Shown piece by piece: positions 1 to 64,000 of a stretch of DNA of 64,000 nt. Made by a program: the position numbers and the translations under genes. Below the pieces are notes generated by a model. It saw only the letters and a list, made by a program, of their open reading frames with translations, did not search any database and was not told where the DNA came from. The stretch is from an uncultured Oscillospiraceae bacterium (GTDB taxonomy: Bacteria; Bacillota; Clostridia; Oscillospirales; Oscillospiraceae). Within the stretch, counting starts at the first letter, position 1, and each line of letters starts with the position of its first letter. The stretch spans positions 2,629 to 66,628 of the forward strand of contig CAAEUZ010000099.1 of assembly GCA_900759385.1 (NCBI GenBank), in the 5' to 3' direction.

Positions 1-1283
1 ACGTGCTCCTCGTTGATGGCGCGGCGCGCCTTGCGGCAGACGGCCTCAAAGGTGCGGTCCCAGGTGGTGACCTTGACCAGCAGGCTGTCGTAATAGGGGC
101 TGATCTCCGCACCCGCGGCCGCGTTGCCGCCGTCGAGGCGGACGCCGAAGCCGCCGCCGGAGCGGTAGGAGACGATCTTGCCGTTGTCGGGCGCGAAGTT
201 GTTCTTCGGGTCCTCGGTGGTGACGCGGCACTGTATGGAGTAGCCGTTCATGTAGAGGTCGCTCTGTTTTGCCAGCCCTATCTCCGGGTGCGCGACGGTG
301 GCGCCCTCGGCGATTAGTATCTGCGCGCGCACGATGTCGATGCCGGTGACCATCTCGGTGACGGTGTGCTCGACCTGGATGCGCGGGTTCATCTCGATGA
401 AGTAGTGGCTGCCGTTCTTGTCAACCAGGAACTCGACGGTGCCCGCGTTCACGTAGCCGACGGCCTCGGCGATCTTGACCGCGTCGGCGCGCAGCCTCTC
501 GCGCACCTCCTCGGGCACGCTCCAGGCGGGGCAGAACTCCACGACCTTCTGGTAACGGCGCTGCAGCGAGCAGTCGCGCTCGCCCAGGTGGCGGACGTTG
601 CCGTGCTCGTCGGCGAGGATCTGCACCTCGATGTGCTTGGGCTCGACCAGATACTTCTCCATGAAGATGCTGTCGTCGCCGAAGGCCTTGCGCGCCTCAT
701 TGCTGACGAGCTCAAAGGCCGGGCCGACCTCCTCAAGCGTCTGGCACAGGCGCATGCCGCGCCCGCCGCCGCCCGCCGCGGCCTTGAGAATGACGGGGAA
801 GCCGAACTCCTGCGCCCTGGCCTCGGCCTCGGCGGCGTCGCGGAGCGGCTCACGGGTGCCGGGGATGACCGGCACGCCGCACGCCACGGCGATCTTCTTG
901 GCTTCCAGCTTGTCGCCCATCTTGGCCAGCACGTGGCTGGGGGGGCCGATGAACTTTATGCCGGCGTCCTCGCAGGCCCTGGCGAAGGCCGCGTTCTCGC
1001 TCAAAAAGCCGTAGCCGGGGTGGATGGCGTCCACGCCGCGCTTCTTGGCCAGCGCGATTATCTCGTCAATGGCCAGGTACGCGCCCAGCGGGCTCAGGTG
1101 CTCGCCTATGAGGTACGCCTCGTCCGCCTTGGTGCGGAAGAGGTTCATCATGTCCTCCTTGGAGTAAATGGCCACGGTGCGCAGGTCGAGGTCGTAGCAC
1201 GCGCGGAATATGCGTATGGCGATCTCGCCGCGGTTGGCAGCCATTACCTTGCTGAAGGTACGTAGTTCCTGCAATAGAATCAT
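1..1283 (-). CDS. pyc: Pyruvate carboxylase, N-terminal biotin-carboxylase (ATP-grasp) domain; the 3' part of the gene lies beyond the window start
   Basis: The reverse-strand translation begins MILLQELRTFSKVMAANRGEIAIRIFRA...KADEAYLIGE...HPGYGFLSEN and runs open to base 1. An AGGAG RBS sits 5 nt upstream of the ATG at 1283. The KED..L..KADEAYLIGE block favours Pyc over AccC. The ORF track misses it because it is truncated by the window edge. Confidence 0.8.
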   Translation of the reverse strand, partial: MILLQELRTFSKVMAANRGEIAIRIFRACYDLDLRTVAIYSKEDMMNLFRTKADEAYLIGEHLSPLGAYLAIDEIIALAKKRGVDAIHPGYGFLSENAAFARACEDAGIKFIGPPSHVLAKMGDKLEAKKIAVACGVPVIPGTREPLRDAAEAEARAQEFGFPVILKAAAGGGGRGMRLCQTLEEVGPAFELVSNEARKAFGDDSIFMEKYLVEPKHIEVQILADEHGNVRHLGERDCSLQRRYQKVVEFCPAWSVPEEVRERLRADAVKIAEAVGYVNAGTVEFLVDKNGSHYFIEMNPRIQVEHTVTEMVTGIDIVRAQILIAEGATVAHPEIGLAKQSDLYMNGYSIQCRVTTEDPKNNFAPDNGKIVSYRSGGGFGVRLDGGNAAAGAEISPYYDSLLVKVTTWDRTFEAVCRKARRAINEEH

Positions 1284-1331
1284 CTCCTGTGTCTTATTTC
1301 TCTTATCTCTTTCTCGTATAAAAAGGATTCT

Positions 1332-1432
1332 CCCGGGGGCGCTTTCTTTGTTCTTGCACAAAGCGGAGGGTACGCCCTCCGGCCCTTCTGAGGGGTTTCT
1401 TTTTGAGTGCGCCAAAAAGAAATCCCTCAGAC
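1332..1432. repeat. Double-hairpin GC-rich repeat unit, copy L (CCCGGGGGCGCTTTCTTTG...CAAAG / CGGAGGG-tacg-CCCTCCG / CTGAGGGGTTTCTTTTTG...CAAAAAGAAATCCCTCAG)
   Basis: Perfect and near-perfect inverted repeats read directly from the sequence. The architecture and sequence recur at 1741-1813. Confidence 0.45.
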
Positions 1433-1740
1433 TCCAAAGAGAAAAGCGCTTTGGAGCAGACTTATACGGCGCACAGCGCTCGCGTTGGAATCGGGTAGGT
1501 ATTAGTCCGGGGTTGTCATACCTAAACCTTATACGGTCAGCCACTGAGACCGCGGATTGGCGCTTACGCGCCGCCGCTGCGTCGGAAGATTTCCCACGTA
1601 GTGCCGGCGAAGCCAATGCACGGATTCAGCGGCTGTGACCTAAGGAAGTTTAGGAATCCCGGCCTAAACAATAGCTAAAACCGAGGTTAAAACGTACCTT
1701 TACGCACCGACTAGCACCAAAGCGGCTTTCCTTTCGGGGT

Positions 1741-1813
1741 CCGGGGGGCTTTCTTTGGCCAAAACCAAAGAAAGCCTCCCGGGGTTCGCGGAGGGACCCG
1801 CCCTCCGCCGGAG
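1741..1813. repeat. Double-hairpin GC-rich repeat unit, copy R (CCGGGGGGCTTTCTTTGG-ccaaaa-CCAAAGAAAGCC / CGGAGGG-acccg-CCCTCCG)
   Basis: A 12-bp perfect stem GGCTTTCTTTGG/CCAAAGAAAGCC and the CGGAGGG..CCCTCCG hairpin match the motifs of copy L. No U-tract follows on either strand. Confidence 0.45.
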
Positions 1814-1815
1814 AA

Positions 1816-2610
1816 TTATTCCGCCAGCTCCCGGCTGCGGCGCTTGTTCGCGTTATAGCAGGCGCGGACGGCCTCTGGGAAGCCATGCTCGTCGAGGGCG
1901 CTGATAGCGGCCTCGGTGGTGCCCTTTTTGCTGGTTATGCGCCGCCTGAGCTCCTCGGGGGGCTCGTCCTCCAGCTCGAGCTGTTTTGCCGCGCCGAGGA
2001 GGGTCTGTTTTGCCAGCATGGCGGCGGTGTCCGGGGCGATGCCGGCCTCTATGGCCGCGTCGCGGAGGTTTTCCACCATGTAATATATGTACGCCGCGCC
2101 GCTGCCGGAGAGGGCAGCCACATCGTCTATCTGTGCCTCCGTCACCGCCACGGCGGCGCCGCCGGGGGAAAAGATGGCGATGACGTCCTGCACGTCCCTG
2201 TCGCAGGCGGTCGCGCCCGGGGCGACGCCAGCCGCGCCGTATCCGACGGCCAGGGCCAGGTTGGGCATCACGCGCACCACGCGCGTGCCGGGGAACGCGG
2301 CCTCAACGGCCGCGGTCGGGATGCCGGCCATGATGCTCACGACCAGCGCGCCCGGCCTGACATACGGAGCGTAGGCCGGGTACGCCGCCGGGAAGCTCTG
2401 CGGCTTCACGGCGATGACGACGGTACCCGCCTCAGCCACGGCCTCGGCCGGAGCGGTGACGGTGCCGTACTTTTCGTGCACCTCGCCGCAGCTTTTGGGG
2501 TTGTTCGGGTTTACGACCAGGATGTCCTCTCCCGGCGTGCCCGTACGGACCAGCCCGGCAATTATCGCGCGGGCCATGCTTCCGCTGCCTATAAACGCAA
2601 TTTTCGACAT
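1816..2610 (-). CDS. proC: Pyrroline-5-carboxylate reductase
   Basis: Begins MSKIAFIGSGSMARAIIAGL with a Rossmann motif and continues with ProC-like sequence. The start was moved to the internal ATG at 2610, which has a GAAGG RBS; the long ORF-track N-terminus is GC-rich read-through. Confidence 0.85.
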   Translation of the reverse strand: MSKIAFIGSGSMARAIIAGLVRTGTPGEDILVVNPNNPKSCGEVHEKYGTVTAPAEAVAEAGTVVIAVKPQSFPAAYPAYAPYVRPGALVVSIMAGIPTAAVEAAFPGTRVVRVMPNLALAVGYGAAGVAPGATACDRDVQDVIAIFSPGGAAVAVTEAQIDDVAALSGSGAAYIYYMVENLRDAAIEAGIAPDTAAMLAKQTLLGAAKQLELEDEPPEELRRRITSKKGTTEAAISALDEHGFPEAVRACYNANKRRSRELAE

Positions 2611-2632
2611 TTTATCGCCTTCTTGTGTGAAT

Positions 2633-3880
2633 TTACGGACGGACCTGCCCGGTGCCGATGACCAGATACTTATAGCTCGTGATCTCCTCCAGGCCCATAG
2701 GGCCGCGGGCGTGCAGCTTCTGCGTGGAGATGCCCAGCTCGGCGCCGAAGCCAAACTCGAAGCCGTCCGTGAAGCGCGTGGAGGCGTTCCAGTCCACGAC
2801 GGCGGCGTCCACGTTCCTGAGGAAATAGTCTGCGCTGGCCTCGTCGGCGGTGACGATGCACTCGGTGTGCCTGGTGCCGTAGCGGTTGATGTGCTCGACG
2901 GCGGCCTTAACGTCGGGGACGGTTTTAACGGCCATGGCCAGGCGCAGGTACTCGTCGGCCCAGTCGGCCTCCGTGGCGGGGATCATGCCCGTGGTGTACT
3001 TCGCCGCGCCGGCGTCGCCGTGCAGCTCCACGTTCCTGTCCGTGAGGGCCTTCAGCAGATCCTTGAGGTGTTCCTCAGCCCAGTCCTCCTGCACCAGCAG
3101 GGTCTCGGCCGCGTTGCAGACGCTGGTGCGCTGGGTCTTGGCGTTTATGACGATGGCCTCCGCCATGGCGTAATCGGCGCTCCTGTCCACGTAGACGTGG
3201 CAGTTGCCGGTGCCGGTCTGCAGGATGGGCACGGTGGCCTTCTCCACCGCGTTGTTTATGAGCCTGGCGCTGCCCCGCGGCACGATGAGGTCTATGTACT
3301 CGCGCAGGCGCAGCATGTTGTCCACCACCTCGTGGCCGCGTTCCTCGACCAGGCAGACGGCGTCCGGCGTCACGCCGCAGCTCTCCAGCGCGGCGCGCAT
3401 TACGCGCACCTCGGCGGCGTTGGACTCGTATGCCGAGCCGCTGCCGCGCAGGAGAATGGCGCTGCCGGCCTTGAAGGCGAGCGACGCCGCGTCCACCGTG
3501 ACGTTGGGCCGCGCCTCGTAGATTATGCCGATGACGCCCATGGGCACGCGCACCTTGCGTATGGTGAGCCCGTTGGGGCGCGTCCACTCGCGCATGACCT
3601 CGCCCACCGGGTCGGGCAGCTCCGCCACCTGGCGCAGGCCCAGGGCCATGTCGGCGACGCGCTTTTCGTTGAGCATGAGCCGGTCGAGCATGTCGGAGCT
3701 CATGCCGTTTGCCCGCTCGCGCTCCATGTCCGCAGCGTTTGCGGCCAGAATTTCGTCGCAGTTTGCCTCCAGCGCGTCGGCCATGGCGAGCAGCGCGGCG
3801 TTCTTCTGCTCCGTTGTCAGCTGGGCGACGGCTGTGCCGGCGGCCTTTGCCGCCGCGGCGCTCTCGATCAAAGTCTTCAT
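2633..3880 (-). CDS. proA: Gamma-glutamyl phosphate reductase
   Basis: 415-aa aldehyde dehydrogenase-family protein with ProA-like blocks (...VIGIIYEARPNVTVDAASL...TGTGNCHVYVD...). A GGAGG RBS is present and the ATG overlaps the proB stop (ATGA). Confidence 0.9.
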   Translation of the reverse strand: MKTLIESAAAAKAAGTAVAQLTTEQKNAALLAMADALEANCDEILAANAADMERERANGMSSDMLDRLMLNEKRVADMALGLRQVAELPDPVGEVMREWTRPNGLTIRKVRVPMGVIGIIYEARPNVTVDAASLAFKAGSAILLRGSGSAYESNAAEVRVMRAALESCGVTPDAVCLVEERGHEVVDNMLRLREYIDLIVPRGSARLINNAVEKATVPILQTGTGNCHVYVDRSADYAMAEAIVINAKTQRTSVCNAAETLLVQEDWAEEHLKDLLKALTDRNVELHGDAGAAKYTTGMIPATEADWADEYLRLAMAVKTVPDVKAAVEHINRYGTRHTECIVTADEASADYFLRNVDAAVVDWNASTRFTDGFEFGFGAELGISTQKLHARGPMGLEEITSYKYLVIGTGQVRP

Positions 3881-4995
3881 TCGCTTACCTCCGTTTCAAT
3901 GTGGGCGTAGTTGTCCTGATGTATGACCTCGGGCGGCTTGCCCGGGAATCTGGCGGCGGCCTTCGAGGAGGGAAGGCCCATAATCTCGCGCAGCTCGGCG
4001 CTAGAGTAATTCACCGTGCCGCGGCCCAGGCAGGTGTCCGTGCCGGACTGGTATACCTTGACGACGTCTCCGGCGGAGAAGTCCCCCTCCACGGCCCGGA
4101 CGCCGGCGGGAAGCAGGCTGCGGCCCTTTTTCATGAGCGCCTCGGCGGCGCCGGAGTCTATATATACGTTCCCGCGCGTGGGCGCGTAAAAGGCCATCCA
4201 CTGCAGGCGGGTCTTCATGCCGCTGCCGGCCTTGAAATAGGTGCCCCTGGCCGTGCCCGCCACGGCCCTGGCCAGCACGTCTTCCTCCCTGGAGGAGCAT
4301 ATCACGACGGGGACGCCCGCGCCGGTGGCGAGCTTTGCGCCCTCGACCTTCGTGGCCATGCCGCCCGTGCCGTTGGCCGTACCCGCGCCGGTGGCCAGGG
4401 CCTCTATCTCCGGCGTGACGCGCTTGACATAGGGTATGTGCTTCGCGTCCGGGTCGTTCCTGGGGTCGGCGGTGTAGAGCCCGTCCGTGTCCGTGAGCAG
4501 CACGAGCAAATCCGCGTGCACCATGGCCGCCACCTGGGCGGAGAGCATGTCGTTGTCGCCCAATTTGAGCTCGGCTATTGACACAGTGTCGTTTTCGTTT
4601 ATGATAGGTATCGCACCCCGGCTGAGCAGCACCTCGAGCGCGGAGAACGCGTTGTGATAGCGCCGCCGGTCGGAGAAGTCCGCGCGCGTGAGCAGGATTT
4701 GGGCCGCCACATAGCCGCGCTCATGAAGGCAGCGGGTATACTCCTCCATGAGCAGCCCCTGGCCCACGGCGGCGCTGGCCTGTTTGGCGGGGACGGAGAC
4801 CGGCCGCTCCTGATAGCCCAGCAGGGAGTACCCGGCGGCGATGGCCGCGCTGGTGACGAGGATGACCTGGTTGCCCGCGTCGCGCAGGCCGGCCAGCTGG
4901 CCGGTGAGAGCGCGCAGCCGGGAGACGTCCAGCCTGCCGCTCTTTTCCGTGAGCGAGCTGGTGCCGATTTTGACCACTACGGTCTTTTTTGCCAT
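3877..4995 (-). CDS. proB: Glutamate 5-kinase with C-terminal PUA domain
   Basis: Begins MAKKTVVVKIGTSSLT... with an amino-acid kinase fold and a C-terminal PUA-like segment. The start was set at the internal ATG 4995, which has a GGAGG RBS. Upstream there is an extended -10 (TGtTATAAT) promoter. Confidence 0.9.
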   Translation of the reverse strand: MAKKTVVVKIGTSSLTEKSGRLDVSRLRALTGQLAGLRDAGNQVILVTSAAIAAGYSLLGYQERPVSVPAKQASAAVGQGLLMEEYTRCLHERGYVAAQILLTRADFSDRRRYHNAFSALEVLLSRGAIPIINENDTVSIAELKLGDNDMLSAQVAAMVHADLLVLLTDTDGLYTADPRNDPDAKHIPYVKRVTPEIEALATGAGTANGTGGMATKVEGAKLATGAGVPVVICSSREEDVLARAVAGTARGTYFKAGSGMKTRLQWMAFYAPTRGNVYIDSGAAEALMKKGRSLLPAGVRAVEGDFSAGDVVKVYQSGTDTCLGRGTVNYSSAELREIMGLPSSKAAARFPGKPPEVIHQDNYAHIETEVSE

Positions 4996-5108
4996 TATAT
5001 CGACCTCCGCGAGGTAATTACCCAGAGAATAAAATATTATAACATACCTGCGAAAAATAGAAAAGCCTTGATGTATATGATATAATTGTGACAAGAAGGT
5101 GGGAGAGA

Positions 5109-6101
5109 ATGAGAAAACGCATCCTTTTCATAGCCACCGGCGGCACCATCGCCTCCGAGGTCACCGCGCTGGGACTGCAGCCGGGCATCAGCGCCCAGGC
5201 GCTGCTCCGCGCCGTGCCCGCCATAGACGAGCTCTGCGACGTGGAGTGCGAGCAGCTGTATTCCCTAGACAGCACGGACATCGGCCCGGAACACTGGCTG
5301 GGCATGGCCGGGGCCGTGCGCGAAAACTATGACCGCTTCGACGGCTTCGTCCTCAGCCACGGCACGGATACCATGGCCTACAGCGCCGCGGCGCTGAGCT
5401 ACCTCATCCAGGGCAGCGCCAAGCCGATAGTCCTCACCGGCGCGCAGAAACCCATCGGCTTTGACACCACCGATTCGCGCGTCAACCTGCTCGACAGCTT
5501 CATCTGTGCCTGCCGCGGGGACATGCACGGCGTCATGATAGTTTTCAACGGCCGCGTCATACTCGGCACGCGAGCGCGGAAGACGCACTCCAAGAGCTTT
5601 GACGCCTTTTCGTCCATCAACTACCCGCATATCGCCGACATACGCGACGGGCGTGTGCTGCAGTACATAGTGCCCGAATACGCCGCGGAGCCCGTTTTCT
5701 CTGACGGGCTCGAGCGGCGCGTCTCGCTCATGAAGCTCATCCCCGGCACGGACGAGGCGCAGCTGGAGTTCCTGCTCTCCCGCAGCGAGGCCCTGGTGAT
5801 AGAGAGCTTCGGCGTCGGCGGCCTACCCCGCGGCATGCACGAGGCGGTACACGCCTCGGCCCGGGAGGGGAAGCTCATCGTCATGACCACGCAGGTGCAG
5901 AACGAGGGCAGCGACCTGGCCGTCTACGGAACCGGGCGCACCCTGAGCGAGGACCCGCTGATACTGGAGGCCTACGACATGACCACCGAGGCCGCGGTGA
6001 CCAAGCTGATGTGGCTGCTCCCGCGCGCGAAATCCCAGCTGGACGCCGCGAGGCTCTTCTATACGCCTGTGAACAAGGACATACTGACGGCCAGGATGTG
6101 A
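5109..6101 (+). CDS. ansA: L-asparaginase, type I (cytoplasmic)
   Basis: Begins MRKRILFIATGGTIAS (T-G-G-T active-site motif), followed by ...HGTDTMAYSAAALS.... A GGTGGGAGAG RBS is present and the ATG at 5109 was preferred over the GTG at 5088. Confidence 0.85.
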   Translation: MRKRILFIATGGTIASEVTALGLQPGISAQALLRAVPAIDELCDVECEQLYSLDSTDIGPEHWLGMAGAVRENYDRFDGFVLSHGTDTMAYSAAALSYLIQGSAKPIVLTGAQKPIGFDTTDSRVNLLDSFICACRGDMHGVMIVFNGRVILGTRARKTHSKSFDAFSSINYPHIADIRDGRVLQYIVPEYAAEPVFSDGLERRVSLMKLIPGTDEAQLEFLLSRSEALVIESFGVGGLPRGMHEAVHASAREGKLIVMTTQVQNEGSDLAVYGTGRTLSEDPLILEAYDMTTEAAVTKLMWLLPRAKSQLDAARLFYTPVNKDILTARM

Positions 6102-6155
6102 AACAGCCCGCCCGGTTGCGGGCGGTTTTGACAGAACAGAAAAGGAGAAACGGAC

Positions 6156-6734
6156 ATGAAGAAACTGACCTCCGCACTTCTCGCGCTTATTCTCTGCCTT
6201 TCCCTCGCCGCCTGCGGCGCCGGGACGGACGCTGCGCTGCCCTCCGCCGCTGTCGAGACAGCTGTGGCGGAAACGCCGGCAGCGACGATGCCGCCCGTCA
6301 CGGCTGCATCACCGTCACCGACGCCGGAGCCGGCGCCATCCGCGACTCCAACGGCCACGGCAGCGCCGTCCGCGTCCGCGGCTCACACTTCCGAACCGGC
6401 GCCGGCACCTGCATCTGATACGGCTTCCACGCCGTCACCAACCACGGCGCCGTCACCCACACCTGAGCCGGCACCTGCGCCAACGCCCGCGTCCACCACA
6501 GCGCCGGTTACATCCACCCCGTCTGCACAGCCCTCCTCAGGGACGGGCGGAACGCAGGGCGGGGGAGTGAGTGTACCCTCACCGGAGAGCGGCGGAAACC
6601 TGGTCTGGATACCCACAAACGGCGGTACCCGCTATCACAGCCATTCCGGCTGCAGCGGCATGATCGACCCCATCCAGGTCTCCGTGGAGACCGCCCTGGC
6701 CAACGGCTTTACGCGCTGCGGGCGCTGCTGGTGA
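6156..6734 (+). CDS. Lipoprotein with Pro/Thr/Ala-rich disordered linker and C-terminal His/Cys module (..RYHSHSGCSGM..(23 aa)..CGRCW)
   Basis: Signal peptide with lipobox LAAC, a low-complexity linker of about 110 aa (PTPEPAPS...), and a C-terminal H-x-H..C....C-x-x-C arrangement typical of a small metal-binding domain. Confidence 0.6.
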   Translation: MKKLTSALLALILCLSLAACGAGTDAALPSAAVETAVAETPAATMPPVTAASPSPTPEPAPSATPTATAAPSASAAHTSEPAPAPASDTASTPSPTTAPSPTPEPAPAPTPASTTAPVTSTPSAQPSSGTGGTQGGGVSVPSPESGGNLVWIPTNGGTRYHSHSGCSGMIDPIQVSVETALANGFTRCGRCW

Positions 6735-6767
6735 TGAAAAAACGGGCGCACCGTCAGGCGCGATAAA

Positions 6768-6810
6768 GAAACGCCCCGAGGAAAACCTCGGGGCGTTCGG
6801 TTTTAATTTT
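6768..6810. terminator. Bidirectional intrinsic terminator between the lipoprotein gene and the 5'-nucleotidase gene
   Basis: AACGCCCCGAGG-aaaa-CCTCGGGGCGTT followed by a T-run. Confidence 0.55.
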
Positions 6811-6828
6811 CCGGCTTAAGCTTTAAGC

Positions 6829-9135
6829 TCAGGCGGCGGCGTCAACAGTGTCGGTGTTGACCAGACGGGCCAGGACAGTGGCGACCATGGCGCGGGTGGC
6901 GCTGCCGTCGGGGTCGAACTCGGTGTCGCTCACGCCGACCATGAGGGCCTCGTTGGTGCAGTAGGCAACGGCGTCCACGGCATCCTCGGAGACGTCAGCG
7001 GCGTCAGCCCAGGCGAGCTCGGCGTTCTCAACGGCGGCCTCGCCCTCGTACAGAGCGTAGGCGTAGAGCATCTCGGCCAGCTCCTCGCGGGTGATGGCCT
7101 CTTCGGCGCCGAAGGTCTCGCCATCGACGAAGCCCTCGAGCAGGCCGTTCTGGGAGGCCCAGACCAGAGCGCTGGCGTACCAGGCGTCGTCGGCGACATC
7201 GCTGAAGAGCTCGCTCGCGGCGCCCTCAACCTCGGGGCTGCCCTCGAGCTGATAGATCAGGGAGACGAGCATGGCGCGGTCCATGGCGACGTTGGGAGCG
7301 AACTCGGTGTCGCTCACGCCGACCATCAGGCCGTCCTCATAAGCGGTGACGATGTAGTCGTAGTACCAGGCGCCCTCAGCCACGTCGGTGAAGGGCAGGC
7401 CCTCCTCAACGGGCTCGGTGAGGACGGTGATGCGGCCCTGGGGCTTGCCGTACTGCTCGGCAGTGACGGTGCCGTCAAGGACCTCGGTGATATACTCCAT
7501 GACGACCTCGTCAAGGGCGGCGCCGGTGTCGATGTTGTTGGCGACGGAGAAGGCGTAGTAGGTGTCGCCGCCGGCGGCCAGGAAGTCGTTGGAGACGACA
7601 ACATAATCGGCCTCGGGATCAAACGGCTGGCCGTTGATGCTGTCGATGGTCACGCGGTTGATGGAGGCGGGGGCGTAGTAGGTGGAGCCGGGATACTGCT
7701 CACCCTGGTCGAAGGCCTTGGTGGTATCGACGGTGAACTCAATGCCGGTGACCTGCGGGAAAGCGCCGACCTCTTCAGGCGTGCAGTAGGTGGAAGCCTC
7801 GAGGGCCTCGAGCAGTACGCTGCCCTTTACGTTGATGTAAGCGACGGTGTTGCCGAAGGGCAGGACGGTGTTGACGTCCTTCTTGGTGATGTCGCCCGCG
7901 GCGATAGCGGCGCGGATGCCGCCGCCGTTGGTCAGAGCGACAACGTGATCCTCGGCGACGCCCAGGTCACCCTGCTCCTTGGCGTACCAGAGCATGGCGT
8001 CGGCGATGAGGTCGCCCATGTTGGTCTCCTGAGTGCGGTTGCCGGGGGCGCGCTCGCCGTTGAGGTCAACCTCGGTGGAGCCGATGACTTCGCCGTACTG
8101 CTCCTCGATCTCAGCGTTGACCTGAGCGGCGTAGTCGGCGACGGCCTGGACGGAACCGGTGTAGTCGGCGAGGGCCACATTCTCAGCAGTGATGGTGCCC
8201 TCGGCGGGGTTGATGGTGACAACGCCGATGTTCTCACCCTTGGTGCCGGTGGAGGTCAGGACGGTGCCGTTGACCATGCCGGTGTTGTCGGTGACGGCCA
8301 TGATGTCGGCCAGGGTGGAGTGGCTGTGGCTGTCGATGAACAGGTCAATGCCGTCAACGTTGGCCAGCAGGTCGGTGGAACGGTTGGGCTCGCTCTCGGA
8401 GTCGATGCCGAGGTGGCCGAGGCAGACTATGTAGTCAACGCCCTGGGCCTCGAGAGCGGCAACCTGCTCCTCGGCGCAGGCGTAGAGCTCTTCGCCTGCG
8501 AGGAAGGTCACGCCGTCAAGCTTGGCGGGGTGGGCTTTGGTAGAGGTCTCGGGGGTGGCCAGACCGAACACGCCGATGGTGGTGCCGTCGTCCAGGGTGA
8601 ACACGGTGTTGGCCGTGAAGACCGCGGAGCCGTTGCGGGAGGCATTGGCGCAGACAACGGTGAACTGGGCGGACTCGAGGATGGTCATGAGGTTGGCATA
8701 GCCGTAGTCAAACTCGTGGTTGCCGATACCGGCGAGGTCATAGCCGGCGAGGTTCATGAGCTCGACGGCAGTGGCGCCCTGGGAGACGCTGACGGCGGGC
8801 TCGCCCTGGATGTAGTCGCCGGCGTCGAACAGCAGGACCTCGGCGCCGCGGGCCTCGTACTCGGCCTTCATAGCGGCGACCTTGGCATAGGTGTCAATGG
8901 CGCCGTGGACGTCGTTGGTGTGCAGGATTACTATCTGACCGGCGAGATCACCGGTGGGCTCAGTAGTAGCTTCCGGCTCTTCTTCAGCGGGGGTCGTCTC
9001 TTCGGCGGGAGCCTCAGTAGTGGGCTCGGACGTGGCAGCGGGATCTTCGGTGGAAGCTTCCGCGTCTGCCAGCGCGCCGCCGCAGAGGGCGAACACCATG
9101 ACAAGAGCCAGGAAAACAGATAGCAGCTTTTTCAT
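6829..9135 (-). CDS. Secreted 5'-nucleotidase/UDP-sugar hydrolase-family protein with C-terminal triple SLH (S-layer homology) cell-wall anchor
   Basis: SPase-I signal (..GGALA|DAE), an acidic PT-rich linker, and metallophosphoesterase motifs (ILHTNDVHG, GNHEFD). A 5'-nucleotidase C-domain follows, then three SLH repeats (FTDVAEGAWYYDYI.., FSDVADDAWYASAL.., etc.). Confidence 0.85.
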   Translation of the reverse strand: MKKLLSVFLALVMVFALCGGALADAEASTEDPAATSEPTTEAPAEETTPAEEEPEATTEPTGDLAGQIVILHTNDVHGAIDTYAKVAAMKAEYEARGAEVLLFDAGDYIQGEPAVSVSQGATAVELMNLAGYDLAGIGNHEFDYGYANLMTILESAQFTVVCANASRNGSAVFTANTVFTLDDGTTIGVFGLATPETSTKAHPAKLDGVTFLAGEELYACAEEQVAALEAQGVDYIVCLGHLGIDSESEPNRSTDLLANVDGIDLFIDSHSHSTLADIMAVTDNTGMVNGTVLTSTGTKGENIGVVTINPAEGTITAENVALADYTGSVQAVADYAAQVNAEIEEQYGEVIGSTEVDLNGERAPGNRTQETNMGDLIADAMLWYAKEQGDLGVAEDHVVALTNGGGIRAAIAAGDITKKDVNTVLPFGNTVAYINVKGSVLLEALEASTYCTPEEVGAFPQVTGIEFTVDTTKAFDQGEQYPGSTYYAPASINRVTIDSINGQPFDPEADYVVVSNDFLAAGGDTYYAFSVANNIDTGAALDEVVMEYITEVLDGTVTAEQYGKPQGRITVLTEPVEEGLPFTDVAEGAWYYDYIVTAYEDGLMVGVSDTEFAPNVAMDRAMLVSLIYQLEGSPEVEGAASELFSDVADDAWYASALVWASQNGLLEGFVDGETFGAEEAITREELAEMLYAYALYEGEAAVENAELAWADAADVSEDAVDAVAYCTNEALMVGVSDTEFDPDGSATRAMVATVLARLVNTDTVDAAA

Positions 9136-9387
9136 ATCGATTCTCCTTTGTCTTAGTTTCGGTCAGCCGTCCTCATTCTTGTGGCTGGCCTAACGTAAGG
9201 TATTATACTATGCTGTTTTACAAAATGGAACACCCAAAAGCGAAAAATCCTGTAAAAAACCTTGTAAACTCCGGGTAAAGCCGGCGCGGCCCCAAAGCAG
9301 GCGCGGCGCCGTTGACCGCGCGGGCACAGCCGCAGACGTCAGATATGGCGGCCGGCCATCCCGGCGGCCCAAAGACGCAAACAACAC

Positions 9388-9416
9388 TTGATTTTTCCCC
9401 GCCGCACAGGTATAAT
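9388..9416 (+). promoter_or_regulatory. Sigma-70-type promoter for tRNA-Ser (TTGATT-17 bp-TATAAT)
   Basis: -35 at 9388-9393, 17-bp spacer, consensus -10 at 9411-9416, about 12 nt before the mature tRNA 5' end. Confidence 0.55.
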
Positions 9417-9428
9417 GTAATGCACTGT

Positions 9429-9517
9429 GCAGCGGTATCGAAGTGGTCATAACGGGGCTGACTCGAAATCAGTTTGCAGGAAACTGCACGTGGGTTCGAA
9501 TCCCACCCGCTGCGCCA
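9429..9517 (+). tRNA. tRNA-Ser (anticodon CGA), class II with long variable arm, CCA encoded
   Basis: 7-bp acceptor stem GCAGCGG/CCGCTGC with discriminator G. D-loop GAAGTGGTCATAA and anticodon stem-loop GCTGA-CTCGAAA-TCAGT (U33, anticodon CGA, A37). Variable-arm hairpin GCAG-gaaa-CTGC, T-arm GTGGG-TTCGAAT-CCCAC, then CCA. Confidence 0.8.
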
Positions 9518-9557
9518 GCTCGCCGCAAGCGTTTTACCGCTTGCGGCGAGCTTTTTG
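9518..9557 (+). terminator. Intrinsic terminator after tRNA-Ser
   Basis: 14-bp perfect stem GCTCGCCGCAAGCG/CGCTTGCGGCGAGC followed by TTTTT. Confidence 0.75.
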
Positions 9558-9690
9558 CCGTTTCTGCCCAGCGCCCAGGCGGCGTGCGGCGCGCAGAAGC
9601 CGCCCGCGGGCAGATTGCCGCGCAGAACAAACAGGGCCCGGTACAAGCCGGGCCCCGGCATCGCGCCTGTCCCGCAGGGGACGGGCGCTT

Positions 9691-11199
9691 TTATTTCACC
9701 GTTTCCAAAAAGCGCAGGAAGGCGGCCCTGCCCTCCGGCGTGCGCTTGTACACCCCGGCGTGCTCGAGCACCTGCGCAAACACCAGCCCGGTCTCACGGC
9801 GCACTATGTCCATGACGTTCTCCGGCGTGATGTCGTATTTTGCGCGGAAGCCCTCGGCCCAGTCCGCGTGCTTTGACGTAAGTTCGTCCGCGCGCAGGTC
9901 CCCGCCGGAGGCGAGGCAGCCGGCGACGGCGGCCAGCTCGGTCTTGAGCCGGGCGGGCAGCACGGCGAGACCCATGACCTCGATGAGGCCGATGTTCTCC
10001 TTCTTGATGTGGTGCAGCTCCGCGTGCGGGTGGTAGAGACCCAGCGGGTGCTCCTCGGTGGTGAGGTTGTTGCGCAGCACCAGATCCAGCTCGTAGTCGC
10101 CGCCGCGCCGCCGCGCGATGGGCGTTATCGTGTTGTGGGGCACGCCGTCCGTCTCGGCGTAGATGACCGCCGCCTCGTCGGTGTAGGCGCGCCACCTGTG
10201 CAGGATGCCGTCCGCCAGGCTTACCAGCCGCTCGCTGTCGGCGCAGCGGATGCGCACTACGCTCAGCGGCCACTTAACTATGCCCGAGCGGACGTCCTCG
10301 TAGCCGGGGAAGACGAAGGGCGTCTCTATCTCCGCGCGCTCCATGGCGAAGGTGTAGCGCCCGCCCTGGAAGTGGTCGTGCGCCAGGATCGAGCCGCCGA
10401 CGATGGGCAGATCCGCGTTGGAGCCGACGAAGTAGTGCGGGAACTGCCTGACAAAGTCGAGCAGCTTGGCGAAGCAGTCGCGGTCTATCTTCATGGGAGT
10501 GTGTACGCGGTTTAAGCAGATGCAGTGTTCGTTGTAGTAGACGTAGGGCGAATACTGGAAGTACCAGGGCTTGCCCGAAATGGTTATGGGTATGATGCGG
10601 TGGTTCTGGCGCGCGGGGTGGTTGACCCGGCCCGCGTAGCCCTCGTTCTCCGCGCAGAGCTGGCAGCGCGGATAGTCGGAGGCGGGCAGGTTCCTGGCCG
10701 CGGCGATGGCCTTCGGGTCCTTCTCCGGCTTGGACAGGTTTATGGTGATGTCCAGCTCGCCGTACCCGGTGGCGGTTTTCCACTGCACGTCCTTTGCAAT
10801 GCGGTCGCGGCGGATGTAGTTGGTGTCCTGGCTGAAGGCGTAATACCAGTCCGTGGCCGCCTCCGGGCTGACGGCGCAGAGGGAATTGAACTTTTCGATC
10901 ACCTGCGCCGGCCTGGGGGTGAGCCGGCCCATCAGCTCGCTGTCGAGCAGGTCGCGGTAAACGACAGAGTTTTCGGCAAGCACGCCGCGCTCGAAGGCGT
11001 CGTCCAGCAGCACGGAGAGCGTCTCCGCCAAGTCCGCCTCCCCCGTGCAGCGGCCCGGATCCTCCCAGCCGTCGAGCTTGAGCACGTCCAGGATGGTGTT
11101 GATGCACCACATGTATTCGCACTCGGCGATAAGCCCCTTCTGCAGCGCATAGGCCGCCAGCTTGGCTATGCTCTCGTTCACCTGCGGTGAATTGGCCAT
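9691..11199 (-). CDS. galT: UDP-glucose--hexose-1-phosphate uridylyltransferase (long Firmicutes/Bifidobacterium-type GalT/LnpC)
   Basis: 502 aa, matching the length class of type-2 GalT and its sequence blocks. Positioned directly after lnpA as in bifidobacterial LNB/GNB clusters. Confidence 0.8.
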   Translation of the reverse strand: MANSPQVNESIAKLAAYALQKGLIAECEYMWCINTILDVLKLDGWEDPGRCTGEADLAETLSVLLDDAFERGVLAENSVVYRDLLDSELMGRLTPRPAQVIEKFNSLCAVSPEAATDWYYAFSQDTNYIRRDRIAKDVQWKTATGYGELDITINLSKPEKDPKAIAAARNLPASDYPRCQLCAENEGYAGRVNHPARQNHRIIPITISGKPWYFQYSPYVYYNEHCICLNRVHTPMKIDRDCFAKLLDFVRQFPHYFVGSNADLPIVGGSILAHDHFQGGRYTFAMERAEIETPFVFPGYEDVRSGIVKWPLSVVRIRCADSERLVSLADGILHRWRAYTDEAAVIYAETDGVPHNTITPIARRRGGDYELDLVLRNNLTTEEHPLGLYHPHAELHHIKKENIGLIEVMGLAVLPARLKTELAAVAGCLASGGDLRADELTSKHADWAEGFRAKYDITPENVMDIVRRETGLVFAQVLEHAGVYKRTPEGRAAFLRFLETVK

Positions 11200-11262
11200 A
11201 TAACGTCCTCCGTTTCAGTAAGTAGATAGCAATGGCCCGGACGCGGAGCCCGGGCCGTTTGG

Positions 11263-13434
11263 TTATAGCTCGTACCAGCGTATCTCGTTGGCTTCCAGGT
11301 CGAGCCCGAAGGAGCTGCCGTCGCCGCGGTAGACCGTGGTGGACTGCGGCTCGTAGGTGTTGTTTACCACACAGTACTTGCCGTTTCTGGGATAGGCGTG
11401 AACCTCGACATTGCAGTTGGAGGAGAACCAGGTCAGCAGCTCGTCCTCGCCGTGGCTGCTCCAGAGTATGGCGCGGTGCAGCACGCGGCTGTTGGAGAAG
11501 CTGTACGGAAGGCCGGAGATATACACGGCGCGGCCGGAACCGAAGCTGTTGACGGCCATCTGCACTTCCCTCTCGTGCTGGACGAGTATCTCCGTGCCCT
11601 CAAGGGCGTACATGTTCTTCTGGCCCTCGCCGAAGTCGGGTTCCCCGCCGCAGTCGGCCAGGATGAAGTGGCCGGGGTGCTCGTCCCAGTTGTACTTGTC
11701 GTAGCCGAGGGTGAAGCCGGTCTCCTTCTCCACGCCAAGCACCTGGGCGAGCTGGATATAGCGTCCCTGGTACTGGTGTCCGGAGGGCTCGCCCACGCCG
11801 ATGAGGCCGCCGCCGTTATATACGAAGCGTTTCACGGCGCTGGAGATATCCGCGTCCTCCCACCAGACGCCGCCGGTATGGGCGGTGTCGCCGCCGCCGA
11901 CGTTTATCAGCACATCTATGCCGTCGAGCACTGACGGGTCGGCCTTTATATCGTCGAAGCTGATGAACTTCACGTCGAAGGGCGCGCCGGAGAGCGCCTC
12001 GATCACGCCGGCGTAGGAGTAATTCTGCTTCTGATACAGTGCGTGGTGCACCATGTGGCAGCCCCAGGAGCGCGCGCGCCCCCAGGCGTTGAGCACGGCC
12101 ACGGTCTTGAAGCAGAAGGGGGTGGTGCCGCGGATGTTCTCATATAGCTCGCGGAACTCCTCGCACACGCTCTGCACGTAGTCGATGAACTCCGGGAACT
12201 CGCAGGCGAGCTTGAGGTAGCCGCCGTAGCCGATGCGGTCTATGGGCTTGCGCAGTATGGCGCGGCGAGCCGTGACCCAGTTCTCCTTCGCCTCGCGGAC
12301 GGGGTCGCCGCCGGGGTGGAAGGTGTCCGGGAAGAAGTACGGCAGGAAGCGGCCCTCGGTGTACCTGACGCCGGGGATGTCGGAGATGAGCCGGAGCGTG
12401 GAGCCGTTGCCGACGCTGCCTACGACGGCGTCGAGGCCGATGCTCTTGAACTCGTCCATGTATGGCTCTGTGCCAATCCAGTGGTCACCGAGGAACATCA
12501 TGGCCTCTTTGCCCAGCTCGTGAGTGATATCCACCATCTCTTTTGCGAGCCTGGCGACCTCGCGCCGCTGGAAGGCCATGAAGTCCTGGTACTCCTTGGA
12601 GGGAATACGGTACTGGTTGTTGTAGTAGCCCTGGTCGATTATGAACTCGGGGCGGAACTTGTATCCCGCCTCGCGCTCAAACTGCTCCAGGATATAGGGG
12701 CTGACGCTCGCGGAGTAGCCGTACCAGTCCACGTACTTCTCGCGCTTGAGCTCGTCGAACACAAGGGTGAACTGGTGGAAGAAGGTCGTGTAGCGTATGA
12801 CGTCCACATAGGGGTGCTCCGCGATGAAGCGGCGCAGCCGCTCCATGGTGAACCTGTGGGTCTTGGGCTGGCGCACGTCAAAGGTTATCTGGTGCTCAAA
12901 GTCGGTCCAACCGTTGGTGACCGCGTTGTACATGTGCACCGGGTCCCAGATGAGGTAGGCCAGGAAGCTCACCGTGTAGTCGTGGAAGGCCTCGGGCTCG
13001 TCGATGACGACGCAGCCTGTGTCCGCGTCATAGCGCCAGGCCTCCGGGGAGAGCGGCTCGCCCGTCGTGCGGTCCATGACCTCCCACCAGCGCTTTATAT
13101 CATCGCGGGTGTTGACCTCCATCAGCTCGGGGCTTATCCCGCGCATCAGCTCTATGGAGAGCGCGCCGCCGGAGGCGGTGCGGAAGCCAGTCATGATGTA
13201 GCACTGCTGTACCTCGTCCGGATTGGCCTTGGCCCAGGCGTTGTCCTTGCGGGTGGTGTAGTAGGTGGAATACACCTTTGCGTCCACCTTTTTGAGCTCC
13301 TCCGGGTAATCCGTGCCGTCGCAGTCGCGTATCGCGTCCGCGCCCCAGCGCCCGAGCAGCTCCAGGGTTTCGGGGACGACGTCCACATCCGTAGGTATGG
13401 TAACACGTCCCCTGTTGGTAGTTGTTTCGCTCAT
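11263..13434 (-). CDS. lnpA: 1,3-beta-galactosyl-N-acetylhexosamine phosphorylase (GH112; lacto-N-biose/galacto-N-biose phosphorylase)
   Basis: 723 aa with blocks shared with characterised GH112 enzymes: VSFLAYLIWDPVHMYN, EAMMFLGDHWIGTEPY, GLDAVVGS, RFLPYFFPDTF, ILRKPIDRIGYGGYL, YISGLPYS. Confidence 0.85.
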   Translation of the reverse strand: MSETTTNRGRVTIPTDVDVVPETLELLGRWGADAIRDCDGTDYPEELKKVDAKVYSTYYTTRKDNAWAKANPDEVQQCYIMTGFRTASGGALSIELMRGISPELMEVNTRDDIKRWWEVMDRTTGEPLSPEAWRYDADTGCVVIDEPEAFHDYTVSFLAYLIWDPVHMYNAVTNGWTDFEHQITFDVRQPKTHRFTMERLRRFIAEHPYVDVIRYTTFFHQFTLVFDELKREKYVDWYGYSASVSPYILEQFEREAGYKFRPEFIIDQGYYNNQYRIPSKEYQDFMAFQRREVARLAKEMVDITHELGKEAMMFLGDHWIGTEPYMDEFKSIGLDAVVGSVGNGSTLRLISDIPGVRYTEGRFLPYFFPDTFHPGGDPVREAKENWVTARRAILRKPIDRIGYGGYLKLACEFPEFIDYVQSVCEEFRELYENIRGTTPFCFKTVAVLNAWGRARSWGCHMVHHALYQKQNYSYAGVIEALSGAPFDVKFISFDDIKADPSVLDGIDVLINVGGGDTAHTGGVWWEDADISSAVKRFVYNGGGLIGVGEPSGHQYQGRYIQLAQVLGVEKETGFTLGYDKYNWDEHPGHFILADCGGEPDFGEGQKNMYALEGTEILVQHEREVQMAVNSFGSGRAVYISGLPYSFSNSRVLHRAILWSSHGEDELLTWFSSNCNVEVHAYPRNGKYCVVNNTYEPQSTTVYRGDGSSFGLDLEANEIRWYEL

Positions 13435-13456
13435 AGCTTCCTCCAGTCCTTCAGCG

Positions 13457-13645
13457 TCAGTCTGTGAAGGGTTTGTTGTAAATAAACAGCGCGCAGATAA
13501 GCAGCGCCAGGCCCACCAGCATTATAATGAGCCCCTTCATCTGTCCGGTCATCGTCCAGCCGCCGATGACAAGGGCGATGCCCGCGACAAACAGCAGGGC
13601 GATGAGTACAATGCGCAGAGCCGCGTGTTCTTTCCAGAATTTCAT
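13457..13645 (-). CDS. Small 2-TM membrane protein (62 aa) between the ABC permease and lnpA
   Basis: Two hydrophobic helices and tight spacing inside the operon. No recognisable family. Confidence 0.4.
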   Translation of the reverse strand: MKFWKEHAALRIVLIALLFVAGIALVIGGWTMTGQMKGLIIMLVGLALLICALFIYNKPFTD

Positions 13646-13654
13646 GCTCTCACC

Positions 13655-14539
13655 TTAACCTTTCAGGCCGCCGACGGTCATGCCCTGGATGAGCTTTTTC
13701 TGCACGCAGATGTAGAGTATCAGCGTGGGCAGCATGACCATTACGAGGCCGGCATACATGATGCCGTATTCCGCGGCCGACTGCTGTGCCTGCATCAGGT
13801 TCAGAAGGCCGACCGGCAGCGTCCTCGGGCCGTTTGCGCTGCTCAGCAGCGTGAGCGAGATGATGTATTCGTTCCAGAAGGAGAGGAAGTTGAAGAGTAT
13901 GATGGTCACGATAGAGGGCTGAGCCATGGGGAAAATGATGCGCACCATCGTGGTGCTGTACCCGGCGCCGTCTATGTACGCCGCCTCCTCATAGGCGTGC
14001 GGCAGGGTGGCGAAATAGCCGCTCAGCAGATAGATGGTGAAGGGCAGCGCCGTCGCGGCGTAGACCACCGCCAGCACAAATATGTTGTTCAGCAGGAACC
14101 CGTCGCCGAATACGCTCCTCAGCCAGGTGTCACCGTCGCGGAGCATCAGGAAGATGGGGACGACTATGTAGTTGACGTTGATGAAAAGCCCTGCCATGAA
14201 GCACACGTTCAGGAACCGGCTGCTCCTGAACTTGAAGCGCGACAGGCAGTAAGCCGCCGGCAGAGCCACAATTATCAGTATCGCCAGGGCAAGAGCCGTG
14301 ACGATGACGCTGTTGAGCATATAGCTGCCCATGCTCGCCTTCTGCCAGGCGTCAACAAAGTTCTGCCAGTAGAAGCCCGCGGGGAGCGCCCATGGGTTCT
14401 GGTAGAATTCCGAGTTCTCCTTGATGGAGGCCATGAACACCCAGGCCACGGGGACGATGATGGAGATGGCCACGGCGATGAGCACGACGTATACAAAGGC
14501 CTTGTATACCCTGTCGCCTTTTGAGTTTGATTTAACCAT
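13655..14539 (-). CDS. Carbohydrate ABC transporter permease (MalG/GltC-like)
   Basis: Six TM helices and an EAA-like loop (..EAAYIDGAG..). Confidence 0.85.
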   Translation of the reverse strand: MVKSNSKGDRVYKAFVYVVLIAVAISIIVPVAWVFMASIKENSEFYQNPWALPAGFYWQNFVDAWQKASMGSYMLNSVIVTALALAILIIVALPAAYCLSRFKFRSSRFLNVCFMAGLFINVNYIVVPIFLMLRDGDTWLRSVFGDGFLLNNIFVLAVVYAATALPFTIYLLSGYFATLPHAYEEAAYIDGAGYSTTMVRIIFPMAQPSIVTIILFNFLSFWNEYIISLTLLSSANGPRTLPVGLLNLMQAQQSAAEYGIMYAGLVMVMLPTLILYICVQKKLIQGMTVGGLKG

Positions 14540-14549
14540 AAGTCACCTC

Positions 14550-15434
14550 CTAGAATTCCAGCGGCGTGCGCTTCGTCGCGCGGTTCACCAGTGCGGACAG
14601 CAGGAAGGAGAAGAGGAAGATCACGACGCCTATGGCCATGGAATAGCCGTAGAGGCCGGCGTCCTTCTGACCGTACATATAGGAGAGCGCGACCTCGCTT
14701 GCGCCGTTCGGGCCGCCGGAGGTCATGGCCTTGACAAAGAGGAAAGCCATGTTTATGGTGGAGATGATGAAGAAGGTCAGCGTGGTGCGGATGTTGGTCC
14801 AGATGAGCGGAATGGTTATCTGGAAGAACTGGCGCACGCGCCCGGCCCCGTCTATGGACGAGCTCTCGTATATGTCCAGAGGCACGGCTGCCATGGACGC
14901 CATGTACATGACCATGTAATAGCCGACCGCCTGCCATATCATGGCTATGATAAGGCTTATCATGACCAGGCTCTCGCCCTTCCACAGTATGGGGTCGGTC
15001 AGGTTCGTAAAGAGCCCGATTATGCTGTTGAGCAGGCCGTTGTCAGGCTTGTAAATGGCGGAAAAGATGCCGGAGATGACAACCACGGACAGGATGTTGG
15101 GGATGTAGAATATGACGCGGAAGAAGTTCTGCCCCTTTATTTTCTCGCGCGTGAGTATCCCCGCCAGCACCAGCGCCATCGCGAAGGTTATGATGGTGAC
15201 CACGACTATGAGCAGTATCGTGTTCTGCATGGCCTTGATGAACTTGGCGTCCGCAAACAGGGTCTGAAAGTTCTGCAGGCCGACGAAGGTCTCGGTGGGG
15301 GAATAAGCGCCCCTCTCAAAGAGGGACATGCGGAAGACGTTCAGGGTCGGCAGCACCATGAAGATGAAAAACAGGATAGTTGCCGGCGCCACACACAGGA
15401 TGAGGAAGCCTGTGCGCCGTTTGTTGCTTTTCAC
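14550..15434 (-). CDS. Carbohydrate ABC transporter permease (MalF/GltB-like)
   Basis: Six TM helices and an ESSSIDGAG EAA-motif. Confidence 0.85.
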   Translation of the reverse strand: MKSNKRRTGFLILCVAPATILFFIFMVLPTLNVFRMSLFERGAYSPTETFVGLQNFQTLFADAKFIKAMQNTILLIVVVTIITFAMALVLAGILTREKIKGQNFFRVIFYIPNILSVVVISGIFSAIYKPDNGLLNSIIGLFTNLTDPILWKGESLVMISLIIAMIWQAVGYYMVMYMASMAAVPLDIYESSSIDGAGRVRQFFQITIPLIWTNIRTTLTFFIISTINMAFLFVKAMTSGGPNGASEVALSYMYGQKDAGLYGYSMAIGVVIFLFSFLLSALVNRATKRTPLEF

Positions 15435-15539
15435 TTGGTCAGCTCCTCTCTCAGGGTTTCTTCAAAGAATCGGGCGGCGATGAGCATAGACTGCTCATCG
15501 CCGCCTTGCCGTTTAAACTAGCTTGCGATGCGGATCAGC

Positions 15540-16913
15540 TTACGCAAGAAGATTGGCGCGCATCTGATCGGTTGCAGAGATGATGTTGGCCTTCCACTGA
15601 TCGATGGTCAGGGTGCCGCCGACGAGGGAGTTGATGGGCTCGAAGAACACGCTGGTGTTGTCGATGCCGGGGATGGGGCTGTACGCGGCGAAGGAGCCCA
15701 TGGCGGCGCCGGCGCCGGAGTCGTAGATGGAGTAGAACAGCTTGTTGTCGCCCTCGAGCTGATCGGTCATGCCGCGGATGGGCTGCACGGCGCCGCCCTT
15801 GGCGAAGATGTCAGCGGCGGTGTCGCTGTACAGGAAGGCGATGAACTGCTTGGCGGCGTCGATGTTGGCGGCGCCGGCCGGGATCCAGGCCTGCTCCAGG
15901 AAGGTGTAGCTGTAGCCCATGCCGCCGTCCTCAAGAGCCGGGAGGGCGGTCATGCCCCACTGGAAGCCCTCGGCGCGCGGGGCCTCGGCCATCTCACCGA
16001 CTATCCAGGTGCCGTTCGGCATGAAGAGCGCCTGGTTGTCGAGGACCAGCTGCTGGTTCATGGTGAAGTCCTGATCGTTGGCCTGAGCCGGGGTGCTCGG
16101 GTGGGTGTAGTCGGCCAGCTTGTCGAGGATCTCAAAGAGCGCGTCGGCCTCGGGAGTCTCCCAGATGCCCTCCTCGAAGCTGGTGGCTGCGTTGAAGAAG
16201 TCGCTGCCGCCGACGACGTTCATCAGGGCGTACAGGAAGGCGTCGAAGTAACCGGCGGTCGGGTAGGTGAAGAGGTAGATGCCCTCCTCAAGGGCCTTGT
16301 CGCCGAGCTCCCACATCTCGTCCCAGGTGGTGGGAACGGTCCAGCCCTTTTCCTCAAAGAGGCCGGCGTTGTAGAAGAGGCCGCAGGGGGAGTAGAACAT
16401 GGGGGCGAGGTAGGTCTTGCCGTCGCCGTAGGGGTTGGTGGCGGAAGTGTCGGTGAAGCCCTCGATGATCTTGTCGCCGACGGTGGTCTCCTCGCCGGGG
16501 ACGGTCATGTCGAGCACGTCGGTGATGTCGGCAATGAGCTTGTCGTTGATGAACTGCTCGGTCAGGCCGGCCTCACGGCCGGTGGCCAGGTGGATGACGT
16601 CGGGGTAATCGCCGCCCTGCATGGAAGCGCCGATGACGTCCTCGAGGTTGCGCTCAACGGTGAGCTCAACCTCGATGCCGGTCTGGGCAGTGAAGGCGTC
16701 GCAGACCTCCTGCCACATTCCGGGATAGGTCTCCTCGTAGGCGCTCTCAAGAGCGGCTACCTTGATGGTGGTGGCGGACTCGCCGGAGCCGCTCTCGGCG
16801 GGAGCCGGGTCGCCGGTCCCGGCCGGGGCCGGGTCCTCGCCGCAGGCGGCGAGGGCAAAGACCATGACCAGCGCCAGAGCAAGGGCAAGCAGCTTCTTCA
16901 AATTCATCTTCAT
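15540..16913 (-). CDS. Carbohydrate ABC transporter solute-binding lipoprotein (candidate GNB/LNB-binding protein)
   Basis: Lipobox ALAAC with a family-1 SBP fold. The start was moved to the ATG at 16913/16907, which has an AGGAGG RBS; the ORF-track N-terminal extension is not supported. Confidence 0.8.
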   Translation of the reverse strand: MKMNLKKLLALALALVMVFALAACGEDPAPAGTGDPAPAESGSGESATTIKVAALESAYEETYPGMWQEVCDAFTAQTGIEVELTVERNLEDVIGASMQGGDYPDVIHLATGREAGLTEQFINDKLIADITDVLDMTVPGEETTVGDKIIEGFTDTSATNPYGDGKTYLAPMFYSPCGLFYNAGLFEEKGWTVPTTWDEMWELGDKALEEGIYLFTYPTAGYFDAFLYALMNVVGGSDFFNAATSFEEGIWETPEADALFEILDKLADYTHPSTPAQANDQDFTMNQQLVLDNQALFMPNGTWIVGEMAEAPRAEGFQWGMTALPALEDGGMGYSYTFLEQAWIPAGAANIDAAKQFIAFLYSDTAADIFAKGGAVQPIRGMTDQLEGDNKLFYSIYDSGAGAAMGSFAAYSPIPGIDNTSVFFEPINSLVGGTLTIDQWKANIISATDQMRANLLA

Positions 16914-17093
16914 TTTCCTCCTTGCATAAATTCCTAAAATACAAATGCCAATACATGGGTCTTTTGGCATCACTCTTAAGACAAGTATATAGATTTCCCA
17001 CCCGATAACAAGCCAGTTCTTGCGCAACTTTTTATAAATATTGCTCTCGCCATGTTTTTGATGTAAAATGCCCTATTTGACGGCATCTGACTT

Positions 17094-18119
17094 GTGCAAA
17101 ATGCTCAGAGCAATGACCCCTCGTTCGGCTTATTTCCCTTCCCTGTAAAAATGGTAAAGCAAAGTTGCTCTTCAAAGTTGCACAAATCGTGTGAAAATAT
17201 TATAATACAGGGTGTAACATCTGCCGTTTTTCCAGGCAAGGGAGGTGCCGATGTGTCTACTGTCTGCTACGATATAAACCTGGACAAAGGGGACCCGCTG
17301 GCCCAGTCGGACGCCAGGCTGCTGAACATAACCTGGGCGCAGTACAGCAGCGAGTGGAACTCCACGATGCACGCGCATCGCCACGCGGAAATGTTCTTCA
17401 TCATGAGCGGGAGCGGCACTTTTCAGCTCCAGCGGCACAGCTTTCCCGTCTCCGGACGCAGCCTTGTGATAATAAATCCGGGGGTCATGCACTGCGAGCA
17501 GAGCAACCAGGGCAGCCCGATGGAATACATCGTGCTGGGCGTGGAAAACCTGGAGATGGCTGCCAACGAGCAGGGCTATGTCCTCACAACCTTCCACCGG
17601 GACTGGGACGCGATTTCGGTCTCCCTGCGCCTTATGCTGCAGGAGGTGCGCTCCGGGCAGGACGGATACTCCCAGGTGTGCCAGCGGATGCTGGAGATAA
17701 TACTGCTGCGCATCCTGCGCCGCAGAGGCCTGTCCCTGGCCAGCGAGGCGGTGGGGATGGATGACAACCGCGAATGCGGGCTTGTGCGCCGCTACATAGA
17801 CGAGCACTTCAAGGAGAGCATCACCCTGGACCAGCTGGCCGAGCTGGCGCATATCAACAAGTACTATCTGGTGCACGCCTTCCGCAAGGCCTACGGCACC
17901 TCTCCCATCAACTATCTCATATCCCGCCGCATACAGGAGAGCCGGTTCCTGCTCACCAACAGCAACCACTCCCTGTCGCAGATAGCGCGCATCCTCGGCT
18001 TCTCCTCGCTGAGTTATTTTTCGCAGAGCTTCCACCGCACGGAGGGCGTCAGCCCCATGGAGTACCGGAAGCTGCACACCGCGGAGGCCAGGCAGCAGGC
18101 CGGCGAGAGCGGGGGCTGA
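17094..18119 (+). CDS. AraC-family transcriptional regulator (N-terminal cupin sensor plus C-terminal HTH)
   Basis: C-terminal double HTH (..LDQLAELAHINKYYLVHAFRKAYGTSP..SQIARILGFSSLSYFSQSFHR..). The true start is probably internal; a GTG near 17252 is preceded by GGGAGGTG. Confidence 0.7.
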   Translation: MQNAQSNDPSFGLFPFPVKMVKQSCSSKLHKSCENIIIQGVTSAVFPGKGGADVSTVCYDINLDKGDPLAQSDARLLNITWAQYSSEWNSTMHAHRHAEMFFIMSGSGTFQLQRHSFPVSGRSLVIINPGVMHCEQSNQGSPMEYIVLGVENLEMAANEQGYVLTTFHRDWDAISVSLRLMLQEVRSGQDGYSQVCQRMLEIILLRILRRRGLSLASEAVGMDDNRECGLVRRYIDEHFKESITLDQLAELAHINKYYLVHAFRKAYGTSPINYLISRRIQESRFLLTNSNHSLSQIARILGFSSLSYFSQSFHRTEGVSPMEYRKLHTAEARQQAGESGG

Positions 18120-18122
18120 GCC

Positions 18123-19034
18123 ATGTCACAGTATTCACCGCTGCGCCCGGCCAGGCCGTTCACTGTCAGCGAGCTTTACACCGTGCACTATTTTGAATAC
18201 GCCGCGGGGTACGCCTTCCAGGGAGAAAAGCACGATTTCTGGGAGCTGCTGTACGTAGACCGCGGCCTGCTGCGCGTTACGGCCGGGGAGCGCGTGCGCG
18301 AGCTCAGCCAGGGTCAGCTCATCTTCCACGCGCCGGGGGAGTTCCACGCCCTGTCCGCCGTGGGCGTCCCGCCCGACCTCATAGTCGTGAGCTTCGGCTG
18401 CGGCGGCAGCGAGATGGAGCGCTTCCGCGGCCTGGTGACGGATGTGAGCCGGGCCGAGCGCAGCCTGCTCGCTCGCATCGTCGCCGAGAGCGGCGGCGCC
18501 TTTTCCACGCCTCTGAACGACCCCTCGACGACGTCCCTGCAGCGCGCCCAGGGCGCGCCTTTCGGGGCGGAGTCGCTGGTCTGCGCGGCGCTGGAGGAAC
18601 TGCTGATACGCCTTGCCCGCCGCATGTCCGTGGACGAGACCGCGCCCGACAGAGCCGCGGCCGGCGCGGACGGCTTTGAGCGCACGGCGGAATATCTCGA
18701 GCGGCATGTGGGCGAGAGCCTGAGCCTGGAGCAGATATGCCGCGACAACTATCTCGGCCGCAGCCAGCTGCAAAAAATCTTCCACGAGCACACCGGCGGC
18801 GGCGTCATGGAGTACTTCGGCCGGCTGAAAATAAACGCCGCCCGCCGCATGATACGCACCGGGCGCTACAACTTCACGCAGATTGCCGCCCTCTGCGGCT
18901 TTCAGAGCGTGCACTATTTCTCCAGGCGCTTCCGTCAGCTGACCGGCATGTCCCCCAGCGAGTACGCCCAGAGCGTGAGAATGCTGCTGGAGTTCCCCGC
19001 CGGTTCTCCGGACGATAGTGCAAACAATTTGTAA
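18123..19034 (+). CDS. AraC-family transcriptional regulator (second, tandem)
   Basis: Cupin N-domain and AraC HTH (..TQIAALCGFQSVHYFSRRFRQLTGMSPSEY..). Begins 4 nt after the previous stop. Confidence 0.8.
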   Translation: MSQYSPLRPARPFTVSELYTVHYFEYAAGYAFQGEKHDFWELLYVDRGLLRVTAGERVRELSQGQLIFHAPGEFHALSAVGVPPDLIVVSFGCGGSEMERFRGLVTDVSRAERSLLARIVAESGGAFSTPLNDPSTTSLQRAQGAPFGAESLVCAALEELLIRLARRMSVDETAPDRAAAGADGFERTAEYLERHVGESLSLEQICRDNYLGRSQLQKIFHEHTGGGVMEYFGRLKINAARRMIRTGRYNFTQIAALCGFQSVHYFSRRFRQLTGMSPSEYAQSVRMLLEFPAGSPDDSANNL

Positions 19035-19123
19035 TATCGTCTATTTCTTTTCGCGTGAGCTGCGTATACAATACCAGATGCCGGGAGTGACCCGGGTTTA
19101 ATGCTGTTAAAGGAGCGATTTTC

Positions 19124-20143
19124 ATGTCCATTCTCGTTACCGGCGGCGCCGGGTACATCGGCAGCCATACCTGTGTTGAGCTCGTCGAGGCGGGCTATGA
19201 CATCGTTGTCGCCGACAACCTCAGTAATTCCTGCGAGGAAGCCGTCCACCGCGTGGAGCACATTGTCGGCAGGAGCATCCCCTTCGTCAAGGCCGAGCTG
19301 ACTCACGCCGACGAGGTGGAGGAGCTCTTCGAGCGCTTCGGAGACATTGATTCCGTCATCCACTTCGCCGGGCTCAAGGCTGTCGGCGAGAGTGTCGCCA
19401 AGCCGCTGGAGTACTACTACAACAACCTCACCTGCACCCTCGAGGTGCTCAAGGCCATGCGCCGCCACAACGTGAAGAACTTCGTCTTCTCCTCCTCCGC
19501 CACGGTCTACGGCGACCCCGAGCGCGTGCCGATAAGCGAGGACTTCCCCACCGGCGGCACCACCAACCCCTACGGCACCACGAAGCTCTTCCAGGAGCGC
19601 ATACTCATGGACTACTGTGCCGCCGACCCTACGATGAACGTCGCCCTGCTGCGCTACTTCAACCCCATCGGCGCGCACGAGAGCGGACTCATCGGCGAGG
19701 ACCCGCGCGGCATCCCCAACAACCTCGTGCCCTATATCGCCCAGGTGGCCGTCGGCAAGCTTGAGAAGCTGCACGTTTACGGCGACGACTACCCCACCCA
19801 CGACGGCACCGGCGTGCGTGACTACATCCACGTCGTCGACCTCGCCCGCGGCCACGTCGCCGCGCTCAGGAAGCTCGCCCAGAACTGCGGCCTCTTCACC
19901 TGCAACCTCGGCACCGGCAAGGGCTACAGCGTGCTCGACGTGCTGCACGCCTATGAGAAGGCCTGCGGCAAGACCCTGCCCTACGTCATCGACCCGCGCC
20001 GTCCCGGCGACATCGCCGAGTGCTACGCCGACCCCGCGAAGGCCCGCGACGAGCTGGGCTGGGAGGCCAGGTACGGCATCGAAGAGATGTGCGCGAGCTC
20101 CTGGAAGTGGCAGAGCGCCAATCCGAACGGCTACAACGCGTAA
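19124..20143 (+). CDS. galE: UDP-glucose 4-epimerase
   Basis: Begins MSILVTGGAGYIGSH with a YxxxK catalytic motif. 339 aa, typical GalE length. Confidence 0.9.
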   Translation: MSILVTGGAGYIGSHTCVELVEAGYDIVVADNLSNSCEEAVHRVEHIVGRSIPFVKAELTHADEVEELFERFGDIDSVIHFAGLKAVGESVAKPLEYYYNNLTCTLEVLKAMRRHNVKNFVFSSSATVYGDPERVPISEDFPTGGTTNPYGTTKLFQERILMDYCAADPTMNVALLRYFNPIGAHESGLIGEDPRGIPNNLVPYIAQVAVGKLEKLHVYGDDYPTHDGTGVRDYIHVVDLARGHVAALRKLAQNCGLFTCNLGTGKGYSVLDVLHAYEKACGKTLPYVIDPRRPGDIAECYADPAKARDELGWEARYGIEEMCASSWKWQSANPNGYNA

Positions 20144-20254
20144 TCGTCATATAACAACAGACAAAGAGGAATGTCCCGGCGGCATTCCTCTATAATTAAG
20201 CCGTTTGCAGCGGCGCAGATTTATCCAAGCCATTTGATTTAGGGGGATAAGAAT

Positions 20255-21181
20255 ATGAACAAACCTGTTCTTGTCGTTATGGCTGCCGGTATGGGCAGCC
20301 GTTACGGCGGCCTCAAGCAGCTCGACCCCGTGGGGAACCACGGCCAGCTCATTATAGACTACTCGATATACGACGCGCGCCGCGCCGGCTTCGAGACCGT
20401 CGTGTTCGTGATAAAGCGCGAGCTCGAGGAGGCCTTCAAGGCCGGAATCGGCGACCGCCTGAGCAAGGTCATAGACGTGCGCTACGCTTTCCAGGAGCTC
20501 GGCGACCTGCCGGAGGGCTACTCCGTCCCCGACGGGCGCGTGAAGCCCTGGGGCACCTGCCACGCCATACTCGCGGCCAGGGACGTCGTGGACGGACCCT
20601 TCGCCGTGGTCAACGCCGACGACTACTACGGCCCCGAGGGCTTCAGGGAGATATACGACTACCTGGCCGCCAACCCCGACCGCCCCGGCTGCTACGAGTT
20701 CGCCATGGTCGGCTACCGCCTCGGCAACACCGTGACCGAGAACGGCTCCGTGGCGCGCGGCATCTGCGAGGAGGACGAGAACAACTTCCTCGTGCGCGTC
20801 ACCGAGCGCACCCGCATCGAGGCCGAGGGCGCCGACGCGCGCTTCACCGAGGACGGTGGCGAGACCTGGACCCGCCTGAGCGGCGACACCGTTGTCTCCA
20901 TGAACCTCTGGGGCTTCACCAGGAGCTTCATGGACGAGGCCCGCGCCCGCTTCCCCGCCTTCCTGGACAAAACCCTTGCCGAGAACCCGCTCAAGGGCGA
21001 GTACTTCCTCCCCAGTGTCGTCACCCAGCTCCTGGACGAGCACAAGGCCCGCGTGAAAGTCCTGCGCAGCGCGGACAAGTGGTACGGCGTGACCTACCGT
21101 GAGGACAGGCCCGTGGTGCTCAGGGCGATAGCCGACATGACCGCGTCCGGGCTGTACCCCGACAATCTCTGGGAGGTATGA
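20255..21181 (+). CDS. Sugar-1-phosphate nucleotidyltransferase (NTP_transferase fold; candidate UDP-HexNAc pyrophosphorylase)
   Basis: N-terminal MAAGMGSRYGG..K nucleotide-binding signature. 308 aa with no left-handed beta-helix extension. Translationally coupled to nahK (ATGA). Confidence 0.65.
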   Translation: MNKPVLVVMAAGMGSRYGGLKQLDPVGNHGQLIIDYSIYDARRAGFETVVFVIKRELEEAFKAGIGDRLSKVIDVRYAFQELGDLPEGYSVPDGRVKPWGTCHAILAARDVVDGPFAVVNADDYYGPEGFREIYDYLAANPDRPGCYEFAMVGYRLGNTVTENGSVARGICEEDENNFLVRVTERTRIEAEGADARFTEDGGETWTRLSGDTVVSMNLWGFTRSFMDEARARFPAFLDKTLAENPLKGEYFLPSVVTQLLDEHKARVKVLRSADKWYGVTYREDRPVVLRAIADMTASGLYPDNLWEV

Positions 21182-22299
21182 GCATGTCCAAAGCAGAACA
21201 GTATCTGAACGAGGCCCTGGCCGCCTGGGACTTCGGCGGCGAGCTCGTGGGCGCGGTGCGCTACGGCCATGGGCACATCAACGACACCTTCTGCGTCCAC
21301 ACCCAGCCGGGTGAGGACCCCTGCCGCCGGTTCATACTCCAGCGCCTGAGCTCCGCCGCGTTCAAGCACCCCGAGCAGGTCATGGCCAACATATCCGGCG
21401 TGACCGCATATCTCGGTGAGAGGCTCGCGTCCGAGGGCGGCAACCCCGCGCGGGAGACGCTGACCGTGCTCAGGACCGCCGCCGGCGAGCTCTATTACAC
21501 GGACAGCGAGGGCAGCGTCTGGCGCTGCTACCCCTTCATTGAGGGCACCGTGTGCCTGCAGAATGCGGAGACACCCGAGCTTTTCGCGGCGTCCGGCCGC
21601 GCCTTCGGCCGCTTCCAGCGCGAGCTGAGCGGATACGACGCCGGCACGCTCTACGAGACCATACCGCGCTTCCATGACACCGAGGACCGCCTGGCCAAGC
21701 TCCGCGCCGCCGTGGCCGCCGACTCCGTTGGCCGCGTGGCAGAGGTGGGCCCCGAGCTGGAATTCGTCGAGGCCCGCGCCGCCGACTGCTCCGTCGCGCT
21801 CGAGGCACTGCGAGCGGGCAAGCTGCCGCTGCGCGTCACGCACAACGACACCAAGCTCAATAACGTGCTCATAGACCGCGCCAGCGGCGAGGGCATCTGC
21901 GTCATAGACCTGGACACCGTCATGCCCGGCCTTTCAATAAACGACTTCGGCGACTCCATCCGCTTCGGCGCCAACGACAACGAGGAGGACGAGCCGGACC
22001 AGAGCAAGGTCCACTTCAACCTCGGGCTCTACGAGGTCTACACCCGCGCCTTCCTGGAGGGCGCAGGCGGCGCGCTGACGGACGCCGAGCTTGATTACCT
22101 CCCCTGGGGCGCAAAGCTGATGACGCTCGAGTGCGGCATACGCTTCCTCACCGACTACCTCGAGGGAGACCACTACTTCCACATCCAGCGCCCGCAGCAG
22201 AACCTCGACCGCGCGCGCACCCAGTTCACGCTGGTGAAGGGCATGGAAGACAGCTGGGACGAGATGCGCGCCATAGTAGACAAGTACCGAACCAAATAA
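21178..22299 (+). CDS. nahK: N-acetylhexosamine 1-kinase (APH-fold kinase)
   Basis: Blocks shared with characterised NahK: RVTHNDTKLNNVLID, IDLDTVMPG, DFGDSIRFGAN, LTDYLEGDHYF. Confidence 0.8.
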   Translation: MSMSKAEQYLNEALAAWDFGGELVGAVRYGHGHINDTFCVHTQPGEDPCRRFILQRLSSAAFKHPEQVMANISGVTAYLGERLASEGGNPARETLTVLRTAAGELYYTDSEGSVWRCYPFIEGTVCLQNAETPELFAASGRAFGRFQRELSGYDAGTLYETIPRFHDTEDRLAKLRAAVAADSVGRVAEVGPELEFVEARAADCSVALEALRAGKLPLRVTHNDTKLNNVLIDRASGEGICVIDLDTVMPGLSINDFGDSIRFGANDNEEDEPDQSKVHFNLGLYEVYTRAFLEGAGGALTDAELDYLPWGAKLMTLECGIRFLTDYLEGDHYFHIQRPQQNLDRARTQFTLVKGMEDSWDEMRAIVDKYRTK

Positions 22300-22447
22300 C
22301 GCCGGCACACCCTGCGTCTGGCAGATAAATTACAAAGCGGTTCCTGAAATTCGGGAGCCGCTTTATATTGTAAAGCAAGGAGGCCGGTTGCCCGGCCTCC
22401 TGTTTGCACACAAAGGCTCCCCAGATTCTTCCGGGGAGCCTTGACTT

Positions 22448-24877
22448 TTAACCTATCGCCTCAACAAACCGCATCAGCATGGCCGCGCACTGCGCGCGGG
22501 TGGCGGTGTTTGCGGGCAGGAGCGCGTCGTCGCTCACGCCGGTGATGACGCCGTTGTTCAGCGCCCAGCTCATCGCGTCAAACGCCCATATGCTCACGGT
22601 CTCTCCGTCGTCAAAGACGCCCACGCCGCTGCCGTCGGTCTCCGGCTCACCCGCGTAGCGGTAGAGCATGGTGGCGAGCTGCTCGCGGGTGACGTAATCG
22701 GTCGCGTTCTCGCCGTCGCTCACGCCCTCGGCCACCGCCCACTCGCGAGCGGTCTCAATCCAGCCGTCGCCGGTGACTGTCTCGCCGTCAACGCGGGCGA
22801 GGATAGCCCACACCATCGCGCGGGTCATCGTGCCGTCTGGGTCAAACAGCGTGTCGCTCACGCCGTCCATCAGGCCGCCCACGTAGACGTAGCCGACCGC
22901 GTCATAGTACCACGCACCGGCGCTTACGTCGGTGAAGGGCAGCGCTGCGCCGTCGGTGAAGTACACGCGCACGGTGACGTCGTGGTTCGGCATGGTGAAC
23001 GTCGTGCCGTCGATGCGCTCGCCGTCCACGGTGATGTAGTCAAGCTCATAGCCCGCGTCGGGCGTGGCGGTGACGGTGATGGTGCTGCCAGCCGAAGCGT
23101 TCGTGAGGCTCAGCTTCGCCTCGCCGCCCTCGCCGACAATGAGGTCTATGTCGTAGGTGTCGGGGATATTGACGACGGGGCTGAACACGGCGCGGACGGT
23201 CACATTCTCGGCGGGCATGGTGAAGCTGTTGCCGCTGATGGTCACATCGCCCTCAACGACCTCCCAGCGCGAGAAGCGCCAGCCGTTGTCGGGGTCGGCG
23301 GTGAGGGTGACGGTCGTACCCGCCTCGGCGGTGGCCGGAGACGCGGACGCGCTGCCCTTGCCGTCGGTCAACACGGTGACGGTGTACTCAGCGGGCTTGA
23401 CCGTCACCTTGCAGGTGGCGGATTTCCCGCTGCCGTCCGCCGCCGTGGCGGTGATGGTGGCCTCGCCTGCGGCCTTGGCGGTGACTTTACCGTTGGTGTC
23501 CACGGTGGCAACGGCCTCGTCACTGCTGCTCCAATTCACGGCCTTGTTGGTGGCATCTTCAGGCTGCACCGTGGCGGTCAGGGTTGCGCTGCCACCGGTG
23601 TATAGGGCAAGTTCGGACTTGTTCAGTGTTACGCTGTTGACAAGAACCGGGGCGGGATTGATCGTCAGTGTAAACTCCTTGCTGTCGCTGCCGCTGTCTT
23701 TGTTGGTTGCGGTCACGGTAAAGGTAGAAGAACCCACTGCGCTGGGGGTACCAGTGATTGTGCCGTCACTGTTCAGCGTCAGACCGTCGGGCAGGGTACC
23801 GTTGGTGACGCTCCAACTCGTAGGATTATTGTCCGCCGCAAGGGGCTGGTTGTATGCGGTGTTCACCGTGCCTTCGGACAGGCTCGTGGTGGTGATCTTC
23901 GGCGGCGCATTAGTAATGTTTCCCGTCAAGGTGCCGCCTTCTTCGGTGGTCACGGTGCCGTTGTTGGTCAAAGTCTTTCCATCCGGGACGGTCAGGCTGG
24001 CGTCCTTTCCGATGGTCAGGGTTTCGTCCGTACCGATCTCCAAGTCCTCCTGCAAGGTCACATTGCCGTAGACGGTGCCGCTATTGCCGTTAAAAACGAT
24101 ACCTCCGCTTTCACCATCTGCTCCAATCTGAAAGCTATCGGGAAATCCATTTATAATCCCCCCTGTTTTGCCTTCCGTATCCACCATGGCGTTGCCACTG
24201 ACGGTCAGGCTGGAAGGACCACTGGTATAGAGCCGCATAAAGTAAATTCCTACAACTGAATCGCTGACGGTCAGATTTCCGTCATTTATCGTAGCAGTAC
24301 TTTTGCATGCGTCACCAGCGGCTAACTGAACTCCGTAATATTGCACATTTGAAATCGTAACATCCGCACTGTTGATACCCAGGTTCACATTCTTTGAACC
24401 AATAAGCACAATTCCCGAGTCATTGCTAACATTCTTGACTTCTAGGCTGCCAGGACCTGAGATAGACAAGGAGGCATCGCCAGCCTTGGACACCACACGA
24501 ATTCCGCCGGTTCCCGTTATGTTACTCGTTCCTTGGGATACTACTATTGTGAGAGAAACATCAGCAGACTGACTAAAAGCGATCACACTACCGGGATATG
24601 TGAAACCTCCTCCAACAGTCACATCTTGATAGTTAACAATCTTCGCCTCATTCAGCGTAAGGGTGGCAGTGGCGGCGTCATAGGAAAACTGACCATTGGC
24701 AGGTTCCGTACCGTCAACTTTTGTCCAAGTTCCATTTTGGTTTTCATAGCAGCCGCTTTCTGTGATTTTCTGACCGCCTACATACAGCTCAATTTCTCCC
24801 GCCGCCAGCGCCGTGACGGGCAGCAGGCACAGGCACAGGGCAAGAGCCATGCACAGGCTTAAAACTTTCTTCCGCAT
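22448..24877 (-). CDS. SLH-anchored S-layer/adhesin-like surface protein with beta-helix-like N-domain, He_PIG-like, Big_2 and InlB-type B-repeat domains
   Basis: Signal peptide and a strong GGAAGGAGA RBS. Big_2-like block (VNSVTLNKSEL...ATCKVTV), two repeat copies (YTVTV..FSRWEV / TYDIDL..YITVDG), and three C-terminal SLH repeats. Confidence 0.8.
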   Translation of the reverse strand: MRKKVLSLCMALALCLCLLPVTALAAGEIELYVGGQKITESGCYENQNGTWTKVDGTEPANGQFSYDAATATLTLNEAKIVNYQDVTVGGGFTYPGSVIAFSQSADVSLTIVVSQGTSNITGTGGIRVVSKAGDASLSISGPGSLEVKNVSNDSGIVLIGSKNVNLGINSADVTISNVQYYGVQLAAGDACKSTATINDGNLTVSDSVVGIYFMRLYTSGPSSLTVSGNAMVDTEGKTGGIINGFPDSFQIGADGESGGIVFNGNSGTVYGNVTLQEDLEIGTDETLTIGKDASLTVPDGKTLTNNGTVTTEEGGTLTGNITNAPPKITTTSLSEGTVNTAYNQPLAADNNPTSWSVTNGTLPDGLTLNSDGTITGTPSAVGSSTFTVTATNKDSGSDSKEFTLTINPAPVLVNSVTLNKSELALYTGGSATLTATVQPEDATNKAVNWSSSDEAVATVDTNGKVTAKAAGEATITATAADGSGKSATCKVTVKPAEYTVTVLTDGKGSASASPATAEAGTTVTLTADPDNGWRFSRWEVVEGDVTISGNSFTMPAENVTVRAVFSPVVNIPDTYDIDLIVGEGGEAKLSLTNASAGSTITVTATPDAGYELDYITVDGERIDGTTFTMPNHDVTVRVYFTDGAALPFTDVSAGAWYYDAVGYVYVGGLMDGVSDTLFDPDGTMTRAMVWAILARVDGETVTGDGWIETAREWAVAEGVSDGENATDYVTREQLATMLYRYAGEPETDGSGVGVFDDGETVSIWAFDAMSWALNNGVITGVSDDALLPANTATRAQCAAMLMRFVEAIG

Positions 24878-24878
24878 T

Positions 24879-25118
24879 TCAATCGGTCTCCTTCCGGTGG
24901 TATGCCGCCGCGCCCAGAGCGAACCCGGCGGCCAGGGCGGCCAGGACGAGCGCGGCGGCGTACACGCGCGTCTGCCGCTGCCGCTCCTTTGCCCGCACCC
25001 GCTCCTTTACGAGCGCCACGCGCGTTTCAGTGCTGTACACGCAGCCGCCCCCTTTCCGATGGAACGCAAAAAGGCGCGCCGCACCCACGGCTGAACCGTG
25101 GACGCAGCGCGCCCGCAT
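24879..25118 (-). CDS. Possible small membrane protein (79 aa, C-terminal TM helix) directly upstream of the S-layer gene; coding status uncertain
   Basis: ORF with a hydrophobic C-terminus and no convincing RBS. Its stop lies immediately upstream (1 nt) of the downstream gene's ATG. Confidence 0.3.
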   Translation of the reverse strand: MRARCVHGSAVGAARLFAFHRKGGGCVYSTETRVALVKERVRAKERQRQTRVYAAALVLAALAAGFALGAAAYHRKETD

Positions 25119-25167
25119 TTATAGCGTTATTATGCAGCTTTACGCAGCAGAAAAGGACAGACTTATC

Positions 25168-25238
<71 letters not shown>

Positions 25239-25381
25239 GAGGGTTTTTGTAAATTCTCATGCCCCGCCCTCCTCATTCTTCGCGGCCAAACCGCTTGTAT
25301 CCATTATATATGACTTTTCCCAACCTGGCAAGAGGGAGAAACCTGCATATCCGGGCACTCCGCCAAGCGGTGTTCAGAGCC

Positions 25382-26272
25382 CTAAAACACCAGTGACTCA
25401 GGGCCTGACGACTGACTTATACTCAGTATATGATTTAGTACGCTGGATGCGGATTCAGACAGGCTGCGGTTTCCCGGCCAGCTGATATACACTGCACGTT
25501 TTGACAGGGGATCGTCTACATATACGAAAGACAGCAGCTGGTTGTCCACCGGCATCTTTGTAATAAGCGCGATGCCTTTGCCGAGATAAACATCTGTTGC
25601 CAGTGTGGGATAATCCTGAGAATACACAATTTTGGGGGTTATATCATGCTGCTTGAACATGTTTTTTACATGCAGGTCCATATATGAATTTGGTGCGACC
25701 ATGCATATTGTTTCGTCGCGCAGCTCTTCAATGGTAATACTGCTTCTAAAAGCATATTTGCTCGATGACGGAACAAGGAGCATGATTTGCTGATAAGCTA
25801 TTTTCTCTGACAGGCAGCCTTCTTCCTGCGTGTCATTTGTGGTTATAACGAGATCATACTCGCCATTGCGAAGCATCGGGAAAAAATCCACATAAGTCTG
25901 GCGAACATCCAGAACAACATTCACATTTTCAAGATTAAAGCCCTTTAGGAACCACGGAGTTAAATTATGGGTGGTGTTTACAAAGCAGCCTATGTGAACT
26001 TCCCCATTTTCTCCGCTTTTCCTTAACAGTTCAAAGCCGCTGTCAATAGCGTCCAAACCTTTTTGCACGTAAGGATACAGCGTTTTCCCGTATGATGTCA
26101 ACTCAATGTTTCTCTTTCCGTGCCGAATAAAAAGTGGCAAATTAAGCTCGCTCTCCAAATCCTTGATAGCAGAGCTGACGCTTGACTGAGCAACAAACAG
26201 ATTGCGAGCGGCCTCTGTAAAGTTCATGGTTTTGGCAATTTCGCAAAAGTAACGCAGCTGCATTAAAGTCAT
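25382..26272 (-). CDS. LysR-family transcriptional regulator
   Basis: N-terminal HTH (MTLMQLRYFCEIAKTMNFTEAARNLFVAQSSVS), an LysR substrate-binding domain and an AGGAGG RBS. Confidence 0.85.
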   Translation of the reverse strand: MTLMQLRYFCEIAKTMNFTEAARNLFVAQSSVSSAIKDLESELNLPLFIRHGKRNIELTSYGKTLYPYVQKGLDAIDSGFELLRKSGENGEVHIGCFVNTTHNLTPWFLKGFNLENVNVVLDVRQTYVDFFPMLRNGEYDLVITTNDTQEEGCLSEKIAYQQIMLLVPSSSKYAFRSSITIEELRDETICMVAPNSYMDLHVKNMFKQHDITPKIVYSQDYPTLATDVYLGKGIALITKMPVDNQLLSFVYVDDPLSKRAVYISWPGNRSLSESASSVLNHILSISQSSGPESLVF

Positions 26273-26288
26273 ATTATAAACAGCCTCC

Positions 26289-26301
26289 TATCAATTTGAT
26301 A
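26289..26301. promoter_or_regulatory. LysR-type T-N11-A box (TATCAATTTGATA) in the lysR upstream region
   Basis: The interrupted palindrome ATCAA-t-TTGAT, flanked by T and A, lies 16 nt upstream of the lysR start codon. Confidence 0.4.
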
Positions 26302-26372
26302 AGAGAATAACATGACAATTTATAAAATGCAAGGGGCGGGGCATTCGTTGCCCCGCCCCGATTCCTGATTGT

Positions 26373-28355
26373 TCAAACTTTACGCATTACTTCGTACGCA
26401 CCGGAAATGGCCGTTCTGATATTCCCTATACCGGTGCCGTCGCCGAGTTCATATACCTCGATGCCGGTTCCGGCAAGTTCATCGGCAAGGGACTTGTTGG
26501 GCTTGAGACCGATAGCAAATATAACATCATCGGCGGGAATTTCCACCTTGTTTCCGGCCTTGTCGGTTACTATGGCGCCGTTATCGGTGACTTCTGTAAG
26601 CATGCAGCCGGTCTTGATTGTTACGTGGTTGTAGTCAAGGAGATCTCTCAGCATATTATCCACGGCCTGCGGAACCGCCATGCCGGCTGAGAGAATATCG
26701 TCGAGAGCTTCAACCAGGGTAACATTTTTCTTTTGATAAGCGGCAAGATCGTATGCGAGCTCGCTGCCCGTCAGGCCGCCGCCGACAACGACGACGTTCT
26801 GCCCAACGCTGCGTTTGCCCATAAGCACATCATAGCACACCGCCGCATTCTTTTTATCGCGCCCGGGAATAGGAGGCACGAAATGTTCCGAGCCTACAGC
26901 AAGAACTGCCACATCGGGCTTGAGCGCTGTTATGTCCTCCGAGGTCATTGCGCAGTTGAGCTCAACATTGACGTTCAGAGCCTTCAGCTGGTTCTTGTAC
27001 CAGTCATTGAGCCTTGCTATTCCGCGCTTGAACGGATGCGCACCGGCCTCAATAAGGTGTCCGCCAAGTTCACCGCTGCGCTCATAAATAGTTACGTCAT
27101 GCCCGCAAACAGCGGCAACACGAGCGGCTTCCATACCGGCAAGGCCGCCGCCGATAACAGCAACCTTTTTGCTGACGGGAGCCTTGCGCAGATCGTAGCT
27201 GTTCTCAAGGAAAACGGCGGGGTTGACGGCGCACATGGGCATGCCGCCGTCAAACAGCGTTGCAGTGCAGTTATGACAGCAAATGCAGGGACGAATGGTT
27301 TCGGGCCGCCCCATGAGAAGCTTCTGCGGGTAGTGCGGCTCTGCCAGAGAGGCGCGGCCGAGCACTATGCCGTCAATCCAGCCCTCAGCCAGGGCCTTTT
27401 CACAGAGATCGGGATCGTCCATTTTACCGGCAAGAAATACGGGGATGGACACAGCCTCTTTTATTGCCTTTGCCAAACCGAGGTTATAGCAGTAGTCCAT
27501 GTAATAAGGAGGATTGGCATAATAGAATCCGTCATAGCATCCGGAATTACAGTTGAGCATGTCCACACCATATTCCTCAAGTTTTTTGACTATTTCAACG
27601 GCCTGCTCGAGTGAACGCCCAAATTCGTTTTCTCCAGTAAGCGAAGCTTTGCCAAAATCAGTCATAAAGTGCTTTATGGAAAAACGAATGCTGACGGGAA
27701 AATCCTTGCCAACGGCTTCTTTGATGCCAACAATCAGCTGCCTGACGAAATTCAGCCGACCATCCAGGTCTCCGCCATATTCGTCCGTGCGATGGTTCAT
27801 GGATGGGGTGGAGAACTGATCCAGCAGGTAGCCCCAGTGCATACCGTGGATTTCAATACCGTCAAAGCCGGAGCTCTTTGCAAGAAGGGCGAGCTTTATA
27901 GACGAATCCACCTTGAGCTGGATTTCCTCCTTGGTCATCGGAACGGTAAGCCTCTGGGGGTCATAGAGGTAGGGTATTTCTGAAGCAGACTTCTGATAAA
28001 GCCGCATGCGTCCGTGCCCCACAGAATCCTGGAAAAAGATTTTGGCGCCGTACTTGTGAATACGATCTGTAAGCTTGATTGCTCCATACCTGAAAGTCTT
28101 TGGGGCGCGAAGCGGGGTCTGTGCGTCGTCAATAGGGTGAGCACCGTTTACTGTGGTCTCGCATTGTGCTGAGCCAAGAGTTATGAGCCCGAAGCCGCCG
28201 CGGGCGCGTTCGGTCAGATAATCAATAAAATTGTCAGAATAGTCTCCATTAGGATTCAGCTGACCGAAGTTGGCACCCATAGGAGATACGGCATATCTGT
28301 TTTTGAGCGTTACGCCGGCAATCTTTATCGGCTTGAATGAATTTTCATACTTCAT
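26373..28355 (-). CDS. NADH:flavin oxidoreductase of the 2-enoate reductase / 2,4-dienoyl-CoA reductase family (OYE TIM-barrel, [4Fe-4S] CxxCxxxC, FAD/NAD-binding domain)
   Basis: 660 aa with an N-terminal OYE-like barrel and the CICCHNC..C cluster motif. C-terminal GGGLAGMEAA and GGGLTGSELA dinucleotide-binding motifs and a GGGAGGA RBS. Confidence 0.8.
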   Translation of the reverse strand: MKYENSFKPIKIAGVTLKNRYAVSPMGANFGQLNPNGDYSDNFIDYLTERARGGFGLITLGSAQCETTVNGAHPIDDAQTPLRAPKTFRYGAIKLTDRIHKYGAKIFFQDSVGHGRMRLYQKSASEIPYLYDPQRLTVPMTKEEIQLKVDSSIKLALLAKSSGFDGIEIHGMHWGYLLDQFSTPSMNHRTDEYGGDLDGRLNFVRQLIVGIKEAVGKDFPVSIRFSIKHFMTDFGKASLTGENEFGRSLEQAVEIVKKLEEYGVDMLNCNSGCYDGFYYANPPYYMDYCYNLGLAKAIKEAVSIPVFLAGKMDDPDLCEKALAEGWIDGIVLGRASLAEPHYPQKLLMGRPETIRPCICCHNCTATLFDGGMPMCAVNPAVFLENSYDLRKAPVSKKVAVIGGGLAGMEAARVAAVCGHDVTIYERSGELGGHLIEAGAHPFKRGIARLNDWYKNQLKALNVNVELNCAMTSEDITALKPDVAVLAVGSEHFVPPIPGRDKKNAAVCYDVLMGKRSVGQNVVVVGGGLTGSELAYDLAAYQKKNVTLVEALDDILSAGMAVPQAVDNMLRDLLDYNHVTIKTGCMLTEVTDNGAIVTDKAGNKVEIPADDVIFAIGLKPNKSLADELAGTGIEVYELGDGTGIGNIRTAISGAYEVMRKV

Positions 28356-28606
28356 TGTATTTCCTCCCGTTATTTATAGTGGCGCAGCTTCATTTATGAG
28401 CTGATACCACTATAATCAGCGGGGTTGCAAATTTCCAATACAGTTATCCGATTGAAAGACAGTGCGTGATTAATTTAACAGCATATCAATGGCTGTTATA
28501 GACGATGCCTATTAATATAACGTGAATCTGTATTTTGCATTAGTGCAGCTTCATGTTAAAATGCAGTCAAAGACAGAGACAAAAGTAATATACAGGAGAG
28601 ATTAAA

Positions 28607-29758
28607 ATGAATAGTTTTAGTTATAATTCCCAGACGGCGATGGTTTTTGGACGTTTTTGCGTCGAAAGAAACGCAGATTTCTTTAGAAAATATGGCAAGC
28701 GCGCGGTCGTCTTTACGACGGCATTCCCCCCGGGGCATGTGAACCTGGGACTCGAAGATATGAAACAGACCCTGAGCAAAATCGGGGTTGATTACCTGGT
28801 GGTTGATCATGTATACACGGATCCTCCTGTTGAAAAGGTATGCGAACTTGCAAACGAGATAAGAGGATACGGCGCAGACTTTTTCGTAGCTGTGGGCGGC
28901 GGGTCTGCAATGGACACCGCCAAGGCGGCTGCGCTGCTTCTTAAATATCCTGATGACGCCGATCCATACGAAGTATTCTGGGGCGACAGGAAGCCGGCCG
29001 ACAGCATACAGTCAGAGCTGAGCATTCCGCTTTTCACGGTTCCTACTACAGCGGGAACCGGAGCAGAGGCAACACCGTTTGCTGTCCTCACACGTTCCGA
29101 CATTCACACGAAGCGCACCATGTATCATAATGCGTATCCAACGGCGGCGTTTCTGGATGCGCGATACATAATCGGCTCTCCCAAGCCGCTTTTACACGCT
29201 GGAATATTTGACGCGTTAGCACATGGCATTGAGAGCAGCCTTCATACGGGCAGCACTCCCATGGGTAAAATGCTCGCAAGCTTTGGCTTCAGCCTTTTCA
29301 AGTCTTTTAAGGACAGGCTTATAAGTTTTGACCTTACTGACGAAGACTACGACAGCATGATGCTTGCTGCTTTCGTTCAAGGGCTAGCATGCATGCAGTC
29401 CAGCACGACCATACCGCATGGCTTGGGCTATCCGCTCTCTTACGACCGCGGGGTATCTCACGGACTGGCATGCGGCGTGTTCCTTGGCGAATATCTCAAG
29501 GGTTTTAAAAACAAAGATGAGGTTGAACATATAGTACGGGAATGCGGCTTCGACAACAGCGGGGACTTTGCAGATTACTGCGATTTGATAATGAAGGACG
29601 ACATTCATATTGAAGTTACTTACGGAGATATAGAAACCTGGACAGATAACTTTATGCAAACGCAAACGGTAAGACTTGAGACCAACCCGGAGCCGCTTGC
29701 CAGGGAGGACATAGAGAGACTTTACAGATGCTCTCTGAGAAGGTTTTTGAAAACCTGA
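28607..29758 (+). CDS. Iron-containing (group III) alcohol dehydrogenase
   Basis: GGGSAMDTAKA motif and metal-ligand His residues (..HGIESSLH..HGLGYPLS..HGLACGV..). Confidence 0.8.
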   Translation: MNSFSYNSQTAMVFGRFCVERNADFFRKYGKRAVVFTTAFPPGHVNLGLEDMKQTLSKIGVDYLVVDHVYTDPPVEKVCELANEIRGYGADFFVAVGGGSAMDTAKAAALLLKYPDDADPYEVFWGDRKPADSIQSELSIPLFTVPTTAGTGAEATPFAVLTRSDIHTKRTMYHNAYPTAAFLDARYIIGSPKPLLHAGIFDALAHGIESSLHTGSTPMGKMLASFGFSLFKSFKDRLISFDLTDEDYDSMMLAAFVQGLACMQSSTTIPHGLGYPLSYDRGVSHGLACGVFLGEYLKGFKNKDEVEHIVRECGFDNSGDFADYCDLIMKDDIHIEVTYGDIETWTDNFMQTQTVRLETNPEPLAREDIERLYRCSLRRFLKT

Positions 29759-29791
29759 CCAACTGTAGAAAACGAGGAGGGGCGGATTGGA

Positions 29792-31150
29792 ATGGAATGG
29801 CTGTATTTTGGGCTTCTGATTGCAATCATTCTCGTAATGTTCATAGTACTGAAACGGCCGATGTATGAAGCTATGGCTGTTGGCTTTCTGGCGGTGGTGA
29901 TAGCCCTGGGGAAAATCGGAAGCATAGGGCAATACTTCGCAAGTACGGTCAGCTTTTATGCATTATACATGATAGCGGCATTCATAGTTTTCGGCTCTGT
30001 ACTTGAACGGTCAAACGTTATTCAGGATATGATAGATATAATCATATCCCTTGTGGGCCGCTTTTCCGGCGGCGCCGGGTACGTTGCGCTTCTGGCCTCT
30101 TCGGCGATGGGGGCATTGAGCGCCTCAGGCCCGGGGAATGCAGCAGCTGTAGGCACGATTACAATCCCAACGATGAAAAGAACAGGCTTTTCTGCGGAGC
30201 TTGCAGCTACAATAGAAATGGCCGCCAGCGCACTGGGACCTGTGATACCACCGAGCAACACCATCGTGATAATGTATACAACATTGGAAACCCTGTACCC
30301 GGGGCGATTCGGTTTTTCCGAGTACTGGATGTTTTCGTGGGTGATTGCTTTTTGGTTTATCGCACAACGTTTTATAACACTGTTCGTACTTATAAAGAAG
30401 TATAAGGTCAAGCCCGTTCCAAGGGAAGAGCGCATGCCGATAAAAACGGCGCTGAAGAAAGGCTGGCAATCGCTTCTGCTCCCTGTGGTTGTGTTTCTTC
30501 CGCTCTTTCTTGAGGCTCAATTTAATGATACCTTCATAACCGCCCAGCTTGGAAGCAGCGGAGCCTCCACATTTACCGCCGTCCTGCTCGAAACGACCCC
30601 CAGCCTCTGTGTACTCTTTATACTGGCAATATGCAAAGGAAAAGGACAGTCCATATCCGTGAAAAGGCTCACGGGCATGATCTACGACTGCGTTGAAAAT
30701 GCGGCGCCTGTCATAGTAATGGTGTTCTTCGGCTTCGCAATCAGCGAAGTGTTTGATGATGCCGGGGTAATGGATGGTATTGCGGCGTCACTGTCCGGAA
30801 TGAACATACCGCTATGGGTTGTGTGCTGGATAGCACCGCTGGTATTCACAGTCTTGGGAATGTTCCTGGAAGGTACAGCAATCATACTTATGTTCGGACC
30901 GATATTTATTCCTCTGGCTGCATCTGTAGGAATTCACCCAATGCTCGCAGCGGCAATGACAAACGCCATGAGTTACGCAATGGGACATATGACGCCGCCG
31001 TTCGCCCTGTGTTTCTTTATATGTATGGGAATTGCGGAGAGCGAATTCGGAAAGACAACCAAGCTTACTATCGTTTGGTGTGTAGCTCAGTATATACTTT
31101 CTGTACTAATACTATACGGTGCATTGCCAATGTTTGGGATGCTGTCGTGA
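29792..31150 (+). CDS. DctM-like (TRAP large-permease family) secondary transporter, copy 1
   Basis: Twelve predicted TM helices and the DctM block LVGRFSGGAGYVALLASSAMGALSASGPGNAAAVGTITIPTMKRTGF...GPVIPPS. A GAGGAGGGG RBS is present. Confidence 0.75.
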   Translation: MEWLYFGLLIAIILVMFIVLKRPMYEAMAVGFLAVVIALGKIGSIGQYFASTVSFYALYMIAAFIVFGSVLERSNVIQDMIDIIISLVGRFSGGAGYVALLASSAMGALSASGPGNAAAVGTITIPTMKRTGFSAELAATIEMAASALGPVIPPSNTIVIMYTTLETLYPGRFGFSEYWMFSWVIAFWFIAQRFITLFVLIKKYKVKPVPREERMPIKTALKKGWQSLLLPVVVFLPLFLEAQFNDTFITAQLGSSGASTFTAVLLETTPSLCVLFILAICKGKGQSISVKRLTGMIYDCVENAAPVIVMVFFGFAISEVFDDAGVMDGIAASLSGMNIPLWVVCWIAPLVFTVLGMFLEGTAIILMFGPIFIPLAASVGIHPMLAAAMTNAMSYAMGHMTPPFALCFFICMGIAESEFGKTTKLTIVWCVAQYILSVLILYGALPMFGMLS

Positions 31151-31160
31151 GGTGCGTGAT

Positions 31161-31469
31161 ATGAAAGAAAAACTGATTAATCTGACAAAAACAATATTTT
31201 CATATGTCACCGCAGCACTGATGGCAATATTTGTGCTTATCCTTGCTGCATATATTGTCGCACTTATAATAGGCGGGGACACGGGAATAGCTATAGACCA
31301 TTTCTTTTCAGCCAGCGTTTTGCCGATTATGTATATTGTTAGCGTCGTTACTTCGTTTGTTGGTATTCTCAACATGTACCTGCGCGGGAAGAAGGCGTTT
31401 ACGATGGAATCAGGTACCGGCAAAAACAATAAAAAAGACGAAAACAAGACAAAGGAGACGGAAAAATGA
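31161..31469 (+). CDS. Small 2-TM membrane protein with Lys-rich tail (paralogue of 44518-44793); candidate accessory subunit of the DctM-like permease
   Basis: GAGGTG RBS and overlap with the downstream ATG. Shares the ..GIL/V.MYLRG.KA.. motif with the second small protein. Confidence 0.5.
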   Translation: MKEKLINLTKTIFSYVTAALMAIFVLILAAYIVALIIGGDTGIAIDHFFSASVLPIMYIVSVVTSFVGILNMYLRGKKAFTMESGTGKNNKKDENKTKETEK

Positions 31470-32662
31470 TTTACGATTTTGAGTATTTCTGGAGCACTCG
31501 CAGAGTTATAGGCAGAGGCTGCGTGAAAAAAGTCGGAGAAAAAATAAAAGCTGACGGCGCTCACAGAGTTCTGCTCCATTATGGAAGGGGCAAATATCTT
31601 GATAATATTCTCCCCGAACTAAGGTCCAGCCTGGACGCTGCGGGCCTAGAGTATGTGGAGCTTGGCGGTGTCGTTCCTAACCCCAGAGTGGAACTGGTGA
31701 GAGAGGGTGTGCGCATACTCAGAAATGAGAATATAGATTACATTGTTGCTGTAGGAGGAGGAAGCGCTACTGACTCTGCCAAGGCCATAAGTGTGGGAGC
31801 GATTAATGACGTTGATGTATGGGAGCTTTTTAATCACAGCGGCGTAAAGGTGAATTATGAGGGAGCGACGCCGATCGCCTCCGTTGTAACATACCCTGCC
31901 ACTGGAGCTGAAGCCGGCTGGGCTACCGTTGTCAGGAACCCTGAGGTCCTGGAGAAATGGAGCATATGGGATCAGCCACTGCGTCCTCACTTCGCTTTCA
32001 TGGACCCGGAGTATACGCTTACACTTCCGCGCAATTTACTGGTTAACGGCATTTGCGATATCATGAGTCACCACACCGACAGATACATGAGCGATGATGC
32101 ACACTTTGGTGTGTTTGACAATCTGCTGGAGAGCGCGATGCATTATCTGCACAAGGATCTGGCGCCCACTATTCTTGACCCTGAAAAGGACAACATAGCC
32201 GACAGGACCGAGCTCATGGCGATTGCAGATATGGGCGTAGATGAATTCATCGCCTGGGGACGCCACAAAGAAAACGCCTCTCACAATATCGCTCATCAGA
32301 TAGGTGCGCTGTATGACACACTGCACGGTTCCACGCTCAGCATCATTTACTGCTCTTGGCTGACATATGTAATGGATGAAAACCTTGAGCGAGTCGCCCG
32401 TTGGGCAAACAGGGTTTGGGAGGTCGATTATGATCCCAGCGACCTCAAGGGTACTGCGCTCAAAGGCGTGGCAAAACTCAAGGAGTGGTACACTTGGCTG
32501 GGGATGCCGGTCTGCTTCTCCGACATTGGGCTGCATCCTTCTGCAGAAGAAATCGAGCGCATGGCTGAGCTTGCCATTAAGAACAGCAACACAGACTATA
32601 TCGGCGTCATGAAGAAACTGTACAAGGAGGACGTTGCTGAAATACTCAGGAACTGCCTTTGA
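31466..32662 (+). CDS. Iron-containing (group III) alcohol dehydrogenase, second
   Basis: VAVGGGSATDSAKA motif and conserved His ligands. 398 aa. Confidence 0.85.
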   Translation: MIYDFEYFWSTRRVIGRGCVKKVGEKIKADGAHRVLLHYGRGKYLDNILPELRSSLDAAGLEYVELGGVVPNPRVELVREGVRILRNENIDYIVAVGGGSATDSAKAISVGAINDVDVWELFNHSGVKVNYEGATPIASVVTYPATGAEAGWATVVRNPEVLEKWSIWDQPLRPHFAFMDPEYTLTLPRNLLVNGICDIMSHHTDRYMSDDAHFGVFDNLLESAMHYLHKDLAPTILDPEKDNIADRTELMAIADMGVDEFIAWGRHKENASHNIAHQIGALYDTLHGSTLSIIYCSWLTYVMDENLERVARWANRVWEVDYDPSDLKGTALKGVAKLKEWYTWLGMPVCFSDIGLHPSAEEIERMAELAIKNSNTDYIGVMKKLYKEDVAEILRNCL

Positions 32663-32711
32663 TCAAGAGAAATAAGAGTTATCATCAATGCCGAAGAAAG
32701 GAGCCCGGATC

Positions 32712-33893
32712 ATGGAACTCGACCATCTGAAAAAGTTAGGCTTTGGGACCCTGCACCTGCCGATACTTGACCCAAAGGATCAGTCATCATTCGACTATGC
32801 CGCGCTCAACAGGGAAATAGATATGTTCCTGGATCACGGCTTTACTTATTTTGATACTTCGTACATTTATCATGACCGCAAGTCTGAGATAGCGCTGCGG
32901 GAATCTCTTGTAAAGAGGCATCCGAGGGATTCGTACATACTTTCGGACAAACTGCCGGTAAAGTTCATGAACAAGAAAGAAGATATTGAGAGTATCTTCA
33001 ATGAACAGCTGGGGAAGTGCGGAGTAGATCATTTTGATTATTACTTGTTGCACAGCATCAATTCCAACGCATACGACAATATCAATGAATGGGGCGCCTT
33101 TGACTTCCTGCTCAAGAAGAAATCGGAAGGCTTTTTCAGGGAACTGGGTGTTTCGTTGCATGACAGGCCTGAGTTTTTGGAGAGGGTTTTGCGGGAACAT
33201 CCTGAGATAGATTTTGTCGTTCTGCAGCTGAACTTTGTAGACTGGGACAATAAAATGATTAACTCCAGGGAAATACACCGTATTGCCCGCAAATATGACA
33301 AGCCAATCGTTGTAATGCAGCCGTGCAAAGGGGGGACCCTGCTCAATAACCTTCCGGAAGAAGCAGTTCGGCTGATGAAGGAATATGCACCGGAAGCAAG
33401 CATCGCATCCTGGGCACTTCGTTTCGCTGCAAGCCAGGAAGGTGTGCGCGTTGTTTTGAGCAGTTATCCTGAACCGTGGATGCTCGAAGAAAACATTTCA
33501 ACGATGGAGAATTTCAAACCTCTTAATGAGGATGAATACAGAATCCTTGACAGAGTCAGCGAAATAATCCGGGAAAACACGGCAATACCTTGCAGCGGCT
33601 GCAAGTACTGTGTCTTGGAATGCCCGAAGCATATACCTATAGATGAATATTTTGCGCTTTACAACGATGCTGTGCGCAATGCAAAAAGCACCTATGACAG
33701 CCCGTTCCAGTCAAGCTCGGACATTTATTACATGAATATTTCTATGAACCATGGAAAGGCGGGAGACTGCATTGGCTGCCGTAGGTGCGAAAGAACCTGT
33801 CCGCAGGGACTGAAAATCACAGACTACCTGAAGCTGGTTTCTGCGAGATTTGACAATTTTGACTTAAACAGTGCCCTCAAGCCCAAAGAGTGA
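32712..33893 (+). CDS. Aldo/keto reductase fused to a C-terminal 2x[4Fe-4S] ferredoxin-like domain
   Basis: AKR barrel (..YFDTSYIYHDRKSE..) followed by CSGCKYCVLECP and CIGCRRCERTCP motifs. The start was moved to the ATG at 32712, which has an AAAGGAG RBS. Confidence 0.75.
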   Translation: MELDHLKKLGFGTLHLPILDPKDQSSFDYAALNREIDMFLDHGFTYFDTSYIYHDRKSEIALRESLVKRHPRDSYILSDKLPVKFMNKKEDIESIFNEQLGKCGVDHFDYYLLHSINSNAYDNINEWGAFDFLLKKKSEGFFRELGVSLHDRPEFLERVLREHPEIDFVVLQLNFVDWDNKMINSREIHRIARKYDKPIVVMQPCKGGTLLNNLPEEAVRLMKEYAPEASIASWALRFAASQEGVRVVLSSYPEPWMLEENISTMENFKPLNEDEYRILDRVSEIIRENTAIPCSGCKYCVLECPKHIPIDEYFALYNDAVRNAKSTYDSPFQSSSDIYYMNISMNHGKAGDCIGCRRCERTCPQGLKITDYLKLVSARFDNFDLNSALKPKE

Positions 33894-33902
33894 GGTGATA
33901 AA

Positions 33903-34292
33903 ATGCTAAAGGTTGATAAGCGAACGGAATTAGAGGACTTTTCAGATGTTCTTTCCGCCTTCGCGGCGCTTGGGTTCAAAGATGTTGACTTTGGATCAGA
34001 GTTTGAGACGATGTATAAAGACTACCATTGGGTCCTTATGCCGCATGCCGCCGCTGTAACAAGGCTGTATGCCATACCGCCTGAAAACGAACTGCTCAAA
34101 CGCCCTTGGGACAGTTGGTATTTCCTGAACGGTGCTCCGACGCACCATGTGCACCTGGCCTGGAAGCCGGATGACAACTGGATACCGTGGATACAGAAAG
34201 GGCATACGCCGGAATGTCCGGATGAGCTGACGGACATTCAGTGGTTCTGGTATGCGCCGACGTCAATGATACCATCTATGCTGATGAAATAA
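33903..34292 (+). CDS. Hypothetical protein (129 aa, Trp/His-rich), unknown function
   Basis: ORF in the operon with a plausible start. No family recognised. Confidence 0.4.
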   Translation: MLKVDKRTELEDFSDVLSAFAALGFKDVDFGSEFETMYKDYHWVLMPHAAAVTRLYAIPPENELLKRPWDSWYFLNGAPTHHVHLAWKPDDNWIPWIQKGHTPECPDELTDIQWFWYAPTSMIPSMLMK

Positions 34293-34308
34293 AAAGAGAG
34301 GTAATAAA

Positions 34309-35586
34309 ATGGAAAAGACCCTGAAAAAGAGCGGTAAATATGCATGGCTGATACTTTTTTTCCTCGCATTGAGCTCATACGCCGCCATAGGTACGGTTTC
34401 AACGTCCTTTTCTAACAACCTTCCGTATCTCATGGACGAACTGGGGATAACAAATGCGCAGAGTTCGATGCTGCTGAGCATTAAGACTGCGGCACAGGTT
34501 ATAACTATGCTCCTTTGCATTCCGATACTTCAGAAGATATCGGCCCGCATAATGATTACAATCGGTCTGCTTGTAACCGCGATAGGTTGTTTTATTTTCA
34601 CTTTTGCCACCAGCTATTCCACTTGCTGTGTCGCAGTGTTTCTGCTCGGCGTGAGTTATGGCTGGTCCGGAATGACCACCTTGAGTACCATTGCGCGAAA
34701 TTGGTTCGTGAAGCATCGCGCCTTGTCTCTCGGTATACTGACGGCGGCAACCGGTGTGGCTGGTACGATCAATCCGCAGGTTATACTCTTCCTCATAAGG
34801 ACCGGCGGCATTAACCTCAACTTCACTGTAACAGGGATCTTCTTTGTCGTCTGCGGCGTGCTCATTTTCCTCTTCGTCCGCGACCAGCCCCAAGATCTTG
34901 GCTATATGCCCCTCGGCGCGGAGAACGTCTCTGCCGCTGCAGTCGAAGGCGATGATGTGCAGCTTGAAGAAAAGTCAAAGTATGCCCCGACCATACTCTG
35001 CCATGTGCTTATGCTTATATTTATTTGCTGCCTTGGCGGATTCAACTATGCGGCGTGGTCTCACTTTGCCCAGCTATATGATGCCGCAGGATGGAGCGAT
35101 ACAGATGTTGCAAACCTTATGAGCATAGCTTCGTTCCTGCTCATTATAACCAAGATAGCCTTCGGACTTATATCTGATAAATTCTCAGCGCAGAAAACTG
35201 CCTGGATATTCTTTGGATGCTGCTTCATATCCATGCTTATGAGCTGGCAGCTGGCCGGGGTGAAGAATTACTTCCTGCAGATACTCAATTTCGCTATCTA
35301 TTCTATTGGCGGCGTGCTTGGAACTACGGGTATATCGGTTTATGCCATAGATATGTCCAATCGGAAAACTTACAAGACCATCAATTCGATATATGTACCG
35401 GCTTACAGCGTTGGCGGCATGATTGTCAGCCCCTTCATGGGGGAAATCGCGGATATGACCGGCGGATATGGTCCTGGATATGCTATACTGGCCGTACTTT
35501 GCGTAGTCGGTTACATTTGTACAATGATTGCATATAAGCTCGCTGAGCACAACAGAAAGAAGCTTGACGCAGCGCAAAAAGCTTGA
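34309..35586 (+). CDS. MFS transporter (oxalate/formate antiporter-like organic-anion family)
   Basis: Twelve TM helices in a 6+6 arrangement with a central cytoplasmic loop. Confidence 0.8.
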   Translation: MEKTLKKSGKYAWLILFFLALSSYAAIGTVSTSFSNNLPYLMDELGITNAQSSMLLSIKTAAQVITMLLCIPILQKISARIMITIGLLVTAIGCFIFTFATSYSTCCVAVFLLGVSYGWSGMTTLSTIARNWFVKHRALSLGILTAATGVAGTINPQVILFLIRTGGINLNFTVTGIFFVVCGVLIFLFVRDQPQDLGYMPLGAENVSAAAVEGDDVQLEEKSKYAPTILCHVLMLIFICCLGGFNYAAWSHFAQLYDAAGWSDTDVANLMSIASFLLIITKIAFGLISDKFSAQKTAWIFFGCCFISMLMSWQLAGVKNYFLQILNFAIYSIGGVLGTTGISVYAIDMSNRKTYKTINSIYVPAYSVGGMIVSPFMGEIADMTGGYGPGYAILAVLCVVGYICTMIAYKLAEHNRKKLDAAQKA

Positions 35587-35661
35587 TGCATCCAATACGC
35601 CTCAACGAATCATAGAATATATAAAAAATAATATACGTCGGATCATTTGCAAAACTGTGTA

Positions 35662-35708
35662 ATGTCCGGGCCCTGAAGCGAAAAGCTGGGGCCCGGACAT
35701 TTTGCTTT
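35662..35708 (+). terminator. Intrinsic terminator after the MFS gene
   Basis: ATGTCCGGGCCC...GGGCCCGGACAT followed by TTTGCTTT. Confidence 0.6.
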
Positions 35709-35926
35709 CTGACCGCGGCTGTGTGCAGCGCAAGCACATCACCGCGCTTTCTGCTTGTTGCAATATGACTTAATCAACTTAAAATTAATGTTGACAAATA
35801 ATAAAGGATATTTTAATATATAATCAAAGTTTTATTAGCGGCTGCACGGCACATAGATCCATACGCACAGCTGTGGCTGCAAGGTAGTTGTGCGGACTGG
35901 AAAACATGAATCAAAGGAGAATACCC

Positions 35927-38062
35927 ATGGACAACAGGGAATTGGACAGTCTCTTCAGTCCGATAGGCGTGGCCGTTTATGGTGCCTCCAGCAACCCTAA
36001 CAAGCTTGGGGGGAGGCCTGTCCGCAATCTGCTGGAGCAGGGGTATCCACATGGCATTTATCCCATAAATCCTAATTACGCCGAAATCCAGGGCCTTCGC
36101 TGTTATGCGCGGGTTCAGGACATCGGCAAGCGTGTGGATGCTGCTGTAATTATGGTGCGGGCGGAGGACATCCCGGCGGCGGTGGAGGACTGCTGCGCTG
36201 CAGGAGTAAAGTTGGGAATTATCCTGTCTTCTGGATTCGGTGAGCTCGGTGAAGAGGGCAAGAAGGCTCAGAGGCAGGTTGCTGCGTATGCCGCCGGACA
36301 TGGTATGAGACTCATAGGCCCGAACTGCCTTGGTATCGTCAACTTTACGAACAACACCCCTCTGACCTTTTCAGTTGCGCTGCTGGATAAAGCGCGCAGC
36401 GGCGGGAACATGGCCATAGTTTCCCAGAGCGGGGCTTTTGGCTCACATTTGTACGGGCTGGCACGGACCATGGGCATATCATTGTCTTACTGGTTTACTA
36501 CGGGCAACGAGGCGGACCTCCAGTTCAACGACTGTCTCAACTGGCTGGCGGACAAGCCGGAAGTAAAGTCTGTGGCGGGGTACATGGAGGACGCGCGCGA
36601 CGGGCAGAAGCTGATTGCCGCACTGGACGCATGCCGCGAGCACAGCAAGCCGGTCACACTCCTGAAGGTAGGCAAAACTGAACTGGGTTCAAGGGCGGCG
36701 TCATCGCATACCGGCGCTCTGGCGGGGAACGCAGCGGTATATCGTGCGGTATTCAGGCAGAAGAACGTAATACAGGCCGAGGATGTTTATGAATTGCTGG
36801 ACTTTTCCAGCTTTTGTGCCAACACCAAGCCCGTTGGGCAGGCGCGCGTGGCAATTGTAACAGTGTCAGGCGGTGTCGGAGTGCTGCATGCAGACAAGTG
36901 CGACGAGTGCGGCATACCCGTTGCCGTGCTCTCGGATGAAACAAAGAAGAAAATACGCTCCGCCATACCGGCCTTCGGCTCCGCCGAAAACCCAATAGAC
37001 GTTACGGCGCAGACAATTACTAAAGAAAACGGCCTGGTCGCCCCTCTGTCATATTGCATGGAAGACGAAAACGTCGACGTAGTAATGATGTACCTCGCAA
37101 TGTACAAGTCTGCCGGAGAGCGCATTGCAAAGCAATTTATAGAAGTGGTAGAAAAGTATGACAAGCCGCTAATTGTCACCTGGATGGCCGGCCCCGAAGA
37201 CGCCAAAAACCTCATGCGTGAGCACGGCATACTGGTGTTTGATGAGCCGGTGCGAGCGGTAAAAAGCTTGGGTGCATACCACGCATACATCAGGGGCCAA
37301 GAGCGCTATCGCTCGCGTGCGCGAAGCGGTGAAATTGAATTACCGGAGCTTAACGCGGCAGACATAGCCGGGCTCAAGGCATGGCTGAAAGAGCGCAGCA
37401 AAGGAACAAAGGGTCTCTCAGAATATGAATCCCGCCGTGTTCTGGGGACGTTTGGTTTTCCGCTGGTTCCCGGTGGTCTGGCGGAAACCGCCGAAGATGC
37501 AGTACGTATAGCGGGGGAAATAGGCTATCCCGTCGTTATGAAGATCGACTCCCCGCATGTGCTCCACAAGTCCGATGTAGGCGGTGTGCTGCTTAATGTG
37601 ATGGATGAGAACGATGTCAGGGCCGGCTTTGAAGCTATTATGTCCAATGTGGCAAAAGCGCTTGGTGAGCTCCCGCCGGTAAACGGAGTCCTTGTGGAAA
37701 AAATGGAAAAGGCGGAGACAGAGCTCCTGATCGGCATGCAGACCGACCCGCTTTTCGGACCTACAATAGCCTTTGGCGTTGGGGGCATTTTTGTTGAGGT
37801 GCTCAAGGAAATATCCCTGCGTGTGGCGCCGTTGAGCGAGGACGACGCATACGACATGCTGTCAGAGCTTAAAGGTGCCAAGCTGCTGGACGGCGCCCGA
37901 GGGAAACCGCCGTGCGACAAAAAATCGGTGTGCCGCGCCATATTGTGCCTCTCGCGCATGGCCACCGAGCTTAGCGGTATTGTCAGGGAAGTCGATATTA
38001 ATCCGCTTTTTGCCTTCACAGACGGCGTGCGAGCCGGCGATGCGCTCGTGGTGCTGGAATAA
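35927..38062 (+). CDS. Acyl-CoA synthetase (ADP-forming), fused alpha-beta type (NDP-forming acetate/acyl-CoA ligase)
   Basis: CoA-binding N-domain (IGVAVYGAS...), a succinyl-CoA-synthetase-like flavodoxin domain and a C-terminal ATP-grasp domain. AAGGAGA RBS at the ATG at 35927. Confidence 0.8.
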   Translation: MDNRELDSLFSPIGVAVYGASSNPNKLGGRPVRNLLEQGYPHGIYPINPNYAEIQGLRCYARVQDIGKRVDAAVIMVRAEDIPAAVEDCCAAGVKLGIILSSGFGELGEEGKKAQRQVAAYAAGHGMRLIGPNCLGIVNFTNNTPLTFSVALLDKARSGGNMAIVSQSGAFGSHLYGLARTMGISLSYWFTTGNEADLQFNDCLNWLADKPEVKSVAGYMEDARDGQKLIAALDACREHSKPVTLLKVGKTELGSRAASSHTGALAGNAAVYRAVFRQKNVIQAEDVYELLDFSSFCANTKPVGQARVAIVTVSGGVGVLHADKCDECGIPVAVLSDETKKKIRSAIPAFGSAENPIDVTAQTITKENGLVAPLSYCMEDENVDVVMMYLAMYKSAGERIAKQFIEVVEKYDKPLIVTWMAGPEDAKNLMREHGILVFDEPVRAVKSLGAYHAYIRGQERYRSRARSGEIELPELNAADIAGLKAWLKERSKGTKGLSEYESRRVLGTFGFPLVPGGLAETAEDAVRIAGEIGYPVVMKIDSPHVLHKSDVGGVLLNVMDENDVRAGFEAIMSNVAKALGELPPVNGVLVEKMEKAETELLIGMQTDPLFGPTIAFGVGGIFVEVLKEISLRVAPLSEDDAYDMLSELKGAKLLDGARGKPPCDKKSVCRAILCLSRMATELSGIVREVDINPLFAFTDGVRAGDALVVLE

Positions 38063-38082
38063 TAAACCCAAAAGAAATATTA

Positions 38083-38125
38083 AGTCCCTGCTGCGGCTTG
38101 CCGCAGCAGGGACCTGCTTTTTCAG
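38083..38125. terminator. Bidirectional terminator between the convergent acyl-CoA synthetase and iclR genes
   Basis: AGTCCCTGCTGCGG-cttg-CCGCAGCAGGGAC followed by CTGCTTTTT. Confidence 0.6.
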
Positions 38126-38130
38126 CTACG

Positions 38131-38919
38131 TTAACGCAGTATGGTCCGATGGTATCCCAAATCAAGCGAAATCTGCATGGCAGTGCGCTTGACTTCTTCT
38201 ATCAGCAATTCGCCTTCGCTCTCAAAGCGTTCCAGCGGGCACCTTGATATACTTATGGAGCAGATAGTCTCATTCTTGGCATCGAGCACCGGCGCGGAAA
38301 TACAGACGTTTCCGGGGACAAACTCCTCAATGTCTGTGGCGTAACCCTGCTCGCGCACCATCTCCAGCTCATCCATGAGCTTTTCCGGGGAGGTGATGGT
38401 CTTGCTCGTAAATGAGTAAAGCTCAGAAGAGGAAATATACTCACGCGCGGTTTCCTTGCTCAGTGCAGCTAAGAGCACTTTTCCGGATGCGCTCAGATGT
38501 GCGGGGAGCAGGTAGCCGTTGACATGCCTAGGAACTAGGCTGCGATCTTTTGAAGCTATCACCAAAGCGGTCATGGGCGGCTTGAAGACGCAAATGTTTA
38601 TCCGCATGTGGAACTTCTCAAAAAGCGCGATAGCATAGTCCTCGGTGTATATAAGGAACGGATAAAGACGAGGGTAATTGTGTCCAGTGACATAAAACCG
38701 GTAGCCTATGTGATATCTCCCGCTTTCGGGGTCTTTTTCCAGACACTCCTGAGCCACAAGAGAATTCACTATAGAGTAGGCGGTGGGCTTGCTCACCTTT
38801 AGCTCCTCTGCGATTTCATTTACAGTCATGGAAACGCAGGAGGTCGCTATTGATGTCAAAAACTCCAGCGTTCTTGACAGAGTCTGCTGTTCAGACGCGC
38901 CTTTTTCTTTTGCCGTCAT
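38131..38919 (-). CDS. IclR-family transcriptional regulator
   Basis: N-terminal winged HTH and a C-terminal IclR effector domain. Divergent from the kor operon. Confidence 0.85.
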   Translation of the reverse strand: MTAKEKGASEQQTLSRTLEFLTSIATSCVSMTVNEIAEELKVSKPTAYSIVNSLVAQECLEKDPESGRYHIGYRFYVTGHNYPRLYPFLIYTEDYAIALFEKFHMRINICVFKPPMTALVIASKDRSLVPRHVNGYLLPAHLSASGKVLLAALSKETAREYISSSELYSFTSKTITSPEKLMDELEMVREQGYATDIEEFVPGNVCISAPVLDAKNETICSISISRCPLERFESEGELLIEEVKRTAMQISLDLGYHRTILR

Positions 38920-39163
38920 GATATACCTCCTTGCCGCGAAGTCAAACAGTGTTTATTTCCAGTACAGCTTATAGCAAAAGCTAATGTTTGTCAAGCTGAC
39001 GGAGCACTGATTTTCACAAACTATTAAATTATTTTTAATCACCATTAAATAGGCAAGCGATGAATATGGCAATTTGCCGGTCAAAAGCGGCCGACATCGC
39101 GGCGGGGCTTGGGCGATATGACCAAATGCAAAAACTAATTATTATATAATTTACTGAAATATA

Positions 39164-39179
39164 AAAATAACGTTATTTT
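39164..39179. promoter_or_regulatory. 16-bp perfect palindrome AAAATAACGTTATTTT in the AT-rich iclR/kor divergent promoter region (candidate IclR operator)
   Basis: Perfect dyad read directly from the sequence. It sits in a roughly 420-bp AT-rich intergenic region. Confidence 0.4.
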
Positions 39180-39360
39180 ATATTTAAAAATACTGGATAT
39201 AGAGTTAAGTATATGTTATATTTAATATGCAATATTTGCTTGGAGAGTAGCTTCACACCACTGAGGGCGTTGCAGCCGCCCGGAGTTTGACGTTATGGCG
39301 CACTGCTGACAGCCGTGCAGGCAGAGCATACCGGCAAATATGAAGCAGGAGGTTTTATCA

Positions 39361-39552
39361 ATGAAAGATATAAAAATAAACGAAAAATGGTGCAAAGGAT
39401 GCGGTATCTGTGCCGATTTTTGTCCCAAGCATGTGTTTGATCACATACGCTTGGGGCTCAGACCGGTGCCGGCAAGAATTGCCGACTGCATTGGCTGTGG
39501 CATGTGTGAAGTGCGTTGCCCTGATTTCGCCATAACCCTTATCAAGGAATGA
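39361..39552 (+). CDS. korD: 2-oxoacid:ferredoxin oxidoreductase delta subunit (2x[4Fe-4S] ferredoxin)
   Basis: CKGCGICADFCP and CIGCGMCEVRCP motifs. AGGAGG RBS, and the start was moved to the ATG at 39361. Confidence 0.8.
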   Translation: MKDIKINEKWCKGCGICADFCPKHVFDHIRLGLRPVPARIADCIGCGMCEVRCPDFAITLIKE

Positions 39553-39555
39553 GAG

Positions 39556-40713
39556 GTGTTCTCTTTGAAAGAAGGAAAAGTTTGCTTTGATATGGGAAAT
39601 CGTGCCATAACAGAGGGGGCCATAGCGGCTGGTGCACGATTCTATGCCGGCTATCCCATAACACCGTCCACAGAAATTGCAGAAATGTCGTCGGTACGCC
39701 TGCCACAGGTGGGCGGGACTTATATACAAATGGAGGATGAGATAGGCTCAATTGCAGCTGTTATCGGCGCATCAGCTGCCGGGTTTAAGTCCTATACTGC
39801 CACCAGCGGACCGGGCTTTTCTCTGATGCAGGAAAATATAGGCGTTGCGGTAAATGCTGAGCTCCCATGTGTCATCATAGACGTGCAGCGCTCCGGCCCC
39901 AGCACCGGTCTCGCTACAAAGGCCGCACAGGGAGATATTATGCAGGCCCGCTTCGGCACGCATGGTGACAGCGGACGCATAGCGCTGGCGCCGGCAAGTG
40001 TGCAGGAGTGCTATGACTTCACCATCGAGGCCTTTAATCTGGCGGAAAAATACCGCACGCCGGTGGTACTGCTGGCCGACAAATACATTGCCCACCTGCG
40101 CGAGAGCTTTACTATGTGGCATCCCGGGGAGGGGCAGCTCACCGAGCGCCGCCGACCCTCCTGTGCTTCGGAGGAGTACCGGCCTCACGGCTTTGAAAAG
40201 TACGCCGACGGCGTGGCGGAGCTGGCGGATTTCGGAGACGAGAAATACCTCACCCGCTTTACGTCATCTACCCATGACTCAATCGGCGAGCCATGCGGCA
40301 AAGCGGAAAACACAATTAAGTTCCTCAACCACTACGTGGACAAGATTGAAAACAACATCGATGACATAGTCCGAACCCGCTCATTTGAGATGGATGACGC
40401 CGAATACGTGATAATCGCATACGGCTGCTCGGTCCGCTCGGCGCTCGGCGCCATGGAACTCGGCCGCGAAGCGGGAAAGAAGATCGGCGTGCTGCAGATG
40501 ATTACGGTGTGGCCGTTTCCAGAGAAACTCATAGCTGAGACCTGCGCCAAGGCAAAAGCGGTGGTCGTGCCAGAGCTTAATCTGGGACAGTATGTGCGCG
40601 AGGTAAGACGCGCAAACCGCAGCTCGACTCCGGTCATACCGGTAAACCGTATAGATACGGAGATAATTACCCCGCAGCAGATTCTGGCCGCATTTGAGGA
40701 GGCAAGCAAATGA
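39556..40713 (+). CDS. korA: 2-oxoacid:ferredoxin oxidoreductase alpha subunit
   Basis: KorA/VorA/PorA-like, with ..GYPITPSTEI.. near the N-terminus. Probable GTG start. Overlaps korB. Confidence 0.85.
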   Translation: MFSLKEGKVCFDMGNRAITEGAIAAGARFYAGYPITPSTEIAEMSSVRLPQVGGTYIQMEDEIGSIAAVIGASAAGFKSYTATSGPGFSLMQENIGVAVNAELPCVIIDVQRSGPSTGLATKAAQGDIMQARFGTHGDSGRIALAPASVQECYDFTIEAFNLAEKYRTPVVLLADKYIAHLRESFTMWHPGEGQLTERRRPSCASEEYRPHGFEKYADGVAELADFGDEKYLTRFTSSTHDSIGEPCGKAENTIKFLNHYVDKIENNIDDIVRTRSFEMDDAEYVIIAYGCSVRSALGAMELGREAGKKIGVLQMITVWPFPEKLIAETCAKAKAVVVPELNLGQYVREVRRANRSSTPVIPVNRIDTEIITPQQILAAFEEASK

Positions 40714-41528
40714 GCTATCTTGACTATCTGAACACCAGACGCTTTCCCCACAAAATGTGCTCCGGATGCGGCCACGGAATGGTTATGGGCGCGGTCGCTA
40801 GAGCGCTGGAGGAGCTGGACATTGATCCCCACAAGCTTGTGGCTGTCTCCGGTATAGGCTGTGCCTCGCGGCTTGACGGCTATCTGAACTGCAACTCGTT
40901 CCACGGCACCCACGGCCGCTCACTGGCGTTCGCAACAGGGATCAAAACCGCAAAACCGGAACTCACCGTAATTTGTGCCTGCGGTGACGGTGACGGTGCA
41001 ACAATAGGCGGCAACCACCTTATACACGCGGCCAGACGCAATGTGGATATAACTGTAATTCTCATGAACAACTGCAATTATGGCACTACCGGCGGCCAGT
41101 ACTCGTCCACCACACCCGAGGGCAGCATAACTGCCACCAGTGTATACGGCCACATAGAGCGTGGGCTGGACGTCTGCTCGCTTGCCATAGCTGCGGGAGC
41201 CACTTATGTGGCGCGGGCGACCTGCGACAATGTGCTGCAGGCCAAGACATATATAGTGGAAGGCGTCCGGCACAAAGGCTTTTCTCTTATAGAAGTCCTC
41301 TCACCGTGCCCAACACACTTTGGGAAAAACAACTCTTATGCCAGGCCCTCAGATATGATACGGGCACTGAAAGAGGTGACCTATCCTGTGTCTAGGGCTG
41401 ACAGTATGAGTGATGAGGAGCGGAAGGGAAAGCTGGCGCTTGGACGTCTCGTGTGCGATGATACGCAGCAGGACTACAGCACCAAATACGACGCCCTGCG
41501 CAACTTGGCGTGCAAGGAGGAGAATTAA
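40710..41528 (+). CDS. korB: 2-oxoacid:ferredoxin oxidoreductase beta subunit (TPP-binding)
   Basis: CSGCGHG near the N-terminus and a GDGD..N TPP motif (CACGDGDGATIGGNH...NNCNYGTTGGQ). Confidence 0.85.
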   Translation: MSYLDYLNTRRFPHKMCSGCGHGMVMGAVARALEELDIDPHKLVAVSGIGCASRLDGYLNCNSFHGTHGRSLAFATGIKTAKPELTVICACGDGDGATIGGNHLIHAARRNVDITVILMNNCNYGTTGGQYSSTTPEGSITATSVYGHIERGLDVCSLAIAAGATYVARATCDNVLQAKTYIVEGVRHKGFSLIEVLSPCPTHFGKNNSYARPSDMIRALKEVTYPVSRADSMSDEERKGKLALGRLVCDDTQQDYSTKYDALRNLACKEEN

Positions 41529-42077
41529 ATGGCCAAGAAACAAATTATACTTGCAGGCGTCGGAGGCCAGGGTCTGGTATCGGCTGGAGGGATGCTGGCT
41601 GAAGCTGCAGCCATATATGAACGCAATGAGGCGCTTATGGGCTGCGCTTACGGTTCGGAGGCGCGTGGTACGTTCACCAAGGCAGAGGTGATAATTGACG
41701 ACAAACGTATCTTTTTCCCGGAGGTACAGCAGCCGGACATCGTGGCGGTACTTCACCAGACGGCATATGACCGCTATGCGGGCAAACTGCCCGAAACTGC
41801 ACTGCTGGTTTACGACAGTGATGTTATCACCCCTTCCGTCGAGCAGGAGAACCAGCTCGGGGTGCCCATGTCGGCGCTTGCGGACGCAGCCGGAGCGCCC
41901 GGAAGGACCAATATGGTCGTGCTCGGCATGATTTCGGCTATGGACGGAATAGTCGGACGTGAGCCGCTTGAGAAGCTGATTACCAAAAAGTTTGAATCCA
42001 AACCGAAACTGGTTGAAATGAATATCAGCGCACTCAACGCCGGCTATAAATACGCTGCAAAGGCAAGCGAACAATAG
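41529..42077 (+). CDS. korC: 2-oxoacid:ferredoxin oxidoreductase gamma subunit
   Basis: Begins ILAGVGGQG. 182 aa, typical of the gamma subunit. Confidence 0.8.
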   Translation: MAKKQIILAGVGGQGLVSAGGMLAEAAAIYERNEALMGCAYGSEARGTFTKAEVIIDDKRIFFPEVQQPDIVAVLHQTAYDRYAGKLPETALLVYDSDVITPSVEQENQLGVPMSALADAAGAPGRTNMVVLGMISAMDGIVGREPLEKLITKKFESKPKLVEMNISALNAGYKYAAKASEQ

Positions 42078-42112
42078 GATATACAGGAGAGACTTGAGAA
42101 AGGAGACAGAAG

Positions 42113-43108
42113 ATGGGGAAGATACTCGTTTGCGGCAGCCTGGAAAGCGAGACGCTGGAATATCTCCGCGCCAACGCCGACGTAACGGTCGCGCCCGATA
42201 ACAGCAAGGAGACGGTAATAGACCTGCTCCGGCAGGGTATGGAGGCCATAATACTCCGTGGGTATCACATAACGGATGAGATTATTGAGTCTGCACCGTC
42301 TCTGAAGGTTATCGCCAGGGTTGCGGCTGGGTACAACGAAATAAATTTGGACCTGTGTGCGAAGAAGAAAATATTTGTCTGCAACTCTCCCGGAGGCAAT
42401 GCAAATGCCACAGCCGAGATGACGATAGGCTTCTTCTTCGCTTTGGGCAGGCAGATTATACCCATGCACAACGATTATGTGCGCGGCCGCTTCAATACTC
42501 CGGGCAAGACCGTTCTGGACCAGAAAAAAGCCTACGGATATATGGGTCATGAGCTGTGCGGCGCTACCTGCGGCGTCCTTGGATACGGTCGTATAGGCAA
42601 GCTTGTGGTGAAAAAGGCTATCGGCCTTGATATGAGGGTGCTGGTATACGACCCGTTCCTGTTCGGAAAAACGGAACTACCCGAGGGCGCTGCGTGGGGG
42701 GAGACGCTGGAAGGCATGCTGCCGGAATGTGACTTTATATCCCTGAACCTGCCGGCCACCAAGGACACAAAGGGAATGATAAACAGGCGAACACTCAGCC
42801 TCATGAAGCCTACGGCCTATCTTGTTAATGAGGCTCGCGGCGACATTATAGTGGAAGAGGACATGGCCTGGGCTCTGAACAATGACATAATAGCCGGTGC
42901 GGCACTTGACTGCAACGAGCCGGAGCCGCTCCCGTTCGGACATGTTTACAGGGCCTGCAAAAACGTTATTCTTACCCCGCATATAGGCGGATACACAGCG
43001 GAGGCTCACGTCAATTTGGAAATGACGTCAGCAAAGAGCGCCGTGGAGGCTCTTAGGGGTGAAATACCATCTAACTGTGTGAACCTTAAAGAGCTTGGCC
43101 TCGCGTGA
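42113..43108 (+). CDS. D-isomer-specific 2-hydroxyacid dehydrogenase (NAD-dependent)
   Basis: GVLGYGRIGK Rossmann motif and catalytic Arg/Glu/His pattern (..NEARGDI..TPHIGGYT..). AAGGAGA RBS. Confidence 0.85.
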   Translation: MGKILVCGSLESETLEYLRANADVTVAPDNSKETVIDLLRQGMEAIILRGYHITDEIIESAPSLKVIARVAAGYNEINLDLCAKKKIFVCNSPGGNANATAEMTIGFFFALGRQIIPMHNDYVRGRFNTPGKTVLDQKKAYGYMGHELCGATCGVLGYGRIGKLVVKKAIGLDMRVLVYDPFLFGKTELPEGAAWGETLEGMLPECDFISLNLPATKDTKGMINRRTLSLMKPTAYLVNEARGDIIVEEDMAWALNNDIIAGAALDCNEPEPLPFGHVYRACKNVILTPHIGGYTAEAHVNLEMTSAKSAVEALRGEIPSNCVNLKELGLA

Positions 43109-43132
43109 AGAAAACAGAAAGGGGGAAATAAG

Positions 43133-44488
43133 ATGCCGTTTGAAGTCTGGTATTTTGTGGCTATAATAGCCGTCTGCCTGGTCTGGTTTGTCATTGTGCG
43201 TCGTCCCATGTACGAGGCGCTTGCAATATCTTTCATCGTATGCCTGGCCATATCCGGTACCTGGTCGGAGACTATTGCGTTTATGGTTGACGGCGCCAGT
43301 CAGTCCATACTGTACACTATCCTGTGCTTCCTGATTTTTGCCCAGATACTCAAGGAAACCGGAGTTATATCCAAGATAGTAAATATTATTATAGCTCTTG
43401 TCGGACGTCTGTCCGGCGGCGCGGGGATCGTCTGCCTTGCAGCGTCAACCTTTATGGCGTTTGTAGCCGGTACCGGACCGGGCAACGTGACCGCGACAGG
43501 CAGCATCACCATACCGCTGATGAAGAGAGCTGGCTACAAGCCGGAGTTTGCAGCCTCTGTAGGTGCAGCATGCGGCGGACTGGGTCCCATTGTCCCGCCC
43601 AGTTCCAGCATAGCAGTGTCTTTTGCCTGCCTGGTAAGTGCAGCCGGCGAAGGTGCATATACATCCTCACAGCTCTGGACGGTGTCCTACGGCATTGCTC
43701 TTTGGTTCATACTGCACCGTTTCATACAGATTATGATTATGTGTAAAATCTATAAGGTCAAGCCTCTGGACAAGTCAGAGCTGCCCGACCTGAAGACTGC
43801 ATGGAAAGAGGGCTGGAGTGCCTGCATGCTGATTCTCGTTGTCATGGTACCGTTCCTTATAGACAACACCTGCGACGCCCTGCTTGTACGCCTGCTGGGT
43901 GAAACGGCGAGAGGAAACCTGTCCAGTGCCCTGCTGGCCATGACCCCGGCTTACGCCGGCGCCTATGCGCTTATAGTTGGCCGCAAGAGCTTCAAGGTCA
44001 GCGCCAAAAACCTCGGGAACATGGTCCAGAAGACGGTCAAGAGTCTGGCGCCCATGGCAATGCTGCTCTGGATGGCCTACTCCATAGGAGCCTTGCTTGA
44101 CTACATAGATTGCGGCACGCCCATATGTGAGTGGATTATGAGCTTTAACCTCTCGTATTTCGGTGCTACAATATTTATAATTGTCCTGGTGCTTATACTC
44201 ACCATGTCTCTCTCGCCCAACGCGGTCATGCCGCTCTTTGGGCCCATGATAATCACAATATTCATGAACTACGGTGTAAATCCGCTTATTCCGGCAGCCA
44301 TGCTCATACCGCTTTTCCACGGACTTGGACAGGTTACAATCCCGTATGCGACTGTCTTGTATCCAGCAATGGGACTGGCGGACTCAGACTTCGGCAAAAC
44401 CGTGGTGCAAATGGCGTGGTGGGTGCTTGGCCACTGCATTGTATGTGCACTGCTTTTGTTAGGCATACTTCCGGTGCTGTTTATGTGA
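43133..44488 (+). CDS. DctM-like (TRAP large-permease family) secondary transporter, copy 2
   Basis: LVGRLSGGAGIVCLAASTFMAFVAGTGPGNVTATGSITIPLMKRAGY...GPIVPPS. Paralogue of copy 1. Confidence 0.75.
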   Translation: MPFEVWYFVAIIAVCLVWFVIVRRPMYEALAISFIVCLAISGTWSETIAFMVDGASQSILYTILCFLIFAQILKETGVISKIVNIIIALVGRLSGGAGIVCLAASTFMAFVAGTGPGNVTATGSITIPLMKRAGYKPEFAASVGAACGGLGPIVPPSSSIAVSFACLVSAAGEGAYTSSQLWTVSYGIALWFILHRFIQIMIMCKIYKVKPLDKSELPDLKTAWKEGWSACMLILVVMVPFLIDNTCDALLVRLLGETARGNLSSALLAMTPAYAGAYALIVGRKSFKVSAKNLGNMVQKTVKSLAPMAMLLWMAYSIGALLDYIDCGTPICEWIMSFNLSYFGATIFIIVLVLILTMSLSPNAVMPLFGPMIITIFMNYGVNPLIPAAMLIPLFHGLGQVTIPYATVLYPAMGLADSDFGKTVVQMAWWVLGHCIVCALLLLGILPVLFM

Positions 44489-44517
44489 CGGCTTGAGAAA
44501 GGTTATGAGGTGAAAAT

Positions 44518-44793
44518 ATGAAAGCCAAAATAGCAAAGCTCTGCAATGTCGTTTTCGGTTACGGGATGCTAATAGCCATGTTTGTTGCGTTTATACTCTT
44601 TGTGGGCTTCGTGGCAGCTTTTTTTATAGGAGAGGACGCTGCGGCAGCGCTGACCACCTTCCTGTACAAAACGCTCTTGCCCAAGACATATGTGCTCGCT
44701 GTAATTGCCAGCTTTTTCGGCATAGTAGGAATGTACCTGCGCGGAGAGAAGGCGATGCTTATGAGCAAAAAGCCGAAGAACAAGGCAAAGTGA
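44518..44793 (+). CDS. Small 2-TM membrane protein with Lys-rich tail (paralogue of 31161-31469)
   Basis: GAGGTG RBS and the ..GIVGMYLRGEKA.. motif shared with the first small protein. Confidence 0.5.
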   Translation: MKAKIAKLCNVVFGYGMLIAMFVAFILFVGFVAAFFIGEDAAAALTTFLYKTLLPKTYVLAVIASFFGIVGMYLRGEKAMLMSKKPKNKAK

Positions 44794-44844
44794 CAGGCGC
44801 CATCCGGCCTCAAAACGAGGCCGGACGTTTAAGGAGAGAATAGC

Positions 44845-46206
44845 ATGCCAACTCAGCTTTGGAATTTTCTAATATTAATAGGCATAGTTGTCATAGTCTT
44901 TGCGATTTTCAAAAGGCCGCTCTATGAAGCAATGCTGCTGTCCTTTGTCTGCCTGCTGGCATCAACGGGAATGTGGAACGAAGCGCCGCATTACCTCCTC
45001 AGCTCTGCCCAGAACTCACTTCTTTTCACCATTGTAATGTTCCTCGTGTTCTCTTCGATCCTTAAAGAGACCGGTGTTATACAGGACTGCATAGATATCA
45101 TAATGGCGCTGGTTGGAAGGATACCGGGAGGGGCGGGCGTTGTAGCAATAGTGTCCAGCGCGTTCATGGGCGCAATGAGTGGTTCGGGTCCGGGCAATGT
45201 GGCAGCAACTGGCAGTGTGACCATACCTCTGATGAAGAAGGCGGGATATCCGGCGGAATTCGCAGCCGGCATAGCGATGTCCGGCAGCTGCCTCGGGCCG
45301 GTTATACCACCGTCGGCCACAATTATAGCAGCTTTTTCCTGCCTGAGTGTAGTGGACGGCCTCGAGAGCTTCCAGTTTTCGAGCTTCTGGATGGTGATGT
45401 ACAGCGTCTCACTGGTATTTATTCTGCACAGGCTCATTCAGTTCTACATCATGTATGCAGCGCTGGGAATAAAACGTGCGGACGCCAGCGAGCTGCCCGG
45501 CCTCAAGGAATCCTGGAGACGGGGCTGGCCCAGCTTCCTGCTTGTGGTTGTAATCATGCTGCCCTTTGCGCTCGACAACTTCTTCGGTGACTGGTTCGCC
45601 AGCGTGATTGGCGATACTGCGGCGGACTATCTGTCAGACAGCGTGCTTGTTTTTACACCTGCCATAGCCTCGGCATACAGCCTGCTGGTAAGCCACAAGC
45701 GCCGCCGCCGTTCACTGGGAGAATTGGCAAAGGCCGTGTCGTCCGATATGAAGTCTATAGTTTCCATGTGCATGGTGCTGTTCTTTGCATATGCCATAAG
45801 CGAACTGCTGACGGACTGCGGAACCATCACTGCCGCCGAAGAGTTCCTGGACTCGCTCAACCTAAGCTTCGGTGGGATGACATTTGTGTTGCTGGTGGTA
45901 ATGACCATACTCGGTATGTTTATGAGCGGTACCTCCCTCATCCCTCTGCTCGGACCGGTCTATGTATCCATACTGTCCGGGTATGGGGCAGATCCCATCG
46001 TCATAGCAGCCATAATACCGGTGCTGTTTGTCTCGCTGGGCCAGATGACGCCGCCATTCGCGCTGGCCATGATGGCCGCTATGGGTATAGCACAGTCCGA
46101 TTTCCGCAAGACGTCTGTACACGCTATAATCTGGAGTGTTGTCCAGTTCATACTTGTATATCTGATAATCATAGGGGTTATACCAATTTCCATACCTCAG
46201 TGGTAA
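44845..46206 (+). CDS. DctM-like (TRAP large-permease family) secondary transporter, copy 3
   Basis: LVGRIPGGAGVVAIVSSAFMGAMSGSGPGNVAATGSVTIPLMKKAGY...GPVIPPS. Confidence 0.75.
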   Translation: MPTQLWNFLILIGIVVIVFAIFKRPLYEAMLLSFVCLLASTGMWNEAPHYLLSSAQNSLLFTIVMFLVFSSILKETGVIQDCIDIIMALVGRIPGGAGVVAIVSSAFMGAMSGSGPGNVAATGSVTIPLMKKAGYPAEFAAGIAMSGSCLGPVIPPSATIIAAFSCLSVVDGLESFQFSSFWMVMYSVSLVFILHRLIQFYIMYAALGIKRADASELPGLKESWRRGWPSFLLVVVIMLPFALDNFFGDWFASVIGDTAADYLSDSVLVFTPAIASAYSLLVSHKRRRRSLGELAKAVSSDMKSIVSMCMVLFFAYAISELLTDCGTITAAEEFLDSLNLSFGGMTFVLLVVMTILGMFMSGTSLIPLLGPVYVSILSGYGADPIVIAAIIPVLFVSLGQMTPPFALAMMAAMGIAQSDFRKTSVHAIIWSVVQFILVYLIIIGVIPISIPQW

Positions 46207-46222
46207 GCGGAATTAATAAACC

Positions 46223-46273
46223 AAACAGCAGGGGGGCCGACTCCGGACAGACACGGGCTTCCTGCTGTTTTTA
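46223..46273 (+). terminator. Terminator-like hairpin at the right edge of the low-GC island
   Basis: AAACAGCAGG...CCTGCTGTTT with a long loop followed by TT. The loop is unusually long, so strength is uncertain. Confidence 0.4.
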
Positions 46274-46390
46274 TCTGTTCTCTCTGGCACGGGATCAGAG
46301 TCATCTGCGGAGCTTACATTTACCTTAAATAACATTCGGATGCGTTTATTTGCGGGGATATATCTGCTATAATGTGCCCGGTGATGAAAA

Positions 46391-47092
46391 ATGGAGGGCA
46401 ACAGGCACAGGCGTATATTAATAGTTGACGACGAGGCGGCCATCTGTGAGCTGCTGGAGTCCGTGCTGGCCGGGGCGGGGTATGAGGCCGTGCGCTCTGA
46501 GCACAGCTGCGCGGCGGCAATCGGGGCCGCGCGAGAGTGGGACCCGGAGCTGGCCATCCTGGACGTGATGCTCCCGGACGGCGACGGGTTTGCGCTGCTG
46601 CGCACCCTGCGCGGCATATCGGACATACCGGTGCTCTTCCTCACGGCGCGCGGCGAGGACGCGGACCGGCTGACTGGGCTCGGCCTGGGTGCGGACGACT
46701 ATGTGGTCAAGCCGTTCCTGCCGGCCGAGCTGCTGCTGAGGGTGGGCATAATCCTGCGCCGGTATTACAGGGAGGAAGCTCCGGCGGTGCGCCTGGCCGC
46801 CTGCGAGGTGGACTTCAGCCGCGCCGAGGTAGTGCGCCGCGACGGGCATCGTCTGCCCCTGACGGCCAAGGAGTTCGGCATACTGCGCGCCCTGGCCGAG
46901 CGCGCGGGGCGCATCGTGACCATAGACCAGCTCTGCGAGGCCGCCTGGGGCGACAACCCCTTCGGCTATGAGAACTCGCTCATGGCGCACATACGCCGTA
47001 TCCGGGAGAAGATAGAGGCCGACCCCTCTCACCCCGTGAGCCTGGTGACGGTAAAGGGCCTGGGTTACAAGCTGATAACGGAGGGCCGCTGA
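46391..47092 (+). CDS. OmpR-family response regulator
   Basis: Receiver domain (ILIVDDE..D..LPDGDG..K) and a winged-helix output domain (..LVTVKGLGYKL). Confidence 0.9.
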   Translation: MEGNRHRRILIVDDEAAICELLESVLAGAGYEAVRSEHSCAAAIGAAREWDPELAILDVMLPDGDGFALLRTLRGISDIPVLFLTARGEDADRLTGLGLGADDYVVKPFLPAELLLRVGIILRRYYREEAPAVRLAACEVDFSRAEVVRRDGHRLPLTAKEFGILRALAERAGRIVTIDQLCEAAWGDNPFGYENSLMAHIRRIREKIEADPSHPVSLVTVKGLGYKLITEGR

Positions 47093-48423
47093 TGGGTATA
47101 ACAAAGCTGATACGCCGCAGCGTGGGCATAATGTCGCTGAGCCTGCTGATAATACTGCTGGCAAACCTGACCCTGCTGACGGTTTTTGCCCTGCGCTCCA
47201 CCGCCGGCGGTCACCCCTGGACCATGGCCGCGGAGACGGCGTCCGCCCTGCAAAGGACGGACTCCGGCTATGCGCTGGACGCCGGGCAGGCGCAGGCGCT
47301 GGAGAGCGAGGGAGCCTGGGCCGTGCTGGTCGATACCGGTACCCTCAGTGTCAGCTGGCACACCGAAAACGCGCCCGCGGCCGCGCTGGAGCAATATACC
47401 GCCGCCGGCATAGCCATGCTCACACGCGGGTACATAGACGACTGCCCCACCTTCACCGCCTCCACGGAAAACGGCGACCTGGTAGTCGTCGGGTTCCCGG
47501 ACGGCAGCTACTGGAAGCACATGTATCCCAGCTGGGACTACGACCTCATAGCCAACGCGCCTCTGCTGTTCTTTATCCTGCTGGCTTTCAACCTGCTGCT
47601 GGTCATGGGCATCTACGTCGCGGCCAATTCGCGGCTGTACAAGTCCGTGCGCCCCATAGAGGAGGGGGTTGAGGCCCTGCCCACGCTCATGGGCACCCCG
47701 GTGAGGGAGCGCGGCCTGCTCGCCCCGCTGGCCCAGAGCATAAACCGCACGGCGGAGATACTCCGCTCCCAGCGCGCGGAGCTGCGCCGCAAGGACATGG
47801 CGCGCTCTGAGTGGATAAGCGGTGTGTCGCACGATATCCGCACGCCGCTGGTCATGGTCATGGGCTACGCCTCCCAGCTGGAGGCCAATACGGCCCTGCC
47901 CGAGGAGGCGCGGCGCAAGGCGGGGATCATCCTGCGCCAGAGCGTGCGCATCCGCGACCTGGTCGCCGACCTCAACCTCGCCAGCAGGCTGGAGTACAGC
48001 ATGCAGCCGCTGAACGTGCGCGAGGTCAGCCTGGTATCTGTGGCCCGGGCCGCGGCGGCGGAGTTCGTGGATGCGGACGCTACCGGCCTCTGGCCGCTGG
48101 ACTGGGATACCCCGGAGGGTGCGGGCGCCTGCACGGTGCAGGGCGACGAGGCGCTGCTGCGCCGCGCCGTGACCAATGCGCTAACAAACTGCCGCAAGCA
48201 CAACCCGGAGGGGTGCCGCGTGTCCCTGACCGTCTGCGAGCGCGGCGGGACCTGCGCCGTGACCGTGCGTGACGACGGCGCCGGGGCCGACCCACAGGCC
48301 CCCACGCACGGCCTGGGCCTGCTGCTGATCCGGCGCATAGCCGCCGCCCACCACGGCGAGGCGGTTATCACCACCGCCCCCGGCGCGGGGTTCACAATAG
48401 AGATAAGCCTGCCAAAAGGCTGA
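47092..48423 (+). CDS. Sensor histidine kinase (two TM helices, HisKA and HATPase_c domains)
   Basis: H-box ..SGVSHDIRTPL.. and N/G boxes (..NALTNCRKHN..DDGAG..GLGL..). The start overlaps the response-regulator stop. Confidence 0.85.
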   Translation: MGITKLIRRSVGIMSLSLLIILLANLTLLTVFALRSTAGGHPWTMAAETASALQRTDSGYALDAGQAQALESEGAWAVLVDTGTLSVSWHTENAPAAALEQYTAAGIAMLTRGYIDDCPTFTASTENGDLVVVGFPDGSYWKHMYPSWDYDLIANAPLLFFILLAFNLLLVMGIYVAANSRLYKSVRPIEEGVEALPTLMGTPVRERGLLAPLAQSINRTAEILRSQRAELRRKDMARSEWISGVSHDIRTPLVMVMGYASQLEANTALPEEARRKAGIILRQSVRIRDLVADLNLASRLEYSMQPLNVREVSLVSVARAAAAEFVDADATGLWPLDWDTPEGAGACTVQGDEALLRRAVTNALTNCRKHNPEGCRVSLTVCERGGTCAVTVRDDGAGADPQAPTHGLGLLLIRRIAAAHHGEAVITTAPGAGFTIEISLPKG

Positions 48424-48527
48424 ACAGGGCCGGGGAAGCGTCCCCGGCCCCCGTCATATGTCCCGACTTTCATGAATTAGCTTGATTTCTATGCGTTCAT
48501 GTGTTATCATTGCGAGGTAACATTAAA

Positions 48528-48554
48528 AATGCTTATGCAAGCATTAATTTTTTT
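48528..48554 (+). promoter_or_regulatory. Leader hairpin plus U-tract (AATGCTT-atgc-AAGCATT then AATTTTTTT) located 19 nt upstream of the putP start codon; candidate attenuator
   Basis: 7-bp stem followed by T7, downstream of a TTGATT-17 bp-TATCAT promoter-like element at 48482-48510. Confidence 0.35.
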
Positions 48555-48572
48555 CATGTCAGGTGGGGGAAT

Positions 48573-50126
48573 ATGACTGATAGTGTTCAAATTATGATAA
48601 CGATGATCTGCTACATGCTGGCAGTCATCGGCATAGGCTTTGCCTTTGCGCGCCGCGCCAACCGGAGCTCGGACGACTACTTCCTCGGCGGGCGTACGCT
48701 GGGGCCCTGGGTCACGGCCATGAGCGCCGAGGCCAGCGACATGTCCGGCTGGCTGCTGATGGGTCTGCCCGGCGTGGCCTACTGGTGCGGCGTGGCCGAC
48801 GCGGCCTGGACGGCCATCGGCCTTGGCCTCGGCACGTACATAAACTGGCTCATCACCTCCAGGCGCCTGCGCCGCTACAGTGAGAAGGCCAACGCCATCA
48901 CGCTGCCGGAGTTCTTCTCCAACCGCTTCCATGAGAGCGGCAAGGTCATCATGACCATTGCGGCGCTCTTTATCCTGATTTTCTTCACGGTGTACGCCTC
49001 GAGCTGCCTTGTCACCTGCGGCAAGCTGTTCTCCACGCTCTTCGGCTTTGACTATGTGCCCATGATGATCGTCGGCGCGGTGTTCGTGCTGCTTTACACC
49101 ATTATCGGCGGCTTCCTGGCCGAGAGCGCCTCGGACTTCATGCAGGCTGTGGTCATGATAATCGCGCTCGTTATCGTTGTCACGGTCGGCTGCATCAGTG
49201 CCGGCGGCATAGACGACGTGCTCACCAACGCCGGACAGATACCCGGCTTCCTTGACTTCTTCGGCATTGCCACACCCGTTACGGACGCTAACGGTGTGCA
49301 GCAGGTGGTAAATGGCGCGCCCCAGTTCGGCGAGGCAGGCACCTACAGCGCGCTGAGCGTCGCCAGCTGCCTGGCCTGGGGCCTCGGCTATTTCGGCATG
49401 CCCCAGGTGCTGCTGCGCTTCATGGCCATCCGCGAGGAGCACGAGCTCACCCGCTCCAGGCGCATAGCCACCGTGTGGGTCGTCATCAGCCTGACCGTGG
49501 CCGTGTTCATCGGCATCATGGGCCGTCAGCTCTTCCCGACCGAGCTCACCACCAGCTCCGACGCCGAGAACGTGTTCATCCTGCTCGCCACCAGGCTGCT
49601 GCCGCCGGTTATCGCGGGCCTCGTCATGGCCGGCATCCTGGCTGCGACGATAAGCTCCTCGGACAGCTACCTGCTCATCGCGGCCAGCGCCTTCGCCAAG
49701 AACATTTACCAGGGCCTCGTGAAGAAGGACGCCTCGGATAAGCAGGTGCTCTGGATGAGCCGTCTGGCCCTGCTGGTCATCTGTGCGATCGCCATTGTGA
49801 TCGCCCTCGACGAGAACAGCGTCATATTCACGATAGTGTCCTTCGCCTGGGCCGGCTTCGGCGCGACCTTCGGCCCGCTGATGCTCTTCAGCCTGTTCTG
49901 GAAGCGCACCAACCGCGCCGGCGCCATCGCCGGCATGATAGGCGGCGGTGTGATGGTCTTTGTGTGGAACCTGCTCGTCCGTCCTCTCGGCGGCCTGTGG
50001 GATATCTACGAGCTCCTGCCCGCATTCATCTTCTCCAGCATCTGCATAGTGGTGGTGAGCCTGCTCACCAAAGAGCCCGGCAGGGAGATACAGGAAGAGT
50101 TCGAGGCCGTGCGCAGCAAGGCATAA
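48573..50126 (+). CDS. putP: Sodium:solute symporter, PutP-like (sodium/proline symporter family)
   Basis: SSF family with 13 TM helices and ..SDDYFLGGR..SAEASDMSGWLLMGLPG.. near the N-terminus. GGTGGGGGAA RBS at the ATG at 48573. Confidence 0.8.
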   Translation: MTDSVQIMITMICYMLAVIGIGFAFARRANRSSDDYFLGGRTLGPWVTAMSAEASDMSGWLLMGLPGVAYWCGVADAAWTAIGLGLGTYINWLITSRRLRRYSEKANAITLPEFFSNRFHESGKVIMTIAALFILIFFTVYASSCLVTCGKLFSTLFGFDYVPMMIVGAVFVLLYTIIGGFLAESASDFMQAVVMIIALVIVVTVGCISAGGIDDVLTNAGQIPGFLDFFGIATPVTDANGVQQVVNGAPQFGEAGTYSALSVASCLAWGLGYFGMPQVLLRFMAIREEHELTRSRRIATVWVVISLTVAVFIGIMGRQLFPTELTTSSDAENVFILLATRLLPPVIAGLVMAGILAATISSSDSYLLIAASAFAKNIYQGLVKKDASDKQVLWMSRLALLVICAIAIVIALDENSVIFTIVSFAWAGFGATFGPLMLFSLFWKRTNRAGAIAGMIGGGVMVFVWNLLVRPLGGLWDIYELLPAFIFSSICIVVVSLLTKEPGREIQEEFEAVRSKA

Positions 50127-50191
50127 AGCAATATTAAAGAGGCGCGGCCAGGGCCGCGCCTCTTATCTTGCCGCAACGAAAAAAGACCGCC

Positions 50192-50713
50192 TTACTGGCG
50201 GTCTTTCATTTTTTCGGCTATCATAGGCTCCACCTCGTCGTAGGGGATGCCGAGAGCGACGGAGAACTCGCCGTATAGCAGGGTCTCGGCCCGCTTCATG
50301 AACTTGGCGTCCACCTGGCCGAAGCGGCGGCCCTGGCTCTCGGCGCTGCGCTTCTTGGCGTGGATGCTCACCAGGAATCCGGCTATGTCGGCACATTCAT
50401 GCGAGCAGAGCAGCTGCTGGTAGTGCGCGGCCAGCTGGGTGAAGTTGCGCTCGTGGAAGTCCTGCGCCGGCATGGCGGGCATGGCGTCGATGAGGGCCTC
50501 GGCCTCCTCGCGGGAGATGACCGGCCGCATGAACACCTTGCCGTCCACCGGCACGGAGATGGTGCCGCTCTGGTAAAGGGGCTTGAGCCGGTAATACTGA
50601 CGTATCTCGCCCCCCTGGGCCTTCTCCTCTATGGCCTCCACCTGGCACACACCCGTGCCGCCGTATACTATCAAGCTCCCCACCGAATACAAAAAAAGCG
50701 CCTCCATCTGCAA
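50192..50713 (-). CDS. CarD/CdnL-family RNA-polymerase-binding transcription factor
   Basis: N-terminal Tudor-like RNAP-interaction domain (..YSVGSLIVYGGTGVCQVEAIEEK..). About 170 aa. Start codon uncertain (TTG at 50713 or ATG at 50707). Confidence 0.7.
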   Translation of the reverse strand: MQMEALFLYSVGSLIVYGGTGVCQVEAIEEKAQGGEIRQYYRLKPLYQSGTISVPVDGKVFMRPVISREEAEALIDAMPAMPAQDFHERNFTQLAAHYQQLLCSHECADIAGFLVSIHAKKRSAESQGRRFGQVDAKFMKRAETLLYGEFSVALGIPYDEVEPMIAEKMKDRQ

Positions 50714-50869
50714 AAATTACCCGAGGCGAAGCCGCCTCGGTCCCTCTGTACACTCCAATTATAGCACAAATTTCGACTTTCGGCAAAGGCAAAATTTCAT
50801 TCATTTCGTGCTTTTCCTGTTCCAAAGTGCAAAGAGCTGTGGTATAATAAACACAAAGGGGGGTTAAGG

Positions 50870-51484
50870 ATGAGTATAAAAGTCATTACCATCAGCCGTC
50901 AGTTCGGTTCGGGCGGCCGCACGGTTGCAAAACTTGTGGCCGATAAGCTCGGCTGGGCCTACTACGACAAGGAGCTCGTGAAGAAGATAGCCGCCGAGAG
51001 CGGGCTGGCCGAGAGCTATGTCCTGGACAGCGGCGAGTACGCCTGCTCGACCAACTCCTTCCTCTTCAACTGGGCCATGAGCGCTGAGAGCGGGCGCAAT
51101 CCCGGCACCTTACCGGTTTCCGACCAGCTCTACATCGTGCAGAACAACGTCATCCGAGACCTCGCGGACAAGGGAAGCTGCGTCATCGTGGGCCGCTGCG
51201 CCGACTACATCCTGCGCGACCACACGGACGTGCTGAACGTGTTCGTGCACGCGGACGCCGAGTTCCGCGCCGACCGCATTGTCCGTCTCTACGGCGAGAC
51301 CCTGGACAAACCGGCCAAGCGCCTCAAGGAGAAGGATGACAAACGCCGTACCTATTACCGGCACTACACCGGCCGCGTGTGGGGCGCCGCGAGCAACTAC
51401 GACGTGACGCTGGACTCCGGCCGCATCGGCGTGGAGCACTGCGCGGACATAGTAGTGGGCATAGCGGCCGAGCTAAACAAATGA
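50870..51484 (+). CDS. Cytidylate kinase-like family protein (P-loop NMP kinase fold)
   Basis: P-loop ISRQFGSGGRTVAK. 204 aa. An extended -10 promoter (TGgTATAAT) lies upstream. Confidence 0.7.
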   Translation: MSIKVITISRQFGSGGRTVAKLVADKLGWAYYDKELVKKIAAESGLAESYVLDSGEYACSTNSFLFNWAMSAESGRNPGTLPVSDQLYIVQNNVIRDLADKGSCVIVGRCADYILRDHTDVLNVFVHADAEFRADRIVRLYGETLDKPAKRLKEKDDKRRTYYRHYTGRVWGAASNYDVTLDSGRIGVEHCADIVVGIAAELNK

Positions 51485-51490
51485 GACGGA

Positions 51491-51527
51491 AAAAGCCGCC
51501 CTCCAGGGCGGCTTTTCTTTTTTGCTT
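51491..51527. terminator. Bidirectional terminator between the kinase-like gene and the Dlt-like operon
   Basis: AAAAGCCGCCCTggaGGGCGGCTTTT followed by CTTTTTTG. Confidence 0.65.
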
Positions 51528-51564
51528 CCTGCCCCTGTGGTTTTGCCGCAGGGGCTTGCGCTGT

Positions 51565-51699
51565 TCAGAACGCCTCGTAGATGAAGGCCCCGTGGCCGGT
51601 GAAATAGGCCAGCACCAGCAGGAGCATCACTGCGTAGGCCACGACCTGGACGACCTGCCCGAGGGGCGAGGAGTTGAGCCAGGCCCGTATCTTTTTCAT
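51565..51699 (-). CDS. 44-aa single-TM peptide (MKKIRAWLNSSPLGQVVQVVAYAVMLLLVLAYFTGHGAFIYEAF), translationally coupled (ATGA) to the 3' end of the dltD-like gene
   Basis: Manual six-frame reading; it falls below the ORF-track size cut-off. It has a hydrophobic core and overlaps the upstream stop codon. Confidence 0.35.
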   Translation of the reverse strand: MKKIRAWLNSSPLGQVVQVVAYAVMLLLVLAYFTGHGAFIYEAF

Positions 51700-52592
51700 G
51701 AGAGCAGCCATTTGTCAAGCACCTCCGTGAACTGCACGGCGCCATGGGTGTATTCCATGTGGCCCGTGTCGTAAAAGCAGTCGGATCCCAGCGCGTCCGT
51801 CATGTCGTAGAACTCCACCCCCGCGCTCTCACAGACCTCGCGCGCGGCCTCCCGGACCTCAACGTCCACGCTGTCGAGCTCCACCGCCGGGTTCTCCGGC
51901 AGCCAGAGGGCGCGGACGCGGATGCCGTTTTCCGCGCAGAAGTCAAAGACGTCGTTCAGGGCCGCCAGGTTCTGCTGGAAGTCGGCTATGCCGCCGGTGA
52001 GGTAGAGCTCATGGAGCTTGACCACGCGCTCCTCCAGCTCCGCCTGGCTCATCTGGCCGTAGTAGTATATCTTGGTCTGGTCGAGATAGGCCCGTGTGCG
52101 GAGTTCGCCGCCGCGTATCAGGGCCTTGAAGGTGTCGTTTATAATGCCGGCTATCCTGTCGCGCTGGAAGTAAAAGTACGGCTCGTACCACTTGCGGTGC
52201 CACTCATAGGTGGGGTTGGTGTCCATGATGTCGCTCAGCGCGCCCCAGTTGAGGGCCAGGACGAGCTCACTGCCCACCTTGATATGCCCGCCCTCTAGTA
52301 TCTGCACCAGGTCGGTTATGGTGGCGTAGTCCATGCCCATGTTTACGTAGCCGCTTTCGCTCAGGTCCTCGCGGTAGCCGCTGGTGAGCTCGCTGGAACC
52401 GTAGATGACCTTGTCCCAGACCTCCTCCGGGTTGTCCCGCCTGGTGAGCTCGAAATCGTCCAGCCAGAAGTAGCCGCTGGACTGTATCCAGCCCGAGGCC
52501 GCCAGGGCCAGGTCAAGCACCAGCGCCAGCACGAGGACGCAGGCGATGAGGCCGCCCTTCTTCATGAAGTTAACAAATTTCATCGCGCGCAC
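51696..52592 (-). CDS. DltD-like membrane-anchored SGNH-fold protein (short form, 298 aa)
   Basis: N-terminal TM anchor, a GSSE block and a C-terminal D-T-G-H block consistent with an SGNH Ser/Asp/His arrangement. Lies downstream of an MBOAT as in dlt operons. Confidence 0.65.
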   Translation of the reverse strand: MRAMKFVNFMKKGGLIACVLVLALVLDLALAASGWIQSSGYFWLDDFELTRRDNPEEVWDKVIYGSSELTSGYREDLSESGYVNMGMDYATITDLVQILEGGHIKVGSELVLALNWGALSDIMDTNPTYEWHRKWYEPYFYFQRDRIAGIINDTFKALIRGGELRTRAYLDQTKIYYYGQMSQAELEERVVKLHELYLTGGIADFQQNLAALNDVFDFCAENGIRVRALWLPENPAVELDSVDVEVREAAREVCESAGVEFYDMTDALGSDCFYDTGHMEYTHGAVQFTEVLDKWLLS

Positions 52593-52596
52593 CCCC

Positions 52597-53742
52597 TCAC
52601 AGCGTCACGAAGCCGCGCAGCACGTTGGCCAGCTGCGTGGCGTCCAGCGTGTAGAAGATGGTCGTGATGGAAAACAGCAGCACGACTATGGCCCGGCGGA
52701 AGAACAGGTAGGGCTTGCCGGCCTTGCGGCTGACCGTAGTGATGCCGCAGAGGTTCTCCACGGCGAGGATGACGCCGTTGAAAAGGCCCTCAATGATGAA
52801 GTGCGCCGTAAAACCGTGCCAGAGGCCCATGACCAGCATCGTGCCGAAGCCGATCATCGCGCCCTGGTATTTCGTGAGCCGCTTGCCGTTGAGCACCACG
52901 AAGATGTGCTCGCGGATCCAGTCGGTGAGCGACACGTGCCAGTTGCGCCAGAACTGGGTCATGCTGGCCGCCTTGAGCGGTTTTTTGAAGTTCTCCGGCA
53001 CCTTGAGGCCCATGAAGCCGCCCATGGCGATGGCTATGTCCGCGTAGCCGCTCATGTCCAGCCAGAAGAGGAAATAGCTCACCAGGCAGGCCGCCAGAGA
53101 CCACCAGGGATGCGGTGAGGCGGCGGCGATGCGCGTGAGCAGGGTGTTGACCAGCGACATGACGACCACTTTCTTGAAGTAGCCGCGTACGAGCCGCTTG
53201 AAACTCTCCGTCACCCTTTCGCCCGTGACAGGCAGCGGGCTGTTCAGCGACGCGGAGAAGTCGCGGTAACGCAGTATGGGCCCGGCGGTGATGACCGGGA
53301 AGAACAGCATATAGTTGGCGTAGGTGATGAGCGGTACGCGCTCGCCGGTGTAGTGCACGAAATAAACCGCATCTATGGCCTTGAGCATGTTGTAGGCTAT
53401 GCCTGTCAGCGTCAGGAAGAGCGGCAGCGCGGGGACGATCTCCTGTATGCGCACATAGAAAAAGGGCACAGCGCAGATGAGGCAGCAGAGCACGAAGAAA
53501 AAGCTCCTGGCCCGCTTGAATTTGTTCACCGCGTTGACGATTGCCCAGGTCACGAGCGTGTAGCCGAGGTAGAACACGGCCAGCCACTCGCTGACGTAGG
53601 CGATGAGCAGCAGGTCCAGTATGACAAGGAAGCGGTCAAACTTGGCCTGCGACCAGTACCGCCGCGCGATAAATGAGCCGAGCGACCACAGCAGCGTCGC
53701 TGCAAGCAGCCGCACGGCTATATCGACTTCCAGGAACCACAT
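52597..53742 (-). CDS. MBOAT-family membrane-bound O-acyltransferase (DltB/AlgI-like)
   Basis: Multi-TM protein with the conserved ..FWRNWHVSL.. His motif. Confidence 0.85.
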   Translation of the reverse strand: MWFLEVDIAVRLLAATLLWSLGSFIARRYWSQAKFDRFLVILDLLLIAYVSEWLAVFYLGYTLVTWAIVNAVNKFKRARSFFFVLCCLICAVPFFYVRIQEIVPALPLFLTLTGIAYNMLKAIDAVYFVHYTGERVPLITYANYMLFFPVITAGPILRYRDFSASLNSPLPVTGERVTESFKRLVRGYFKKVVVMSLVNTLLTRIAAASPHPWWSLAACLVSYFLFWLDMSGYADIAIAMGGFMGLKVPENFKKPLKAASMTQFWRNWHVSLTDWIREHIFVVLNGKRLTKYQGAMIGFGTMLVMGLWHGFTAHFIIEGLFNGVILAVENLCGITTVSRKAGKPYLFFRRAIVVLLFSITTIFYTLDATQLANVLRGFVTL

Positions 53743-53745
53743 CCC

Positions 53746-53997
53746 TCAGCAGAGCCCCTTCTTGCGGCCTACGACCTCGGCGATCTCGTTGACGGTGTTC
53801 ATGGGGTAGAGCGTGATGTCCTTCTGCGAGATCTCCACGCCGAAGGTCTGCTCGGCAAAAGTTATCGTTTCCACCGCGCCCATGGAGTCCATGAAGCCCG
53901 TGTCGAACAGGTTTACGTCAAGCCCGTACTCGGGGTCGTCGCCGACATCGCAGCGCTCGCGTATGAATTCGTCCAGCTTGGCGATGATTTCGTCCAT
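53746..53997 (-). CDS. DltC-like aminoacyl carrier protein (phosphopantetheine site FMDSMGAVE)
   Basis: 83 aa with the DltC-type DS(M/F)G..E motif and a GGAGG RBS. Preceded by its own promoter-like TGaTATAAT. Confidence 0.8.
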   Translation of the reverse strand: MDEIIAKLDEFIRERCDVGDDPEYGLDVNLFDTGFMDSMGAVETITFAEQTFGVEISQKDITLYPMNTVNEIAEVVGRKKGLC

Positions 53998-54119
53998 TTT
54001 ATCTTCCTCCGGTGTTGTCTTTTTTCAGGCGCGGCAAGCCGCGCGGTGACATTATATCACAGAGCGGTGCAATATGCGAGAAAAAACTAAAAGCGCCGCG
54101 CAGTAATGCGCGGCGCCGG

Positions 54120-54353
54120 TTACATATCTTTTTTGAAGATATTTGTAAGTTTTTTATTGCGCTCTTCCCGGGGGACTTTCGGTCGGAGTATGATCACGTT
54201 GCATGCCGGACAATAATCGGACGGAACATTCACCGCGCCCCAGAGGTTCCAGGCCAGGCGAAAACCGCCGTTTTCCTTGTCGGGGAAACTTATCAGCTCC
54301 TCTTTGGGGTTCCAGTTGAGGCAGTTCGCGGACATGAGATACCCGGGTTCCAT
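54120..54353 (-). CDS. Hypothetical 77-aa protein between the dltA-like and dltC-like genes (Trp-rich; weak MbtH-like resemblance; CPAC motif)
   Basis: ORF with a modest RBS and lower GC than its neighbours. A terminator-like hairpin plus U-tract follows it. Confidence 0.35.
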   Translation of the reverse strand: MEPGYLMSANCLNWNPKEELISFPDKENGGFRLAWNLWGAVNVPSDYCPACNVIILRPKVPREERNKKLTNIFKKDM

Positions 54354-54387
54354 CTCCGCCTGACAGCAGGATGGCCGTTTACCGGCC

Positions 54388-55899
54388 TTAATTCTCCTCC
54401 AGCCATTTGGCCAGGTAGACGCGGTCTATTTTGTCATTGGCGTTGTGCGGCAGCTGCGCCATTGTGACGACGCGGCCGGGCATCATGTAGGCGGGGATGG
54501 CGCCGCGCAGCTCTTTGCGCGCGGTGCGCATGGTTATCTCCTCCGCCGCCTCGACGAAGAGCACGATCTCCTGCCGGGGCTTGTCGAACACGGCGCAGAC
54601 GTTCTCCGCGCCGGGGAGCATACGCGCCGCGGCCTCGATCTCGCCCAGCTCTATGCGGTTGCCGCGCAGCTTGATCTGCCCGTCGCGGCGGCCGGAGTAC
54701 ATGAGCTCGCCCCGCTCGTTCCACCAGCCGAGGTCGCCCGTGCGGTAATAGCAGGTGGGATAGGCGGCGTTGTCCGGGTCGGAGGCAAAGGCGCGGGCGG
54801 TCTGCTCGGGATTGTTCCAGTAACCGAGCAGTATGCCGCTGCCGGAGACGCAGATCTCGCCCGTCTCGCCGGGCCTGACAGCCTTCCCGTCCTCGCCGAG
54901 CAGCAGCACGTGCATGTCGGGCAGCGGCGAGCCGATGGGCAGCGGCTCCGAGTCGGCGAACTCGCGGTCCACGACGTAGGCCGTGCAGACGTCCGTCTCG
55001 GTGGGCCCGTAGAGGTTGGCAAAGACGCGGCCGGGCAGGGCGCGGCGCCAGACGTTGAGCTGCTTGTTGGGCATGACCTCGCCGGCGAAGGCGATGGTTT
55101 TCAGCTCGGGCAGCTCCACGCCGTCGAGCGCGCCGGAGTTGGCGATGTTTATCATGACCGTCGGCACCCAGTAGATGTGCGTGACGGCGTTGTCGCGCAG
55201 GAATTCGGGCAGCTTGTTCGGGAAGTGGAACAGCGCCTCGGGCGTCAGGATCAGGTGGCCGCCGCAGCGCATGGCGCCGTAGACGTCCATGACCGAGACG
55301 TCGAAGTAGAGCGGGGCCTGGTTGGCGATGACCGTCCCGCTCGTCCAGCCGAAGGTGCGCTCGGCCCAGCGGGCGAAGAGCAGCACGCCGCGGTGCGGGA
55401 TGGTGACGCCCTTGGGCGCGCCGGTGGAACCGGAGGTGTACATTATATATATGGGGTCGGAGTCGGTGACGGTTTTCAGCGCGGAGTCTATTTCCGCACC
55501 GTCGTGGCCGCGTCCCACCAGCTCGTCGATGAGGAACACCTTATAATCGCCGGGTATGCCCTCCAGGTTCCCGGCCAGCGCCCCGTTGGTTATGACCGCC
55601 GAGGGGGCGAGGTTGGAGATTATCTTCTCCAGCCGGCCGCGCGGGGCAGCGGCGTCGGTGGGCACGTAGGGGCGGCCGGCATACATGGCGGCGCAGAAGC
55701 CCGTTATCATGTCCGCGCTCTTGGGCAGGTAGACCATGACGGGCGCGCGCGAGCTGATCTCGCCTATGAGCGCGCCGGCCGCGCGGCGGGATCTGTCGCG
55801 CAGCTCGCGGTAGGTGAGGGTGGTTTCAGCGTCGCTGACGGCCTTGTTGTCCGGCCAGAGCCCGCAGGAGCGCTCCAGCAGGCAGACGGCAGAGTTCAT
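54388..55899 (-). CDS. DltA-like stand-alone adenylation enzyme (ANL superfamily, carrier-protein ligase)
   Basis: Adenylation core motifs YTSGSTGAPKG, NLYGPTE, YRTGD, GRRDGQIKLRGNRIELGEIE, NDKIDR. 503 aa. Confidence 0.85.
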   Translation of the reverse strand: MNSAVCLLERSCGLWPDNKAVSDAETTLTYRELRDRSRRAAGALIGEISSRAPVMVYLPKSADMITGFCAAMYAGRPYVPTDAAAPRGRLEKIISNLAPSAVITNGALAGNLEGIPGDYKVFLIDELVGRGHDGAEIDSALKTVTDSDPIYIMYTSGSTGAPKGVTIPHRGVLLFARWAERTFGWTSGTVIANQAPLYFDVSVMDVYGAMRCGGHLILTPEALFHFPNKLPEFLRDNAVTHIYWVPTVMINIANSGALDGVELPELKTIAFAGEVMPNKQLNVWRRALPGRVFANLYGPTETDVCTAYVVDREFADSEPLPIGSPLPDMHVLLLGEDGKAVRPGETGEICVSGSGILLGYWNNPEQTARAFASDPDNAAYPTCYYRTGDLGWWNERGELMYSGRRDGQIKLRGNRIELGEIEAAARMLPGAENVCAVFDKPRQEIVLFVEAAEEITMRTARKELRGAIPAYMMPGRVVTMAQLPHNANDKIDRVYLAKWLEEN

Positions 55900-55903
55900 A
55901 TCT

Positions 55904-58882
55904 TTATTCCTCCCCGAAGGTGATGTTGAGGGTTCGCGGAGCGGCGTCGTAGCAGGTGAAGATGGTCTCGCCGTTCTCGGTGGTACGGGCGCTCCAGCCC
56001 GCGCTGGCGGTGGAGGCCGCGCCGGAGACGGCGCACTCCATCATGCCGCCCTCGGCAAACTGTATGGTGGCGCCGGCCTCGCTGGATGAGATCATGGCGG
56101 GCAGGTTCACGCGCGTGAGGTGGGTGCCCTCCTGTTCGCCGCCGGCGCTGTAGAGGCGCGCGGCGCGGTTGAGGCCGACGTAGATGTCGCTGCCGTCGCG
56201 GTGCCAGACGTCGGCGTCCACGGCGATGTCCAGGTCCGAGAGCGCCTCGCCCAGGGAGATCTTTGCGCCGGTGGAGGTCTGGTAATCGCCGTCGTACATG
56301 GCGGCGCGGTTGTTTTCGGCCCCGGCGGTGAAGGTGGCGTCAAAAGCGCCGTCGGAGTAGCCGCCGGAGACGGAGAGCGTCATGTTGTAGGCCGCGGCCG
56401 AGGCGTACATGAGCTGGTTTTCCATCACAAAGCTGTAGCCGTGCGCCTGGCGGAAGGCCTCCACGGTCTCCAGGTTGGTGCGCGCGGTCTCCTCGTTGCC
56501 CACCGTGAAGTCGCAATGGTAGTAGATCGCTATGGGCATGTCCCAGCGCGCGGAGATATCCGACCAGTTTGAGCCCTGATAGCAGACGGTGGAGCAGTTC
56601 TGCAGCAGTATGGTGCGCTCGCCGGCCACGGTGAGGTAGAAGGGCAGGCTGATGACGTTCTGCGCGCTGTACTGCGGCACAGGGTTGGTGTCGCCCGGCA
56701 CACCGTAGCCGGTGTTGAAGAGTATGCCGTTGTTCCAAAGCGAGAGGAAGCTCTGCTGGGGGCTGTTGCTGCTGGTATACCAGGTGTGCTGGTTGGCACC
56801 TATGCCCGTGGTGTTCAGGCCGTAGCTGCTCATGGCCTCCAGCTGGCGGCGCAGCTCGTAGTTTTCGCGCTCGGGCGAGGCGTGGGAGTTGGTGTAGAAA
56901 TGCACGCCGACGTAGTAGCCGCGCTCGCGGAAGTAATCGAGCTGGGCGGCCAGATTCTCCCGCTGGGGGAAGTACTCGCTGTCTATGGGGTAGTTCATGC
57001 CGTATTCCAGGCTGCCGCAGACGAGGTCGGTTATGCCATCGCCGTTCACGTCCGCAAAGCAGGGCACGCAGTTGTTGCCGAACTTGGCGTTGTAGTTGCC
57101 CTTGTAGTTCTCCTCGTCCAGCTCGATATAGCCCGCGTTGTCAAAGCCGGAGCCGTTGTTTATGAGCCTGGCGATATAGCCGTCGAAGGTGCCGATGGCG
57201 AGGTCGTTCGTGCCGTCGCCGTCCAGGTCGGCGATGCGCGGGGCCGTCCAGCTGCCCTCTATGCCGAGGGCGGTGAGCTCGGTGGAGGCGTCCACGGTGA
57301 GCCGGGAAGCGCCGCTGCCGTAGTAAACGAGCAGGCGCCCCTCGTTGGAGCCCACAACCAGGTCGGCGCAGCCGTCGCCGTCCAGGTCGCCCGCGTCGGG
57401 CAGGGCCTGACCGGTGAGGCCGGTGGTCAGGAAGAGTTCCGCGCCGGCGAAGTCCAGGCCGCCCAGGCCGCGGAAGAGGTAGATGTTCCCGTCCGCCGCG
57501 CCGCAGAGGATGTCCGAAACGCCGTCGCCGTCGGCGTCATATACGACCGGCGCGCTGTACCCGGCGCTTATCGAGCCTAGCTGCACGGCCTCCTCCGTCT
57601 TTATGCGCCCGTCGTAGCCGGTACCCTTGAAGAAATAGACCCCACCGTCCGAGGAGCCGGAGACGATGTCGAGCACGCCGTCGCCGTCCAGATCGGTGAT
57701 GCAGGGGTAGGCTCGCTGGTCGTAGCTGGTGTCGTCAACAAAGTAGCTGCCGCCGTTGGAGAGCTCCGTGAGCGTGAGCCAGCTCTCCCCGGCCGCGGTG
57801 TGCGTGCCGGAGGAGTAGGCGCTCTCCTCGTAGTCCATGGTGAAGCTCATCTCGTCCGCGCTCTGGCCGAGCAGGCTGGTCACCGTCTCGGCGTAGAGGA
57901 ACCAGGTGTAGCTGTTGCGGATGAGCGTATAGCTGGGGATCTGGCTGTACTCCCGCGCCAGCTCGGCAAAGGCTACGCCGGAGCCGTTTTCAAAACCGGT
58001 GATCTCCTCAAAGTGCAGCTCCCAGCTCATGGCCGGGTTGCCGTGCGAGCCGAAAACGCGCCAGACGCTGTAGCCCACCGTGCGCTTGCTGACGAAGGAG
58101 GCAAAGGCGTTTTCCAGGATGCGGGCGGCGGAGAGCGCCGTGTCGGACAGGGCGCGCTGCTCGTCCGTGCGGTTCTCGAGCGAGGTGCCCAGCGTGTAAT
58201 AGGGGTTGGGCAGCAGCCCGGAGCAGAAGAAGACCCAGCCCTCGCCGCAGGCGTTCACGGTGCTCAGCGAGAGGCCGCGCCGCGAGCAGATGGTCACGGC
58301 CGTGTCCGGCACCATGCCCACGCCGCGGTCGAGGCCCTCCAGCTCGGGGAACTCGGTGTAGGCCTCGTAGAGCGTGTAAAAGTCTCGCGTTATGTCCTGT
58401 ATGTCCTGCAGGTCCCCGCTGACCTCGGGGTATTCCATGTGATAGGGGTACTCGTCCACCTCACGGAAGCTCTTCGCGCCGAAAAATTCGGCCGGGAAGA
58501 AGTCATAGAAGCCGTTGGTGAGATAGACCGCGCCGCCGTTTTGCGCGTAAGAGATGATATCGTCGCGCAGCGTTCCGGCGTTGGCGGCGGTCATGATGCT
58601 CTCGTCGGGGTAGAGGATGTCGTAGCCGGAGAGGTCGTATCCGCCGGAAATGTCCACCGCCTCGGCGTCAAAGCCCAGCAGCAGGGGCTGCTCGAGACGG
58701 GAGAGGGTGTCCTCCCAGGTCCGGGAATCTGCCCCGCCGTCATAGAGCACGGCGGCGCGCAGGCCGTATTCCCCGCCGGAAATCTCGGCCTCGGGCAGGT
58801 CGTTTTGCCGCACGCTTGTGCAGCCGGTGAGCAGAGATATGATGAGCGCGCACATGAGTGCGAGCGCCGCAAGCCTTTTCAT
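55904..58882 (-). CDS. Large lipoprotein with at least five FG-GAP/VCBS-type beta-propeller repeats (DxDGDG..D) and additional carbohydrate-active-like regions; the first gene of the Dlt-like operon
   Basis: Lipobox LLTGC and repeats DLDGDGVLDIVSG.., DADGDGVSDILCG.., DLDGDGCADLVVG.., DLDGDGTNDLAIG.., DVNGDGITDLVCG... GGAGGTG RBS at the ATG at 58882. Ends 5 nt before the dltA-like start. Confidence 0.7.
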   Translation of the reverse strand: MKRLAALALMCALIISLLTGCTSVRQNDLPEAEISGGEYGLRAAVLYDGGADSRTWEDTLSRLEQPLLLGFDAEAVDISGGYDLSGYDILYPDESIMTAANAGTLRDDIISYAQNGGAVYLTNGFYDFFPAEFFGAKSFREVDEYPYHMEYPEVSGDLQDIQDITRDFYTLYEAYTEFPELEGLDRGVGMVPDTAVTICSRRGLSLSTVNACGEGWVFFCSGLLPNPYYTLGTSLENRTDEQRALSDTALSAARILENAFASFVSKRTVGYSVWRVFGSHGNPAMSWELHFEEITGFENGSGVAFAELAREYSQIPSYTLIRNSYTWFLYAETVTSLLGQSADEMSFTMDYEESAYSSGTHTAAGESWLTLTELSNGGSYFVDDTSYDQRAYPCITDLDGDGVLDIVSGSSDGGVYFFKGTGYDGRIKTEEAVQLGSISAGYSAPVVYDADGDGVSDILCGAADGNIYLFRGLGGLDFAGAELFLTTGLTGQALPDAGDLDGDGCADLVVGSNEGRLLVYYGSGASRLTVDASTELTALGIEGSWTAPRIADLDGDGTNDLAIGTFDGYIARLINNGSGFDNAGYIELDEENYKGNYNAKFGNNCVPCFADVNGDGITDLVCGSLEYGMNYPIDSEYFPQRENLAAQLDYFRERGYYVGVHFYTNSHASPERENYELRRQLEAMSSYGLNTTGIGANQHTWYTSSNSPQQSFLSLWNNGILFNTGYGVPGDTNPVPQYSAQNVISLPFYLTVAGERTILLQNCSTVCYQGSNWSDISARWDMPIAIYYHCDFTVGNEETARTNLETVEAFRQAHGYSFVMENQLMYASAAAYNMTLSVSGGYSDGAFDATFTAGAENNRAAMYDGDYQTSTGAKISLGEALSDLDIAVDADVWHRDGSDIYVGLNRAARLYSAGGEQEGTHLTRVNLPAMISSSEAGATIQFAEGGMMECAVSGAASTASAGWSARTTENGETIFTCYDAAPRTLNITFGEE

Positions 58883-59046
58883 GGGGCACCTCCGGAAATA
58901 CTGCGCCGCCTCCGCGGCGCGCAATGCCTGTATGCACAGGCTGCTGTAACCTTCATTTTACCACGCCTTGCCTGCCATTGCAACGCGCTTGTAATGGACG
59001 ATGCCGCGTGGTAAAATGTTGCCAACCATGAACCGGAGGGATCGAT

Positions 59047-59808
59047 ATGGAGATAAAAAACGCCGCCGCCGTGTATTTTTCCCCCGGCGGCACGACGGGG
59101 CTGGCCGCCAGGACTGTGGCCGCGGCCCTGGGCGAATGTAAGGAGTACGACTTCACCTCCCGGGCGGAGCCGGTCACTCTGGGCTCGGACTGCGCCGCCG
59201 TCTTTGCCGCGCCGGTCTTCGGCGGGCGTATACCGGGGGTGTTCGCGGACTTCCTCGCCTCGGTGAAGGGCGAGGGCACGCCCGCCGTGGTGCTCGCGGT
59301 CTACGGCAACCGCGACTATGAGGACGCCCTGCTCGAACTCGCCGAAGCGGTGAAGGCGCGCGGCTTCCGTGTGGTGGCCGCGGGCGCGTTCATAGCGCGG
59401 CACTCCATAGTGACCGAGATCGCCGCCGGGCGCCCGGACACCGCCGACAGGGCCGCCATGGCCGCCTTTGCAGGGAAGGTCCGCGACAAGCTGGCCGCCG
59501 GCGACTTCTCGGAGCCGCATATCCCCGGCGCCCGCCCGTACAGGAAGTACGGCGGGGTGCCCATGCACCCGGGGGCCAACCGGCAGCGCTGCGTGAAATG
59601 CGGCAAGTGCGCCAGGGAGTGCCCCGCCGGGGCCATACCCGCCGACGCGCCCTTCAAGACCGACAACGACAAGTGCATAACCTGCATGCACTGCGTCTTC
59701 ACCTGCCCCAACTACGCCCGCGGCCTCAACCCGGTAATGCTGGCCGCCACGCGCACAAAGCTGAAAAAGGCCTGTGCAGCGCGCAGGGAGCCGGAGATGT
59801 TCCTGTAA
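59047..59808 (+). CDS. Flavodoxin-like domain protein fused to a 2x[4Fe-4S] ferredoxin domain
   Basis: N-terminal flavodoxin-like fold with CVKCGKCARECP and CITCMHCVFTCP motifs. Confidence 0.7.
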   Translation: MEIKNAAAVYFSPGGTTGLAARTVAAALGECKEYDFTSRAEPVTLGSDCAAVFAAPVFGGRIPGVFADFLASVKGEGTPAVVLAVYGNRDYEDALLELAEAVKARGFRVVAAGAFIARHSIVTEIAAGRPDTADRAAMAAFAGKVRDKLAAGDFSEPHIPGARPYRKYGGVPMHPGANRQRCVKCGKCARECPAGAIPADAPFKTDNDKCITCMHCVFTCPNYARGLNPVMLAATRTKLKKACAARREPEMFL

Positions 59809-59821
59809 GTCAGGGCAAATT

Positions 59822-59866
59822 ATCCCCCGCCTCTCCCGAAAAAGCGGAGAGACGGGGGATAATTGT
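59822..59866. terminator. Bidirectional terminator between the flavodoxin-Fd gene and ppk1
   Basis: ATTATCCCCCGcCTCTCC-gaaaaagc-GGAGAGaCGGGGGATAAT followed by TGTTT. Confidence 0.65.
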
Positions 59867-59898
59867 TTGGAGGGGCATAATAGCGTGACGGCGTCGGG

Positions 59899-62022
59899 TT
59901 ACCGTTCCCCGCGGAAGAAGCGCCTGAACATCCGGCCCAGCGCGCCCTCGCGCTCCGCCGGCGGTTCCGGTTCGGCCTCGGTGGCCAGGGCCCAGTCCAT
60001 CTGCGTGAGCTGGGCGTCGATGCGCTCCGCGCCGCCGTGTATGGGGCCGTAACTGCCGTCGGCGTGCAGCTCGCGGGCCTTGACGTTGTCGGCCAGGCAG
60101 ACGTCCATGATGCGGTGGAGCTTGGCGCGCACGGCGCTGTCATAGATGGGGCAGGCGGTCTCCACCCGGCGCTGGGTGTTGCGGGTCATGAAGTCCGCCG
60201 AGGAGATGTACATGCGCTCGCCCTCGCCCTCGCCGAAGCAGTAAATGCGCGAGTGCTCCAGGAAGCGGCCGACTATGCTGACTATGCGTATATTGTCTGT
60301 CTCGCCCGGGATGCCGGGCAGGATGCAGCAGATGCCGCGCACGACCATATCCGTACGCACACCCGCGCGGGAGGCCTCGCGCAGCTTTTCGATGATGTCT
60401 ATGTCCGTGAGCGAGTTTATCTTGAACCTCATGCGCCCGCGCGGCCCCTTGGCGATCTCCTCGTCCATCAGGCGCAGTATGGTGCGCTTGAGGGAGTGCG
60501 GCGCGACGAGCAGGTGCGCGTAGTCCCCGTCCAGCTCGCCGATGGACATGTTCTTGAAGAACTCCACCGCGTCCTGGCCTATGTCGGGATTGGCCGTGAG
60601 CAGGGACACGTCGGTGTACTGCGCGGCGGTCTTCTCGTTGTAGTTGCCGGTGCCCACCTGGGTGATGTAGCGGATCTGGCCGCGCTCGCGGCGGGTTATG
60701 AGGCAGATCTTGGAGTGGATCTTGTAGTTCTCAAAGCCGTAAAAAACGGTGCAGCCGGCGTCCTCCAGCCGCTCGGACCAGTCTATGTTGTTCTGCTCGT
60801 CGAATCTGGCGCGCAGCTCGATGAACACCGTCACGTCCTTGCCCTGCTCGGCGGCGTTGCACAGGTATTCCACCAGCTTGGCCTTGCTGGCCAGGCGGTA
60901 GATGGTGATCTTTATCGAGATGACGTCCGGGTCCTCGCTGGCCTCGCGCAGCAGGTTGAGGAAGGGGGACATGCTCTCAAACGGATAGCTGAGCAGCCGG
61001 TCGGAGCGCGTGATCTGCTTTATCATGCTCTCTGAGCTGTTCAGCCCGGAGCAGCGGCAGGGCCGGAACTCCGGATAGGTCAGCGAGCGGCGCAGCTCCT
61101 CCGGCAGCCGGCCCGCCAGGGAAAAGGCGTAATTGAGGCAGAGCGGCGCGCTGGTGCAGTATATCTGCCCGTCCGTGACGGGGAGACGTTTTTTCAGATA
61201 TTCGAGGAAGTCGCCCTCTATCCTCTCGCTGAGCTCCAGCCTGACCGGGGCCAGGCGGGTGCGCTGCTTGAGCGCCTTGCGCATCTTTTTGCGGAAGTCC
61301 TCGTTTTCGTCCAGGTCGAAGGCCTCGTCCTCCGGGTTTATGTCGGCGTTGCGCGTGACGCGGAAGACGCACTTGGCGCGCACGTCGTAGTTGGAGAAGA
61401 TGTCCTCCGTGTGGTGCAGGAGCAGCTCCTCCATGTGGATGTAGCGCAGCCCCTCCGTACCGGGCAGGAAGAGCACGCCCGGCAGGGCATCCGGCACGGG
61501 TATGACGCCGAAGACGTCGCGCGAACGGTACTTCACCCACGCGCCGATGTGCAGCACGTTGTTCCTGAGGTGGGGGAAGGGGTGGTGGGTGTCCACAATC
61601 TGCGGGGATATGATGGGCTCCACCTCGGCGCGGAAATAGCGCTGGCAGAACTTCTTCTCGCTGCCTGTGAGCTCATCCCAGCCCAGGCGGCAGATGCCGT
61701 AGCGCCGCAGCAGGCGCTCCAGCCCCATGCAGATCGCCTCGCGCCGGCGGTAGAGCGGGCGCACGGCCGCGTATATGGCCTGCAGCTGCTCGAGCGGGGT
61801 CATGTTGGAGCGCGAGTCGCGCCGTTCCGGCTCGATGCCCATCAGGTCAAACAGGCTGCCAACGCGGATCATGAAGAACTCGTCGAGGTTGCTGGTGAAG
61901 ATGCTGGCGAATTTCAGCCGCTCGAGCAGCGGGACAGCGTCGTCCGCGGCCTCGGCCAGGACGCGCTCGTTGAAGGCGAGCCAGCTCAGCTCGCGGTTTT
62001 GCGTGTATATATGGGAACTCAT
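59899..62022 (-). CDS. ppk: Polyphosphate kinase 1
   Basis: 707 aa with PPK1 N, H and two PLD-like C domains (..HSKICLITRRE.., ..HSRIYCFGEG..). Confidence 0.9.
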   Translation of the reverse strand: MSSHIYTQNRELSWLAFNERVLAEAADDAVPLLERLKFASIFTSNLDEFFMIRVGSLFDLMGIEPERRDSRSNMTPLEQLQAIYAAVRPLYRRREAICMGLERLLRRYGICRLGWDELTGSEKKFCQRYFRAEVEPIISPQIVDTHHPFPHLRNNVLHIGAWVKYRSRDVFGVIPVPDALPGVLFLPGTEGLRYIHMEELLLHHTEDIFSNYDVRAKCVFRVTRNADINPEDEAFDLDENEDFRKKMRKALKQRTRLAPVRLELSERIEGDFLEYLKKRLPVTDGQIYCTSAPLCLNYAFSLAGRLPEELRRSLTYPEFRPCRCSGLNSSESMIKQITRSDRLLSYPFESMSPFLNLLREASEDPDVISIKITIYRLASKAKLVEYLCNAAEQGKDVTVFIELRARFDEQNNIDWSERLEDAGCTVFYGFENYKIHSKICLITRRERGQIRYITQVGTGNYNEKTAAQYTDVSLLTANPDIGQDAVEFFKNMSIGELDGDYAHLLVAPHSLKRTILRLMDEEIAKGPRGRMRFKINSLTDIDIIEKLREASRAGVRTDMVVRGICCILPGIPGETDNIRIVSIVGRFLEHSRIYCFGEGEGERMYISSADFMTRNTQRRVETACPIYDSAVRAKLHRIMDVCLADNVKARELHADGSYGPIHGGAERIDAQLTQMDWALATEAEPEPPAEREGALGRMFRRFFRGER

Positions 62023-62930
62023 ACGCGGACACCTCTGGACTCGAGCACGCTGAGCATATAGCCCTCGCGCACGCCGTATTTGCTCGTCACCACCGTGCGC
62101 GAGCCGTAGAGCTCCGCGGCGGCGCTCAGCAGCGCAATCCCCGGGAGCATGGTGTGGATGCGCTCGGGGGCTATTTTGAGGATGCGCCGTGTCAGCTTTT
62201 TGGGATTGTCCTGCGCCTGACGCAGGACCTTGGAGAAGAACTGGGTCTCATACCCCTCCCGAGGCGGCTCGCCCACCATGCCGCGGTAGAGCGCCAGGGC
62301 GCCGCGCGCCGTGCCGCCCACGCCGCACATGGGCTGGGCGCAGTAGCCCTGGGAGTCCGGCAGGACGCCGGCCAGGGCGCGCCGGGCCTCGGCCTTCAGG
62401 GCCGCCAGCTCGCCTGCCGTGGGTATGATGCCGCTGACGCATTTGTTGAAGAGGCTCAGGGAGCCGAGCGGGACGCTGCGGGCCGCCGCGGCCCTGCCCG
62501 CCTTGAAGAACACAAGCTCCGTGCTGCCGCCGCCGACGTCCACCAGCAGCCCTTCCTCGCCCGGCATGGAGCGCACCGCGCCGTGGTAGTCGAGCATGGC
62601 CTCCTCATAGCCGGAGAGCACGCGGATGTCAAAGCCGGTCTCGCGGCGCACGCGCTCGATGACAACTTCGCGGTTGGTGATGTTGCGCAGGGAGGCGGTG
62701 GCGAAGGGGAACACCTCGCAGTCGGGCAGCAGATCCGTGGCGTCGCGGAACTTGGCCATGACATCCACCAGGCGGTCTGTGCCCTCGTCGGAGAGCGCGC
62801 CGTCCTTGCCGATGTAGGCCGCGAGCCCGGCGGTGTACTTGTTGTTCAGTATGGGCGTGATCCCGTCGCTGTCCACGCGGTAGACCACGAGCCTTATGGT
62901 GTTGGAGCCGATGTCAATTACGCTGTACAT
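62019..62930 (-). CDS. ppx: Ppx/GppA-family exopolyphosphatase (short form)
   Basis: Begins MYSVIDIGSNTIRLVVY (actin-like ATPase fold). The start was moved to the ATG at 62930, which has an AGAGGGA RBS. Overlaps the ppk1 start. Confidence 0.8.
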   Translation of the reverse strand: MYSVIDIGSNTIRLVVYRVDSDGITPILNNKYTAGLAAYIGKDGALSDEGTDRLVDVMAKFRDATDLLPDCEVFPFATASLRNITNREVVIERVRRETGFDIRVLSGYEEAMLDYHGAVRSMPGEEGLLVDVGGGSTELVFFKAGRAAAARSVPLGSLSLFNKCVSGIIPTAGELAALKAEARRALAGVLPDSQGYCAQPMCGVGGTARGALALYRGMVGEPPREGYETQFFSKVLRQAQDNPKKLTRRILKIAPERIHTMLPGIALLSAAAELYGSRTVVTSKYGVREGYMLSVLESRGVRV

Positions 62931-63027
62931 TATATCCCTCTTTTTAATCACATACATAATTATTATACCACAGCGCAGGCGCGCTTTTCAGCAAATCTCT
63001 GTGAAGGGATTGTAAAATGAAAGTAAA

Positions 63028-63057
63028 AAGCCCTCCCTGAAAAAGGGAGGGCGGGGG
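63028..63057 (-). terminator. Intrinsic terminator after the SGNH lipoprotein gene
   Basis: CCCTCCC-tgaaaaa-GGGAGGG with a U-run on the minus strand. Confidence 0.55.
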
Positions 63058-63059
63058 AT

Positions 63060-63824
63060 TTACAGCCAGGCGTGGGTCCTTATATACTGCAGCACCATCC
63101 GGTGTGCCTCGGCGTTGAGGTGGTATCCGTCGCCTATGTGCAGCGACTCGGGCAGGGCGCCGCCGTCATCGCGCACGGCTGCGGCGCTGTCGATAAAGCG
63201 GACGCCCTCGGCCTCGGCCACCTCATAAATCCAGCGGCTGGCCTGCGTGAGCTTATCGTTGTTGATATCGCCCTGATAGGGATAACTCTCCGCCACGGGG
63301 AAGAGGGAGGAGCAGATTATCTTCGAGTCCGGGCTCGCGGCCTTCAGCGCCTCCAGCATCTGGGCGTATTCGCTCTTGAAATACTCCTCGTCCATGAAGC
63401 TTACGCCGTTGGCGCCGACGTTGACTATTATATACTCCGGACGCCTGAGCGCGGCGGCCCCGGCCAGGGACATCTGTGCCTGGGTCTCCGGGTAGAGCAC
63501 GCCGTCTATGTCCCAGCGGTTGAGCGTCAGCGTGCCGCTCGGGGGCGTCCAGACCTGCTCCGGGGGGAGGATGCCCTGCAGGCGCAGCGCATTCGTGTTG
63601 CTGTCGCCGTAAAAGACTATCGCGTCTATATACTCCTGGCCCATGTCCGCCGTCACGGCCAGCTGCACCGGCTCGGGCGTGGCCGAAGGCGTCGCCGCCG
63701 GCAGGGGCGTGGCGGTGAGCGTGGGCAGCCCGGCCGGGGAGGTGGGCAGTACGCCGCCTGAAAAACCGCAGGCACCCAGCAGCGTCAGGGCGGCGGCGCA
63801 CAGCAGTGCGCACAGACGTCTCAT
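63060..63824 (-). CDS. SGNH/GDSL-family hydrolase lipoprotein
   Basis: Lipobox LLGAC and SGNH blocks (IVFYGDSNT.., ..GANG.., ..DGYHLN..). The start was moved to the internal ATG at 63824. Confidence 0.7.
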   Translation of the reverse strand: MRRLCALLCAAALTLLGACGFSGGVLPTSPAGLPTLTATPLPAATPSATPEPVQLAVTADMGQEYIDAIVFYGDSNTNALRLQGILPPEQVWTPPSGTLTLNRWDIDGVLYPETQAQMSLAGAAALRRPEYIIVNVGANGVSFMDEEYFKSEYAQMLEALKAASPDSKIICSSLFPVAESYPYQGDINNDKLTQASRWIYEVAEAEGVRFIDSAAAVRDDGGALPESLHIGDGYHLNAEAHRMVLQYIRTHAWL

Positions 63825-64000
63825 CACGGCAGGTTGAGCCTGCGCTTGAGCGAGAACGCAGTTATGGCGTAGAGCGCGGCGCAGTAGACCAGCTCCAGCG
63901 CACACATGCTCAGCAGGAACACGTGCCCGTAGTCGAGATAGTCCATGCGGTAGACGAAGTCGAGCGGCATCGAACTGAGGCCCACGCCCACAGCCGCAAT
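63824..64000 (-). CDS. C-terminal fragment of a membrane protein that continues beyond the window end
   Basis: Open frame to the window edge (...IAAVGVGLSSMPLDFVYRMDYLDYGHVFLLSMCALELVYCAALYAITAFSLKRRLNLP*). Its stop overlaps the downstream ATG. Confidence 0.3.
   Translation of the reverse strand: MAAVGVGLSSMPLDFVYRMDYLDYGHVFLLSMCALELVYCAALYAITAFSLKRRLNLP

Follow-up and report, generated by a model that had tools for sequence, protein, structure and literature searches.

The window, a 64,000-nucleotide stretch of DNA from an uncultured Oscillospiraceae bacterium, contains a block of ten genes in the order ADP-forming acyl-CoA synthetase (ACD), IclR-family regulator, delta ferredoxin, KorA, KorB, KorC, D-2-hydroxyacid dehydrogenase (2-HADH), DctM-like permease 1, a 91-aa membrane protein, and DctM-like permease 2. 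ORF calls, Pfam and NCBIfam confirmed that the genes described in an earlier, sequence-only reading are all intact and correctly placed, and the limits it had chosen, 35927 and 46206, turned out to be the exact edges of the conserved block. It had counted three DctM-like permeases in the operon, however, where there are two plus the small membrane protein. The features are as follows.

35791..35819, plus strand: ACD promoter, sigma-70-type (TTGACA-17-TAATAT), with a leader of about 100 nt before ACD
35927..38062, plus strand: ACD, fused alpha-beta ADP-forming acyl-CoA synthetase, 711 aa, monocistronic
38084..38113, both strands: bidirectional intrinsic terminator, 13-15 bp GC-rich stem with T-tracts on both strands
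38131..38919, minus strand: iclR, IclR-family regulator, 262 aa, HTH_IclR and IclR_C domains (Pfam)
38920..39339, no strand: AT-rich divergent control region between iclR and the ferredoxin gene
39340..39552, plus strand: delta subunit, small 2x[4Fe-4S] ferredoxin, 63-70 aa (gene callers' start 39361), Fer4 families (Pfam)
39556..40713, plus strand: KorA, alpha subunit of the 2-oxoacid:ferredoxin oxidoreductase (OFOR), 382-385 aa (alternative start 39565), POR_N and PFOR_II (Pfam)
40710..41528, plus strand: KorB, OFOR beta subunit, TPP and proximal [4Fe-4S] cluster, TPP_enzyme_C (Pfam)
41529..42077, plus strand: KorC, OFOR gamma subunit, POR domain, 119.6 bits (Pfam)
42113..43108, plus strand: 2-HADH, NAD-type, D-isomer-specific, 331 aa, 2-Hacid_dh and 2-Hacid_dh_C (Pfam)
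43133..44488, plus strand: DctM-like permease 1, 451 aa, DctM domain 158.7 bits (Pfam)
44518..44793, plus strand: small membrane protein, 91 aa
44845..46206, plus strand: DctM-like permease 2, 453 aa, DctM domain 194.9 bits (Pfam)
46224..46272, plus strand: terminator closing the operon, hairpin 46224-46266 (-28.8 kcal/mol, z = -3.9) followed by UUUUUAU

Terminators flank the transcription units on both sides, and spacing within the operon ranges from a 4-nt overlap to a gap of 51 nt. A hairpin with a T-tract at about 35665-35705 forms a terminator between an MFS gene and the ACD promoter, whose -35 and -10 elements are kept in all four aligned versions of the cassette, and the bidirectional terminator sits where ACD and iclR converge. 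GC content falls to 0.41 over 39000-39499. Alignment of the cassette versions revealed invariant TTGTCAA and ATGTTAT blocks in the control region, and TTTGTCAA at about 38988-38995, likewise invariant, offers a candidate -35 element for iclR when read as its reverse complement. For the operon promoter, the -35 lies at 39194 and the extended -10, TGtTATATT, runs up to 39222; an untranslated 5' leader of some 120-140 nt comes after it. Candidate operators are inverted repeats at 39157-39185 and the palindrome ATTAAAttattTTTAAT at 39023-39039; Rfam gave no match in the control region. The IclR protein matched BhcR best among NCBIfam models (121 bits, under the cut-off of 350) and shares 41% identity with the IclR encoded in a related KOR cluster (L011). 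Judged from its position, it would act as a local regulator of the operon. The layout fits the IclR control first proposed as far as the operon goes, since the divergent iclR gene and the AT-rich region do face it. ACD, however, is transcribed from a promoter of its own, and an operator common to the ACD and operon promoters could not be resolved.

The same ten-gene order was found in four contexts with unrelated flanks, in the window and elsewhere at L006/L007, L008 and L009. The grouping is therefore beyond chance. Cassette proteins are 74-88% identical between contexts (KorA 77-88%, KorB 77-83%, 2-HADH 76-84%), and catalytic motifs are retained in all the enzymes. In the window the cassette has a GC content of 0.528 (GC3 about 0.62) against 0.63-0.64 (GC3 about 0.86) in its flanks; in the other three hosts the module matches its flanks. 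A block of 53% GC inside a 64%-GC genome points to horizontal acquisition, and in a species-representative genome collection the cassette occurred in one MAG only. We consider it reasonably probable that the cassette is a compact, self-contained catabolic unit that a gut bacterium acquired horizontally. The view that such an architecture is typical of archaea rather than bacteria was overstated. The named close homologues are all bacterial (Firmicutes/Bacillota, Clostridiales), including every named one above about 55% identity, a statement that covers named homologues, most close ones carrying no name. OFOR clusters with an ADP-forming ligase have, moreover, been described in bacteria, among them Peptostreptococcales (PMC13285125). 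The pairing of OFOR with ACD in Firmicutes is thus already reported and not new here, and every component of the cassette is a member of a known enzyme family.

By its sequence the OFOR is assigned to the KOR type, and neither to the IOR nor to the VOR type. KorA scored 499 bits against NF006412, above the cut-off of 411, compared with 66 bits for the IOR_alpha model and a VorB score under its cut-off, and its best solved relative is the alpha subunit of Pyrococcus furiosus 2-keto acid:ferredoxin oxidoreductase (1yd7, 345 bits). The residues by which StOFOR binds carboxylate (PMC5020499) have their aligned counterparts in the YPITP motif, Arg109 and Thr114 of KorA. The delta subunit, which carries the motifs CKGCGICADFCP and CIGCGMCEVRCP, matched OGOR_delta best in NCBIfam (E = 2e-13), and a ferredoxin gene of this type precedes KorA in every related cluster. 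KorB has Cys17, Cys20, Cys51 and Cys200 and the GDGDG...NN motif; KorC scored 127.6 bits against NF006323, under its cut-off. At a known specificity position, Leu123b of StOFOR1, KorB has Thr126, a feature of a small subclade whose relatives carry Met or Leu, so the substrate pocket is predicted to be unusual. The KOR label does not fix 2-oxoglutarate as the substrate, because the solved 2-oxoglutarate enzymes have Leu at this position and Met-type relatives lie beside Pta, kinase and aminotransferase genes.

All the closest KOR relatives are found in catabolic clusters linked to transporters and regulators, none of them in a TCA context, so the grouping with a reductive TCA branch that the sequence-only reading had wanted checked was not found. 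The same evidence bears on an anabolic role, in which ACD would activate an acid at the cost of ATP and KOR would carboxylate the product with reduced ferredoxin, giving a 2-oxo acid to be reduced or used in biosynthesis (for example, succinate to 2-oxoglutarate for glutamate), or in which KOR would serve a housekeeping branched TCA pathway. OFORs and ACDs are reversible, and the solved relatives include CO2-fixing 2-oxoglutarate synthases (6n2n, 8ys5). Nevertheless, with a compositionally foreign cassette found in a single MAG of the collection, its own transporters and local regulator, and no adjacent genes for the TCA cycle or glutamate synthesis, we regard such a role as very improbable.

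ACD comprises CoA_binding, Succ_CoA_lig, Ligase_CoA_2 and ATP-grasp_5 domains (Pfam), with His261 in the loop ASSHTGALAGN. Its best solved match, over the full length, is the Nitrosopumilus 4-hydroxybutyrate-CoA ligase [ADP-forming] (8wzu, 370 bits); it reached no equivalog cut-off in NCBIfam (467 against 1200; 450 against 1300). The proposed tie between this upstream gene and the OFOR genes is upheld by conserved synteny. ACD is found in every version of the cassette, and it counts as a member because the same block recurs in unrelated genomic contexts. At two related loci, L013 and L015, ACD lies directly 5' of Fd-KorABC, with TAXI-TRAP and DASS carriers adjoining; at L013 ACD is 52% and KorA 68% identical to those of the cassette. 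ACD-Fd-KorABC is a recurring unit. Other KOR relatives have a CoA-transferase or a Pta and kinase pair in its place, and these are its functional equivalents in acyl-CoA use.

The two permeases are 44% identical and scored 84.8 and 135.7 bits, respectively, against TIGR00786, under the cut-off of 268. The 91-aa protein between them belongs to no Pfam or NCBIfam family, is kept at 62-84% identity in all cassette versions, and is probably an auxiliary subunit of the DctM-like permeases. A paralogue 36% identical to it, sharing the motif MYLRGxKA, is encoded at 31161-31469, directly 3' of an upstream DctM-like gene. That third DctM-like gene (29792-31150) lies 13 kb upstream, outside the conserved block.

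For 2-HADH, the NCBIfam models for PGDH and glyoxylate reductase gave 227 and 201 bits and that for D-lactate dehydrogenase 86 bits; its closest relatives are PGDH, glyoxylate reductase and McyI. The GxGxxG motif and Asp180 are invariant in the alignment. Arg242, Glu271 and His290 align with the equivalents of Arg241, Glu270 and His288 in Pyrococcus glyoxylate reductase chains, residues that we take to be the catalytic triad of the Pyrococcus horikoshii enzyme. Homologues are 74-100% identical and the next ones at most 40%; with no relative in between, this clade is seen only with the cassette. Genes that accompany Thr-type KORs encode DASS and TAXI-TRAP carriers, glutaminase, aminotransferase and a CdaR 'diacid' regulator. 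Together with the 2-HADH type, these associations suggest that the substrate would most likely be polar or dicarboxylic, and our guess for the leading candidate is 2-hydroxyglutarate/2-oxoglutarate or a close homologue. Aryl- and branched-chain lactates, the first candidates named earlier, are poor ones by comparison. A Stickland-type oxidative branch for aromatic or branched-chain 2-hydroxy and 2-oxo acids (aryl-lactates, 2-hydroxyisocaproate) gains something from Met-type KOR relatives that adjoin aminotransferases and a Pta/kinase pair, and from the OFOR and ADP-forming ligase clusters for arylacetates in Clostridioides difficile (PMC13285125). The OFORs there are of the IOR or VOR type (SSN clusters 2 and 3), though, and with a KOR-type enzyme, a 2-HADH far from the D-lactate dehydrogenase type and DctM-type carriers we judge this branch improbable.

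On the basis of these families, motifs and synteny, import, oxidation and ATP formation is still the best-supported reading, and we lean towards a cassette that would catabolise a carboxylic acid bearing a 2-hydroxy or 2-oxo group and make ATP directly. The two DctM-like carriers, each probably paired with the 91-aa protein and working without a binding protein, would move substrate and/or product across the membrane. 2-HADH, identified by family and catalytic residues, would interconvert 2-hydroxy and 2-oxo acid; the four-subunit KOR, whose family, cofactor motifs and subunit set are all present, would decarboxylate the 2-oxo acid to an acyl-CoA and pass electrons through its own delta subunit; and the separately transcribed ACD, linked by conserved synteny, would convert acyl-CoA, ADP and Pi to acid, ATP and CoA. 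A 2-hydroxy/2-oxo pair has an E0' of about -190 mV against -320 mV for NAD, so NAD-dependent oxidation is endergonic, and there is no confurcating partner of the Etf type; for these reasons 2-HADH may work as a reductase.

It would do so in a dismutation, where a 2-oxo acid, imported as such or formed elsewhere by transamination of an imported amino acid, is partly oxidised by KOR and ACD to yield ATP and reduced ferredoxin and partly reduced by 2-HADH to a D-2-hydroxy acid as electron sink, one permease exporting the product. Redox potentials favour this direction for NAD-type enzymes, the closest characterised relatives of 2-HADH are glyoxylate/hydroxypyruvate reductases, the two permeases are distinct, and related Thr-type KOR clusters without 2-HADH evidently begin at a 2-oxo acid or amino acid. 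The place of 2-HADH, which in all versions is embedded both translationally and transcriptionally after KorC and before the permeases, suits a first catabolic step equally well, however, and the sequence holds nothing to tell the directions apart; we consider dismutation unlikely, if the most plausible of the alternatives.

The preferred catabolic route resembles archaeal peptide fermentation (Pyrococcus, Thermococcus), where POR, VOR, IOR and KGOR are paired with heterotetrameric NDP-forming acyl-CoA synthetases, in that a 2-oxo acid would give acyl-CoA and reduced ferredoxin and then acid and ATP by substrate-level phosphorylation. In contrast, the cassette ACD is one fused 711-aa chain, and all the genes are united in a single mobile, regulated cassette of bacteria, which adds transporters and a 2-HADH as front end. 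With OGORs, namely 8ys5, a four-subunit Oor-type enzyme that we take to be Helicobacter pylori OorDABC, and Magnetococcus 6n2n, the KOR shares the delta, alpha, beta and gamma set, the YPITP, Arg and TPP motifs, the cluster cysteines, and Arg where StOFOR1 has Lys49b. Judged by eye, KorB and 8ys5_C are about 50% identical, and the score of KorB lies below the OorB equivalog cut-off (265 against 364). The KOR differs from the OGORs in Thr126 for Leu, in Ser for Leu at the StOFOR1 Asp468a' position, and in a catabolic context that is neither TCA nor reverse TCA.

ACD has the fused, homodimer-type domain order 1-2-5-4-3 and the swinging-loop histidine of Nmar_0206 from Nitrosopumilus maritimus (8wzu, PMC11494057), but scored 450 bits against the 1300-bit equivalog cut-off; Nmar_0206 acts as a synthetase within an autotrophic cycle, whereas the cassette ACD is expected to form ATP. 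Like those of TRAP (DctPQM) and TAXI-TRAP systems, the large permeases are members of the DctM/ion-transporter superfamily. Unlike these systems, and unlike related KOR clusters with genuine TAXI-TRAP systems, the cassette lacks DctQ and any DctP or TAXI binding protein, its permeases fall under the TIGR00786 and TIGR02123 cut-offs, and a conserved membrane protein of about 90 aa accompanies the DctM-like genes. Comparable clusters are known from anaerobic Firmicutes that ferment amino acids (HpdDEFG/HpdJ/HpdK in Clostridium scatologenes, Cd2 and Cd3a-c in C. difficile), where a four-subunit (D+E+F+G) OFOR lies beside Pta/kinase or ADP-forming ligase genes for turning acyl-CoA into ATP, the ligase variant being explicitly described (PMC13285125). 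Their ligase-linked OFORs are of the IOR or VOR type, with aryl or branched-chain 2-oxo acids from transamination as substrates, whereas the cassette enzyme is KOR-type with a Thr pocket residue, and would be fed by a D-2-HADH and DctM-like carriers under presumed IclR control.

The sequence-only reading had proposed an ATP-yielding module for the oxidation of 2-hydroxy and 2-oxo acids at 35927-46206. ORF listing and profile searches recovered every gene that it named, and its coordinates proved to be the ends of a block conserved across the versions of this cassette. Its interpretation was supported in part. Its sole factual error concerned a third permease. Two of the three claimed DctM-like permeases are in the operon, and in place of the third lies a gene for a 91-aa membrane protein; the third DctM-like gene of the window (29792-31150) is located 13 kb upstream of the operon. 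The ten genes are listed below.

35927-38062, + strand: fused ADP-forming acyl-CoA synthetase (ACD), 711 aa
38131-38919, - strand: IclR regulator
39340/39361-39552, + strand: 2x[4Fe-4S] delta protein (ferredoxin, Fd), 63-70 aa
39556-40713 (382-aa form: 39565-40713): KorA
40710-41528: KorB
41529-42077: KorC
42113-43108: D-isomer-specific 2-hydroxyacid dehydrogenase (2-HADH)
43133-44488: DctM-like permease 1
44518-44793: membrane protein without a family, 91 aa, between the two DctM genes
44845-46206: DctM-like permease 2

In the public assembly collection, 359 blocks contained the exact KorB protein, with metagenome assemblies among those read, and its copies stood in the window's own flanks in every place read. 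Contigs carrying 2-HADH orthologues of 84%, 79% and 76% identity showed the identical ten-gene order with iclR on the opposite strand, flanked by different genes on each contig (a sortase, an SBP_bac_3/GerE pair, or an alpha/beta hydrolase). The window cassette has a GC content of 0.528 and a GC3 of about 0.62, compared with 0.63-0.64 and about 0.86 in the host flanks; in the other three hosts, the GC of the block equals that of its flanks. The constant gene order in changing flanks, together with the deviating GC, therefore indicates that the cassette moves as a unit and was acquired horizontally in the window, and the grouping of the ten genes is meaningful. Plasmid carriage was considered and rejected, as PLSDB held no relative above 40% identity. 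A scan of the genome collection returned a single MAG, an 'uncultured Oscillospiraceae bacterium' with the 76%-identical version, and the exact-sequence clusters contained no cultured or annotated source for any cassette protein.

The cassette is contained in a low-GC island of about 22.5 kb (about 23.9-46.4 kb, GC 0.43-0.58) within a genome of 0.63-0.67 GC, and the island borders showed neither an integrase nor a transposase. The left GC boundary is straddled by the gene of an 809-aa surface protein with SLH, Big_2, He_PIG and Flg_new_2 domains (22448-24877, - strand), whose 5' part (about 23900-24877) has a GC of 0.49-0.56 and whose 3' part has 0.67, which suggests that the gene is chimeric or that the island junction lies inside it. 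Other genes of the island upstream of the cassette are:

25382-26272, - strand: LysR regulator
26373-28355, - strand: OYE/BaiCD/bilirubin-reductase-like Fe-S flavoenzyme
28607-29758 and 31466-32662: two Fe-alcohol dehydrogenases
32688-33893: aldo-keto reductase with a C-terminal 4Fe-4S domain
33903-34292: 129-aa protein of no known function
34309-35586: lactate-transporter-like MFS protein

A functional link of the cassette to the Fe-alcohol dehydrogenases, the aldo-keto reductase, the MFS protein or the flavoenzyme was rejected, because in its other contexts the cassette occurs without any of them. Directly to the right of the cassette, at host GC, 46391-50126 encodes a response regulator of the OmpR type, a histidine kinase and a Na+/solute symporter of the SSF family. 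These genes belong to the species' own backbone, since the same flanks recur in five loci (L001-L005), and they do not accompany the other versions of the cassette. The host flank on the left has a gene for an SLH-anchored 5'-nucleotidase (6829-9135) and encodes, at 9691-22299, part of a lacto-N-biose/galacto-N-biose pathway, which fits a gut bacterium that uses mucin or milk glycans:

9691-11199, - strand: galactose-1-phosphate uridylyltransferase
11263-13434, - strand: lacto-N-biose phosphorylase
19124-20143: UDP-glucose-4-epimerase-like gene
21178-22299: APH-family kinase

Transcription signals were located around the cassette as follows, and the spacing of genes inside the operon varies between a 4-nt overlap and 51 nt.

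35791-35819: sigma-70-type promoter of ACD, with a hairpin and T-tract 5' of it, after the MFS gene
38084-38113: bidirectional terminator separating the convergent ACD and iclR genes
-35 at 39194, extended -10 TGtTATATT: operon promoter, conserved in four locus versions
Reverse complement of the invariant TTTGTCAA: candidate iclR -35, conserved in four locus versions
46224-46272: hairpin and U-tract closing the operon (z = -3.9)

The region between iclR and the ferredoxin gene was confirmed to be AT-rich (GC 0.41). The IclR protein matched PF09339 (HTH_IclR, N-terminal) at 30.6 bits and PF01614 (IclR effector domain, C-terminal) at 106 bits, and reached no NCBIfam equivalog. Both promoter regions of the four versions were searched for an operator by alignment, shared k-mers and inverted repeats. 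Only AT-rich, low-information matches were obtained, so no IclR box can be claimed, and no motif common to the ACD and operon promoters stood out in the four versions. Candidate operators are an inverted repeat at 39157-39185 and a palindrome at 39023-39039, both AT-rich and only partly conserved. The position of iclR suggests control of the operon by its product. Between 35400 and 46600, no riboswitch or leader family of Rfam matched at E <= 1. The 5' UTR of the operon (about 120-140 nt; 39230-39339) carries a GC-rich element or hairpin, CTGAGGGCGTTGCAGCCGCCC, again with no Rfam match; it is shared with the 84%-identity version L006 (4470-4587) and absent from the two more distant versions.

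We then examined the subunits of the 2-oxoacid:ferredoxin oxidoreductase (OFOR). KorA scored 499 bits, above the 411-bit cut-off of the NCBIfam equivalog NF006412 ('2-oxoacid:acceptor oxidoreductase subunit alpha'), whereas KorB (265 vs 364), KorC (128 vs 235) and the delta protein (50 vs 125) stayed below the cut-offs of their models. KorB contains TPP_enzyme_C (112 bits) and KorC the POR domain PF01558 (119.6 bits); in the delta protein, the motif CxxCxxCxxxCP occurs twice and the best NCBIfam match is OGOR_delta. By its domains and motifs, the enzyme belongs to the four-subunit type, with alpha, beta and separate gamma and delta subunits. The KorA motif YAGYPITPSTE and Arg109/Thr114 (in RSGPSTG) align with Thr256a, Arg344a and Thr349a of StOFOR1, where the YPITP motif and the Arg/Thr residues bind the substrate carboxylate (PMC5020499). 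In the KorB alignment, the TPP motif GDGDGATIGGNH...MNN and the cysteines of the proximal [4Fe-4S] cluster (Cys17, Cys20, Cys51 and Cys200) are invariant.

Residue 126 of KorB aligns with StOFOR1 Leu123b and DaPFOR Asn996, a pocket position whose mutation shifts substrate preference (PMC5020499). It is Leu in the solved 2-oxoglutarate enzymes 8ys5 and 6n2n, and Thr in the cassette, within the invariant motif NYGTTGGQYSSTTP. The pocket departs from that of solved 2-oxoglutarate oxidoreductases (OGOR) by Thr126 for Leu (L123b) and Ser for Leu (D468a'); Arg54 is retained at the K49b position of StOFOR1, as in the solved 2-oxoglutarate enzymes. The Leu-to-Ser change in KorA was discarded as a substrate clue, because the whole Firmicute family differs from the solved enzymes in the same way. 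None of the 150 closest 50%-identity representatives had Thr at residue 126, 120 having Met and 26 Leu; for the 120 closest 90%-clusters, the counts were 19 with Thr, 99 with Met and 3 with Gln. Neighbour-joining of the KOR (2-oxoglutarate-type OFOR) sequences united the 19 Thr-type sequences and one Met-type sequence in a single clade with moderate bootstrap support (192/300, and 171/300 without the motif columns). The cassette clade itself was recovered in 200/200 replicates. KorA homologues fall into three tiers, namely the cassette clade (74-99% identity), a small group (64-68%), and a very large Firmicute family (57-63%) mostly annotated as 2-oxoglutarate or 2-oxoacid oxidoreductase. Among the clade-specific changes in KorA, the most notable is a charge reversal at residue 173 of the 382-aa form, which is Lys in 17/17 Thr-clade sequences (LLADK) and Glu in 93/104 others (LLxDE).

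The gene clusters around relatives with Thr (L011, L013, L015-L017) or Met (L018, L019) at KorB residue 126 were inspected.

L013 and L015: TAXI-TRAP (with a DASS carrier in L015), ACD and Fd-KorABC; the L013 ACD is 52% identical to that of the cassette, and L013 additionally has a homocitrate/isopropylmalate-synthase-like gene and an RraA-type aldolase
L011 and L017: IclR (41% identical in L011), a small ORF plus two-subunit CoA-transferase, Fd-KorABC and a TAXI binding protein; nearby are a glutaminase (L017) and PrpD/PrpF/citrate-lyase-like/aconitase-like genes (L011)
L016 (1-18834): CdaR-type regulator, ACD, enoyl-CoA hydratase, CoA-transferase, Fd-KorABC and Na+/alanine symporter; also an aminotransferase, hydantoinase/oxoprolinase A and B, acyl-CoA dehydrogenase and ETF
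L019 (Lutispora, Met-type): Pta-like enzyme, kinase, sigma-54 activator, Fd-KorABC, aminotransferase and SSF carrier
L018 (Met-type): CoA-transferase, KorABC, aminotransferase and TAXI-TRAP

The Thr-type enzymes were found in catabolic-looking clusters every time, and the clusters of the Met-type controls are catabolic too. As a rule, then, OFORs of this type are paired with an enzyme that consumes acyl-CoA and conserves energy (ACD, CoA-transferase or Pta/kinase). Membership of the KOR family had seemed to point to 2-oxoglutarate; this argument is weakened, as Met-type relatives adjoin Pta, kinase and aminotransferase genes, and because of these contexts the 'KOR' annotation does not establish 2-oxoglutarate as the substrate. 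The gene set of L016 resembles a full pathway in which a cyclic amide or an amino acid is turned into a 2-oxo acid and then into an acyl-CoA, which in turn undergoes dehydrogenation; speculatively, this would fit a C6 dicarboxylate (2-aminoadipate/2-oxoadipate/glutaryl-CoA). In L018, Fd, KorA and KorC were called as several short fragments adjoining a DDE transposase (5500-8400), which may reflect a decaying cluster, or errors in the assembly and reading frame.

The ACD carries CoA_binding_2 (15-138), Succ_CoA_lig (160-294), Ligase_CoA_2 (308-459) and ATP-grasp_5 (491-710), that is, five subdomains in one chain in the fused order 1-2-5-4-3, and aligns over its full length to 8wzu; its best solved relative is the Nitrosopumilus 4-hydroxybutyrate-CoA ligase. 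The swinging-loop His261, in GSRAASSHTGALAGN, is kept in the 52%-identical L013 homologue, and a phosphorylatable histidine of this loop is known as His256 of Nmar_0206 (PMC11494057). Scores lay below the cut-offs for the acetate (467 vs 1200 bits), 4-hydroxybutyrate (450 vs 1300) and 3-hydroxypropionate (413 vs 1300) ligases. Its domains and the loop histidine place the protein in the NDP-forming acyl-CoA synthetase superfamily, and by these cut-offs it matches no characterised specificity class.

Both PF00389 and PF02826 were found in the 2-HADH. Its triad Arg242/Glu271/His290, invariant in the clade, aligns with the Arg/Glu/His of Pyrococcus glyoxylate reductase chains, which we take to be Arg241/Glu270/His288, and a GxGxxG...Asp180 fingerprint marks it as NAD-type. 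All equivalog scores were below cut-off (PGDH about 228 vs 454 bits, glyoxylate reductase about 202 vs 455, D-LDH 86 vs 356), and the protein is much more like PGDH, glyoxylate reductase and McyI than D-lactate dehydrogenases. Its homologues comprise only eleven 90%-clusters at 74-100% identity, followed by an abrupt drop to 40% or less outside the cassette clade.

Both permeases, which are 44% identical to each other, scored below the cut-offs of the NCBIfam DctM models, and none of the four cassette versions has a gene for a binding protein (DctP or TAXI) or for DctQ. The cassette carriers thus do not qualify as DctPQM TRAP transporters. A DctM-like gene (about 450 aa) followed by a gene for a membrane protein of about 90-100 aa occurs twice in the window (29792-31150 with 31161-31469, and 43133-44488 with 44518-44793), in both cases with neither DctQ nor DctP. 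The two small proteins are 36% identical, share MYLRGxKA, and belong to no Pfam or NCBIfam family. Such pairs may represent an undescribed two-component carrier type that is independent of a binding protein.

On the basis of these results, the proposed pathway would start with uptake of the substrate by the DctM-like carriers. The NAD-type 2-HADH would interconvert the D-2-hydroxy acid and the 2-oxo acid, KorDABC would convert the latter to an acyl-CoA by oxidative decarboxylation with reduction of ferredoxin, and ACD would form ATP from the acyl-CoA. For the cassette, family membership, intact catalytic motifs, operon structure and conserved synteny are shown. The logic of the pathway is backed by the pairing rule in the OFOR relatives; its flux direction, substrate, transporter roles and regulation are parts that we infer. 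Oxidation of 2-hydroxy acids with NAD as the acceptor is endergonic, as established redox potentials indicate, and no Etf-type partner is encoded with the cassette. The main competing reading is therefore a dismutation of the 2-oxo acid, in which the 2-HADH works in the reductive direction and serves as electron sink, with two permeases whose difference (44% identity) could reflect a split between import and export. The sequence by itself does not separate the oxidative and reductive readings.

As the substrate of the proposed pathway, a polar or dicarboxylic acid is favoured because of the nearest relatives of the 2-HADH, because the OFOR is of the KOR type, and because the gene content of the related clusters leans towards dicarboxylates or amino-dicarboxylates (DASS, TAXI-TRAP, glutaminase, aminotransferase and CdaR). 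The simplest guess is 2-hydroxyglutarate/2-oxoglutarate to succinate; the smaller and polar Thr pocket would leave room for a longer or hydroxylated homologue. A wider reading, which we put forward tentatively and consider somewhat unlikely as a whole, is that the Thr-pocket subclade is a new OFOR specificity class, perhaps for a 2-oxoadipate-like longer or hydroxylated 2-oxo-dicarboxylate or for a hydroxylated 2-oxo acid, packaged in gut Oscillospiraceae-like bacteria in a mobile ATP-yielding cassette with a new D-2-HADH clade and a binding-protein-independent carrier of a DctM-like and an approximately 90-aa protein, together making up a so far unrecognised way to ferment a hydroxy acid from the host or the diet.

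Should the proposed pathway hold, a common uncultured lineage of gut Clostridia gains one ATP per molecule, and low-potential electrons, from an organic acid. Three protein groups are flagged, namely a 'KOR-annotated' subclade whose substrate is probably other than annotated, a 2-HADH clade whose characterised relatives all stay at or below 40% identity, and a putative DctM-like carrier type with a small membrane subunit in place of DctQ/DctP. In Firmicutes, the automatic label '2-oxoglutarate ferredoxin oxidoreductase' spans a family found mostly in diverse catabolic clusters. The value of the cassette lies in three testable points, namely which acid the Thr-type KOR subclade acts on, how specific the 2-HADH confined to the cassette is, and the carrier that combines a DctM-like protein with a small subunit; being small, self-contained and transferable, it is tractable for heterologous expression.

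The chemistry of the cassette is the same as that of archaeal peptide fermenters. The claim that such an architecture is archaeal rather than bacterial is not warranted, as all named close homologues are bacterial and a 2026 study described, in Peptostreptococcales, clusters that combine an OFOR with an ADP-forming acyl-CoA ligase, and assayed a C. difficile ligase of this kind (PMC13285125). In a non-exhaustive literature search, no KOR-type Thr-pocket enzyme was found together with a dedicated D-2-HADH and DctM-like carriers lacking a binding protein under IclR. The Peptostreptococcales clusters are of the IOR or VOR type and act on aromatic or branched-chain substrates (PMC13285125), whereas the cassette enzyme is of the KOR type with a Thr pocket.
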